The position numbers were made by a program, and so were the translations under genes. DNA of 64,000 nucleotides, from NCBI RefSeq assembly GCF_030684315.1, contig NC_081393.1, positions 14,007,479 to 14,071,478 of the forward strand, read 5' to 3'. Numbering within the stretch: position 1 is the stretch's first letter; each line of letters opens with the position of its first letter. The stretch is from Stegostoma tigrinum. Lineage: Eukaryota. Positions 1-64,000 of the stretch are shown in pieces. The notes under the pieces are model-generated. The model was not told the origin of the DNA and searched no databases. It saw only the letters and a list, made by a program, of their open reading frames with translations.

Positions 1-1046
1 ATTATTGTAGGCATGATGAGAACTGCCTCAATACTATGCAACCATTGGGAAAGAAACAAGCGTTTTGACAAACTTCAAGTATCACAGACAAACAGAACTG
101 AAGCATATTTTCCCTGCTCTGTGTTCCGTTATCTGCACAGATGAAGCAGACCCATTAAGAACATTTGGCATTTATCTTGTTTGATTTCTTGGGAGAGGGA
201 AAGTGGTGACAGAAGTTCAGATTTGGGACTCGGTTCAAAGAAAAGGACAACACTGAGAAAGTAGAGAGATGACAATGATTTAATGGACAGTTGGCAGATC
301 AAGCATTCATACCTGAAAATTTATTGCCTTAATCACGTCAGTCAGGGTGATGGAAAAATCTAGATACTCCTTTAGGGAGTGCTCCTGAACCAAAAAATAA
401 AACAAAACACAACATACCTTGCAGATAACAAAGCTTAGTCTTTGCACGCCAGTGGGCGTGCATGTCTGCCTGCATGCACATCAGGGGGAAGGCTGGGGAG
501 TGACCTACTTGTTGCCAATTTGTTGAAACGTTAAGAAACTCTCCTTAAAGTTTACCTTTCAAACCACACAGTCTCAAACATGACTGAAGCACAGAAGCTC
601 ACCTGCTGCAGCCACAATAATATCAGCAAGCTTGGTATGTTCCCTCAGCTGGTCTTTTGGTGTGTATCGATGAGAAATAGTCACTGTAGCATCCCCTGCA
701 AGATAACAACTGCTTTATGCAAAGTAGTGATCAAAGCAACAAATCCCCTTTCTGCACAAAATGTTAGAATGAGAGAACTTAAAAACAGAATGAAAAAGGC
801 ACAATTACTTCCAGGTGAGCCACCCAGTAAAATCTGGCTTCAAAGAAAAAAAAAGCTGCGATGATCAATACCACGTGGTTCTTTCCTAACTTCTGAAGGG
901 GCAGGAGATAAAATCTTAATACTCAGTTCTGTATGTGACAAAACCAGATTATTTAGTGGAAGGACCAATGACAAGGAGGCAAGGCGGGGGCCTTTCCTGT
1001 CCTGCAGGATTTTATGATTTGCTGCCTGAGCATGTCCGAGTTTTAT

Positions 1047-1775
1047 TGTTACAACTTAGCAGCTACAAAAAAGGTCAAATGAATTGCTAATTGCATCCAT
1101 GGATACCGAACTATCTTCCATGGAGTTTTGATGATGGGTTACTGGACTCAAAAATGTTAAAAGGCAATAGTCATCCTGGCTAGACATATCCCAAACAACT
1201 TATCCAACAAATAAAAGGAGGGCTAAGATTTAAAGGCACAGGGTATTGCTTCACAAAGAAGCCGACAGTAGCAAGCCATCCAAATGATGGAGTCTGTTCG
1301 CTGTCTCCCTTGATTGACCAGAACTAATCAAAAGTTCCTGAAAATCATCCAAAAAGGTATAAAAACAGGGTTCTGCTGCAGACTTCTCTCTCTCTCCTCT
1401 CGCAAATTTTCTGAGGCCCTGTGAGAAGACCAGTACAGCAAGAAGCAGAGATCAGCTGACAATCCAACATGAGAGCTCGCAGAGGTTCGCCAACTCAGAG
1501 ACAGACCAGCGAGGGAGTGACTGTGTAAATCTACAAGAGACTTGGGAAGTATTGTAAGCTTAAGGGGCCAAACAGGATTAGAGATACAAATGTGTAATAA
1601 TAAAAGTCACTCTAATTTTGGTCCTAATAAAGTCAGGACTGTTGTTTTGCATTGGTACCAGTTTGTGTTTGTGTCGATTCAATTGCTTCAGTATCGTGGG
1701 ATACTTGGGCAAATTTATTCAAAACATTCTGGTCGGAGCTGCCTAAATTGCTTTAAAAGGTGAGGCTGGACAACA
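1047..1775 (+). mobile_element. Possible solo LTR
   Basis: TGTT...AACA ends, TATAAAAA at 1358 followed by a CT-rich tract, AATAAA at 1599 and 1626; no TSD found. Confidence 0.3.
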
Positions 1776-1987
1776 GTGTTGACAAGAATCAAAACAATTC
1801 CTACCATGTTGGCATGTTGTTGCCTGGTATTTATAAAGAATTTTCCTTCAGAAAAATAAAAATAAATAACTAAAAGCATGAAGAAATTCCACTAAATTCC
1901 AATGGACACGTAACCTTAGACAGTAAGGACACTACTTTCAGGGATAATTCATGACAATATGCAGAAGTCAACAGATATTGCAACTTG

Positions 1988-2112
1988 TATCAGAGATAAT
2001 GGGAACTGCAGATGCTGGAGAATCCGAGGTAACGGAGAGCAGAGCTGGATGAACACAGCAGGCCAAGCAGCATCGTAGGAGCACAAAATTGTCCTCTGCA
2101 CTGTGTTATCTC
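1988..2112. mobile_element. Penelope-like mini-insertion, same family, without hammerhead core
   Basis: gagataatgggaactgcagatgctggagaatcc...gctggatgaacacagcaggccaagcagcatc, plus a short inverted end. Confidence 0.75.
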
Positions 2113-3243
2113 GGACATTACAACCTGGATTGAACAAGATGCATTCTAAGTGGCCCAGGGATAAAAGGTAGGGAAATCTAGTAAACACTGGGATTGTGCC
2201 AATAGCTAGAGGTATCCAGTAGGTTGTCCATCACTGATCTGTCACATGAATAACCTGATTGGGTGTGTATCTGAACAATTAGTAATGCAAATCATTTGTA
2301 GAAAGGGCAGGCTGAGAACAAATGCAGAAGAGCTTATGTCTTTCCTTTGTTCAATGAAGCAATGTCTGGAACCAACCCCCTCCCCTCCCTGCCGCAGGTG
2401 TTCGTGCCCCTGCTCCCCCCACCCCACTGTGTAACATCAATAAACTCTGATGCTAGAAGTGGACTCGGGTATTGAGGGATTTCATTAGTCATTCTGCCCC
2501 ACAAGGAGAAACCACTTAAAAAAAGCATATCAAGAGTCTTGGTTTTACAAAGCATACATACCATGTCAGCATATGCTTCTACTGCTAATTTCATTCTACT
2601 GTTAAGTTTCATATTTCTGTTACTTTATTCCACCTTTATCGAATACAGAAAAGTATTTTGGTTTAATTTTAGCCTGATTGCAACGAGTCAAACTGCAAAA
2701 TACAGATTCTTTGCAACAATGCAGTGCATGTTGGGCATTTACTAGCTTCTACTATCAAGTGCAATTCATACAACGGACAATAGCACAAGCTTCCGGTCAC
2801 AAGAGACTTGGACTTGCTGTCAAATTAGAATGAAATAGCAGCATAATCTTATAGTCTTTTTTGCCCCAAAAATGGGAGTTTCTTTTTCCTTTCGATATAG
2901 ACTTTCAAAATGGGCGTTTTGAAACAAAGCACTGTAGATGTGGGAGATCTGAAATAGAAACAAATACTTGGAGAGAACCTCAGCAGTGAAACAAAGTTGA
3001 CATTGTGATCAATATGACACCCCTGCAGAGTTTTAAGGCTTTCACTGAAGTCATATCAGGCTCACGCAATTCAGGTCTTTTTCACCACACACACACATAT
3101 CCACCTTAACTAATTATGATGTAAATCATGATGACATTTGCAAAGTTTTGGGTCATTTTGATCAATGATTTAAAGAGAATAAATAGATGAGACTGAAGCT
3201 CAAAAATGAGAGTTCCGTTAAAATTTTAATGCTCTTTACTCAC

Positions 3244-3351
3244 CACCAGGCCGCTCATGTGCGCCATCAGTATGAAGAAGCATAGCAATGGGCATTCCCA
3301 CATTTTTTGACCGTCCAGCTACAACAACATTCTTCCCAAGAGTTGGGATTC
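3244..3351 (-). CDS. MTHFD2: MTHFD2 exon 5 (108 nt)
   Basis: GIPTLGKNVVVAGRSKNVGMPIAMLLHTDGAHERPG; donor gtgagt. Confidence 0.96.
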
Positions 3352-6300
3352 CTGTATGGAAAAATGGCATCCTGTTTATTCAGGAGAACTGCCATAACTT
3401 TTTATTCTTCAATATTGACCACACATTTGTCAAAGCAGAATACAGCATTTTGCTCTGCCTCCCCTAATCAGGTTGCAGCCAATCACCTAGCAGTATTATT
3501 GCTGAACTGTTAGCCAAAAGACATGGTCATGTTCTGGCGACCCAGGCTTAAATCCCACTGCAGCAGACTGTGGTATGTGATTGCAATAAAAACCTGCAAT
3601 TAGGAGTCTAAATGATTACCATGAAACTATAGTCGATTATCAGAAAAACCCATCTGGCTCTCAAACACCCTGGAGGGAGGTAAACTGCCATCCTTACCTG
3701 GTCTAGGCTACTATGGATCTGGAGTCACATGTAAAGTGTTGAGTCTTAACTGCCCTCTGGGATGGCCAATAAGCACTGGTCCAGACAGCGATGCCCACAT
3801 TCAATCAACGACGGGATTAAAAAAAAATCCATGTAACTACCAATTTTAAAAACTGTATTACTCCTTCCAGAATACTAAGTCTGCCTTCCACCTTTATAAA
3901 ACAGATGTTCTAGCTGTAGCTGGTGTTCCAAGCAGACTAGAAAAGCCATTGATGGTTTGCTGAATTAACAAAATTATCTGTCTACCCTCCTACCCGCACA
4001 CACCTAAAATTGAGGTATCCTGGTCCTATTAAGTATATCCTATAGGCTCCTTAAAAAAATTGTACATTTTTGATTTTTGTGTTAATACCATGATCAAGTT
4101 TTGTGTGATCTAGGACAAGAGAATCTACGTTCTGTCAAACAAGAAACAGGAACACTGTTCTATTCAAGTGTAGCCACTAAACAGAGCTCTTGGTTTATCT
4201 CTGTATTTTAAAATAGCAGTCAACCTCAAAACTGCACTATACATTCAGTCTATTTTAACTAAAAAGAAACGTTTAGGAATATAAAACATTAGAACAAACT
4301 TGGAATGTTGGAGGTAAATGCTTGTTATGAACCATGTCAATAATATTTTAAAATTACCTGTTCTTTGGATTATTTCCCATACTCCCCAAGGTGTAGCAGG
4401 CAGCATGGACTTCTGATCAAGACACATGCGACCTACATTGATCACATGAAATCCATCCACATCCTTCGTAGGGGACACTGCATTACAGATCTTGCGTTCA
4501 TCGAGGTGTTCTAAGAAAGTGATTCAACATTTAAAGTCAAAGAGCCTGTGTACATCACTGTATTTTTTAAATTAAAAAAAATTCCAACTGGACTATAATG
4601 CTAACCATGTTCCAATTTATTAAGCACAAAATTCAGGCATGTTAGTCTGAACATTTCAACCAGTGTTTCCAAGACTGCTGGATTTTGAAAAGGGAACACC
4701 AAAAGTGGCAGCAGAAAGTAAATGGAAAGATATGCAGATGGTTGAAATGAAAAATTGAAAAAAATATTATGTTGAGGCTGAACACAGCAGAAGCCAATTG
4801 GGTCCAAATGGTCTGTTACCATGCTGTAATGCAACACAACTTTAATACTTGCAGACCACTCTCATAACAGAACAAAACAGTGATTTGATCACAGGTTTCA
4901 GGAGAAAAACTGAAGCACAATACTCCAAGACTAAAGGTGGTTTTATTGTATTTTACACTTCAGCAGAAGGGAGAATGCTCTTCTGAATAACTGGCTGACA
5001 TTCAAATAACAGCATACTAATAAATCAGAAGACAGTGGAGTACCAATCCTCAAATCCTATCAGGCACAGTAAATAAGAAACAAAAGTAGCAGCAGTTCTT
5101 CTGGTCCAGGTCTTATTCTCATCTGCCTAATGGTTTCCATTTTAAACTTAACCTCCAATGCATTCCCCAGCAAAATATCAAAATGAGGAACAGTAAGAGT
5201 AAATGATGGTCAATGGACAAGAGGGGAAATTTAATGATCAAAGGAAAATGAGCAAGCATTTCTGCCACTTTTGTAGTAGGCCCCCTGAGGTGAATCAACC
5301 ATTATTATTTTTGGACATTCACAGCCATCGTAAGTGCTCCTCAGTATTCAAGGGAAATAGAGGTTAGCTGTTCAGCCCCTCAAGCCTTTTCAGTTATTCT
5401 ATCATGGCTGATCATCCACCTCGGATGTCCTTAGATCCCTGAACACTTCCACATCCCGAATGCCTTTTCTCTTTTTATCTCAAAAGGTAATGGCCATGAT
5501 TTTCATGACTTCTTGCAGGGGAGGGTTGGGAGCTCAAAGGATTCACAACCCAACGGTGGAAGAAATTCCTCATCTCAATCCGAAATTATCAGATATACAT
5601 TGCTGGATTGACTGCTGCTTGGTTTTTGTTTGACTCACATTTTAGCAATCATGACATGCTATACTTGGATATTCAGTCACAAATTAGTTTCTGGGCTGAG
5701 AACCCTGAAGGAAAAATTTCTTTTCAAAAAAAAAAGTTGTCAACTTTTGTTCACGCTACCACCCCCCCCACTTTCAATTCAGAACAAACTATCTTACAAA
5801 GAATATATCTGCTCCAAGTGCCTCTATTTCCAGTTTAGTCATTCAGAGTTCAAATCAATTTATACCCCCAGAAAACAAATGGTGAAGATAAGAGAGTGGA
5901 GCAAGTTAGTCTGTTTGCTCCAATTCAACTATTCAGAGAAAGACACAGAGAATCTCATTTCATAATATTCTCAGGAAGAGGAGGAAACATTGACAAAAAA
6001 AAATGTTTGTGAAATCTGGAGCACGGGATTATTTAGTAGCCACTGCAATGCCTATGTTGCTTCTTGACATGTGCCCAAATCCATAATTGGACAGTGACAA
6101 AGGCTGCTGTTAATACTTAAAAGCAGTTACGTCGCGGACCGAACAAGTTGCTGAAAACTTGGCAAAACCACAAAAATGCACAATTTGACAATGTGTGATT
6201 TCCATTTCAAAAATGGCTGGGGTTGGGGTGGGGGGGTGCAGAGTGGTAGGAGCAGAGTGGAGCCCCAGATACCTAGTCGGGATGAGAAAAGACATTTCCA

Positions 6301-9300
6301 AATGAGCGAATTATTTCCATGAAATCCGAATCACAGGATGGAACAAAAACCAAGGAAAAGATGATTGCACCTTTGAACAAAGCTGCAACAGGGGAAGACA
6401 GAGAGCTGCGGCAAGAAGGCAGCACACACTAGATAGTACTAGTCTGATCTGGTTACAAGTCTACACATTGACAATTAAGCAGATGGCTTCAAGCTGTGTT
6501 GTGAACATCTTCAGCTAGATTACTTCATGTGAGACTCACATAACAACCTCTTTTTGTTACATGCAATGTTCAAATGGATGTACAAGACAAACTGATAAGA
6601 ATAACAAACATTTGAGTGCTCAGTCTTGGAATGGAACTCCAGCTGCAGACAACCCAAAAATTTAGAAACGAGCTCTCAAACTAAGTGGCCAAAACTGTTT
6701 CTGAATAACAAGGACCTTCTCAACATCCAACTTCAACTAAAATATTTTTAGCAGCTTTAAAACCAAATTCTCTCAGGCATATTTTCCCTGACAAGTGATT
6801 TCAGTTGTGCTGCACTGTAATGTCTTCCTTGTAAATCAAGTGACAAATTCAATGTAGTCCTAACTGTATGATATTTTACTGCAATTGCAATCTAAGTTGA
6901 CTCAACAGTTTAAAAGGATTAAGAACAGATTTGTTTTAACAAAAAAAAAATCCTTATTCATTTAAAGCATTTCCTTCTGTGATCAATTTGGCAGCTACAT
7001 ATTCCAGATATTCAGATAAATAATTGGATTTGAACACAACTCAAAAACAGTTCAAGAAAAAAGCAATACACTTTTGTTTAAGGAAAGAGAACTTGAAGGT
7101 ACTCCGATAAAACACAAATGCTTACTTGAGTGTCAATCTCTCACCTGGAAGTGGTAGTTGTACAAGCAAACCATCAACTTGGTCATCCTTGTTGAGCTTA
7201 TCAATCAGCTGGAGCACTTCCTCCTCGGTGATGTTTGCTGGCTTCAGAATGGTCTCACTTGTGATACCTGTTTAATAAAAATAACTATTATGACAATAAA
7301 ACATCCATGATTCAAATCTGTACTGCTCAACTGCAAATAAAAAAGCTCACTCAAATGATTGGAACAGCCTGTTCCAACAACTGCCATTGCCTGTTGTTAG
7401 TCTGTCAGAATTTTGTAAAGGCATGAACAAGCAAAACATTGTCCAAAAAGATAGAAAACTGAAATAAAACAGATTATGGCGGACATGCTTTTAAGAACCG
7501 ATAGCATAAGTGGAGACAGGAACAGAGTTAATGTTTCAGGTTGACAATCTTTCATCAGAACATGATTTAAGATTTGACACTTAAAAACTTGAGAATGCAC
7601 AAAAACTGGAAATGGCAACACGACAAAAGAAAACTACAGGTGATACAGTGAAAAAAAAATCACAGAATACGCAAGTAGCAAAGCTAGTTTGACAAGTGAT
7701 AACCAAAGATAGTCCAGACAAATCTAAAATGAGGAACCAAAATAAACAACTCCTCTTGAAAACTGTAAACAATCACCATACAGAGGAATTGCAAAATATC
7801 TAAACTCAATGGCTATAATCAAAGGATCTTGAAGTCACCTCAATATTTCTGAACAGTGATTAATGGACTTGCAGACACATGGACCTACTCCCAAGGTAAG
7901 CCTCCTCACTCTTTTTGCTTCTGGATGTAGTCAATGTGTACCTTCAGAAAAACAACGGTTGCAGACATACTTTAACACACCAGATCCTGTCCACACAAAA
8001 GCCAGCGAGACACTCTTTTAGCACATCATTCACCACACAAACATCATAAAGCTGGCTCTTCTCGTCTTGCTTGGAGCCACCTCCCCAACTATGAACAGCA
8101 AACTCTGAAAGAGAATCAACCAACAATCTTGTTCCTGTGCCTGACTCAGCTTCACATTGAGTTAATTGGTAAGAACAATTATCATTTTGAATAAAACCAA
8201 ATCCAGTTAAGAGTTACATGGAAAATTTGAGAGCCAGGGAATAACAACAGCTGCATTCCTTTGGATAAGGCGCAATTTGACAACTTAAAACAAGAGCTTT
8301 TGATGGCCCAAATATCTTTTCCTTTAAAAAGAGTGTGGACACTGTCACACACAGTGTTATAAAAAGAGCAACCAATTTACACACAGCAAGGTCCAGCAAA
8401 AAAAAAGTAATGTGATAATAACCAAATGAATTCTGGTTTTGTGATGTTAATTGAGTGATAAAGAGTGGCCAGGTCTGAGAACTCAGACATTATATCTTTG
8501 TCGTGATGCCATTTTCATCCACCAGCAGGGAAATGTGACCTTGGTTTAACATTTCTTTTGAAAGATGCAACCTTCAAGAGTGCAGCCATTCATGTTTATA
8601 TTGTGCTTTTCAAGTCATTAATAAAAAAAAGGCACATCCACCAACTGTGGCACAGCCACGGTTGGGATTGTTCAGACACACCTAATTACAAGAAAACGTT
8701 GAGACATTCAAAGGGTTTAAAAAGATGGCCAAATTGACATCACTAATTTGGAAGCCAGTGTGGGTCACTAAGCACATGGCAGATGAGTGAAAGGGGTGCA
8801 AGATTTTTGGGTACAGAGTTTAATGGAGGCATCAGATGCATGGTAGAATTTGCAAGGCAAGTCAGCGTGTATTGGAATAGACAAGTCAAGAGGTAGAAAA
8901 AGGCAGCAATGAGATGTTGAAACAATGGAAGTGACGAGGAACAGAAGCACGGAAACAGGCAGTTCTGGCAGTCAGAATTAGTCCATTTTGTATGTTATAA
9001 TATTTCTTGTTACAAAAGCTGGGATAAATGGGAAGTCCCTTCGAATCAACATAATCGCGGTTTGCCAGGTCAGGAGGACTCACCTAACATCGTCATTGCC
9101 TTCAGGCAAGCCAGTTTTATATGGGATACCGTGTTTATGTTTGAAAAATTCAACCCGTATTTGCTTACCCAAACCCGCCATCTTTTCTTGCCCTTTACTG
9201 TTCTTTTTAAAATAGAACAAATTGTAGTCAAATTATTTGGCTCATTTCAAAAGCAGCTTTTGGCTTCCAGATGGAACCAGACACATTCACTTGATAGTGT

Positions 9301-12300
9301 TCGGATTCTGTTTTTCACCACAATTGATTTTATGCCACCTTCATTTCTTTGATGGATCTTTGATGGACTAAAATTGCTTTAAAAGAAAAATATTGACTTA
9401 AGATAGCTGCAATGCTCACCTGACCAGGTTGAACAAACCTCAAGCAACAGTGACTGATCCAAAATTAACAGGTATAATCTATGATCTGAATTTATGGCTT
9501 GAGTCACCCAGAACTCAAATCCTGAAAACTTGATTAGTCTGTGAAAAACTTGTCCACAAAACTCCACACCTTATGTATACTTCAGGAACAATGGAATGGG
9601 AGCTGCCTGTTAAGATCCCTTGGTAACACCACCTTGAACAACTACCAAATCTGTGCAATTATGCACAAGTTCCCAAGTAACAAGATCTATTTTTCACCAT
9701 AATAATAAAATGTGAGGCTGGATGAACACAGCAGGCCAAGCAGCATCTCAGAAGCACAGAAGCTGACGTTTCGGGCCTAGACCCTTCATCAGGGATGAAC
9801 ACAGCAGGCCAAGCAGCATCTCAGGAGCACAAAAGCTGACGTTTCGGGCCTAGACCCTTCATCAGCTTTTTTATTATCTTGGAATCTCCAGCATCTGCAG
9901 TTCCCATTATCTCTGATACTATTTTTCACCATGCCAGGAATTATGTCAAATCCAACTAACATGAAAACAAAGGATTTCTTTCATCATTGATTTTCCATGC
10001 AACAGACTACTCAGATAAAAAGTGGACACAACACATGGAAATCCATACCTACATCCGCAGCAGCTTTTGTTTTGTTTTTCACGTAGGAATGACTGGCTGG
10101 ATTATCTCCAATTAGAACAACACTGAGATGTGGTCTCCGATTGCCATCAGCAACCCAGTTCTCCACGTCAATCTTGGCCTCACTTTGGATTTGCCTCGCA
10201 AGCCTTCTTCCAGAGATGACTACTGCCTCATTTCTGAAATTACAATATGCCAAAAAAATTAACTTCAAAAGGAAAAAAGTTAATTTGGAAGACTGTCAGC
10301 TTCTCAAAAGCCAAATTAGTCATAACATTAAGATGTTGTAAATAGCTTAACAGGAAATAAAAAAGAAATTAGAAGCACAAAACAGGTCATCAGACACTTT
10401 CAGCCTGTTCTACCAAGCAGTAAAATCAGCACGGATTTGAATGGGTTCTCAGCTCCAATCTCTTATCAAAAAGCAATCCAACTCAAGGACTGAGCCTCCT
10501 TTGCTTTCTGATGAAGAAAATTCCTCAAAAGGGAAACAAATACTCTTATCTTAAAAATTAGAGATATCTGATTTGAAACATGTTCCACAGTTCCAGCCTC
10601 CCCAACAGAAAAAAAAAAACAGCCTTCTGTGCATTCTGTTGATTCACTCAGGATCTTGTCTGACCCCAATTTTTGGGATCTCATTGGCAATAATGCATAG
10701 AGTGCACATTGGCTCAGGTGGAAAAATGACACACAGCATCTCCAAATCCTGCTCAAGTTTCAAATAATCGAATTTCACTATGCACTCAGTACAACATGGT
10801 GCCACAGAATCCATACTGCAACATCCTTCCGTGCGAAGACAGTTTTCTGACCACATTCTCATTCTCAAGACACCAACTTTAAAAAACATAGGAAATCCAT
10901 CCTTATATTCAATCCCAAAAAAATGTCTTCCTAACTCAACAATCTTATGAAAACCACTTCCTAATTTTTTCTATGTGTGAGAGAGATACTACAAGCAGCT
11001 CAACACTTTGTCACTTTTCAGAGAGATGTAATTCTATGTTTGGAGGCCTACATTTCTATAATAAGGCAATGACAATTGCAGACAACACACTGATGTTACC
11101 CCACCCAACATGCTGTACTCACTTTCGTCAGACATCATTCTCCTTGACCCCAGTCATAAAACATGAAATAACTGGGCCCTTTTTTGTGATTTTCTGCTAT
11201 TGTCACTTTCACATTATTACATATTTCATCTGCAGCATCTAGATATTTGTCCATTGTGCCTTTTAATTGTGTTCATAGGTTTTCTTTCAAAAATTCTAAT
11301 AATGTACCATCGCACTTGATTGTGTCTTCTGCCAATTTGCTCACTTCCAGGTATATATTGTACTTGACAATCAGAGTCATGATCATTTTCACCAAGGCAA
11401 ACTTTTGCTTGTTTCGATCACTTTTGAACTTAATCTGCATATTGGATATCTGGAATTAGTCAAGCTTCAACATTTGTCTTTTTTTAACTAACACCCATTT
11501 GGCTCAACTATTTGTTTCTACATTGCTTCATTTACTCTTTAGACCATAAGGCCGAATGTTAATTTTGTTTAGTGATATTTTAATAGCTTTCTTCCAAAAA
11601 TTCACATTTCCTTTACATAATTAACTAGCTGTATCTTTGAGACACAGATTCCAGTGAAACGTGATTTCCTTTCATCAACTGGAAATAGTTATCCTTGCCT
11701 AACTCACGAACTTCTGAACAGTTTCTGTACTTGAAGTCTTCATATGAAACACGAACTGGACTTAAACACGCTTGAGAAACAAACTGAAAACTCTGAAGTG
11801 AAGCAAATAAAAAGCAAGTCAAAAAAATGACTAAACTTCAGAAAGAGAGGAAATCGGTCTTATTGAACAAGTACTTACATTAGTGTGGGCTTTTGGTAGC
11901 TAGTGTAGTAAAAAAACTGAAGCATGCAGTACCTATGATGCCGTTACACATTCTGCTGAGATAATGGGTCGGTTTGGCCTTAAGCATATATCACAGATGA
12001 AGAGGAGCAGGCCCAATGAAGGATTTGAATATTTGAATGTCAATTTAAACTTACAGATATTTAAAACAGGAAGAAGCAGAGTTTATTGAGAAGTATGGAC
12101 AAGTGCAACATGATATAGCTGTGTTGACATAAAAGTAAAACTCACACTTGGGACAACAATAGCAACTTACATCTATACATGCTGTGAATGGCCTTACGTT
12201 GCTTCACAGCTGGTGTAAGCCAAACGATGACACCACTCAACACCAGGAGGTAACAGGACTGACCAAAAGCTAAATCAAAGAGAAAGATCTCAAGAAGCAT

Positions 12301-15300
12301 TTTAAAACGGTCAGCAAGACAGATCTAAAGGGAATTCCAGACTCTGGGCTTCTTACAGCTGCCCATGGTGGAATAATTAAAATTGGAGTCAGCAAAAAAC
12401 AAAAAAAAATTGCAATTTTTCAGAGCATTAAAAAACTGGGGGTAAAGCCATAAAGAGATGTGAAAATAGGGGTGAAGATCTTAAAATCAAAGTATTGTTT
12501 ATATGTGAGCAAAAGCAGTACTGTAAGCACCAGGTGATGGCTGGATGCGATACGGGGCTGTTTATGACCACATGAAATTTTCAAAAGGTACAGTGTGAGA
12601 GGATGGGAGGGGAATGTCAAAATAATCAAGTGGAGAGGTGTGAATGATACTTGTTCCAAAACAGCAGGTGGATAGTCAAGCAACGATAAAGCTAAAAATG
12701 CAGTGTTCATGATTATGAGAATGTGGACAGATATCCATGGAATCTTACTGCAAGAAATTTAGGCTCACCCCACACAGCATATTTGGGAGGGGATTTATGG
12801 TGCGTTATGGCCCGCATCTCAGAGTCAAAAAGCCTGCGTTCAAGTCCCACCTGTTCCAGAGGAGTGGATAAACACCTGAGCCTGTTGGCGAGAAAATATT
12901 TATAGCTACACACACACAAAATAACATATTTGGGCCTCACATGGTGTAGTGGTAGTGATCCTATCTGAGCAAGGAGGCCAAGATTTAGTCATGTTTGTTC
13001 CCAAGGATTTGTAAGAACATCTCTGAACAGGCTGATGAGAGGATAACTAGGTCAGTGGATTGCTGGTCTGACCATCACTGCTGATGCTAATCATGACTCA
13101 AAGTGTCTTCCTTCCACTAGGAACACAAATTGATAATCACACAATTTGGCATCCTTTCACAAGGCCTCACTAAAGGATATGAAACAAACATAGGATCTAC
13201 TTTTAAGCAGGTTTAAATAGTTACCACAACAGAATTAAAAACAGCCTGCGCAATGCATGTGGGATTCTCAATTGGTAGTTCAATGGCAGGACTGTGGTGC
13301 GACAGTTAATCCAAGTGAAGCAGCTAACAACGGTTGCCTTGGATCCCTGCACCTGGATTTTACCAAAAGACCTGATTTGTAAGCGTGTCTACGGACTTAA
13401 GGTGAGAACCAGATCAAATGTGGTTCTAATGCTCAAGTGTTTAGTGAACAGGCACCAAATGTCCAAGCTGCTGCTTAACTAGTCACTTTCGTAATGAGAG
13501 TAGATAGTTGCTAACACTCGCAATTTCTTTTTCTTATCGAGCCAGGACTTCAGAAATGGCTAAGTAACCCAATGGCTGAAAATGTTCAATATGAATACAG
13601 TTCTAAACTGACTCCAAAATTGGGAATACAGCAAGTTTCCAAAAAGCATGGCATCTACATCTGTTTTATTTTACAAACCATGAATTCAATTTTTTTCTGT
13701 GCACTAATGAGCTAGAACAGGACAAATCCAGTGAAGACTGCAACAGATCAAAACAAGTCATCCAGTCAGGAGAAATTTGACCAAACTTGTATTCTTACAC
13801 AAAGCAAACTCGTCTGATATTTTAAATGGTAGCTTATTTTACTTTTAACGTTGAGAACCTTCAGTTAGAAACTACTTGCTAAGAACTTTTTGAATGGAAG
13901 CACTGAAACAAAGAGTTAAAGGGTGAATTGAAGATGCATTTTAGATCACCGCTTAGAGGTTTTAGGTTTATAAAACATGCTGGACTATTTAATTCCCTGC
14001 TTCCAAATAGGCCTTCTGTAATTACCAGCTTTCATCACTCAAGCAAAACAACTGCCCAAGCAATGCGTCGGAGGGACACGGGCGCAAAACGCAAAGCTGC
14101 GCACGCTTAAAATCATAATGAAGAAGCCTATAATGAACGCAATAGCTTTTCGGTATTCAGCATAATGAAAGTTTAGGATTAACCACTTATGATGTTAACT
14201 GTAACTGAACATTGCAGATCAAACAGCAATTATTAAAGCGATATCCCTGGTAGGAACTACGTGCATGTTACAAGACATGGTTAAATATGTACGCGTTGTC
14301 CATCAAGAGCTGCAGTATCCATGGCAGTGATTGTAATTATCCCTTAACATAACACCACAAACTAAAAACGACGTTTTATCCATTTCAACATTCGTAGTAA
14401 TTAGATTACGCCATGACGGGAACTACTTAGATCTTTCTCGCTGGTGTAACTCACGATTCCTCGAAACTGATAGAGAAGCACGCTCACTGTCCAACCTCCA
14501 GATTTAGAATCGACAGCTGTTATTTTAGAAGCTTACCTTGAAAGAAGCCCGTGGATTTAAAGAGAATGACTATTAGACATGGTCAAATAAGGACAACATT
14601 GATGTAATACGAGTTTTCAACACAGGCTTTTGTCAAACGCCTTTTGAGCGATCAAAAAAGCCAGGTAATACGGTTATTTGCTCTGTACAGAGTTTTTCCA
14701 CTGAGTACCATAATGTTACCCAAACCTCCAAAACAGTAGTTCGACCAACAAAACACGTACGTGCAAACGGACAGGCAAAACAGAAACGATGCCCAAACAA
14801 ATGATGCCCAACAGGCTTCAAAGAGATCTTCTCAGAGACCGTTTACTGTTACGTTACAACGGAAAACAGATTAAATAGCTCCACACAAGTTAGGATCTAA
14901 ATATCACACAGGGGACTCGACTGACCGAGGGTAGACGAAGAGCGAGCAGCGCGTGATTAAATTTTGGCAGAACCGTCTCGGAAACCTAATGCAGTTCGAA
15001 ATTTAGTTTCGTTTCCGCTGCGTGCTGCGTCTGAATGCACTGAGAATACTGACTTATCGTCGGACAGACACACAATAGACTTCAATATTCATGAGAGGAA
15101 CTCGCCTAATTAACAACGGAAAACGTCAGTCAGATTGCTTTTTTATGCGCTGTTTGAAAGGGGTTGGTAACTTACCACCTCCCAACACCACACACTCCCC
15201 CCGCCCCAGTCACAGGACACGAGCATCGGGTGGGGGCAGCCACTGCAGCCACATGGAAACCGACAATCTACAATGACACTTCATTCATTGGAAACGTGTT

Positions 15301-15711
15301 TGAACTTGTTAACTTCCTTTCTCTCGACCTAGCACCGAAAAGCACCCCAAATGAGGAGTTGGAATAGGAGAGAGAGGAAACGTGCGGATCGTGGAAATTT
15401 TACTCCCACGGAACCGCGATCAACGCGGTTCACGTTGACCGGCATTTAGATCACCCTGGCGTAAGCAAATAGAGATATTTCATCATGCTGCAGTAGCAGC
15501 CTCATGCTCCCACTCGTCCCACAGGAAAGATAAGCTCTTCTCCACCCACGGCACGCAAAGCAGGCGAACGCATCCTCAACCTGCGACATGAGGGAAACAG
15601 CATCTTGGCGAAAGAGGGGGGAGATACCGACCTCAAAGCGCTCAGGTGCAGTTGGCGGTGAAAACACAGCCTACCCAGGCTGCTGCGGAAAAGCCCGCTG
15701 CTATGTGCCAT
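3244..15711 (-). CDS. MTHFD2: Mitochondrial bifunctional methylenetetrahydrofolate dehydrogenase/cyclohydrolase; partial gene span, exons 1-5 join(15632-15711,10049-10233,7145-7267,4358-4510,3244-3351); 3' exons lie outside the window
   Basis: Spliced peptide MAHSSGLFRSSLGRLCFHRQLHLSALRNEAVVISGRRLA...DVDGFHVINVGRMCLDQ...GIPTLGKNVVVAGRSKNVGMPIAMLLHTDGAHERPG; all introns GT-AG and in phase; neighbour is MOB1A as in human 2p13. Confidence 0.95.
3487..3826 (+). mobile_element. Second SINE family copy
   Basis: Collinear similarity to 54808-55212 (aaaacccatctgg, ctgccatccttacctggtct, cagcgatgcccacat, A tail). Confidence 0.75.
4358..4510 (-). CDS. MTHFD2: MTHFD2 exon 4 (153 nt)
   Basis: EHLDERKICNAVSPTKDVDGFHVINVGRMCLDQKSMLPATPWGVWEIIQRT; donor gtaatt. 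Confidence 0.96.
7145..7267 (-). CDS. MTHFD2: MTHFD2 exon 3 (123 nt)
   Basis: GITSETILKPANITEEEVLQLIDKLNKDDQVDGLLVQLPLP; acceptor cag, donor gtgaga. Confidence 0.95.
9701..9918 (-). mobile_element. Penelope-like mini-insertion with internal inversion, two hammerhead-like cores and a 14-bp TSD
   Basis: Direct repeat CTATTTTTCACCAT at 9687-9700 and 9919-9932; a 73-nt unit is duplicated. Confidence 0.85.
10049..10233 (-). CDS. MTHFD2: MTHFD2 exon 2 (185 nt)
   Basis: ttcag|A AAT GAG GCA (NEAVVISGRRLA...RPHLSVVLIGDNPASHSYV); donor TAG|gtatgg. Confidence 0.95.
12938..13045 (+). mobile_element. Short tRNA-headed SINE-like fragment; related copies at ~12800, ~18363, ~18495 and ~62920 (-)
   Basis: Shared motif ggtgcagtggtagtgtccctacctctgag...ttcaagtcccacctg...aacatctctgaacagg. 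Confidence 0.5.
15632..15711 (-). CDS. MTHFD2: MTHFD2 exon 1 (mitochondrial presequence)
   Basis: ATG at 15711; Arg/Ser/Leu-rich, acid-free peptide MAHSSGLFRSSLGRLCFHRQLHLSAL; donor GAG|gtcggt, phase 2, fits exon 2; CpG-rich context. Confidence 0.88.
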
Positions 15712-15719
15712 ACTTCCAG

Positions 15720-16100
15720 TTGCGTTGACCAGACACAGAACGATACTATTCACCGCCTTTCACATCTCCTTGACGTTCACAAAAGGCGGGTTTTAGGTTG
15801 TTACCCAACGCCCTAGGCGGAACCCAATTGGCTGCCTCGCGCAAACGTCTCCCTTGCGAATCCGCTGTTGATTAGCCAGCACCTGTCCGTCAACTGTTTC
15901 TATTTCGGTTACCGCGCAACAAACGCACGTCACCAATTCGATGGTCCCTGACCTCTTGGGGCGGGAGAGTGCTTCTGCACTAGAATCACAGCTGTCGTGG
16001 CTCGGCAAAGCAAGACTGTTTGTGCTGCGGAGAAGTTCGTGTTTCACCGTAAATAAACGATGGAACCAACATGCCGCAGACTTCTTACATTTCTATTTCT
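15720..16100 (-). promoter_or_regulatory. MTHFD2 CpG-rich promoter
   Basis: CpG-dense region immediately upstream of the ATG exon, with CCAAT (CCCAATTGG ~15824; CCAAT ~15933) and GC-box (GGGGCGGGA ~15958) motifs. Confidence 0.6.
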
Positions 16101-16401
16101 TTCCTCAAACGGCCAGCCCACAACTACTCCACAATCAATCGCCCTCGCCGCCACCTCGCACCTTAAACCCGTCATGTGCATTGAAATTCTGCCACACCAC
16201 TCTTAGACTGTGCAACGACTCGTCTGCCATTTGTCAACACACACCTTCTTCCATTCCAGTTGAGAGTCAATTGGCTAATGCTGGATCTGCATCGTTCATG
16301 GTGTTTTAAGAGGGGAGTGATGTTTCGGTTTTTGCGTACAGCGTCCACGCAAAGCACAATTTTGGTTGCATACGTAGACGATTCTCTGGCACGAAACTAG
16401 G

Positions 16402-16720
16402 GGAGGTAATGGCCTCACGGTATTAGTGCTGGAGCGTTAATCGAGAGACCCAGGTAAGGGGAAGCCCGGTTTGAATCCCGTTACGACGAATGGTAGAAGT
16501 TTGATTTCAATTTTAAAAAAAATCTGGAATTAAGAATCTAATGATGACCGCGAATCGATTGTCAGGAAAAACCTTATCTGGTTCACGAATGGCCTTTAGG
16601 AGTAGGAAAATGCCATTCTTTGTGCTTCAAAAAATCTGCTCACCTCAAATGCCCGCTGGTCAATTCGGTATTTGCCATATATACTGGCAGCCCAGCGCCA
16701 CCCTCATCCCGTGAATAAAT
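16402..16720 (+). mobile_element. Second SINE family copy
   Basis: Collinear similarity to 54808-55212 (aatctggaattaagaatctaatgatgacc, ggttcacgaatggcctttagg). Confidence 0.75.
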
Positions 16721-16899
16721 GAAGGGGAATAACTGCAGGAGCTGCATCCGAGGTCAGAGCGAGGTTATTGCTGCAGGGAGATGTTACGTCCTAAAAAGGT
16801 TTCCTGTGCTCCTGGCAGGCTCTTGTACGTGCAAAATAAACTGGAACTTGTTTGGCTAAATAGAGCAGGCGCGGATGAGATATTCGCATGAACTGAAGT

Positions 16900-18290
16900 A
16901 TCTGCAAGAAGACGTAAAGTGAACTCTCCCTATTTATATCCCATCCACCACCGTTTAAACGTTCTAATTGTACCAGGCTCGAGCACTCCTGGGGGTAGCT
17001 CATTACCCGTATCCCCATAATGTATGAATTTGCTTCTCACTTAAATCCTTTTTGTGTTCCAGTTTCATACCACACCCCAACCCCACCAAAACACTGGCAA
17101 AGACCTTGTACACGTGCCGAGTGAGTTTGTAAACCTCTCAAGAATGGCGGTAGACCTCAGCCATTCCAGAAAGAAAAGCCCCAGCTTCCTCATCCTCTCC
17201 CTACATCTCATCCCCTCCAAGCCCAGAAACATCCTTTTATATCTTTTTATAATCTTTTCTCAGTTTCACCACAACTTTCCTCAAGTATTGCAGGCAGTAT
17301 TCCAGAACCCATTGTCCCCAACTGCAACAACCACATCCAAACTCTTTTATAGGTCGGTGCCTTGAGTACCCCTATCCTGTCTGACCCTCAAGAAACCATG
17401 ACCCTCAAGAAACCATGACCCTCAAGAAACCATGACCCTCAAGAAACCATGACCCTCAAGAAACCATGACCCTCAAGAAACCATGACCCTCAAGAAACCA
17501 TGACCCTCAAGAAACCATGACCCTCAAGAAACCATGACCCTCAAGAAACCATGACCCTCAAGAAACCATGACCCTCAAGAAACCATGACCCTCAAGAAAC
17601 CATGACCCTCAAGAAACCATGACCCTCAAGAAACCATGACCCTCAAGAAACCAGGCACAAGGATCTTACCATTTAAGTGTTTAAAGTCCTGTATTTAAAT
17701 TTACAATACCAAAATTCAACAACTGACAATTATATCAATTTAACTTCATCTACTAGCCCAACTGAGGAAGGTCATATTACTAACAACCTTCACGGTCCAC
17801 TACACCAATTTTGGTGTCATGTGTAAACTTATTAACAATTCCTCCTAAATTCACATTCAAACCATTTAAAACAATGATCTTTGCATCAGACTGCTGGTCA
17901 CCTATCATCACCTATCTTAGAGGGCATTAATGTATCTAAAATGGCAAACTCTCCCTGGATCTAACCCTTGCTAACCAGTTTACTACAGGGAACTTTTCAA
18001 ACACCTCGTTTAAATTCAGGAAGATATCTCTTCTCCTGCTTTCAAATCGATCTTGACAATTCTTCCAAAAACTCAATGTCCCCTGCTCAAAGCCATATCT
18101 ACCGTCCCTAAATCATCCTTACTTTTCCCCATGCATCACCATCCTGCCCCTCATAATCCCCTGCATCAACTTTCCCTTACTGGTGGCAGGTTTACCAGTT
18201 TACAGTTGCCTGGCTTTTCCTTTCACCTTAAATAATGATATTGCATTAGCCATCTTCCTGTCTTCTGCCACCTCATCTGTGGCTACTGAT
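16900..18290 (-). mobile_element. Decayed CR1-clade LINE fragment hosting the minisatellite (boundaries approximate)
   Basis: Reverse complement resembles the RT/3' region of the young CR1 at 51-52 kb (e.g. ctacaccaattttggtgtcat, aacttcatc). Confidence 0.6.
17382..17653. repeat. Minisatellite, 16 perfect copies of the 17-mer TGACCCTCAAGAAACCA
   Basis: 272 bp = 16 x 17, no spacers and no variant units. Confidence 0.97.
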
Positions 18291-19637
18291 GAAACAGATA
18301 TTGCAGTTGCTTCCCATAAAGACTGGATGAAAACCAGACAACATGAATCATTTCACATAACTTGGAGGGTCCAGATTCAAGTCCCACCTCGCCCAGAGAT
18401 GTGACATGCCATTTGTGAATGGTGTGATTAGAAAGTCCAACTCTTACAGGGACCTGCATTTCTTACCGTGACTCACTATCAGATATGCAGCAAGGCTTGT
18501 GATGCAGCGGTCATATCCCTAACTCTGAGGCATGACACCCAAGTTCAAGTTGCACATGCTGGAGAGGTGTGGTTTAACATCCTTAATCATATCTAAGAAA
18601 ATATTTCAGACAGACAACAGCCAGAAATTTCACAGTAGCAAATGCATTATAATCTAGTAGGACAAGAATTTTTCAGGAGTATGATACTCAAATCATATTT
18701 TCAGAGCAAAATAATGGCACAAGCAACATCAAAGGCACACCTTGACCATCAGCTGATAAGGCATGGGAAAATGCCAGAAAGAAAGCCTTCAAGGATTGAA
18801 GGGTTGGGAGACAGACTGAAATCTCAAATGATGATTATATTACCTGCCTAATGCTTTTCTCCCTCTTAAAAGGGAGATATATGGTTCTTGAATCCTTCTG
18901 CAAAGTTTCTCACCATCTACGCAGTTCAGATCTTCTGGATTTTGCGCAAGTCCATCACATATCCTTCATGTTTTCATTCTGGCAGAGAAATCAAGTTTGT
19001 ATCCCACCCACATCATTGCTCTTTTCAATCAAGTGTAAAGGTTTTAGCAACCTGATGGTGTTATACCCACAACGTTAACACTGCAGGGATGACAGAACCC
19101 GGAATTCTATGCAGATTTCTGTTAACTATTATGCTTTTATGACACAAAATTGGAGAGAGAAGTGTATAGTAAAGTGGATTGTCATGAAGTCTGCACCCGC
19201 ACTACCTATTGACTGGAACACCATTTTGTGTTACCTTGTCCTTCTGAACCCATTTAGTCAGCTCATATTCATAGGCAAGAGACAGGTCATCTACTACTGA
19301 GCAGGCCATTTTTCTCTACTGCAACTTGTCTGCTTAAGGCCAATACTTGTCTCTGATGTTACATCTTCAAGCCGATGTTCATGGTTTTGCAATGGTGTCC
19401 TGTACAACCATGTCTCAATTAAACCAAGAAGCAGAGATTCCAACATTAACCATTCGTTCATGGGTGAAAATTAACATCCCCATAGCTCAGTAATCTAATT
19501 TTGCAAGGCTTTCTTCAAAAAGGGGTGATCCTTGTGCAAAGGTGGGAACGGGATTACAGAACACAGCAGGGAATTAGGCAGGAGACGTCACACATCTCCC
19601 CTGTCTAAACATATGAACTGGGATACATGAGTTTGAA

Positions 19638-19950
19638 GCAGCACAGTGTCTCAGTGGTTAGCACTGCCGCTTCACAGCAGCGCCAGAGACCTGGGTTCGA
19701 TTCTGCCCTTGGTGGCTGTCTGCGTGGAGTTTGCACATTCTCCCAGTGTCTGTGTGGGTTTCCTGTTTTCCTCCCACAGTCCGAAGATGTGCAGGTTAGG
19801 TGGATCAACCATGCTAAATTGCCTGTAGATTTCAGGGATGTGTACATTAGGTGGGTTATAGAGGAATGGGTCTGGGTGGGATGCTCCAAGGTTTGATGTG
19901 GACTTGATGGGCCGATGGGCCTCTTTTCACACCGTGGGGATTCTATTCTA
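19638..19950 (+). mobile_element. tRNA-derived V-SINE (HE1-like)
   Basis: A box (tcagtggttagc), B box (gggttcgattc), V domain (tggagtttgcacattctccc...gggtttcc), CR1-like tail gggccgatgggcctct and (ttcta)n. Confidence 0.88.
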
Positions 19951-21838
19951 CAATCTGAGGTTAAAACCAGTCCAGGACCATGATACACTGACAGACTTGA
20001 CTGAACTGGACATAAAGATTTTGAATCCCTGGCTACAAAGTACTTCAGAAAACAGCAAGGACAAAAGATGGTAATAATAACGAGAACAGTGACATGTACG
20101 ATGACTTCTCGTCAATATTTTTCCAGGCCAAATTGTTGTTCAGAATGATCTAGCATTAAGTGCACACAACAAGTGATTCAACAGGAAATCTTCAGCAAGT
20201 ACAGAAGTATACCAAGCAGTTCAAGTCATCCATCACACTGCAATTATGAAATAAAGGACCAGGAACGAAGGTCAAAATACTTCAAAGGAGATAGAGTAAT
20301 TTCAGAGTCGAGAACTGGCCCAGATGGTTTGAAATATTAAACAAGAACTAGTTCTCAACTAATGGGAGGCTTCTTCAGTTATGTTAGCACACAATGCAAT
20401 GAAGGCAAAAGCCAGAGCAAAAAAATGATTAAAACCTCTAGGATAATAGTTCCCGTAATAGAAAAGGAATCAATCAAATCAACGATTCACAAGATCAATC
20501 TTTCAAGGCTCAGCCCAAAGTGAGTACATGTCAGGCTTCAAATCTTGACATTTTTACAGTCATTACCACAAGGATCACCAAAATTCCTTCAGTGAATATT
20601 ATCTGGGACATCTCACTGTTGCATGCAAACTATTCATTTGATAGCATTTACCTTCACCAAATCTGTTGTTTGCTATCGTACCTCTGGTGTTTGAATTCTC
20701 AGCAGGTTAATAGCAACACTGAAAGACAAAATGTCTTAACCATAAGCCACTGCCAAGGTACCATGGATACAATGTTTTGGAAAGGGAGAACAAAAAAGGC
20801 AACAAATGAGATAGAAGTTTGAAGAGGATGCAAGTCACAAGAAGGATTCCCAAGATCAATTATTTTTCTGTTACAAAAACAATACTGCAGATGTGTCAGT
20901 TCTGAAGAGGAGTTACTGAACAAGATGTTAACTCTATTTAGTCTGCACAGGTGCTGCCAAACTTGTACAGTTCCTCCACCCATTTACTTTTGTCATAGTT
21001 CTTTTCCATCTCTAGTTAGGAGTACAAACTCTAGCATCGCAGGGCTCATCGGCCACAAGCCAATGACTGATTCATCGTTTCAGAAATTTGATGGTTCTTC
21101 AAAAGGAATGCACCATCAAGCAAGTCAGCCACTGAAGAAAATGGACAGGATTTGTCTCAAAATCTAAGAACAGATTGGAAGACTGAATGACAGTATAGAC
21201 CGTAACACGAAAAAAACGGAAACCATCTCTGCTGTGGTCATGTTCAGAATGCTGACTGTATCACCGGGCAAACTACAAACCAGTGGTGTGAAGTCCATTC
21301 TCTTAATTATCACTTGACAATCTCACCAAGACCTGCTGTATAGAGCAACTTAAGGAGTTCAACACAGTCATTCATCCCACTGCACGTGCACCAATATTAC
21401 ACAAGCAATCTGATGTGACCCATTGCACTAGATCTCACCCAGTTGTGACAATATCTATCAAACTAAAACTAGTAATTCTTCTGTACCATCTAAAAACAGT
21501 GCATTTCAAAATTGTGAAATGTTTCTCCATGTGACCTTGAATTTATTCCCCCTAGTTACTTTATACCTTTTCTCACCTATATTCATTCAGCCCTTCATGA
21601 AAAATATCGTGTATACTAATGGGCTATTTATAGTAACCCTGTGCAATTCACATCTGTAAATAAAATCTACAGCTTCACCCTCTAAATCTCCACTTCTCCA
21701 GGCAAAGTCTATTGCACAAATGTGAAGTTGGCAATCATGTACACAAGTTCAGGGATGAGCTAAAACCCCACATCAGCAATCTTACCCTTTAAAGCCCTGA
21801 ATAAAGTTTGTCCTGTTCACATTTTTCTGAAATTACTC

Positions 21839-21844
21839 TTTATT
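21839..21844 (-). terminator. Candidate polyadenylation signal of the hnRNP H-like gene
   Basis: AATAAA on the - strand with an upstream TGTA element (~21862-21867); a second AATAAA at 21542-21547. Confidence 0.45.
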
Positions 21845-22994
21845 ATATTCACCATTAGAAATGTACAGTAAGTCATCTTTCACATATGTTGAAAAAAGTA
21901 CAGGTTTCAGAAGCTGCACATTCAAGTGTCAAGGTCAATATGTCCCACTGAACAAAACATGGTAACCAAAACACCACCTTTCAGCATGGAATGCAGGTAT
22001 TCCTCTCATTTTTAAAACTACACTGCTAACAGTCAAAAAATTAAGAATCAAGGTTAAAAACGATGTGAACCAGACATACTTTTAAAAAAACTAACTGTCG
22101 AAGAAAACATGTTCGCTTGGATTTCCAATAGCAACACTTAAGAATATACGCTGGAGGAACTGACAGCTCAACATCGTTTTAAACACCATGTATCTGCTTC
22201 TTCATTTTTAATCTGCATTCCACAAGTCATAACAAGAAAATATGCCAACTGAGAACCTCACAGTTAGCTGTTAAAGTTAGCTTGAGGGGGCCATAGAAGT
22301 GAACACAACAACAAAAAGATGCAAAACTTGAACTTGGAACAGTATTTGCAGTTGTGGTCTAATTAGCAAGTAATGGGACAATGGCTTATGAAGACGTAAC
22401 TGTAAGATGTTCTACCAGATGTCCATAACCGCACATTTCTACATGTGACATTCAACCTCAAACTGAACAAAGTGTGGACATTTTGGTGGTGGTCCTCCGG
22501 CTAAGACCACAGAAGGAAGTTAAATCTCTCCCAGTTTCATTTTTAAATGGTACCACCGAAGTTAAAAAAAATTCACAATCACACAACTTGCTCATCTGAG
22601 AAGGTTTTAAAAGATGATCCAATGTTAGATTTAGTTTAGTTAAAATAATAATGTAAGAATTCATCGAAAGAAGGCTTTGAACCAGATGTTTACTTTGATT
22701 TGCCACATTCACTTAAGTCCAAAATTATCAAAGAAGTAGTTAACTCTTCATCAGGTCTCACACCTGAAGCTTCAAACAATGTTACCCAAGCCTGGGCAAA
22801 CATGGGTTTTACACCAAAACATGTAAAAAAATAAAAAGAATTGCAAAGTAGCTCTATTAGTAAAAATATTACTGCTTTTGGTATTGAAGAAAACAAACAG
22901 CAACACTGCTGCATTGGTCATCCATTATGAAATTGTGGCAGAGTTTGGGTTCTTGAAGCTTCTGGCTCATGGCCTGATGAGCATAATTTTAAGT

Positions 22995-23092
22995 TTACAT
23001 TCTCCATCCAGCCATGCTTGTATCTATATTGCCCATTCCCATGTGCTGATTTGGATTGCTCGAATATCCACCTCCTCCCATACCACCATAAC
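22995..23092 (-). CDS. hnRNP H-like last coding exon
   Basis: [35 protein letters not shown] at 22997-22995. Confidence 0.88.
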
Positions 23093-23971
23093 CTGCAATT
23101 AGGAGAAAAAAAAACTGTTTAGAACTACCTCCCACATTTTGTATTAACAAACTTCAAAGCGCCAATATTACATTCAGCAGGTGTATTAGATTTGTGTAAA
23201 ACAAAGAATTAATCCGAGATAAATTGTCACCAATTATTCATTTCACACAAAGTTACCTATTAAGAGGACAAATGTGATAAATTCTCCCAAAGCTTTTAAT
23301 TTCCCAAATAAAGCATCTCATCCACACGTAGGGACCAAAGCTTTTGTAACATACACAGCTGCACTTACCAAATCCACGCGCATTTCCAGGATTTCCATAT
23401 CCACCATAGCTATTGCCCATATTACCGTAGCTATTTCCCATAGCCTGGGTGTTATGACCATAGCCCCCTTGATTGCCTGTGGATCAACAGAAAATGCACA
23501 CTTTCATTTATCGCTCTTCCCCCATAATGAACCAATAACAGACACTCTCTGACTAAAGCACTATCATTTGTCTACATTCAGCAATCAAGCACTCAAATCA
23601 CTAGGCATCAATATTGCCCAGAACTATTTGCATGGAGGCTGCAAGTCAAATCCTCTTTCCTTCAGGGGGCAGATAATGGAGCATAGCTGACAGCATAGTA
23701 CTGGGGGTAAAATGACCCCCCCACACTAACATCATGATTCCAATAAAATGCCACTTTGCTATTTCTGCTGAAACCAAGCAAAAAGAATTCTAGAGAGATT
23801 ATCTTCATAAACCATGGCTATCTGCATCCATTACATAAAAATCAAACAGCAAATGCTTACATCTAGCAGTCAGAAATCACACACAGGTAGTTTCTATCTG
23901 AGGGTGCAATCACAAAACCTTTCTCCAAAACAGAAGGAAATTCAGCACTACTTCAGACAACAACTTTTTTT

Positions 23972-24004
<33 letters not shown>

Positions 24005-27000
24005 GAGGAGAAGAGAGAGAAACAGTTAATCAATCTCATGAAATCATGATATAATTCATCATGACATAATCCATGTAGCACCCATCCCTCCACCACCTGT
24101 TCCTCCCAGATCAGTGTTTAATTCTGTTAGCACGAGCAAAATGGTCACTGGGGAGCTAACATTCCCCTTTTTCCAAGTGTCTCTATCTATAACCTGCCTA
24201 GGATGGTTATGGAGATAATAAGGTGGAGAGCCAGATGAACACAAGCAGCAGAGGAGCAGGAAGGCTGACGTTTCGGGCCTAGACCATCTGGTCAGCACTA
24301 TCCCTCCAGTTTTTGGCCTATGCAGGAAATGATCATGGCTGAACTAACGATGGTGAACCATTTCATGTACAAAACCCGAACTAAAAGCTGTACGCCAACT
24401 CACAGGCACAAGGCACACCGTAAACAAAAAAGACAATATCAAGTGTGGCATCAGCAAAAACAGACAGACAGTCAGAATCTGAGAAAGTTACCTGCTGCAT
24501 AATGGTCCATACTCATGCCCATTGCACCCATTCTGTGATTTCCATAGCCACCAGGCCCACCTCCCATGTTGGCAGTTGAATCCAGGAACAATTCAATATA
24601 TCTGTGTTCTAAGAAGTAAATTAGAAGAAGTTAGCAAGGGCACAATTTCCCACTCAGTGACATCAGCAAACAATTTCAAAATAAGGAAGATGACTAAACC
24701 AGTTAACTCATATCCATAAAATTAAGTCTTTCCACAACACTTATGGGATAGAAGTAAAATACACAGTTTGAGGTCAGTCTCAGTGGTGAATTATAAGAGT
24801 GAATTTAGCTGATAAGCTCATTAGACTAAATGAGTTGCAGTTATAAAGAGCAGTTGAACAGAGGAGACTGGTGAAGGGGGAGGAATATGGTTGAAATGCA
24901 TCAAGCAACAAGGGGCACAGATAGGGTGGACAGCAAGAAACATGACTCCTTGAAGAAAGCATCAAATGTTTGGGGGCATAGATTTAAGCCAAAACGGCAG
25001 GTTTACTGGCAATTTAAAGAAAAATATTTTCGCCCAGAGGGTAGATGGTGAACTCCAGTTTGCCACTAAGGGTGGTAATGAGCAAGTGTGACACCAAGGC
25101 ATAAAAGGCTACAGGCCAAGTGTAGAAAAATGCTGCAAGAACAGTTGTGTGTTTGCTTGCATCTGGCGTAGGTGCAGTGGGCTGAAGGGCCCACAACAGC
25201 TCTATGACCAAGGTGAACATTTCACTGAGAAGGAATACAGCTATGATACAAAACAGTTCATTAACTGTAATCTCAGGCATAGACACCTAGAAAACTTTAA
25301 GGAGACTCAATGGCAATTGTTGAAATCTTTGGTCCTGTATTCCTTTTAAATTTGGTACCTAAAAGTGCGCAGTTGACTTACCATTTTATTTCTGTGGTTC
25401 TTAACTGGAAAAAAATTATGTATTTCTTCAAAATCTCACGTCTCGTTCGTGAGACTGGTGAATGAGTTCAACCAATTTTAATGAGGGAAAAGGTACAATC
25501 TGCGATAGCCAACTAAGGAGGTGAAATGGCACGAGCAATTTCATTGATCAACATTTGACTGTAGTCATGTTATAAATAGTTAAAAATGCGGTAACGAATT
25601 AACCATTTACTTTGATGAACTAAGTTGGGATCAATAGTAACAATCTTAGTTACAATGTTCACATTTCCATTGTGACAGGGATAGTGACAGAGGAAACATT
25701 TTAAAATTAGATGATCATTTTCCTACAAATTAATAAACGTTGCACTGAATGGTCTTAAAGCCATCTGGGGAGGCAGAAACGAAACCACCGTAAATTGAAG
25801 TGAAGCCAAATAACAAACGAAACATGTTACCGGGAGCCCAAAAGAAGTTTCCCTGAAAAGGAACCACCACTTTAAAAAAAGTGCTATAGCTGTTGTAGTT
25901 GCGTGCGTCGTGGTTCTTACCAGACTCCTTTTAGTAAATTTGTCACGGTGAAAGCTTGGACATGCATGTCCTGATGCATCTTAGTATAAAACGGAAGTTT
26001 AATTTCTTGATAGGTAAATGTGAAAATGAAAAAAGTTAAATACCTCTAAGATTAACTATGTTGCTGACATAAGCTTTTAGTGTTTTTTGAGCACAAATGG
26101 ATTTTACCAGGACTGGAGGGTTCGAGTTATCAAAAACAGGCTGGGATTTTTAAAACGCCCCCACCCCGTGCAGCAGTTTGACGTGTGACCTTATACAGGC
26201 TCTGAAAAATCATGAGGCGCCGGGCAAATGTTTTTTCCCCTTGAGTGGGGAAGTTCAAAACTAGCAAGAGGTTTCAGGTGAGAGTGGAAAGATCTAAAGA
26301 GACCCAAGGGATAACTTATTCACACAGAAGGTAGTGCATAACTGGAACGAGCTGCCCGATGAAGTGGTCAAGGCAGGTAACAGTTACAACTTGTAAAAAG
26401 ACGTTTGGACAAGTACCTAAATAGGAACAGTTTTGAGGGATATGGGCCAAATGTAGAAACAGGATTAATTTACTTTAGGAAGCATGGTCGGCATGAGCAG
26501 GTTGGACCAAAGGGTCTGTTTCCGTGCCTTATGATTATGACACTGAACTACTTACGCATGTGGGCTTTATCTTTCGACATAGCTGCAACTGCATCTTCAT
26601 GAGTAGCAAACTCGACATCAGCCTCTCCAGTGAGTCGACCATCAGAGCCATATTCAAAATTTATCTTTACAGGAATCAGCGGTGAAAAGAACTACAAGGA
26701 ATATAATGGTACAGTTGTTAACACAAGAATAAAAGCAGATTCCTTAGTTATTTCCTCAAACTAAAACCAAAACATCCTTTTTTTTTTACAGTAACGAGTG
26801 CTATGGGTCCAAGAGAAAGCAATGATTTTGTGAAGCTTTGTACTATGTAGCATTTACATCAGGAACCAAATGCTAATTTTCATACCTTCCCACAATATGT
26901 TCTATATCCATCACGGGCTCTGGTTTGTCAAATGAAAAGCTATCACAAGAACTGTTATCATCTTCTCTGCTTTTAAACTGCATTTTAAAATATTCAAAGA

Positions 27001-30000
27001 TAGATTGCTCCCACCTCAAATAAACATAATTGAAAGCCATAACCTACACCTCCGACAAAATAAACACATGAATCCAATTTCTGACAAGTCACACTTACAT
27101 CTGCAACATCTCCTTCAGAAGCTCTGAAAGGTAATCCCCTCATGTGTACATAATGACCTGTACCATTCTGAAATAGGGGACCAGCATCGCCTGCTCCACC
27201 GTAACCACGACTGCCCATGCCTAGATGGCAATAATGTTCAGTTACACACCTGTATATGTCTGTATGAACAAGTTTTCCAACATTAATATATCAGTTCAAA
27301 CACTTGGCGTGCAACTAATTTGTAATTAGTCTAATTCAGGAAGTAAGAGACATTCTATTGTGATGTCAACACAGTATATTAAAAACACCAACCAAATATC
27401 AGCCAATTACCTTCCCCTCTCAAGCAAACATATGGACCAGGAACATCCTTGCCCTACCTCTATCCATCATTCCACCACCTCTGGCATTGTGTCCATATCC
27501 ATCACGTCCATAACCGTAGTTATCATTATAACCGTAATCATCAAAGTTGCCATAACCTAGGGAGAACAAACAAACAGGCTGGCTTGAACTAAAAGATGGA
27601 CCAGACCGGAGTTCTAACCCCTCAATTTTTGAAACCTAAGCTTTTAGATCTAAAAGCCAAGTTAGAAGTGCATTACAAATCTAATTCATGCATCTGAAAA
27701 GCATTATACAAAGTCTTTGCATTCAAGTATTCATAAACTTGAAAGAAGTCTATCCATGCTCCTACCTCCACCATAGCCAGCTCCTCTACGTGCGCGATCA
27801 AACATGTCTCCTCTCATGGGCCCTGGACCACCGTAGCCAGTTCTTGCACCTCCCATTGGTCTGTCGTAGGGTCCTGGCCGCTGACCCATTAACCTTCTTG
27901 GTGGATCATGAAAAGCTCGAACTTCACCTCTACTGCTCCTGAAGATTTCAATATACCTAAACAGCCACAAATGATATATTTACGTCTTGCCTTTGACAAT
28001 TCATGTTCATCACTAAACACGCTGACATCATGATTGCAGATTTCTCTGGTAAAAAGACAAAATTCAGTCACTTGCCCTGAACACACATCCCAGAATGGAA
28101 TTAGCAATTTAGAAACTGGCTCTTTTTAAAAAAAAAGTGTCCACATTCATGGGAGATGTTTCCACCATTCATTTTGGAACCAGGCTGAAGTGTCAAACCC
28201 TACAGCTTGGCTCTAAAAAACAAGGAATGTACTTTACACCATAGCTCATTAAGATGCTTTGGCAGTTGCTTTACGAAAATGGCAACTTTAAACACATTCA
28301 CACAACAAACATAATTCATAGGCAAATCAAACTTTTCAAATGCATCCAACAGGTGTATGCCAGCATTATTAAATGAACAAGAATACCCAAGTGGCAGGTT
28401 TATCCATTATAATTGGATGATAACCTGAAACAGCCACTCAGAATTAGAAAATGCTCAGCTTGTAAATCAGTTCATGACATCTCTGAGAATGCATCACCTA
28501 ATTAACTTTTCACCAGAGCAATCTGCCTACTTTATCTTAAAAAAAACACTAGGCACAGTCAATTTGTCAAATATAGCAGCTATTTAATTTTTGCATTAAT
28601 GTGTCATTTACATATAAAATGTCTGACTTGCTGTGGCAAAATTTGAAGCATAGGAACCAGTTACATGAGGTAACTACAGGTTGTTTCATTGTTGGATGTT
28701 CATGAACCGGACGTCAATAAAAAGGAATATTCACCTGCATCTCATTGCAGTGGTGAAATTTTTTAAACTACCCAAGAGCACAGCAAATTGTTTGCCAAAA
28801 CATGTGTTACATAATTTGACCAAGTTGCATCTGTCAAGCGCATGTTCCATCTTTAAGTTCCAGTGATTACTGTGACTGCCTGGTTTCCAATGACTAGGAG
28901 AAACCTGACTGCAAGCAGACAGTTGGCTGCTCAATATGGTTAGAGAAATTATACCATCAGACTATGCATCCAACGAAAGCAATCAATATGATTGCTCAAC
29001 TCAACTCCAGGTTTGATTAAGGAATATATGTTTCCACAAGAGCAGCTATAGACAATGCAATCTCAGTGTCTGTCTCAGAATTCTGGAATCCCCACCAGCC
29101 CCCAAGTGCCATCCAATACCAGAGGCTCAAGGAAGTTGAAGGTTTGGTGGGACACTGAAACGAAAACAAAACACAAATTTGACACAGTCACTGCATCTGA
29201 GCAACCTGTAATCTTTGGTACTGTTCTCTTCATAACTCCCAACGAGATTAATTTTCAAGCTATGTGCAAACGAGACATCAAGTCAGACATTTTAAATACA
29301 AAGTTTAGTGCAAGATATCAGAGATATAACACAAGCATTTGGGACTAATTTCACCAATTAGCTATTAATACCGACGCTTCTGAACGCGAATCTGAATACT
29401 GATTTCAGTGCAATGCTTTTCGACTGGAAAATAGAATAGTTAAAATATCAGCAAACCTAGTAGTCTTCACCTTCCCATTAGGTGAGATGAAGACAAACAC
29501 ATGGAATGCTGTGTGCTTCAAGCACAAAATGATAAATTAGTGAAGTGGGGTAGGGGGAGAAAATGTCCCACAATTGTGACATTACTTTGTAAATGTTACA
29601 GTTTAATTTGAAACTGCACTTTGGATGTGTAATTTAATTAATCCAAATGTTTGAACACATTACTTCAAAATTGAATCAAATTGAAGCAATTCAAATTGCA
29701 AACATTTACATCCATGATCATCCTAACTGCAAGGCCCTCTCTAGAGAATCAATCTTCACAAACTTGGGACTGAAGGGCAAATGCTGCCCTGGTTTGTCAT
29801 TTATTGCCAAACAATTTTGAAGTCACATATAGAGGGCCCAGCAGCATAGGACATCATTTTGACAATTTTGAAAAAAAAATCAGTTGAGTCCCCACTCAAG
29901 TTTTCCAATGGTGTGTGGGAGGTTCGACTATTGTCTCTGCAAGAACAGATGAATTCTGCAACCTGAACAAGTGGGCTTAAAGACATATGAGCCACCCTTC

Positions 30001-33000
30001 CGTCCATCCCCACCTGTGCCCTATTCTTTCCTTGTGTTTCCCCAGTGCTTTTTCAGCTATCTCCTTTGATGCAAACTGCACGAAGGCTTCCCCCGTGCTT
30101 CTCCCCTGGTAGTCCACCGGCAATGTTATCCCATTTGGCACGATTTCCAACCCTTCAACCCAAGGACAAATACCCCACAAGGGGAACAATATTAAAAATT
30201 GAAACATTCCTACTTATGCACATACTACAGCATATCAATATTGAGTACTGATATCAGAATTGACTAATGAGACAAACAGCTGCAGAATGCTCTTTAAATA
30301 AAGCAAAGATCCAACAAAAAAAAACAAAAACAAAGGCCAGCTAAGCTTGCACATTTTTAAAAAAACCAATGCTTGTACAAATAGGGGCAGGACAACATTG
30401 TTGCTTTAGCCAATGTTAGCAACATGCATTAAATTCTAAGAAATAACTAATCATGACCATAATCAGCAAGTTACTGTGGTCATTCAAATTGGTTCACTTT
30501 TACACCTATAATGGAAACCAACATGACCGTCAAACATTAAAACTTCAGTGGTACAACTAATTTTAAGGCATGATTAACTTGTCCTTGTTTTTTAGGCAAC
30601 TCGAATTAGTGAACAAAGTACAACTACACAGGTAATTACATTTCAGCTCACTTGTGTCACCAGGATTAAGAGTGTCTGGACACAAAATCCCAGTTTACAA
30701 TTCCAATTGAGAAGTTAAGAGTCTCTCACTGTTTGTTAATGAAGAAAAACAAATTGCAATTTTATCTACTTCACACCAAAACTCAGGACTATTTGCAAGC
30801 AGATGAATAAAATCCCACCTCACTCTCAGTGTACAGTCTACACAAACTGAAGGTGGCTTAACAGAACCTCTTCAGTGTCATTTGCTGGCTGGTAACTGCC
30901 CATCATATCATCTGACAATTATTCTGATTAACAGCCTACAATACTTTTGGTTTTAATAAAATCAAGAAAGCAATTAATACAACAATTTTAAATTCATAAA
31001 TAAGCATGCAATTAAGTAACTACATTGACTGCAGCAACTTCAACTACTTTTCTCTACATAATCCTTGTTCTTAGTGACGGAATCCAGTAGTTGCAAAAAA
31101 CAGTTTAAACTGTACAAATAGCAAAGAGCACGAAGCTCCAGTATCTCACAAACAAATCAGGATCCTTTTTGCTTTAGGTAATTAGCAATGTGCAGCCTGT
31201 GCATTCACCAAGCAAACTCTGCATCAATACACCAATTTAGCATGGTCTTAAAATATAAGAGTCCATTTACATAACACGCTGCAAGTTACTGACTGTGAAG
31301 AAACGTTAAGGGTACCAAACCAGTTGCTGTCCCAAACAGCTAGGTGACTACATCATACCAAACTGAACTTGACTCCAATGAAGCCTGACTTTTCTACTGC
31401 TTTTAGTCAAGACAAGAGACATTTACTGCAACTTAAATTCAAGTTAAGTTGTCTACCTAACTCCTGATACAGGAAACCTATGGTAGATCTACAATGCATC
31501 AGCAGGCTGAATCCAAACAGTCGCTGGATGTCACAACCTGGGGGAAACATAGTTTTTTTTAAACTGCTACTCCAGATTCATATTTCATCCCAGCCAGTAT
31601 CCTTACTTGCTCCCTCTGACCAATCAGATAGGGTTAAATGAGACAAGGACTGCATTTGCTCAGAGGTCCACACTGTGGTCAAAAATTTTGCCAACGCTCA
31701 CCATGAAGCTTCATGCACGAGAATTAGCCTTGTAAACGCATACATGAAATTAACTTCATTCGGAGGTGCAATCTTTTACAAAAAAAAGACAAAGCATCAT
31801 AAGGGACTTTTTTTTGAAGGTTAGATAAGGTTAATTGGATGAATAACGAGGGATTTTGTTCCGATTCCTGTAAACTTCTGGTCCAGTTATCAATTCTTCA
31901 CAGCCAGTAACCGCAGTGAATTGTAGTGCTGAGACATCAGTAGCACAACTTAAAATCTTAACATTTTGTATACAAGTAGAAACTGTTAAGGAAACAAAAC
32001 AACCCAATTGAAAAGGGGAGAGACACCAATTTTAGGGTTTCATCCCTTTTATGGGTAATCCCACTTTATAAGCATGAGAAGCCGAGGGCAGGCAGGCAGG
32101 CAACATAGCCATACAGACAATGGCTGGAGCCGCAATAATCCAGGTCACAATTCCTCTGTATCTAAGAGGTGACCGGCCTCTGGTGAATACATCCCAACAC
32201 TGGAAAACGTGGGTTTGGAAACTCCATTGGAATGGCAAGCACATGCCTGCATCCACCACTCCATGGTGCAACACAACAAATGCCAAATTACAGCATGACT
32301 GTATCGTCTGAACCCAAAAATTTAACTCTACTATACACAAAAATGCTTAAGGAATAGTTTTGAATACCAGCACCACTGCTCAAGCCAAAATCATTATAAT
32401 AGTATTATATACACTTATGAAATATTACTAGTGCTAAGCTTGAGCTGACAAACTGAAAAATTCTAAACCAATTGAGGTCTCACAATTGAATGGGTTAATT
32501 ACTGCAGTTAACATTTCCCAATTAGTAACTGCACATGAAGTTACCGGAACACGATTCTAAACTATTCCTTCAAAGAAGTTGTCAAGGATGATGAATTTTG
32601 ATATTACAGGCTCACAAGATTGGACTCAAGGATTATCTTCTTTAGAACAAAAAGCCATTCTCATCATTAAAATGGAAAAACCAAAAGGGTCTAATTTTAA
32701 GTGACAGCCCAATGTACCTTTTGGAAAAAAAAAGTAAATATTTGCTAGCTTTGTCAGCAAAAGCAACCAACACCCCAAAGGTTCATCTTTAAACACTAGA
32801 ACAGTTTGGTAACTTGGTGCAACAAGGTTTGCTGGGACCATGGAGCTAACTAGTGATCCTTGACCAAAACTGCAATCAAAACCCCCACCAACACACTATT
32901 TTCTTTAGTGATGTTGAAAACAGTGGCATTTCTTAATTACCAAAATTGTCTTTATTCTAAGTCACGATGCTAAGCTTTAAAACAAACATTTTAACCACTG

Positions 33001-36000
33001 TTTTTGTTAAAACACTTTTTGGAACAAAAAACCCTTGTGCCCAATACTATGTGCCATTCTACTAAGTCACATTTATAATTTGGTTATTCCACCCCCTTCA
33101 TCTACAGAAAATAGAAATAAAACAGCTGTGTACACGAACACTGAACACAAACAGCCACTGGAGAGGCTACCCAATATGTTCCCAAATCTATTGTTAAATA
33201 AAGTAAAATCGACATTACACTTATTGCCCCTACCCACATCAGACCCACAAGCCCAAATACTTGGTTCCAGTATTGGAGAAAGTGACAAATTAAGATGTAC
33301 CTGTGAAAAACTGCAAAATTTCCTCTTTACTGCAGCCAAAGGGCAAGCCCCTGAGGCGCACTGTTCCATCGCTCGTGGACTCAGTTTGGTTTGGGTTAGC
33401 ATGTTTTAGCGCCCAGTCCATTTCAGAGGCTTTAGTTTCAAACACTGTAAACACAAGTTACAAATACTAACAAAAACGAACATGTTGCAGGTTTGTCTGT
33501 CAAATACTGAAAGAGGACAACATGGATGAAGTCACTCCCCATGCCATGCACTGCAATATTATTTTCAGAAAACCACAGCTGACAAAAGAAAATTAAAATT
33601 GCACCTGTCTGCATTTTTCAATATTGTCCCAGCTACTCAAATTTTCTGCATTAATATTACTAAAAAGAAAGATGTTCGTTGTTTAGCAGACCACTGCTCT
33701 TTTTGAGAGCTTAGGCACAAAGTTTTCCCTGTTCACCCTTAGTGTTTAATAGAAGCAAAAAGACAGGAAATCTGAAATGAACACAATGGGATGGATTAAT
33801 TCATGAAGTCTGGCAGCAGCTGAGAGATCACTTTACTGGGTCCTGGAGCTACACCGATAACATCAGTCTCGGTCTCCAGAGATGCAGTCAGAACTGGGTT
33901 CCTCCAGCACATTGACTATTGCCTTAACAGTCTCTTGCTTACTGACATACTCTGCAAAGCCCACACGTTAGGACACAGTCATGAGGACTGAAAACCATAC
34001 CCCACCACAAACTTCAGCTGATTCAATTAACTTTCCAACACAAGGACCAACAGCAAAACACGACAAAGCAAGAGCATTCACACGCAAAATTTCAGCTCTC
34101 ACCAGTCATTACGTCTTGGACCAGAATAAGATGTGAGTCTCTGCAGCGAAAAGCTTGCTAACTATCTGAGGTATGCAAGTAGAGGTCTATAGCATTGAGG
34201 AGTTTTCAGTCTTGGAAGCTACGTAGAATTCAGTACAAAGATGACAGTTTGAATCATAAATCTGGAACTGATGCCAATCAGGAGGGCGGAAGAGAGGAAT
34301 GCATGAAGAAACATCCTCAACAAGTTATTGTACTCCCCCAGAAGTGAAATGCTTAGGGTTCCTTACATAAAAAAAGCTTTTCTTTCAGTTCTTCCTCCTC
34401 TAACTGTGCAGTCCACCGCCACCAACACCCCCCCACAACTACCACAAGATACAAAAACCTGCTACATAAAACCAACAAATACCTGTCACACCGAGTGATG
34501 GTTTGAAATGTCACGCACCTTCAATGTATCGATGGCCCATGCTTTCTCGGTCTTTCGCAAGGGCACGTTTTACATCCTCATCACTTTCCAGCTGAACAAA
34601 GGCTTCACCACTCGGGCGGCCTTCTCTTAAATAGGTGAAGTGTATTCCAGCAGTTCCATTTAATATCTTGCAATCTAAAAGCAGCACACATGACAAACTG
34701 ATTTTTTTCCTTGTACTAAACAGTAACGTGTGGTGGGGTGGGAGGCTTGGGAAGCAGGACAAGATTTAAAAATAGCAAAGGCATTGGTGAATAGAAATGT
34801 TAAAATGGTACAAGGCACCATCTTAAATGCACGTCAAAACTTAAAATGTCAGTTTCCAGCAAACCAAATCATTAACTTCAGCATCTCCAACTGCATACTT
34901 CACGCTACAAAGCACAGCAAAATCTTCCAAAACAAATACAGCACATGTTCATTGCCTTCTGTTGGGAGATCAGGAGTCTAACAAAAGTTATTTGAGTTTT
35001 CAACTTTTCAAACACTGTTTCAATTACCACTGACAAGCAGCAGGGCAGGCTCTAGTTCCGTTTTGAATTTGGGTATTTAATTCAATGACACCCAAGACAT
35101 CAGAGCCAGTTCAAATTTCACTTGGTTTGCATACACAACAACACCGATTTGATAAAGTGTCAACTGATTGTCATCTTTGTTAACGACAGTCAAGGAAAGA
35201 CTGCATGAGCATTAACCAATGACATTAATCAAACGGAACAAAGTGGAAAAAGTAAAACCCTTGTCCCCAAACCACTAAAAAAAATGATAAATTGTTCTAT
35301 GACACCACCATTATAGATTTTAGATCAGTCACTGGGACCGATCACTCAAGCTATGAAAATGACAAGTCATTAGCCTCCATTTTAAAAAAAAAATGGACTG
35401 TCAAAATATAACAGAGGATCAGATTCACAGAATAGGGCAGAGCTCCCTTGCTTCAGGAAACAAAAGCTAACAGACAGCCACTGATAATAAAATGTGAGGC
35501 TGGATGAACACAGCAGGCCAAGCAGCATCTCAGGAGCACAAAAGCTGACGTTTCGGGCCTAGACCCTTCATCAGAGCCACTGATAAACTGAATATGAAAT
35601 TCAGAAAAACATCTTAACCAAACAGAGGCTATATATATATTTTTTAAAATTAGTTAAATAGCACCTTCCATGGTAGTTCCCACCCCAAGAGCTTTCCCTA
35701 GGCATGGCTGCAACTTTTGACAAATTCAAGTTTAACATGAACCTCAGTTTTAATGATACTCCCAGCAAAATAAAAGAACATGTTAAAAAAAAAATCAGCA
35801 ATTAAAGTGTGAACAAACAGTGCCACAACAGTTCTTCTCAGGTACATAACAATACAGTGCCTAGAGACAAAAAAAACTGCTTAACACACTTCAGCATGCT
35901 TCAAAAAAACAATTACATGAAGTTTATAAAAGAAAGCAAGTTTATCCATTAACTCCTGACTCTCAGATTCAGGAGGTACCTGAGACTCGTGACATTCTGT

Positions 36001-36187
36001 ACTATTTCTGAAATTGATTCCCTAAATGTGAGACTTGAATCTTTTAATTCACAACTTCAAAATTCTACTCTTCCTTAAAGCCTTATCATTCAGATGAATT
36101 CACAAAACCTGAAAAGAAGCGTAACACTTCATCAGCAGTGCAAGACCACGGAAGTCCACGGACACGGACAACAAAATCTTCATCCAT
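22995..36187 (-). CDS. hnRNP H/F-family protein (HNRNPH3-like C-terminal two-thirds plus an HNRNPH1/F-type N-terminal qRRM1); 11 coding exons, 462 aa
   Basis: join(36109-36187,34519-34674,33301-33444,30014-30152,27766-27956,27458-27556,27099-27220,26556-26691,24492-24608,23369-23476,22995-23092) = 1389 nt, open frame; three qRRMs ([10 protein letters not shown] / [10 protein letters not shown] / [10 protein letters not shown], each ending HRYIE), [13 protein letters not shown], Gly/Tyr-rich tail ending AGWRM*. Confidence 0.93.
23369..23476 (-). CDS. hnRNP H-like coding exon 10 (108 nt)
   Basis: [36 protein letters not shown]; donor gtaagt. Confidence 0.88.
23974..24003 (+). repeat. G30 homopolymer
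   Basis: 30 consecutive G preceded by T9, in an intron of the hnRNP H-like gene. Confidence 0.9.
24211..24285 (-). mobile_element. Penelope-like fragment, hammerhead core truncated
   Basis: gctgacgtttcgggcctagacc present but the CTGATGA half is missing. Confidence 0.7.
24492..24608 (-). CDS. hnRNP H-like coding exon 9 (117 nt)
   Basis: [39 protein letters not shown]; donor gtaact. Confidence 0.88.
26095..26530 (+). mobile_element. Decayed CR1 3' fragment
   Basis: ttcacacagaaggtagtgcataactggaacgagctgcc...gttggaccaaagggtctgtttccgtgc. Confidence 0.75.
26556..26691 (-). CDS. hnRNP H-like coding exon 8 (136 nt, qRRM3)
   Basis: [45 protein letters not shown]; donor gtaagt. Confidence 0.94.
27099..27220 (-). 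CDS. hnRNP H-like coding exon 7 (122 nt)
   Basis: [41 protein letters not shown]; donor gtaagt. Confidence 0.92.
27458..27556 (-). CDS. hnRNP H-like coding exon 6 (99 nt, GYR-rich)
   Basis: [33 protein letters not shown]; donor gtaggg. Confidence 0.85.
27766..27956 (-). CDS. hnRNP H-like coding exon 5 (191 nt, PY-NLS)
   Basis: [36 protein letters not shown]...GYGG; donor gtagga. Confidence 0.92.
30014..30152 (-). CDS. hnRNP H-like coding exon 4 (139-nt cassette, qRRM2)
   Basis: [47 protein letters not shown]; acceptor ttgggttgaag, donor gtggggatgg. Confidence 0.95.
33301..33444 (-). CDS. hnRNP H-like coding exon 3 (144 nt)
   Basis: [48 protein letters not shown]; donor gtacat. Confidence 0.93.
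34519..34674 (-). CDS. hnRNP H-like coding exon 2 (156 nt, qRRM1)
   Basis: [52 protein letters not shown]; donor gtgcgt. Confidence 0.93.
35488..35574 (-). mobile_element. Penelope-like mini-insertion with hammerhead-like core and a 12-bp TSD
   Basis: Direct repeat AGCCACTGATAA at 35476-35487 and 35575-35586. Confidence 0.85.
36109..36187 (-). CDS. hnRNP H-like coding exon 1 (ATG, start of qRRM1)
   Basis: [26 protein letters not shown]; exon starts at 36223; donor CAG|gttttg. Confidence 0.9.
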
Positions 36188-36664
36188 CGTAACTGTCTAT
36201 AACAGATCTCTCCGCACGAAAGCCTGAAAAACATGACAAAAAAAAACAATTACAAAGAGACTAGAGTGCAATACAACAGGATTTTATCTTTTCAACTCAT
36301 GAACATTCAGCTGTAACATCTGCTCATACAGACCACACCACAAATTTTAAATATGCACACTTAAAAATTTTCAGAGAAAGCATTTACACAAGACATGGAA
36401 AAAAGTTACCCTCTCAACACTTGATCCTACCACCTAATCAACAAGGAAAACTTTCTAGCAACCACAAACGTAACACACTACAACCAACTTACCTTGTAAC
36501 AGCAGAAATTCACAATATGCAATAGCCTAGTGGTATTACTGGCAAACTTTTAATCCAGAAACTCATGTTCTTCTAAGCCAAATCAAATTCCTCCAGGGCA
36601 AATTGTGGATTGTGAATTCAATGAAGAATCTGAAATTGAAGGTCCCCCCCCCAACCACTGGAAA

Positions 36665-37040
36665 GTAGGAGATCAAGTGATGACTTTACAGACCATATAT
36701 AAAATCATGAGGGGTATAAGTAAAGTGAATGGCAAATGTTTCTTCCATAGGGTGGGAGATTTCAAAACTGGGGCATACTTTTACAGTGAAGGGAGAAAGA
36801 TTTAAAAACGACACAAGTCTTTTGGTTTACAAACGCACAAGTGTGGGTCCTGTATGGAATAGACCTTCAGAGGAAGTGGGGGATGCAGATACATTTACAA
36901 CGTCCTAAAAACATTTGGGTAAGTACATGAATAAGAAATCCTTGGCCAGACATGCCTCGAGCATAGGAGGGGTAGTTTTATTTGGGACTATCGTCAGAAT
37001 GGCCTGGTTGGTCCAAAGGGTCTGTTCTCATGCTGTACGA
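36665..37040 (+). mobile_element. Decayed CR1 3' fragment
   Basis: tataaaatcatgaggggtatag-like...gttggtccaaagggtctgttctcatgctgtac. Confidence 0.7.
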
Positions 37041-38144
37041 TGGCCGTGAAATCATGTTTATCCGATGATCGACATATCTGGTCCACTTTTAGGAAAGGAC
37101 AACTGTCACTGGCGTCTAGCATTCAAGTTATTCCAGACCCACAGCAACAGCCCTCTGTTCAGTGATAGCTCCGGATGGGCAGTAAATGTCGACCTAACCA
37201 GAGAAGCCCACATTATTAGGGGGAAAAAAAACAAAATATCTACAGCCAAATTCACTCAGTAAACAACTGGTCTTCCAAAACGTGACATGATCCAACTTCT
37301 GCGTGACCTGATTGGGAATTCTGACGTGAAATTTGTTGGGAAGTCTCAAATCATTTGCGTTTGCCCCAAACCATTAACTTGACCAATCCTGACAACAGAG
37401 TACGAAGAGACTGCGTGTAACCCGCGCAAGGCAAGGGCAAGGGAAAGGGTAATACCCCATCGCCCACTCCGAGGAAGAACAAGGAACGAAAACATGCTGA
37501 ACAAACAACACATCTGGAGCCATCTCCCGATGGACAAACTAGAGTTAACAGCGAGTCCAAAAGCACCTCTGAAAGCAGACTGGTGGCAAGCCCGGGAGGC
37601 AAACACCAGCTAAGGAAACCATCGCGGAGACAAACACAACGAGCTGGCTGAGGCACCCCGGTTCACTCAACCGGGCTACCATCAAAACTCGAATCTGAAT
37701 ACCAATGAAACTTAAGTTATTTTTCCCTTCAACCACGGACAAAGATAGAAAGAGAGATAAAATGCCCGCCATTCCCATCTTCAAAAGTAAATAAAAGTCG
37801 AACGAAAATAACTCGAGAACCAAACAGCGCCAAAAACCGCCACCTGCGTCCATTACAAAACAAACGGACCCCGTCAACGAACGCGATTAAAATGGCGACC
37901 GCGCTTCACAACGGCCTCGTGTTCCAATATCACCACCACACCCGTCCCGTTCTCCCCCAACCCCGCCTTTCTTCTACACTCTTGAAGTCTCAACTCCCAT
38001 GATAAAGTATGATAGGGCGTACGCAATAATTTCAAGAACGAAACGCCTGAAGACTAGTCGGATACGTGACGGTTGGTAGACAATGAAGTGACGGTCAGAA
38101 GTGAAGCGATCCTTTTCTCTCTGTCTCTCACTCTCTCCTTTTAC

Positions 38145-38215
38145 CTGCGACTCGCCTCAACAGCACGACAGCGCCTACTAACGTCATCCGCCGGAAACAA
38201 ACGGAATTGTGCCGT
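38145..38215 (-). other. Non-coding first exon of the hnRNP H-like gene (5' end approximate)
   Basis: Strong donor GCAG|gtaaaa at 38145/38144 in a CpG island; overlapping ETS (CCGGAA) and CRE-like (TGACGT) motifs; matching acceptor ttttcag at 36224. Confidence 0.6.
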
Positions 38216-38882
38216 CAAACCCCTCCCCCCTCGCCTTCATGAACATTTACAACTTTCCAGCGAATCATTCATACCCACCCAGTGAACGACAGACAAAAAG
38301 AAACAAACAAGGACGGTGGTCGTCTCGACTTTTTTGTTTAGGAAATATTGGTTTGTTCCTAAGTATTTATTTTAAAAAACTGCAGCAGCCCATGCCGATT
38401 GGTTACAGCGACCGAAACCTCGGCCAGCCATTCGCTCCTCCGCACGTCAATTAAATTTCACGGCTTCTTTTGTCGCATGAATGAAAATACATTTCTTGCC
38501 TTACTGAGTTTGAAATGAAGATCGTGCAGATGAATAGAACTTGAGTTTTCTGTTAACAGCATGGGGAGGTGGTATTTTCCTAACGGTCGTCCCGCCCTTT
38601 ATCACCGTTCATTGGTTTGTAGAACCAAACGGCCGTTAGGGGCAGTGGCCCTGACATTGATTGGTTAATTCCACTGTCAACCATTTAGCCTGATTTGCAT
38701 GATGTGGCGGTGAGGTCGTCTTCGCGATATTTCGCTGTCTGAGGAAGGAGAGTGAAGTTTTTTTTGCTCGGTAGTTGTCGGTTCCAACAATTTTTCTCCA
38801 AAAGTAGCCGGGAGTGTGATGCCTTTCCGGATTATTATTTAACCCGACGCTTCTTTTTCTGAGTGGTTTAAATTAGAAGAAA
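38145..38882. promoter_or_regulatory. Bidirectional CpG-rich promoter shared by the hnRNP H-like gene (-) and MOB1A (+)
   Basis: Divergent first exons ~740 bp apart; four ATTGG (CCAAT) boxes at 38347, 38398, 38611, 38660; GC box at 38591; octamer ATTTGCAT at 38693; ETS CCGGAA at 38191 and 38825. Confidence 0.8.
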
Positions 38883-38896
38883 ATGAGCTTCCTTTT
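38883..38896 (+). CDS. MOB1A: MOB1A exon 1 coding part (14 nt)
   Basis: ATG AGC TTC CTT TT|gtgagt. Confidence 0.9.
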
Positions 38897-41800
38897 GTGA
38901 GTATTGCGCGGGTGACGTGCCATAATCTGGCCCAGCTCGACCATTCTTCCTGTTTTCGGTTCTACCTTTATGGAAACTTTGGGCCTAGTAGGCCTCGGGT
39001 TTCCTTCCTCTTCTCTATCGTTATTCCCTTACTCCGCCTTTTCACCTGTGTCGTTATTAAGCCGATTACTGTTTCTTCTCCGTCTCACGCCGTTGTCCAC
39101 TCACGTAGTCTGATTAACTTCTGATATTGGGTTGGAGGTTTCCTGTTGGAACGTACTACGCCTTTCTTAAAAAAAAGGTGAGGATATAATTATTTGAGCC
39201 GACTGCCCAACAATGGGAACCTTTGATATACGTGTTACATTGTCAGCTCATATTGTCTGCAATCGGTGGTGTTGGACATGGACTATGCAAATAACTTCCT
39301 ACGACACTCATTTTTGTCAAAACACAGGTATGTGTTTTTGAAGACGTGGAGCCACTGAAGGCTGGGTTTTGCTTTTGTTTCATCATTGTGTAACTTAGTC
39401 AAGTGCTTTCAACTTGCCTTTGCTGAAAGTATTATGTTTTCTGATGGACATTACTTGCCAACTGAGACCATCTTGACCTCTTTGTTTTGCCATCATCAAG
39501 GCAAGTAATTTTTTGGGCATTATAATTGTGTACATCCATGGTGTGCTTATTATTAAGTATTATGATTTCAGTCTTCAGTGATTTTTGTTTTCATCTGAAC
39601 CAATTCGTGTGGCTTCATCTTTTTCAGATGACCCGTTGTGAAGTCATTATTCTTGATTATCTCAACATGAGTTGTGCAGAAATAAGTGTCAAGCTGGAGG
39701 AACACAGCAGGCTAGGCAGCATCAGAGAAGTAGGAAAGTTGACGTTTCAACTCAGGACCCTTCTTCTTCTGAAGAAGAAGGGTCCTGACCCGAAACATCA
39801 ACTTTCCTACTCCTCTGCTGCCTGGCCTGCTGTGTTATCTCTGACTCCAGCATCAGCAGTTCTTACTATCTCAGAATGAGTTGCACAGAGTTTTGTTATT
39901 TGTTTTTTTTCCTTCTTTATTTCATGGGGAATGATTGTCAAAATCATACTTGATTCCCAGCTTAATTGCCCTTCAAATGAAGGGTCTTTGAGGCCAGTAG
40001 TTGAGAAATGTGTGACTGTAAATCTCAAGTCTCTTGTAGGCCAGAGCAGGTGAGGATCGCAGATTGACTTAACCACTAATTGTGAAACAGATGGGCTTTG
40101 ATGATATTTGAAGGCTGTTTCATTCGCAAAGATTATAAAGGCCAGACCACTTGTCTGGGCCTCTGGGCTACTAGCACCTGGTACAGCCAGGCATAAGAAA
40201 CTTCTGTGGCCTCATTTTTTTGTTTGTTTTTTGAAAGCAGCCTCACACCTGAGATAGAGAGAAGACCAGGTAGGGTAAAACTGAAGCCTGCATCTTGTCC
40301 AAAACTCAACCGTCATGTTTGCTGTTAAATCTTCAAGCCATAGAGTAACCTTGCACTCAAGATGATGAACCTGGTTATCTGTCGCTCTAAGGATGAGCAT
40401 GATAGTTTGACATAAAAGTCAGTTGCAGAGAATTCTGTGAATTTCAAGGACAATGTAGCTTGTTATTTTTCTTTATTTATTTCTGTCGACAGCAGCGGAT
40501 TCTTCTGTGGTATTATCCTCCCTCTTCTGTTTACCTAAAAGCAGAAGCTCCAATGCGGTGACATGCTTTGCAGTTCACTCAGTTCCTATGCATGACTGAT
40601 ATCTATACCATTGAAATTCTACCAACTGTCAGTTTACTATTCACTTAATCATAAACTTGCGGACAGCTCTTAACAGACTTGAGATTGTATGGCTTGGTAC
40701 GACCTTGTATCATATGATGTACACCAGTGAATTTGTACTTATGTCATTATAGTCCTACTGGATCATAGGGCTGCTGCTGCAGTTTTTAGAGAGATGACTG
40801 GTGACGGTTTAATCTGAGTGTCACCATGGCTTAAACAGAGGGAGAATTTGAGAAGCAGAGTCCTTCATGATAACCTCACCTGGTGAGGAAATGGAACCAA
40901 TGAGAACAAGTAAGGAATTTTGACTCCTTATGACACAGTATTCAAGTACATAATGTTACAATTAAGTGATTCTTGTTGACAAGCAAGAACTTCTGAATCC
41001 AATGTATAGTTCTTCTAACCCCAGGAATCGAGGCCAAATGTCATTTTCCAATAGCTGGTTAAAGCATTAATTATTGGTTAGTTAAGCAAAGATTTTACTG
41101 CATTTTCGTTGGTGAATTGTTTCCTGGTGGAGAATTGCTGAGTACCATATTCAAGTTTGTGTCGCTTCTTGATGGTGTTCCACTAAATTATGAAATTGTG
41201 TATCTTGCTACGCATGGGCAGGTCGTTGCTTCTTTGCAGCTGAAGTGTGAAAATAATACTCATTACTTGCAACCTTTGTTGGACTATTGAAATATGTGGC
41301 ACTGATATAATTGTAAGTTAGTAGCTGTTCTACAATTTGGGGTATGCAACATCCAGTTAGTGGAACATCACTGTCCATTTTAGTAGATGTAATTATAATC
41401 ACTTGAGCTGCATGCATGTAGAGGTGACCGTGAACTGCTGCAGTCCATCTACTGCAGGCAGACCCACAATGCCCTGGGGGGGGTGTGGTGCGGAGGGGAG
41501 GAGTTTCTAGGATTTTGATCCTATAACCCTGAAGGAGCAGCAGCATATTTTCAAGACAGGATGGTGAATAGCTGGGAAGGGAACTTGAAGATCATTTTCG
41601 TCTCTCATATCTGCTGCCCTTGTCCTAGATGATAGAAGACATGGATTTGGAAGCTGCTGAGAAGGACCTGAGAATTTCTGCAGTGTACACCCTGCTGTTG
41701 AATGTTGTTGGTGTAGAGAATTACTGACACCGCATCCACAAACAAACTAGCTGCTTTGCCCTGAATGGTGTCAAGCATCTTGAATGTTGTTTGAACTGCA

Positions 41801-44800
41801 CTCATCCAGACAAGTGCAAAATATTCCACCGTACTTCTGACGTGTAGATAAATGAAAGGTTTATACTTGTCAGGTTTGTGAACATGTGTACGCTGCTGAT
41901 AAAATCGTTGGAGCCTTTAAATAGAGTTTAAAGCTTGCCTGCGGTCAACTGATCTCTTCTGGGAAAAGCGAGAATTCCATTTTCTCATTGACAACCATCC
42001 TCCACGCCTAAAGAAACCTTTATTTGATTTAAAGAATCAGTGATGATGAATGGTTTACTTGCATTTCAGTGGGGTTCGAAATAACAGAACTTTCAAACCA
42101 AAGAAGAATATTCCGGAAGGTTCCCATCAATACGAGCTGCTAAAGCATGCTGAAGCAACTTTGGGAAGTGGTAACCTTCGTCAAGCTGTTATGTTACCAG
42201 AAGGCGAGGATCTAAACGAATGGATTGCTGTCAATAGTAAGTGTATGCAACTTGAATTTTACCCGTCTGTCTGCCCATTGCAAATATTTTCCAATGTAAA
42301 TCTCAAGATATTATTGCACACCTGTGGTCCAGGTGGGAGTTGAATCCTAATCTCATGACTGAGAGGTAAGGTCACTGTAGTTGCACCATGAGATCTTCTG
42401 GCCTACCTTTTCATTCATGTCTTTTCCCCTTTAAGCTGCCTGGGCCCTAAACTCTGGAATGCACTCGATAAAGCTTTCTCAGGCTTTCATTAAAACCTAT
42501 CACTTTGAAATTTTCCTTACAGCTTTATTTTCCTTAAGCAGCTGGGTGTCAACTTCTCTTGTGAAATATTTTGCCATCATTGGATTATGTTAGCTACTTG
42601 TAAACAGACAGCATCTTTGTTTTCTACCTTATTGTTTCCTATATATGGCTTAAACATTGCAATCAAGATATATTTGTGCAAATATGTGACTCTTTTTCGA
42701 AAAGGCTGTAAGAAAAAAATGTGGTGAAAGTGCAGTTAAACATCATGAATACAGTTACAAAACTGAGACTTCCAAAACCTCTTGCTTGTTATTTCTTTTT
42801 GAGTGTTTCTGAAATTCAGATAATGCTTTACTATTTTTTTTAATGGCAGTCACCCTTTTTTTTTCCTGTTCTGAGCAATCCTTTTGAGGTCTGTATTCTG
42901 TATTTATTTTCCATTCCCCAGTTTCCATTTTTAAAGAAGTATTTGTTTCTTTGTTCTGGAAGAGTAAATTTGTTTCTGTGAGGTAGGGGACAAAATCTTC
43001 AGTGCCCAGATTGTTGGAGATCAAAGATATGGCTGCAGATGTGTGTCAAGCCCCTGCAGAAGTACTCGTGTGGATGCATGTGGGAATTTCATGGGAAGTT
43101 TTATCTCGTGATGACACATTCTAATGTTTCCTGGGTCCCTCTGTGAAAATCTCTTAATCTGAGCTAAAGTGGAAGACTTGAGAAGTTTGATGTTAGTTAA
43201 TTGTGTAGTTTCTCAAGTGTCAGATCATTTTGAATCTTGTCTAATTGCTGAAGTAGCCAACTTCAGAAGTAACCCAACTTGGCTTCCCCCACCCTTTCTT
43301 CTTCTCCTCCTCTCCAACAGCCCTCGCCACCTTCGTCAACCATCACCAGCAGTCACACAAATTGCTGGTATTTATGACTTGACTACCTGATTTTAATTGG
43401 TAACTGCAATTGGTAATTGTTCTCTTAATAGATATTTATTGTGACTGGCTCATTTATTTTCAGCTGTCGACTTCTTCAACCAAATCAACATGCTGTATGG
43501 AACAATAACAGAGTTTTGTACAGAACAAAGCTGTCCTGTGATGTCAGCAGGACCAAGGTAGGAAAGATCCTATACACTCAGAACAAGTGAAGACTTAAGA
43601 GAAATGGTCAGATAAAAGAAGGTTGACAGTGACAACATGCTAGAAGTATCTGTTAGATGCCAAAATGCTTCCAGCTGCCTTGATGAAATGCTTTGTGAGC
43701 CCAAACCTGTCTTTCAATTAAGTGACTTAAAAATGAATGTTGTGTCACCATGAAGACTTTAAAAGGTTTTCAGTTCTGAAACACACAGTTGACATTTATT
43801 GGCCTATTCATGCTTCACCTTCACTTTCAGTCAGGTACAGAACAAACTTCAATCTTAATAGCTTTACTAGAGATCAGGAACATGCTTTTTATTTGACAGT
43901 TCCTTCCTTCCTTCCCTTCTCTTTGTCTAGTTTCCTTCAAAGAACTTCGCTGCGATGTTTTGATCTTGTGATGAGATTGGATAGTCGCTATCCATTGCTC
44001 AACTTAAGTTACAGTAAAACACGATCCCACTAATCTTGGCGCTAACCACACTCGCCATCTAGGTTCAAAATGTAGGAATTTTTCCTTGTTCACCAGCCTG
44101 CATTGATTGGATTTGCAGACGTCAGTCCTCCTGTTTTCTATCTGTGCCTATTTAGTCAGAACAGCATAAAACACAGGAATCTGCACTTCCAAGCCCCTGT
44201 GAAATAACTTTTTTTGAGGTAGTTTCGGTGAACTGATGTAAACTCTTGTCTTAATTTATACAGTGATTCCTTTTGAACAAATTGCACTGTCTCTTGTGGA
44301 TGCAAAAAGACCATTCCTTCATGATCTCATTTAAGATTTTGTCATTCGTGTGGCATCAAAGGTCATTTGCAGAACAATGTTCTGAACTTGCACCACATGT
44401 ATGCAAACGTTTTGCTAATTTTAGTCCTTCAAGTCTGGCTTTAATTTCGAGATTATGCCGTGCCCATGCACTTTTCTTCCTAATGAGTGGTTATGATTTG
44501 TCTGCACATTTGTTCTCCCTCCTAATTATCAACTTTGATCAAATCATTGTGTTAGCTTTCTAAACTCGAGGGAAGATAATCAGTTTTTTAATTTCTCTTT
44601 GTAATTTCACCCTTGGCGTTCGGGCATAAATCTTGGAAACCTGTGCCGTCATCTCCAACTCCAGAACATCTTTCGCAGAATATGGTGTCCAGAACTGATT
44701 ACAGAGCTTGATCTTCTGTCTTCATCACCCATGATATTTTGCCCATGAGTGAAAGACCTACAATACTTGTATTTCGTGGGTGTAATCACTTCAACATTTT

Positions 44801-47800
44801 GGCTTTGGAACATACTCCTCAAACACTTGGTTGTTAAATTGGTAATCTCTGGAGGAGAACTGCTCAAATATGGTCTTATTCTTATGTGTAATTGTAATAC
44901 TGCTCAACTTTCTGTCCATGTTGTCTAAACGTTTACTACATAAAGGGTTTAAAGTAAAAGCGTATGTCTGCAAAAATCATACATTTAAGTAACCGTAACA
45001 CAGGCATCTGTTAATTAAGTTTGGTCGCATTTTTAATTGTAACGTTTGACCTGAGGAATGAATAAAAGGTGGTAAATTGGATTTAATCTTGAACAACGAC
45101 AAAATCATGAAACGCTGAAATTAACAAGGAGTCGGGTAGTTGTCAGTGAGTTGTTCAGCATGGAGGTCAGCTTGATTCAAATGAGGACTTTTATTTCTTT
45201 CTCTTGCTGACTTGATTCCATGTTTGATGGTAAGGTTTTTGTGAGTTTTCATGAGAGAAGCTGACTTTGAAAAACAAATTCTATGTGAGTCTTGATTTTA
45301 TATTCAACAACCCTGCCATGAAGGTCGTGTGGAAACCAGGGCCTTGACCTTCCAATCAGCTTTTAATGGTCTCTTCTGCAACCAGTTTAGATCTGTTTTT
45401 AGCTCCCAATTTTGAAATCGTTCTTTGAGAATGATGTGATTGCACAAGAAGAAACGCAGAGGAGATTGACCACATCTTATGTGGGTCGGAGCATTTCAGC
45501 TATAAATAAAGAATTGATATGCTCGGTTTGGTTTTCCTTTGAGCAGCGAAAGCTGAGGGTGGACCTGATTGAGGTCTGCAAGATTAATAAGGGTGGATAG
45601 GATAAAAATGCCCCCCTTTAATAGTATAATCAGCAGTCAGGGTGCATAGATTTAAGGTAAAGGCTGGGAGGTTCAGAGGCATTTAAAGAATTCTTTTCTT
45701 CCCAGAGGGTGATGGGGATCATGAACTCAGTTCTCGGAAGAGCGGGAGCAGAGTGAGCCATCACTACATGCGATTATTTGCGTGACCTCTTGGACCACAA
45801 TAGCATACAAGGCTGTGGCTCAAGCACTGGAAAATGGGACTGTGGTGGGCAGGTGTTTAGTGATTGGGAAGTCAACAAGCCAAAGGACACATTTTAGTGG
45901 TGTAAAAATTTGGTTTTAATGTTGCATGGGACTTGAGATGCAACATAGAAGTATGCATTCAGAAAGCAAATTTTAAAATCTATTTCATGAGCAATTTGTG
46001 GAGTGTGAGACATGGCAGAGTTCTGTGCACAAACAGTCCCATAGCTTTTCGATGATTTCATGTTAAGAGAGGGTACTGTTGTTTCATCATGTACATGGAA
46101 TACATGTTCACACTTGTAGCTTATATTTTTATTATGCTCCAGTAAAAGAGTTTAGAGATGGGTAGACTTTTTTTTATTTGGTGAGTACAAACAATGTGTA
46201 ATTAGAAGGAAGGCAAAAGCATTTTAATCATGTTTGCGTTAGTTTTACACTGTGATATCTGGATCTGCTTTTTTTTTTTTGCCCCTTGCATCTATGCCCT
46301 TCTCCTTTGGAACTTTGATTCCATAGACTCGGATTTGAAATTTGTGGTCCTTTGATTTATTGATCACTCCCTCTTACCTTCTTCTCCAATACATGTTCCT
46401 CGACATTAAAATTCATAGTTGAACACATTGCATTTCAACAGGTAACAATGTTGGATGTCAGAGGTTGGTTTGAAGTTAAAACCAAATGAATATAACAGAT
46501 TCACCTAAAAGAAATGAAACTTCGCAACGCTCATACTAGGTTGAAACGATTTTGAGTGATACATTAGCTGTTCACGTTTTAAGTCACCCTCAATTTGAGC
46601 TCATTTCTCTTCTTGCTTTGATTCCAGTACTTGTTCTTGTGGGAAGAAAGAGTGAGAGAAACAAAAGTGTCTTCATTACAGAGGGAAGGTGGGAATAAAT
46701 AGCTGAGGTAAACAGGGAGTAATTGAAAAGACAGTTGAATATTTCAAAGTAGTACATCATAGTTCGGTTGATCATCTGATTGTCCTGTGCTGTGTGATTC
46801 TTAATGTTTTCCTACCTCTCTCTTCTTACAGTCACAATTGTTAAATGCTTTGGCAAGCTCTAAGTGTTGTGCAATGTTTCAAGTATCTATTGACCAGATG
46901 TAAATGGAGGATGTATGCAGTGTTTAATTTCTTGCCATCTTTATTACCACTGAGGATATTTGTTACAGATATGAATACCATTGGGCTGATGGCACAAACA
47001 TTAAAAAACCAATTAAGTGTTCTGCTCCAAAGTACATTGATTACCTGATGACATGGGTACAGGACCAGCTTGATGATGAAACCCTCTTTCCTTCAAAAAT
47101 AGGTGAGCCGTTTTGTTTCAGCCACTTAGGAAAAGCAAACAATGCATTCTCATGGACATGTGCAATACTCAATCACTAGTACCAGAAGACGGTTTTAATT
47201 TTTTGGTTGGCACTACACTTACATTACACTTGCTACAATTAGCCTCATCTCTTCTCCATGCCCAATCCCCTCCCTGGACTGTGAAGCAGCTCTTTGAATT
47301 TTGATTAGAAACTACAGTTGTTTTGTTCCATTGTCCTTAAAATTTAATCAGATTACTAAAAAGCAAACCGATAGATTAAATTCTCCTTGTTTGAATGTAT
47401 GAGTTTGAAGTTAAAAGTGGTTAACTTGACATCTAGAACTGCATGAAAAAACTTCTTTCTTTGGTCTGGTTCAGTTCTTCTCCCTGCTCACCCATGAACT
47501 GCATTTTGTGTTCAAGTTATGATGCCTCTTGAAGTTGCTTTTTCGCATTAGCTGTGAAAATGCATAGATCATTTTTAAAGCCTGAATCATTTAAGCTTTT
47601 CCAAGCTATAATTCATGATCACTTTGTTTCACTACAGGAGTGCCGTTTCCTAAAAACTTCATGTCTGTGGCCAAGACCATTCTGAAGCGGCTGTTCAGAG
47701 TCTACGCTCATATTTATCACCAGCATTTTGACTCTGTGATGCAGCTTCAGGAAGAGGCCCATCTTAATACTTCCTTCAAGCACTTCATATTTTTTGTTCA

Positions 47801-50800
47801 GGTAGTATGTTCCGCATTACTTTTCTGTCCACCCTTTATGTTGATGACATCACAAATTTAAATTTTAATGTGTATGTTAACATTTTATCTGCCTTATATA
47901 TAATTTGTCAGCAGTTTGAGGAGAGCTTAATATCATGCAGATTCCGCAAGTTGAGGGAGCATAACATCATGATGAATTCCAGAATAGATTACAGATCTCA
48001 AATCTGTACGCCTCAAGGTTTCTTTGTCCAGTATCGCAGGGGCTCTTCTTGTTCACCTTTTCTATGCTCTGTAGCCATATTGTTTATTTGTTCCCAATTG
48101 TATGAAAATCTGCATTGAACTTGAATTTCAAAACACTTGCAATACAGATCTAACGTTGAGTCAGAATGCTGATGCCTTTAGTGGTGTTCATCATTATGCT
48201 CTTGTGCCCAATTACTGTTATGTTACTTAACACGATAGATGTCAGCTGAGAAATAGTCCTTTTCTGGGATCAACAGAGCCAAAAATCAACATGTGCATGA
48301 TAATGACTGTAGGAAGGTTTCTATTTCCTCGAGGTGATGAGTTTGTTTCTATTTAAATGTGCGTGCTCTCACTACCAGCTTTAACATTCAGTGCAGTTGT
48401 ATGTCATTTTTACACTGAATTATCCCAGAGACACACAGGATAGGAGCTCTAGACAGCCATTTGGCTTTTAAAGCCAGCTTTATCACTTGTTATAATCATG
48501 GCTGATCGTCCAAATCAATAGCTTTTCCACTCATATCCTTTGATGTCCTTAATCCCAAATGCTTTATCCGGATCTTTGAAATTGTACAGTGCTTTGGCCT
48601 CGACAGTTTTCTGTGGTAGTGAATACATTGACTCCCCACTGTCTGAATAAAGAAATTTCTCAACTTCGTCTTCAATTTCCTACCAGCTGCAGTCGTTGAG
48701 CACATGCTTCCTGCATTGGCACTGTGCGGTCCTTTTTAGCATTTTATCACTTTCTGTGAGATCTACCCCCGAATCATTGTTCTGAAGCAAATATAATCCT
48801 ACCCAATTCAATCTGCCCTGACACCTCAGTCCTCCCGTCCAAGCAATGAGTCTATTAAACCTTCAGTGCAATCCATTTACGATAAGAATATCCTTTATAA
48901 GATCATGAGACCAAAACTGTGCACAGTATTCCAAATGTGGTCTCACCAAGGTCCTGTACAATTATAGTACAATTTCACTGCTCCAGTACTCATCCTCTTG
49001 TTTGGAAATGCAACGTAGCATTTGCCGCCTTGACAGCCTGTTGGTCCTGCTTATTTGCCTTCAGTGACTACTGTAGGAGGACATCCAGTTCTCAAAGCAC
49101 AATCCCTCAAATCAGTTTCCAGCGATGCAAATAATAATGCACTTTGCTGTTTTTTTTTCTCCCAGTGTGGATAACTTTACATTTATCCAAATTTAAAATG
49201 CTTCCTCGTCACAACTCCCCCTCGCACCCAACTTTGTGTCTTTGGAAAGAGTACACTTAGTTCCGTCTTATAAATATCAATATATATTCTGAAAAGCAGT
49301 GTCTCAGCACAGATCCCTGCAATAGCCCACAAGTCACTGCCTGCCATTTGGAAAAGACCTGTTTATTTTACCTCCTTTTTGTTTCCCCTCTACCAACCAC
49401 TTTTCAAGCCACCCGAATACACTACCTCCAACTTTGTTGAAAGCCTTCTGATAATCCAAATTACCCACATCCTCCTCCACTCTCCTGACAACCTTCAAGA
49501 ATTTCAGTCAATTGGTCAAGCATGTTTTCTTTTTGGTACATGTGTACTGACTCTGCCCGATCTTATCATCGCATTCCAAATGCGCAGCTATTAAATATTT
49601 CGTAACGGACTCTCGTAATATTTCCCACTGCCAAAGGCTGACTGGCCTTAGTTTATTCTCTTCCTCCTTTTCTTTAAATAAATGAATTACATTAGCTACC
49701 CTCCAATCTGTAGGAACTGTTCGAGTCTATAGAGTTTTGGAAAATGACCAGCTATCCATTCGGTATTTCTAGGGCTACTTCCTTAAGTACACTGGGATGT
49801 AGATTTTCATGCCCTGTATCTGCCCTCAATGCCATCAATTTCGCCAAAGCTATTTTCCTAATGTTAATGAATTCCTTTAGATCTTCCCCTTCTCGAAGCC
49901 CTTTGTTTCATACTTTGGTCTGTTATTTGTGACCTGTTTGTGAACACAGACCAAAATAGATCATAGGATGCCAACTGTGGAAATGGGCTCTTTGGCCCAA
50001 CAAGTCCATACTGACCCTCAAAGCATTCCACCCAGACCAATCCCTCTTTCACCCACCTAATCTGCGTATCCTTGGACTGTGGGAGGAAACCCACACACAC
50101 ACTCAATGTGCGAACTCCACACACTCAGTCACCCGAGGGTGGAATCAGACCCAGGTCCCTGGCACTGTGAGGCAGCAGTGCTAACCACTGAGCCACTGTG
50201 TGGCGCCCAAATAAAGGCTGACACGATCAGCAAGTGCTCATTTTGTCAAAACCCAGGATTGAACCAGGGACCTGTAGACTTTCAGTCGTTATTAAGTTGG
50301 TCAGTAATTTCATTGTTCCAATATAAACTTATGTGTCTCTGTCCATATAATTACCTACATTTTGGATTTACCAATCACATTCTTTTCACATACCTACAGA
50401 AACTTGGACAATCAGTTGTTAGCCTACCCAAGCTTATTCTTGGACTTTATTTTCACATTGGGAATCAATACATTTGTCCTCCCCTTCTGAAGATGAACTT
50501 TGACTCCTCAACTCATTTTTTTTTAAACAGTCAATTTGTGCACCTCTTCTTTGGATCTAATACAATACCTAATTTCCCTTGTAAGGCATGGTTTGTCCAA
50601 ATTTGCCATTGTTACTTTTGTGCCGGGCAACAATAAACAGTTGTTGAACTTCACTTGTGCCCTTTGAATGTTTGACATTGCCTTTGCACCACCGTCCGTT
50701 TAAGTAACCACCTCGTACCATTGTAATTTCCTCTATTTATATTGAGCACCCCAGTCTCAGAATCAACTCTTGATCATATTATGGTGGCTCATCTCAACAG

Positions 50801-53800
50801 GGCCTTGCACAACCAGTTTGCCAATTATTTCTTTCTCGTTACATTGTACCAAGTCTAGGATAGTCTCTTTACTAGTATCTTCTCAATGTATTGGTCCAAA
50901 AAATCCATCCATTCAAGACTATGAGAATTCCTTCACTGTGATATTGTTACTAATTTGATTTGCTGAATCTATATGCAGATTAAAGACACTAATAATTACA
51001 TATGTTACTTTATTACATGTGTTTCTACTTTCCAGTTAGTCATTCCCCAGCAGTCTATAAGCAACCGCTATATTATAAACACCTACAATTATCTAAATTA
51101 AACTCCATCTGCCACTCTTCAGCCCATTCACCCAATTGACATTCTTCAGTGTTCATGATACCACTAATTTTGGTGTTATCTGCACAGTTAATAACCATGC
51201 CTTCTTTATTCACATGTAAGTCATTTGTATAATATTTATGTATAATATATTTTATGGACTTCAGTAAGGCATTTGATAAGGTTCCCCATGGAAGGCTCAT
51301 TCAGAAGGTCAGGAGGAATGGGATACAGGGGAACTTAGCTGCTTGGATACAGAATTGGCTGGCCAACAGAAGACAGCGAGTGGTAGTAGAAGGAAAATAT
51401 TCTGCCTGGAAGTCAGTGGTGAGTGGGGTTCCACAGGGCTCTGTCCTTGGGCCTCTACTGTTTGTAATTTTTATTAATGACTTGGACGAGGGAATTGAAG
51501 GATGGGTCAGCAAGTTTGCAGACGACACAAAGGTCGGAGGTGTCGTTGACAGTGTAGAGGGCTGTTGTAGGCTGCAGCGGGACATTGACAGGATGCAGAG
51601 ATGGGCTGAGAGGTGGCAGATGGAGTTCAACCTGGATAAATGCGAGGTGATGCATTTTGGAAGGTAGAATTTGAAAGCTGAGTACAGGATTAAGGATAGG
51701 ATTCTTGGCAGCGTGGAGGAACAGAGGGATCTTGGTGTGCCGATACATAGATCCCTTAAAATGGCCACCCAAGTGGACAGGGTTGTTAAGAAAGCATATG
51801 GTGTTTTGGCTTTCATTAACAGGGGTATTGAGTTTAAGAGTCGTGAGATCTTGTTGCAGCTCTATAAAACTTTGGTTAGACCGCACTTGGAATACTGCGT
51901 CCAGTTCTGGGCGCCCTATTATAGGAAAGATGTGGATGCTTTGGAGAGGGTTCAGAGGAGGTTTACCAGGATGCTGCCTGGACTGGAGGGCTTATCTTAT
52001 GAAGAGAGGTTGACTGAGCTCGGTCTCTTTTCATTGGAGAAAAGGAGGAGGAGAGGTGACCTAATTGAGGTATACAAGATAATGAGAGGCATAGATAGAG
52101 TCGATAGCCAGAGACTATTTCCCAGGGCAGAAATGGCTAGCACGAGGGGTCATAGTTTTAAGCTGGTTGGTGGAAAGTATAGAGGGGATGTCAGAGGCAG
52201 GTTCTTTACGCAGAGAGTTGTGAGAGCATGGAATGCGTTGCCAGCAGCAGTTGTGGAAGCAAGGTCATTGGGGTCATTTAAGAGACTGCTGGACATGCAT
52301 ATGGTCACAGAAATTTGAGGGTGCATACATGAGGATCAATGGTCGGCACAACATTGTGGGCTGAAGGGCCTGTTCTGTGCTGTACTGTTCTATGTTCTAT
52401 GTTCTATAAATGATAGGCAAAAGTGGACCCAGCGCCGATCCATGTGGAATACTGCAGATTGCAGTCCGAAAAACAACCTCAATCATGGTCTGTTCTGGAC
52501 CTTAGTTCTCCTTTATCTGACTCCTTGGTTCCCATTCTCCTGCCATTTTAGTTTAAAGCCTCCCAATCACTCCCTACTATTCCTCACATCGGTCCCCATT
52601 CTGCCCAGATGTAAACCGCCCAGTTTGTACTGGCTCACGTTCCCCCAGAACCGGTCCTCATGCCTCACGAATCTGAAACCATCCCCCGCAGATTGCCTTT
52701 GCCTTTTCAATCACATGTTCAACTGCTATATCCTGTTATTTCTACTTGACTAACCTTTGACACTGAAAGTAATCCTGAAATCACTACCTTGGAGACCCTA
52801 CTTTTTCCGAAATTAGTTCCTAACTCCCACTTCTCTGCTTTTAGCTCCTTGTGCTTTTGTTTATTTGTAATTTAAACCTTGTATATCAAGACCACTGTTT
52901 ACTCTGACCCTTTGAATGTTCTGAAGCTGCTCCAAGACATCTTTGATACAAGCATCAGGGAGGCAACATACCACAAACAAAAACAGAAATTGCTGGAAAA
53001 TCTTAGCAAATCTGGCAGCATTTGTGGAGAGAAAACAGTTGACATTTCAGGACAGGTGATCCTCCTTCAGTTAAGAGGCAACACACTGTCTAGGAGTCTC
53101 ATTTGCCGGCAAAGAAACCTCTGTCTGTTCTCTTTACAGTTGAATCCCATGTAAGTATTGGATTCCCGCACTTGTTACTCCTCCCCCATGCAGCAGAGCC
53201 AACCATGGTGCAATGAATTTTAGTGTTTTCCTTTCCCCTGAGAGACCATTCCTGTCAATGGTATCCAAAGTGGTATATCTCTTTTGCAGGGGAATAGCCA
53301 TGAGATTTGTGCAATGCCTGCCTGGTTCTCCTCCTCAGCCTGGTGGCTACCCATTCCCTTCCTGGCCATGGAGTCTGAGCCTGTGGTACGACACCACCAC
53401 CATACCCCCCAAATATGTGCTATCCGTGATACTTGCTGCCTCGCAGATGCTCGATAGGTCCCTGGCTGTAAAATCTGGGCTTCTGGAGATGTTTCCTGCA
53501 TGCATGCTAGCCATGGGGGCTTGAACTGTGCTTGACTTGGCACATAGAGCAAGAAGAGCACATCACAGCTTTCAGTGCTCCTGCTACAATTTACCCCTTT
53601 AAATTAAATGGTTAAACTTTCAATGAATAAGCCATTCAAGACTGAGGTGAGGAGGCATTCCTTCATTCAGAGTTGTGAACCTGTGAAACTCTCAATGACA
53701 GAAAGCTGTTGGGGCCAGTTCGTTAGATATATTCGAGAGAGCTGGATGTGGCCCTTGTGGCTAAAGGTATCAAAGGGTATGGAAAGATAGCGGGAGTGGC

Positions 53801-55692
53801 GTACTGAAATTTCAAGATCTGCCATGATTATACTGAGTGACATGCAGGCTCGAAGGGCTGAATGGCCTGTGCTTACACCTATTTTCCATTTTTTTGGAAG
53901 ATGCGTTATTTTAAATGCTCAAGGGCCCTTATTCTGTGGTTAATTTTACTACAGTATGTTATCCTTATCAACTACAAAAGGACAAAAATGCAAAAAGTAC
54001 CTCTTCCTCTCTACACTGAATTCCCGCTGTTTTAATTTCCTAGAAAATCACGTGCTGCAATTGTTCCTGGCTCAATGTGCTCTGTCCTGACTGCTCATGT
54101 GGAGCTTGTTAATAGAGATGCAGGGACATCAGAGTAGTATTCTACCTGTATTTTTGGCAATGTATAAACACGGCAAGAAATATCTCAACTATGTTGGGCA
54201 AGAATTGTCCAGGAAGTTGCAGCCAAGATCTTTCTTAACTTGTATCAGAGATAATAGGAACTGCAGATGCTGGAGAATTTGAGATGACAATGTGTAGAGC
54301 TGGATGAACACAGCAGGCCAAGCAGCATCTTGTGTTCATCCAGCTCTCCACTTTGTTATCTCTTTCGTAACTTGTTCTTTTTTGAACACTTCAACTTGGT
54401 TTGCTTTTTGAAAGTTAAGATTCAGTGTCAGAAAAATCTTATTCTGGATAACGGTATGTTCCTGCATCTCAAAATTGTTTCATCTGATGCAACAGAACCG
54501 CATTAGATGAGGTTTATTTTCAAGTCAACGCATTACTGGAGAAACTGAGCAGATCTTGGCAGCATCTGTGGACAGAGAAAGACTTGATGTTTTGGGTCTA
54601 ACATCACTTGAATAAATCTGAAAGGAGCTGCTAAATGGCAATTTCCATGCTTGTGATTAAGTTGTTGATTCTAAGTGGGACAGATGGCGATAGTGCCCAG
54701 AGCAAACGCCAAAGGGGGTACCAGTGGTGGTGAAGGAGCTGTATAGATGTGAACTCGTATAGGTGACAGGTGTGAAAAGGAGAAAATTAATCCACCGAGG
54801 GTTGGGGGCGATGCCCTAGTGGTATTATTGCCAGACTATTAATCCAGTAACTCAGCTAATATTTCTGGGGACCTGAATTTGAACCCTGCCATGGCAGATG
54901 ATGGAATTTGAATTTAGTAAAAAAAAAAAATCAGGAATTAACAGGAATTAAGAATCTACTGATGACCATTAAACCATTGTCGGAGATACCCATCAGGTTC
55001 ACTAATGTCCTTCAGGCGAAGAAATCTGCTGTCCTCACCTGGTTTGGCCTACATGTGACTCCAGACCCATGCAACATGGTTGCCCTCTGAAATGGCCTAA
55101 CAAGCCATTCAGTTGTACCAATCGCTACAAAGTCTGTTCAGTGGCAACTAAGGACTGGCAAAATATGCTGGCCGGCCAGTAATAACCACATCCCACGAAT
55201 GCATTTTAAAAAATTTAGTGAGCAAAGTCAACAAGGCACAAACTAAAACACAGCGGGAGTGTTATAATCAAAACAAAGGAAAGTTATTGTGCTGTGCAGT
55301 TGAACTCAGTCTTGCGCCATGAAGTTTAAAAAAAATCAAGTGATGTTTGTCCAGCTTGCATTGAACTTAATTGGAACACTTTTTTCGTTAAATGGGATTA
55401 TCAAGTAAAGATTTTTACTTGCAAGTGTCCTTAAGAACACAGAGATAAGTCTGTATAAATCCGCTCAGCCCAAGTAGACCTTTGAGGCTTCATCAGTCAT
55501 TCCAATTTGTTGTTTTTCCCACTAGCAAGTACTTCACCTTTCAATTGGTTTATTTTTCCTATTTGTTTTGACAATCTATCTTGTTATGACTAATTATTCT
55601 CCTTTCCCTTTCAGGAATTTAATCTGATTGACAGGAAAGAGCTTGCTCCACTCCAAGATCTAATTGAAAAACTTGGATCAAAGGACAGATGA
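38883..55692 (+). CDS. MOB1A: MOB kinase activator 1A (Hippo/LATS co-activator), complete, 216 aa, 6 coding exons
   Basis: join(38883-38896,42070-42236,43464-43557,46969-47102,47638-47801,55615-55692) = 651 nt; MOB1A-type residues LRQAVM, WIAVN, GPRYEY, FDSVMQ, KLGSKDR; T12 and T35 present. Confidence 0.96.
39681..39875. mobile_element. Penelope-like insertion, head-to-head inverted halves (related subfamily)
   Basis: Imperfect palindrome centred on ttcttcttct/gaagaagaag (39761-39780); degenerate TSD atgagttgtgcaga / atgagttgcacaga. Confidence 0.75.
42070..42236 (+). CDS. MOB1A: MOB1A exon 2 (167 nt)
   Basis: [55 protein letters not shown]; donor gtaagt. Confidence 0.96.
43464..43557 (+). 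CDS. MOB1A: MOB1A exon 3 (94 nt)
   Basis: [31 protein letters not shown]; donor gtagga. Confidence 0.96.
45430..45905 (+). mobile_element. Decayed CR1 3' fragment
   Basis: ttttcctttgagcagcgaaagctgagggtggacctgattgaggtc...cccagagggtgatgggg. Confidence 0.7.
46969..47102 (+). CDS. MOB1A: MOB1A exon 4 (134 nt)
   Basis: [44 protein letters not shown]; donor gtgagc. Confidence 0.96.
47638..47801 (+). CDS. MOB1A: MOB1A exon 5 (164 nt)
   Basis: [55 protein letters not shown]; donor gtagta. Confidence 0.96.
49957..50208 (-). mobile_element. tRNA-derived V-SINE (HE1-like), internally deleted
   Basis: Reverse complement of the same family as 19638-19950. Confidence 0.85.
50244..50287 (-). pseudogene. 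tRNA-Phe(GAA) 3'-half fragment
   Basis: Minus strand GACTGAAAGTCTACAGGTCCCTGGTTCAATCCTGGGTTTTGACA vs vertebrate tRNA-Phe GACTGAAGATCTAAAGGTCCCTGGTTCGATCCCGGGTTTCGGCA; no D arm or 5' acceptor strand. Confidence 0.75.
51244..52407 (+). mobile_element. Young 5'-truncated CR1-clade (HER1-like) LINE, RT C-terminus plus 3' UTR and microsatellite tail
   Basis: [11 protein letters not shown]...[13 protein letters not shown]...KFADDTK...[16 protein letters not shown]; a single internal TAG at 51665; 3' end ggctgaagggcctgttctgtgctgtac(tgttcta)n. Confidence 0.93.
53625..53890 (+). mobile_element. CR1 3' fragment
   Basis: ttcaagactgaggtgaggagg...cagagttgtgaacctgtg...aggctcgaagggctgaatggcct. Confidence 0.7.
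54244..54360. mobile_element. Penelope-like mini-insertion with inversion, 15-bp TSD (1 mismatch)
   Basis: tctttcttaacttgt (54229-54243) / tctttcgtaacttgt (54361-54375). Confidence 0.8.
54808..55212 (+). mobile_element. Second tRNA-headed SINE family, near full length
   Basis: ctagtggtattattgccagactattaatccag...ggttcactaatgtccttc...cctacatgtgactccagaccc...cacatcccacgaatg-A tail; homologous copies at 3487, 16402 and 36525. Confidence 0.8.
55615..55692 (+). CDS. MOB1A: MOB1A exon 6 coding part
   Basis: [28 protein letters not shown] at 55690-55692. Confidence 0.96.
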   Translation, partial: EFNLIDRKELAPLQDLIEKLGSKDR

Positions 55693-58600
55693 GTGTTCTT
55701 AAAGGATTGGAACCGTTTTTTCCACATCGGCATGATCTTAGTGCTTCTCTTTTTCTACCTTCAAGATCCCCATTTCCTGCACATACACAGTATGATGTGT
55801 GATCATTGTGAGCATGCTCTGTGGAAAAATCCATTGTCTCTGTAATTGTTAAATAGTACTTCAGTATTTAGGATGAATAACCTTTGGATAAACAAGTCAG
55901 TAAGCGGTTGGTTCTAGCCAGATGTCAGTGTTCTGAAGAACATGACCTGTTGAAAAGTTCAAAGGCGCCCAAACATTCTAGACGATCTTATTAAGGATAT
56001 TGCAATATTGATTTTGTTTTTGTCTAGGTATGTCTAGCAGACTTAGCAAAATGTGTTGGTTAAAGCATGCTAAAGACATTTAGGGAAGAGAAAACTATTG
56101 CTGTGTTAGTTTGATACTGTAGGACTCTTGATGGTGGATTTCTAGTCTGGATTTCTGGTCTCTGCATGCTCCATCTTCTTGTGCTTTTTATTTGAGGGAA
56201 CATGGAAAACTGATTTTTGTCCTCAAGTTGAAAGCAAACTGGAACTTGTGCAGGTTGAATGTATGTTTTAAATGGGTTGATTTGCAGTGTGACTGCAGGT
56301 TGTTCGTGCTGCAAATAGACCAATTAATTGTAGACTAGTTAATTGTACACAGTCTCTAAATGTACTTCTTGAATTTAAAAGATAGGGGAAATTTTTTTGA
56401 ACTTTGCATACACATACATTATACGCTGATCTCTATCAGTGTTGATGGTGTTTTGATTGACTCAGTGAGGCATGTTTGTCCATGTCTTAGGCTGACAGTA
56501 CAGCGATTTGAAAAATTGTTACTGAAAGCCTGAATTTTCAAAATTTTTATTCAGAATTACTCAACTACTTAAACTTCAGTTAATTTCTTCACATGAGTAA
56601 TTGGTTTTAAATTGAAGATACGTGGTTTTAAATTGTTTTGCTTGAGGAATATCGAAGTAGCACAGTGACCTACTGCAGAAGAAAAAGTACCACTACTTGG
56701 TTTTCTCTTAACCCCTAAAAATACATGTACCAAGCTGTCAACATACTGTCTGTAACCCGCTGATGATTGTACAAATTCACTGTTGCCATTTAAAGCTCTC
56801 CTATTGTTTGGTTTCTGACAACACATTTTCTGAACCACTTCTTGTGATTTCTAAATTGCCACTCAGTTTGACTCTCTTGTGACTGTAATTTTGGATTATA
56901 ACACAGAGCATGTACGATTGCATATTGTGAAAACTGTGTTGCCTTTATTTCTTATGTTATTAGATGCACTTTGGGGACTGTGCCCAGTTGCCTTAACTAG
57001 ACTACTTTTTCGAAACTTGGTCAGTCATGCTTTAATATTGAATATTTTTTTTAAAGTTTTTACACACAAGGTGAATAAGAAACTTTGCAGCAGGATGTAA
57101 CTTTTTAACCTGTGATTGCATTATAGCAACAGTCACGGGACAAGGGTTTTTTTTTAAAATCTAGCAATAATGTGCTTTAAGTATATGGCAATTTTGTTTT
57201 TATATATTTTAAATATCATTGTCCAAATATGGGCGACTACTGAAAATAACCACCTGCCAGGTCTAAGTATTTTAAATTGTATTTTGCTGCGAACCAAGCT
57301 GTGGAATAGTTTCCCTGTTTAATGGTCGAGAAGAATTGAACAGTCTTGGCATTTCAGTCACTTGCATTCTTCTTATCAAATGTTGCTGTTAGTTCTTTTC
57401 TGTTGAGCACAATAAAAAGGTTGAGGAAGTTTATGATTGAATTTAAAATTTGAAGTACAAGTTGAGTGAAAGCTTTTATTCGTGTTCGGACCTTCTCAAT
57501 TTCAAAAACCAAAAATAATTCCAGTTTTTCAACCATAATGCATCCAATGAACTGTGGCCTTAATGCATTCTCTTGTACAGAAGCTTCCTTCGTCTTCATT
57601 TGGTTATTATCATTATAACCATGTTCTTCACATGGTAATTTCATACCACTAGGATTGAGAAATGGAAATTAAGATGTCCATTATGCAACTGTAGAGGCTT
57701 ACTGCAGCAGTTCAGAACGAAATTTGGAAACAAATTTAAGGTTGGGAGAATTCATCTTGTCTCAATGATTCAAAATCAATAATGATTCCTCATGAATGAA
57801 GATTAATTGAGAAGAATTGTCTTTCTGATCAATGAGCTAAAATTAGACACAAGGTTGTGAAGAACACTTTTTTATAATGTGAATTCTGACTTCCAAGTGA
57901 GAGTGCAATACGTTTTTCATGACTTTAAACACTGGATTGCAAATCTTGACTTTTCTTACTAACATAACTTTAGGATTGAATAATTATCACTTCTGAATTT
58001 TGGTACAGTGTAATTTCCAAGGTGTGTGCATATGTGGCAGGGACAGGGTATTTTTGGGAAGGAAGTAATTCACAATTTTTTGCACTTAGAATGTTTCAAA
58101 CAATGCTTTCTGCAGCACCAATTTAAGCTGTAAACCAGTAAATTCAACGTCTGTCCCTCTTAACGGCTCATGAACCAAACTGAATCAGCATTTAATGCTT
58201 TTGAGTGTGTACATTCTAGAAGTTTTCTTAATGTAGACAATATGCAAGGAAAGCGTATTTGTAAAGTATGAGCATCACACTTGAAAGACTGTTGATACCA
58301 GTTGTCTTTTGGATGGTGGCCACGTGCAGTTTTTCTTGGATTCATGTCTGAAAAGATCATTATGGTTGATATAATATTGTCAGCTTGTACAGTACTGTTT
58401 TTGTGATAGTAGCCCTCTGTGCTTTTAAGCAACGTGGCCAAATTGGAGTTGCTTACCATCTCAAATCCTCTAAATTGAGATGATTAGGGACTGTGAAGTA
58501 GAATACAGCAATCACAAGCCAATTCATTAGGTAGCATGTTTTAGTTCTCCTTTGTAGGAAAAGTTGGTGGTATACAGATATGAATCTAAACACTTCCAAT

Positions 58601-59151
58601 CCAGCTTTAGGAATATCAGCAGTTTGGCATGTCCAAAGCATCATGGCAATAGTGGTGATTGTTAGTTACAAGCATAGATTTGTTCTTGAATTTAAGTTGT
58701 TGGTACGTAGCTTGGGTGGTTTAAATTGAGCCAGATGAGGTGCACTCTCGATCATTTTGTCTTGGAGATGAGGTGACTTTAAATTTAGTGTCAGGTCAAA
58801 TTTTCACTGGGAGTGTAGTCAGGATTAGATGGAACTTAAGGAAGACTGGAATTCAAAACATGGTACACTAAATTTTTTTTACTGCATTTGAACTGGAACA
58901 TGATGCAATCACAGCAGTGATCACTAAATCGAAGTACGGAATCAATTGGTATTTAAGGCTTGAGGAAAAACTGTGGGGAAAACTGAGGAAAAGTTGGAGA
59001 GCCGTAAGATTTTGGTCAGTCTTTTCAGAGCCTGGCCAATGTCCAGATTCTCAATTCTTGAACTCAATAATTTGTCATGGGCAATTTTTTCCCCAGTTTG
59101 AGCAATCTCTGGTTTCATCGTAATTTCATTTATTCTCTAAGTTACATTGCA

Positions 59152-59166
59152 AATAAAATGATTAAA
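59152..59166 (+). terminator. Candidate distal polyadenylation signals of MOB1A
   Basis: AATAAA at 59152 and ATTAAA at 59161 followed by a U-rich tract; proximal AATAAA at 57411. Confidence 0.5.
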
Positions 59167-60132
59167 ACCACTTGTTTTTATTCACTTTGAAATAAGCATT
59201 GCACTTGTTTTGCCCTCCCAATTTAAAACTATAACTAAGGCTAGCTCTTGACAAGTCGTAGAATCTTTCCCAAATGGTGGCAATCTTACACAATTGCCAC
59301 TCCATCATTCCATTTTTCTGAAGGCAGTTTGATTTGCATTTCTGACAGGAGATTACAATCAGGGTTTCATTTTGAAAATGCAGAATTGTTCACGGAAGGC
59401 AAACGATTCACCTGCTGCCATATTCTGAAATATAATGGTCAAGATAGCTACTCAACAAATGCTTTCAAATGAGTTAGGTGTGATGTCAGGGTGCGAGCTG
59501 GTAATGAAACCAGCTCAGTACTGGAGTGTCTAAGGGAAGAGAAATCTGGTCTGGATGTGTCTGGTTTGGCATCTGCAGAAGTAATGTTGTGTGGAGCTAA
59601 AAGCCCGAGTGGGATAGGAGCAACATTGTTGGGTCTATTCGTGAGACAAGAGCTGAGTGGGCCTCCAAAGTGGGGTCTGGGATGGAGAGTGGTTGGGGAC
59701 AGGGAGTGCATTTAGTTGGATGGGTCAACTGTAAGATTGAAGGGGTGCAGGGAGTTGGCTGGGTATTGGAAGAGTGGGTACGAGGTGGTGATTGCAAGAT
59801 GAAGGGATGTGACGGGTCGCAGGAAAGACAGCCATGTTTCACGTGGATGGAGAGAGAGAAGAGGAGGAGGGGCCATTGCATTGTTGGGTGGGGCGGCGGT
59901 GCTGAGACCATGTTTGTGGCGTATGTCTGCAGAAGGGATGACCCTGGTGTGGGAGACGAGAAAGGCTAGCATGTGCAGGGATAAGGGTGAGTAGCAAACT
60001 CAAAATACTGTTTCAGCTTGGGACTGTTTCCTGTCAGTTAGAATTTTCTATTCAGGTTGCTACTGTCACTTTTCCATAATGTACAACCTGTTTTCCAAGT
60101 TGTTATATGGTACAATTCCAGTATTTTTTTGA

Positions 60133-60438
60133 AGATTGATTAGATTAGATTGATTCCCTACAGTGTGGAAACAGACCCTTCGGCCCAACAAGTCTACACC
60201 GCCCCTTGAAGCATCCCACCCAGACCCATCTCCTTATAACCCACCCACCCCTGATCACTACGGGCAATTTAGCATGGCCAATCCACCTAGCCTACACATC
60301 TTTGGACTGTGGGAGGAAACCCACGCAGACACGAGGAGAATATGCAAACTCCACACAGACAGTCACCCGAGGTGGGAATCGAACCCAGGTCCCTGGCGCT
60401 GTGAGACTGCAGTGCTAACCACTGAGCTGCTGTGCCAC
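60133..60438 (-). mobile_element. tRNA-derived V-SINE (HE1-like)
   Basis: Same family; (gatta)n tail at 60133-60155, head ends tgtgccacc. Confidence 0.88.
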
Positions 60439-61744
60439 CTAAGTTGCTGATATCACATGTAGCCTTGCTCTCATAAACAACACGTGAGACTTCTTGATTA
60501 AAAACTTAGTTTGTGTGGCAGGGTTTTCCCTGAATATCTTGATGCTGATCTTTTTTTTAAATTCAATCCCAAAATATTGTTTCACGAAATTTCTTTATGC
60601 TAAAGTTGAGCTGACAGGTCTAATTGCTGGGTTTAACTTAATGCCCTGGCCACAAAAATAGTGCAGTGTTTCTAACTGCCCTGTCTTCCATGGCCAGCGC
60701 AATGTGCGGAAGATGGAAATATAATCCTTATTTCAAATACCCATTCCTTTGTGTTTCAAGTGGTCCTGCGCCTGATAATACGTCTCGTGCAGTGTCAGTG
60801 CCTCTGGCGCTGAATTTCTGTCTTGGGCTAGCTGAGTACGTGTACTTTAGGTCTATTCAGTGCGTTTTCCCTCTAGAAATTCCTTTTATGATCACAACAA
60901 TTAGCCAGTTTATTGGAACAATAGACAAATTGCAAAAAAACTATCTCTACAAAGACCGAAATCAAAATGATAGCGAGTTTGTGTGACCTGTGACCCCCAT
61001 GTGTCACTGAGCTTCTAAACCACATGAGGTAAACTCGCACACTCTGACAAATTATCTTTAATTTCATAGTAGATCATTTCTTCCCTGACTATGCTTAGGA
61101 TCTGTTCTTTGCATTTTAGCTGATTCACCTTGTCCCGATTTTGAGAGTGTTAATTAACATTTGTTAATAAAAGCTGGATTAACGACTAATACCTTGCACT
61201 TCTCGGTTAACTAAAAGACAATGCTTGTGGAAGGATTCGGACCCTTTGCCATCACCCATTTCTCGATGTTGAAACCCAAATTCCACAGTTCCTACCTCAA
61301 TAAATGGAAATATAGATATACAAAGAGGTGGCTCACAATCTTATCGCCCTTTCCGCAGACAGTGTCTGTCATGTTTATTTTTGGTGGCTTTAATGGCGTT
61401 TTCGACTTTCACGAGTCAGTAGCCTGCAATTGCTATACATGTAGTGTCTATGATGTCAGCGTAGGCATTCCAGGCTTTTGCTTGAGCTACGCTGAGTGAA
61501 AGATACTATATTTCGTAGTCTGAACCAGCTGTAGCGTCAAGAGGAACTTGCTGCAATATATATGCTGACCTTTTTGGCGTGCTGTGGTCGCAGCTTTGAT
61601 GAACTGGTGCAGTGCATCATGTGGATGGTGCACATCTATTGTGACTGAGCGCCGCTGGTGGAAGGAGAATGTGTTTGTATGTAGCTTACAATTAAGACAT
61701 TGTTTTTGTCCGACGTGCTGTCAAGGCACGCACGCCATGTGGGG

Positions 61745-61840
61745 CTCTCTGATGAAGGGTCTAGGCCCGAAACGTCAGCTTTTGTGCTCCTGAGATGCTG
61801 CTTGGCCTGCTGTGTTCGTCCAGCCTCACATTTTGTTATC
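61745..61840 (+). mobile_element. Penelope-like mini-insertion with hammerhead-like core
   Basis: Reverse complement of the 35.5-kb copy; flanked by TGGGG direct repeats. Confidence 0.82.
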
Positions 61841-61959
61841 TGGGGAATATACCATCACACTCGCGACATGTGTCAAGCATAGAGCTAGAAGGGTTTGCAT
61901 AAAATTTGTACGCTGGAGTTAAGCTTTGTGTATGTGGCATTTTTAGGCCATGAACAGTG

Positions 61960-62300
61960 TGTGTTGTAGCGCGGGACGAAGTTGAAGTTAATGCTAGGTC
62001 GCGAGAATGCGTGGGTACAGCTGACTGAGCTCTGGCGGTACAGTTGCAGCCTGTGCACGGGCGCGGCGCGAGCCTTCTCACTTTGCATAACGGCCACGGG
62101 TGGGCGTCCCGCTGTTCGCGTGCGTGAGCGGTTGTTTTTTTTCAAAACGCTCGTGCGCCGCCGCCCAACAGTCAGGACTGCACTGACGCGATAATAAAAC
62201 CCAAATCTGCCCACTCCCGAGCAAAATAAATTAAGGTACGGCCATTTAGGTATTTTGTTTTGCTGACTTTGGGGGAAACGCTTCGAAAAAGGTGACATAC
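61960..62300 (+). promoter_or_regulatory. CpG-island-like promoter / first exon of an unidentified downstream gene
   Basis: Dense CpG (GGGCGCGGCGCG, CGCGTGCG, CGCCGCCGCC), candidate donor AAG|gtacgg at ~62235 followed by YY1-like GGCCATTT. Confidence 0.5.
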
Positions 62301-63602
62301 GTTAAGTGGCTTTAGCTGTTCGCAAATACGTGCAACTCTTGTCGAGGCTGGAGTGCTGTTGAAACAGGCATCGCTTTTCGCTTCTGCTCTTGATGATGGA
62401 TGACTTAGTCATTGTTGGCCACGCCTGATATATGTTGCAGTGTGTCACATTTTGAACTGAACTAGTTAATAGCACAGACCACACTCTCCTTACTTCAGCA
62501 GTGAGTGTGTTTCTCACCCCTCGTCAGTAGGTTCGACAAAGGTTGAATATGATTTAATTACTAGTCGGCACTCTTGGCATGAGGAAGGCAGGTAAGCGAT
62601 TGGCACTCACCGCCATACAAACAATATCGAAGTTGGTCGGTGTCTCCTAACTCATTTTGGTGCTCTGGCCATGTTGGACGTTTTAAGATCGCAGCGTTCT
62701 CCTAACGGCCTGGCCAGCATTATCTATCAAATAAAAAATAAACCCAAAATCCGATTAATTGGTCGTTCTTTCTTCTGTTGGATGTTGGGACGGACGTGTA
62801 CATGAAATGACTCATTCGCCCAAAAAGCAGCAAGAACTGCCAGTCACTTTACGAATGTTTAATTGTAATTTTCTCTCAGTTTGAGTAATGCGTGCATTTG
62901 TTATTATTAACCTATTTTAATCACCCCCTCCCAGTGCAGAGGTAGGGACACGACGACTGCACCACAAGGGTCCCCCTGCATTTCTTTCTCAACTAGCGTT
63001 GATCGGTGATGGCTGTAGGACAGTACCAACATGCGTATTCCAAACGTGCGATCAGTGTGAGAAACATTCTGTATAATCCAAATGATTTGGATGAAAGAAG
63101 AATTCTGGGCATGCCCTGCAAAGGAGAGTTGCTGCTGGATAAAAAAGCAGTGCACCGACTCCCTCCTGAACAGCTGTTGAACTGTGGGACGAAGAAAGTG
63201 CAAGACATGGAGCAAAATTGATTTACGCATTTCAACACCATTATTTTAGAACAGGCAGAACACCTCATAACTATTCTCTGCTCCTTCGTTGGGTGTCATT
63301 TTTCATGACGAGGAAATCGTTTTTATGATACAGTTGTATCCACCCTACACTTGCCGTTCTAGCCTAAAATGGTATATATTGCGAAATCTGGGAGAAAAAA
63401 AATTCTCACTGCTCTGTAGGATGGTGGTGTCGCTGGCTAATCCTGCATTTACGGCCCATTCCTAATTGCTGATGGGGTAGCTATAGCCACAGTGCTGTTT
63501 GGCAGTTCTAGGTTTTTGACTCAGTGCAGGAATGGCTATAAAGTTCAAGTCATTGTGTGTATGTGTACAAAATGTACTCTGGGTGGGGGATTTCACTGTC
63601 CA

Positions 63603-64000
63603 CCATTTAGGCCCCATTTAGAAAACTGTGTCCAATTTTGGGCCCCACACCTCAGGAAGGACATACTGGCTCTGGAGCGTGTCCAGCGGAGACTCACACA
63701 GATGATCCGTATATGGTAGGTTTAACATATGATGAACGGCTGAGGATCCTGGCAGATCTAATAGAAACTTACAAGATAATGTATGGCTTAGAAAGGGTGG
63801 ATGCTGGGAAATCATTTCCATTAGGCAGGGAGACTAGAAGCCGTGGGCACAACCTTAGAATTAGAGGGGGTAAATTTAAAACGGAAATGAGAGATTTCTT
63901 CAACCGGAGAGTGGTGGGCCTGTGGAATTCATTGCCACGGAGCGCAGTGGAGGCTGGGACATTAAATGTCTTCAAGGCGGAGATTGATAAATTCTTGATC
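63603..64000 (+). mobile_element. CR1 LINE 3' fragment, runs off the window
   Basis: [33 protein letters not shown]; agagtggtgggcctgtggaattcattgcc. Confidence 0.85.

Follow-up and report, generated by a model that had tools for sequence, protein, structure and literature searches.

The window, by which we mean the whole analysed stretch of 64,000 nucleotides from Stegostoma tigrinum (contig NC_081393.1), contains an hnRNP H-family gene, here called H4. With a probability of roughly 85%, H4 is an intact paralogue of its own within hnRNP H, likely the Quad-C 2R ohnologue of GRSF1, HNRNPH1 and HNRNPH3 and one that cartilaginous fishes retained and the bony-vertebrate stem lineage likely lost. 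The family itself is already known; as its fourth ohnologue, H4 is apparently undescribed. A literature search, with most subscription papers outside its reach, found no described fourth paralogue of hnRNP H.

Gene structure

In the exon model built from the window, H4 has 11 coding exons on the minus strand, each using AG as acceptor and GT as donor. The CDS of 1389 nt, from the ATG at 36187 to the TAA at 22995, is an unbroken ORF of 462 aa, and the resulting protein is letter-for-letter identical to RefSeq XP_048378976.1, automatically named 'hnRNP H3-like isoform X2'. An earlier note on this DNA had described a complete multi-exon hnRNP H/F gene of this length in the interval from MTHFD2 to MOB1A, arranged head-to-head with the latter, and had foreseen an 'H3-like' label; the exon models in the window, the open frame and the RefSeq match confirm this. 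The features are listed below, with coding exons 1-4 taken from the exon model and exons 5-11 from the exon model and run contigs.

38145..38215, minus strand: putative H4 non-coding first exon with a provisional 5' end, GT donor at 38144, based on RefSeq models of related sharks
36109..36223, minus strand: H4 coding exon 1, with the ATG (36187) and the beginning of qRRM1
34519..34674, minus strand: H4 coding exon 2, qRRM1
33301..33444, minus strand: H4 coding exon 3, end of qRRM1, linker and start of qRRM2
30153..30196, minus strand: H4 intronic 3' splice-site region with GGGG run, conserved and common to the H1 and H3 paralogues
30014..30152, minus strand: H4 coding exon 4, qRRM2, frameshifting cassette of 139 nt, counterpart of HNRNPH1 exon 4, flanked by conserved G-runs
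27766..27956, minus strand: H4 coding exon 5, end of qRRM2, QRPGPY (residues 198-203, likely PY-NLS) and start of GYR region
27458..27556, minus strand: H4 coding exon 6, GYR low-complexity region
27099..27220, minus strand: H4 coding exon 7, start of qRRM3
26556..26691, minus strand: H4 coding exon 8, qRRM3
24492..24608, minus strand: H4 coding exon 9, end of qRRM3 and GY region
23369..23476, minus strand: H4 coding exon 10, GY region
22995..23092, minus strand: H4 coding exon 11 up to the stop codon
21822..22994, minus strand: H4 3' UTR, AATAAA at 21839-21844, X1 and X4 run contigs terminate at 21822
38883..55692, plus strand: MOB1A, 6 coding exons, 216 aa, exon model, head-to-head with H4
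602..10233, minus strand: MTHFD2-type exons, from translation; the gene extends leftwards beyond the window, and its first exon probably lies near 15.7 kb

Sequencing-run contigs of related organisms (X1, X4, X6 and X11), possibly of RNA origin, were compared over H4 exons 5-11. The introns were joined as predicted in 6/6 cases in both X1 and X6 and in 3/6 cases in X4, and the X11 contigs contained 0/6 of the predicted junctions. The 3' UTR reaches approximately 21822, beyond the range that had been given earlier for the gene. In RefSeq isoform X1, the acceptor of exon 7 sits 39 nt further upstream.

The non-coding first exon is suggested by the N-termini of related sharks' RefSeq models, which start within it. 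Translation of the uORF shows that, in Stegostoma tigrinum, its upstream ATG and the main ORF are in different frames. A GRSF1-like N-terminal targeting extension was considered for H4 and rejected, since this ATG is out of frame and extensions vary or are missing across orthologue models.

Protein features

The H4 protein features three RRM_1 stretches (Pfam), and its best matches among solved structures are the qRRMs of hnRNP H/H2/F (E 9e-96). The RGLP motifs of the three qRRMs read RGLPW, RGLPF and RGLPF. The motif QRPGPY at residues 198-203 adjoins the GYR region and aligns with HNRNPH2 chain 8sgh_B; it likely acts as a PY-NLS. In the sequence, qRRM2 and qRRM3 are separated by a GYR region and a GY region lies at the C-terminus, a layout reported for hnRNP F/H (PMC12155273). 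No Pfam match to zf-RNPHF was obtained for H4, in contrast to mammalian H1. A protein atlas search yielded family-level chordate clusters only.

Exon-4 cassette

Exon 4 with its flanks is 91.5% identical between H4 and H3 over 224 nt and 87.7% identical between H4 and H1 over 220 nt, and for GRSF1 no match to the cassette with flanks was found. Nine G-runs lie in and within 60 nt of H4 exon 4, with exon 5 having the next highest number. Skipping of exon 4 was computed to result in a stop at codon 149, which is 705 nt before the last junction. Human HNRNPH1 has been reported to autoregulate via its exon 4 cassette (bioRxiv 10.1101/686956). Judged by its sequence, H4 keeps the G-run-flanked, frameshifting exon of 139 nt that HNRNPH1 uses for self-regulation.

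Genomic neighbourhood

On the contig of H4 (C52), the gene order is SLC4(+), MTHFD2(-), H4(-), MOB1(+), TET(-), with dNK(-) 0.4 Mb further on. The RUFY, SLC4, TET and dNK genes were identified via family and position, and the MOB1A and MOB1B labels follow from position. For the minus-strand exons from 10233 to 602, we presume the name MTHFD2 from established knowledge and position. The MOB1A start at 38883 lies approximately 0.7 kb from the upstream non-coding exon of H4 (donor 38144). A search for the RUN domain, the mark of RUFY, gave no match on C52 among 37 candidates scored.

When the genome was searched with the qRRM2 exon, four matches (C52, C24, C15 and C1) were found among 20 candidates scored. 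The qRRM1 exon recovered the same four loci and one weak match (41% identity) among 19 scored. Matched exon by exon, the C24 gene is shark H3 and the C15 gene is shark H1. Both are RUFY-linked and fall in the H3 and H1 clades, respectively, as the HNRNPH3 and HNRNPH1 orthologues should, and H4 does neither. The order is RUFY(+), H3(-) on C24, RUFY(+), H1(-), dNK(+), SLC4(+) on C15 (read inverted) and RUFY(+), GRSF1(-), MOB1(+), dNK(+), SLC4(+) on C1. The earlier note had anticipated RUFY-type neighbours for separate H1, H3 and GRSF1 genes, and likewise the head-to-head position of GRSF1 and MOB1B, which is seen on C1 and mirrors that of H4 and MOB1A. The ATG-to-ATG distances are 3.0 kb for GRSF1-MOB1B and 2.7 kb for H4-MOB1A, and the closest paralogue of the MOB1 gene in the window is the one adjoining GRSF1. 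MTHFD2L, which had been placed near GRSF1, was not recovered there, as the search, weak on short exons, matched only the gene in the window. With the same weakness on short exons, own-genome searches did not find BOLA3, PBLD and TET1, nor the FYVE motifs of the RUFY genes.

In Table S1 of Lamb 2021 (PMC8040251), paralogon 14 is given as GRSF1 / HNRNPH1 / empty / HNRNPH3. The empty quadrant, Quad C, holds SLC4A5, DGUOK and TET3, and its hnRNP H slot is empty in the annotation of seven bony vertebrates. The block SLC4-MTHFD2-MOB1-TET-dNK around H4, with neighbours named by family and position, matches Quad C. H4 thus probably fills the slot left empty in this curated ohnologue table, which predicts HNRNPH3 as its sister by 2R. 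The ancestral block may have been RUFY(+), H(-), MOB1(+), dNK(+), SLC4(+), from which the copy with H4 would have lost RUFY and retained the H-MOB1 pair.

Phylogenetic inference

Orthologues of H4 were found in 21 cartilaginous species (sharks, rays and a chimaera) and form their own clade with a support of 100/99. Their automated labels are 'H3-like', 'H-like' or 'H2-like'. No bony-vertebrate sequence examined joins this clade (annotated proteins; best 120 of 1411 matches). The absence from mammals claimed earlier is in line with this, and the apparent absence is wider, covering all bony vertebrates examined in that set. Proteins of gar, bichir and sharks labelled 'hnrnph1l / H1, like' were considered as H4 orthologues and rejected, because they fall in the H1 clade.

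Comparison of the core regions resulted in identities of 80% for H4-H3, 80% for H4-H1 and 79% for H1-H3, with 92% between shark and chimaera H4. GRSF1 is 55-57% identical to H1/H3/H4, which is below some invertebrate proteins, and the lamprey protein reaches 72-74%. Within a set of 60 rows, ten residues are fixed in H4 and missing from all 31 H1/H2/H3/lamprey rows.

The tree of 60 rows and 280 columns supports H4 (100/99), H1 (100/99) and H3 of sharks and bony vertebrates (98/83), and a second tree again groups shark H3 with bony H3 (97/92). A chimaera 'H2' protein, an apparent H1/H3 mosaic, was excluded from the trees, and the FastTree set omitted rows in which less than 70% of core columns were filled. 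In the best trees, H4 lies outside both shark+bony clades, as the earlier note had proposed. Nesting with shark H1 was rejected (p-AU 0.002, LG+F+G4). The branching order among H1, H3 and H4 is not fixed (p 0.41-0.60), and H4+H3 sisterhood was not the best tree in any of three runs. The paralogon predicts ((GRSF1,H1),(H4,H3)), a topology 0.6 lnL from the best (p-AU 0.63), with none of 7 topologies rejected. FastTree places GRSF1 outside lamprey+H, which was not rejected (p 0.07, 0.17). A quick mixture-model tree has GRSF1 within the vertebrate group with weak support, and the careful tree does not place it.

The proposal that H4 occupies the fourth 2R slot stands as regards its position among Quad-C genes and the head-to-head H-MOB1 pair, and rests mainly on synteny because the trees leave paralogue branching and the place of GRSF1 loose. 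For the origin of H4, trees alone are weaker than synteny.

Alternative origins

The automated labels would be in line with H4 being the shark HNRNPH3 or HNRNPH1 orthologue in a new location. This is refuted by the separate RUFY-linked H3 (C24) and H1 (C15), and grouping of H4 with bony H3 (p-AU 0.034) or bony H1 (p-AU 0.002) was rejected, leaving it a negligible probability. We regard as unlikely that HNRNPH3 was duplicated on the chondrichthyan stem and the copy inserted next to MOB1A. Such an event fits the occurrence of H4 in chondrichthyans only (among the best 120 of 1411 matches) and the exon-4 region being nearer to H3 than to H1, and grouping of H4 with shark H3 alone survived the mixture-model tests (p-AU 0.218 and 0.068). 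However, that grouping was rejected under LG+F+G4 (p-AU 0.030), i.e. in one of three tests, shark H3 groups with bony H3 in both trees, and H4 is as far from shark H3 as from H1. The copy would moreover need to have landed intact, head-to-head with MOB1A, in the sole empty slot and in the orientation of GRSF1-MOB1B.

Slightly less probable still is that H4 is a genome-duplication paralogue of H1/H3 and GRSF1 stems from an older tandem duplicate, which would make H4 the third surviving H copy instead of the fourth member of a quartet. The low identity of GRSF1 to H1/H3/H4 compared to the lamprey protein, the FastTree placement and the lack of an exon-4 cassette match in GRSF1 are consistent with this. 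Against it, GRSF1 has RUFY and MOB1 on either side, the same slot, shares the positions of its qRRM introns with H4, and is placed inside the vertebrate group, with weak support, by the quick mixture-model tree. In a low-sensitivity GRSF1 search, 17/17 species-tagged matches were from jawed vertebrates (16 named, 1 unnamed). Descent of all four genes from one quartet is our preferred reading.

Comparison with known systems and proposed function

HNRNPH3 (hnRNP 2H9) shares with H4 the three qRRMs (in sharks), the GYR/GY regions, QRPGPY and a 139-nt exon 4 with near-identical flanks. It differs from H4 in having its own clade and locus, whereas H4 is MOB1A-linked and chondrichthyan-only among the matches listed. 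HNRNPH1/HNRNPH2 resemble H4 in domain order, intron positions, RGLP motifs and the exon-4 cassette, and HNRNPH1 likewise has its own locus and clade. GRSF1 has three qRRMs as well, but differs from H4 in its identity of about 57%, in its long N-terminal extension, which serves mitochondrial targeting, and in being without Gly-rich regions, RPGPY motif and exon-4 flank conservation, all present in H4. The pattern of a cryptic retained paralogue is known from Pdx2, which was kept in cartilaginous fish and lost in most other vertebrates (PMC2944030). Unlike Pdx2, H4 belongs to a broadly conserved family of splicing regulators, and no bony-vertebrate retention was seen for it (annotated proteins; best 120 of 1411 matches). 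Cryptic ohnologues are already known from sharks, so H4 comes as a moderate surprise.

Judging from the family, H4 would work like hnRNP H1/H3: nuclear import is predicted through the RPGPY signal, the three qRRMs would bind G-tracts, the GYR/GY regions would serve interactions, and the protein would regulate splicing. By promoting skipping of exon 4, H4 may introduce the premature stop into its own transcript and, via nonsense-mediated decay, limit its own level, and possibly those of its paralogues in the same way. Mammalian H2 and F are retrocopies. Somewhat better than even are the odds that H4 completes the hnRNP H/GRSF1 quartet, that cartilaginous fishes have three cross-regulating nuclear hnRNP H ohnologues with one common G-run switch at exon 4 that predates the first genome duplication of vertebrates, and that a single loss of H4, on the stem of the bony vertebrates, came long before the retroposed copies of mammals. 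Given the 1R pairing of PMC8040251, exon-4 flanks common to H1 (Quad B) and H3/H4 (Quads D/C) would place the origin of the self-regulatory switch before that duplication.

Four intron-containing family members were likely present in the ancestor of jawed vertebrates, and the gene that goes by H3-like, H-like or H2-like in 21 cartilaginous species receives a corrected name. X-linkage of C52, a contig as large as a shark X, was considered and rejected: the shark X chromosomes in the literature correspond to human 12/chicken 34 (PMC10620051) and carry an nramp2-like gene (10.1101/2025.02.26.637739), and our Nramp matches fall on C64 and C9 instead of C52. The exon-4 switch is mutated in mantle cell lymphoma, and three divergent copies of the cassette in one genome point out the intronic bases that matter.

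Gene structure

Scripted exon assembly from the window yielded an hnRNP H-family gene, here called H4, whose 11 minus-strand coding exons are all bounded by AG/GT and form an open frame of 462 aa. The assembled protein is 100% identical to P0127, RefSeq XP_048378976.1 'hnRNP H3-like isoform X2 [Stegostoma tigrinum]'. Both results confirm the intact multi-exon gene between MTHFD2 and MOB1A described in an earlier note, which had also anticipated the automated label 'H3-like'.

Features in the window, from exon assembly
36187-36109, minus, H4 coding exon 1
34674-34519, minus, H4 coding exon 2
33444-33301, minus, H4 coding exon 3
30152-30014, minus, H4 coding exon 4
27956-27766, minus, H4 coding exon 5
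27556-27458, minus, H4 coding exon 6
27220-27099, minus, H4 coding exon 7
26691-26556, minus, H4 coding exon 8
24608-24492, minus, H4 coding exon 9
23476-23369, minus, H4 coding exon 10
23092-22995, minus, H4 coding exon 11
starts 38883, plus, MOB1 gene, 216 aa
10233-602, minus, MTHFD2-type exons

Positions 21000-29000, which span exons 5-11, were compared with contigs from four sequencing runs of other organisms, tentatively taken as RNA. The six introns in this stretch were joined at the assembled boundaries in runs X1 (6/6), X6 (6/6) and X4 (3/6), and in X11 at 0/6. At the 3' end of the gene, two contigs stop at 21822, directly beyond AATAAA. The 3' part of the intron after exon 4 (27929-29000) is covered by contigs of runs X1 and X4, possibly reflecting intron retention or pre-mRNA, which contig depth cannot rank. 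RefSeq isoform X1 (P0128) uses an exon 7 acceptor 39 nt upstream (27221-27259, minus), extending the GYR region by 13 residues.

In the non-coding exon, an upstream ATG opens a 28-codon uORF (38145-38187 plus 36223-36179, minus) that overlaps the main start in another reading frame; gene models of some related sharks have this ATG in frame. Translational control by the uORF is possible, its in-frame state not being conserved. An N-terminal targeting peptide was tested for and rejected, as the upstream ATG is out of frame with the main start in this genome.

Repeats comprise a perfect 17-bp minisatellite between MTHFD2 and H4 (17382-17653, 16 copies, 100% match), a LINE-like (reverse-transcriptase-type) fragment of ~1.1 kb in the last MOB1A intron (51260-52360, judged by eye) and short SINE-like repeats at 9720-9865, 24212-24285 and 35483-35576. 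From human gene order, BOLA3 would be expected downstream of MOB1A; searches that are weak on short exons did not find its exons there in the window. At the expected position (62000-62240) the sequence is GC-rich and promoter-like and includes a possible donor site.

Family loci and synteny

The qRRM2 exon of H4 has four matches in the S. tigrinum genome (G000; 20 candidates scored): contig C52, which carries the window, C24 (96%), C15 (89%) and C1 (59%). The qRRM1 exon (19 candidates scored) found the same loci and one weak match (G000:C19:20559683-20559835, 41%), probably an ESRP or RBM12-type gene. Exon by exon, C24 matches whale-shark H3, C15 shark 'H1, like' and C1 shark GRSF1. The separate H1, H3 and GRSF1 genes that the earlier note proposed to look for are thus present, beside RUFY-type genes, so that H4 is almost certainly not a relocated H1 or H3 orthologue.

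The four neighbourhoods were mapped by gene-family searches and RUN-exon translation, neighbours being named by family and position only.

Gene order at the four loci (positions in Mb; dNK, deoxynucleoside kinase)
C1: RUFY(+) 3.40, GRSF1(-) 3.45-3.48, MOB1(+) 3.48-3.49, dNK(+) 3.54, SLC4(+) 3.68-3.78
C15, inverted reading: RUFY(+), H1(-), dNK(+), SLC4(+)
C24: RUFY(+) 56.56, H3(-) 56.63-56.64
C52: SLC4(+) 13.96-13.98, MTHFD2(-), H4(-), MOB1(+), TET(-) 14.10-14.11, dNK(-) 14.48

Only two close matches to the MOB1 exon were found, on C52 and C1 (11 candidates scored), both head-to-head with an H-family gene (ATG-ATG 2.7 kb and 3.0 kb, respectively). In PMC8040251, the paralogon 14 table (gar, reedfish, Xenopus, zebra finch, chicken, opossum, human) gives GRSF1 / HNRNPH1 / empty / HNRNPH3 and RUFY3 / RUFY1 / empty / RUFY2. 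Quad C, the quadrant empty for both families, contains SLC4A5, DGUOK and TET3, and the split at the first vertebrate genome duplication is (A,B) versus (C,D). H4 is located in a Quad C neighbourhood, judging from the SLC4, TET and dNK family genes on C52. The proposal that H4 fills the empty fourth slot is supported mainly by this neighbourhood and the MOB1 pairing, and we put the probability that H4 is the fourth ohnologue of the GRSF1/HNRNPH1/HNRNPH3 family at about 0.85.

The dNK gene adjoining H1 (G000:C15:38270253-38272266) matches the Quad-B ohnologue 'DCKL', whose row in that table has no opossum or human entries (PMC8040251). X-linkage of C52 was tested and rejected; published X-linked markers point to C64, likely the X chromosome, which carries two Nramp-family genes and one SLC4 gene.

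Phylogenetic inference

In IQ-TREE (LG+C20, 60 rows), clade support was 100/99 for H4, 100/99 for H1, 98/83 for H3 and 100/100 for GRSF1, with the branching among clades open. Across 280 core columns, H4 is 80% identical to both H3 and H1 (H1-H3 79%), the lamprey protein is 72-74% identical to each of the three, GRSF1 reaches 55-57%, and shark and chimaera H4 share 92%. AU tests under LG+F+G4 (26 vertebrate rows x 344 columns, 7 trees) rejected H4 with shark H1 or bony H1 (p 0.002) and with bony H3 (p 0.034), and retained all three H1/H3/H4 arrangements (p 0.41-0.60). At the level of the sequences compared, tree and AU results mark H4 as a separate, slowly evolving and probably old lineage; its slot is assigned by synteny.

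It is improbable that H4 is a chondrichthyan duplicate of HNRNPH3, given its equal nearness to H3 and H1 and the rejection of H4 with shark H3 under LG+F+G4 (p 0.030), although this grouping survives a mixture model (p 0.218, 29 rows x 280 columns; p 0.068, 26 x 344). Of the nesting raised in the earlier note, that within H1 is rejected and H4 forms its own clade, while the shark-H3 grouping is retained under the mixture model. An origin of GRSF1 from an older tandem duplicate appears slightly less probable still; the identity of GRSF1, lower than that of the lamprey protein, and a FastTree of 281 rows placing GRSF1 outside lamprey+H speak for it. When GRSF1 was included (29 rows, 7 trees), no topology was rejected: GRSF1 outside lamprey+H had p 0.07-0.17, and ((GRSF1,H1),(H4,H3)), the topology predicted from the paralogon, lay 0.6 lnL below the best tree (p 0.63).

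Distribution

Searches with H4 exon 5 (34 matches/106 candidates) and with the protein of the whale shark (7999 scored, top 120 of 1411 matches), together with cluster look-ups, listed H4 orthologues in 21 cartilaginous species: sharks, rays, skates and the chimaera Callorhinchus. Their labels are H3-like, H-like or H2-like. The nearest paralogue of 123 listed proteins was H4 for 9 (all chondrichthyan), H3 for 36 and H1 for 78. Among the best 150 of 5145 50%-cluster representatives (E up to 0.001), two were >70% identical to H4, both nearer H3 or H1. Ten H4-fixed residues co-occur only in chondrichthyan H4 records among the sequences compared (best other sequence 4/10). The absence claimed for mammals appears to extend further, as the annotated proteins listed include no bony-vertebrate H4, a survey that a fast-evolving, partial or unannotated copy would escape. 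'H1, like' as the bony orthologue of H4 was tested by tree and rejected.

H4 is already in RefSeq as an automated model, and its status as a distinct paralogue is unrecognised in the literature searched, mostly outside subscription papers. Its family is known and H4 is a new member; the pattern it follows, in which cartilaginous fish keep ohnologues, is known as well.

Predicted function and exon 4

The protein has three RRM stretches, each with an RGLP motif, a GYR region and a C-terminal GY region; qRRM1-2 align gap-free with those of human hnRNP H (6dhs_A, E 9e-96). By analogy with its family, H4 would bind G-tracts and regulate splicing in the nucleus, as H1 and H3 do, in contrast to GRSF1, a mitochondrial protein. 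The QRPGPY of H4 at residues 198-203 is likely a PY-NLS. This is the position of the H1 NLS, according to PMC12155273.

Coding exon 4 is 139 nt long. Taken together with its GTGGGGATGGA donor and ~45 nt of the preceding intron, it reaches 91.5% identity with H3 over 224 nt and 87.7% with H1 over 220 nt, with no match to GRSF1; matches at other coding exons lie at 67-88%, and no further shared non-repeat intronic stretches were evident. Counted with 60 nt on either side, exon 4 has nine G-runs, the most among the 11 exons (next 5), and its skipping gives a predicted stop at codon 149, 705 nt upstream of the last junction. According to bioRxiv 10.1101/686956, human HNRNPH1 protein binds poly-G motifs at exon 4, mutation of these motifs lowers skipping, and skipping leads to NMD. 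Because human HNRNPH1 exon 4 behaves in this way, H4 protein may likewise bind G-runs at its own exon 4, promoting skipping, a premature stop and NMD; such feedback might also act across paralogues. The 139-nt exon and flanks are common to both genes, and the feedback itself is described for human. P0021 (UniRef V9KND6, Callorhinchus 'H2') is an apparent mosaic, H1 in its N-terminal half and H3 in its C-terminal half, as could result if exon 4, near-identical in the two genes, had caused a mis-assembly.
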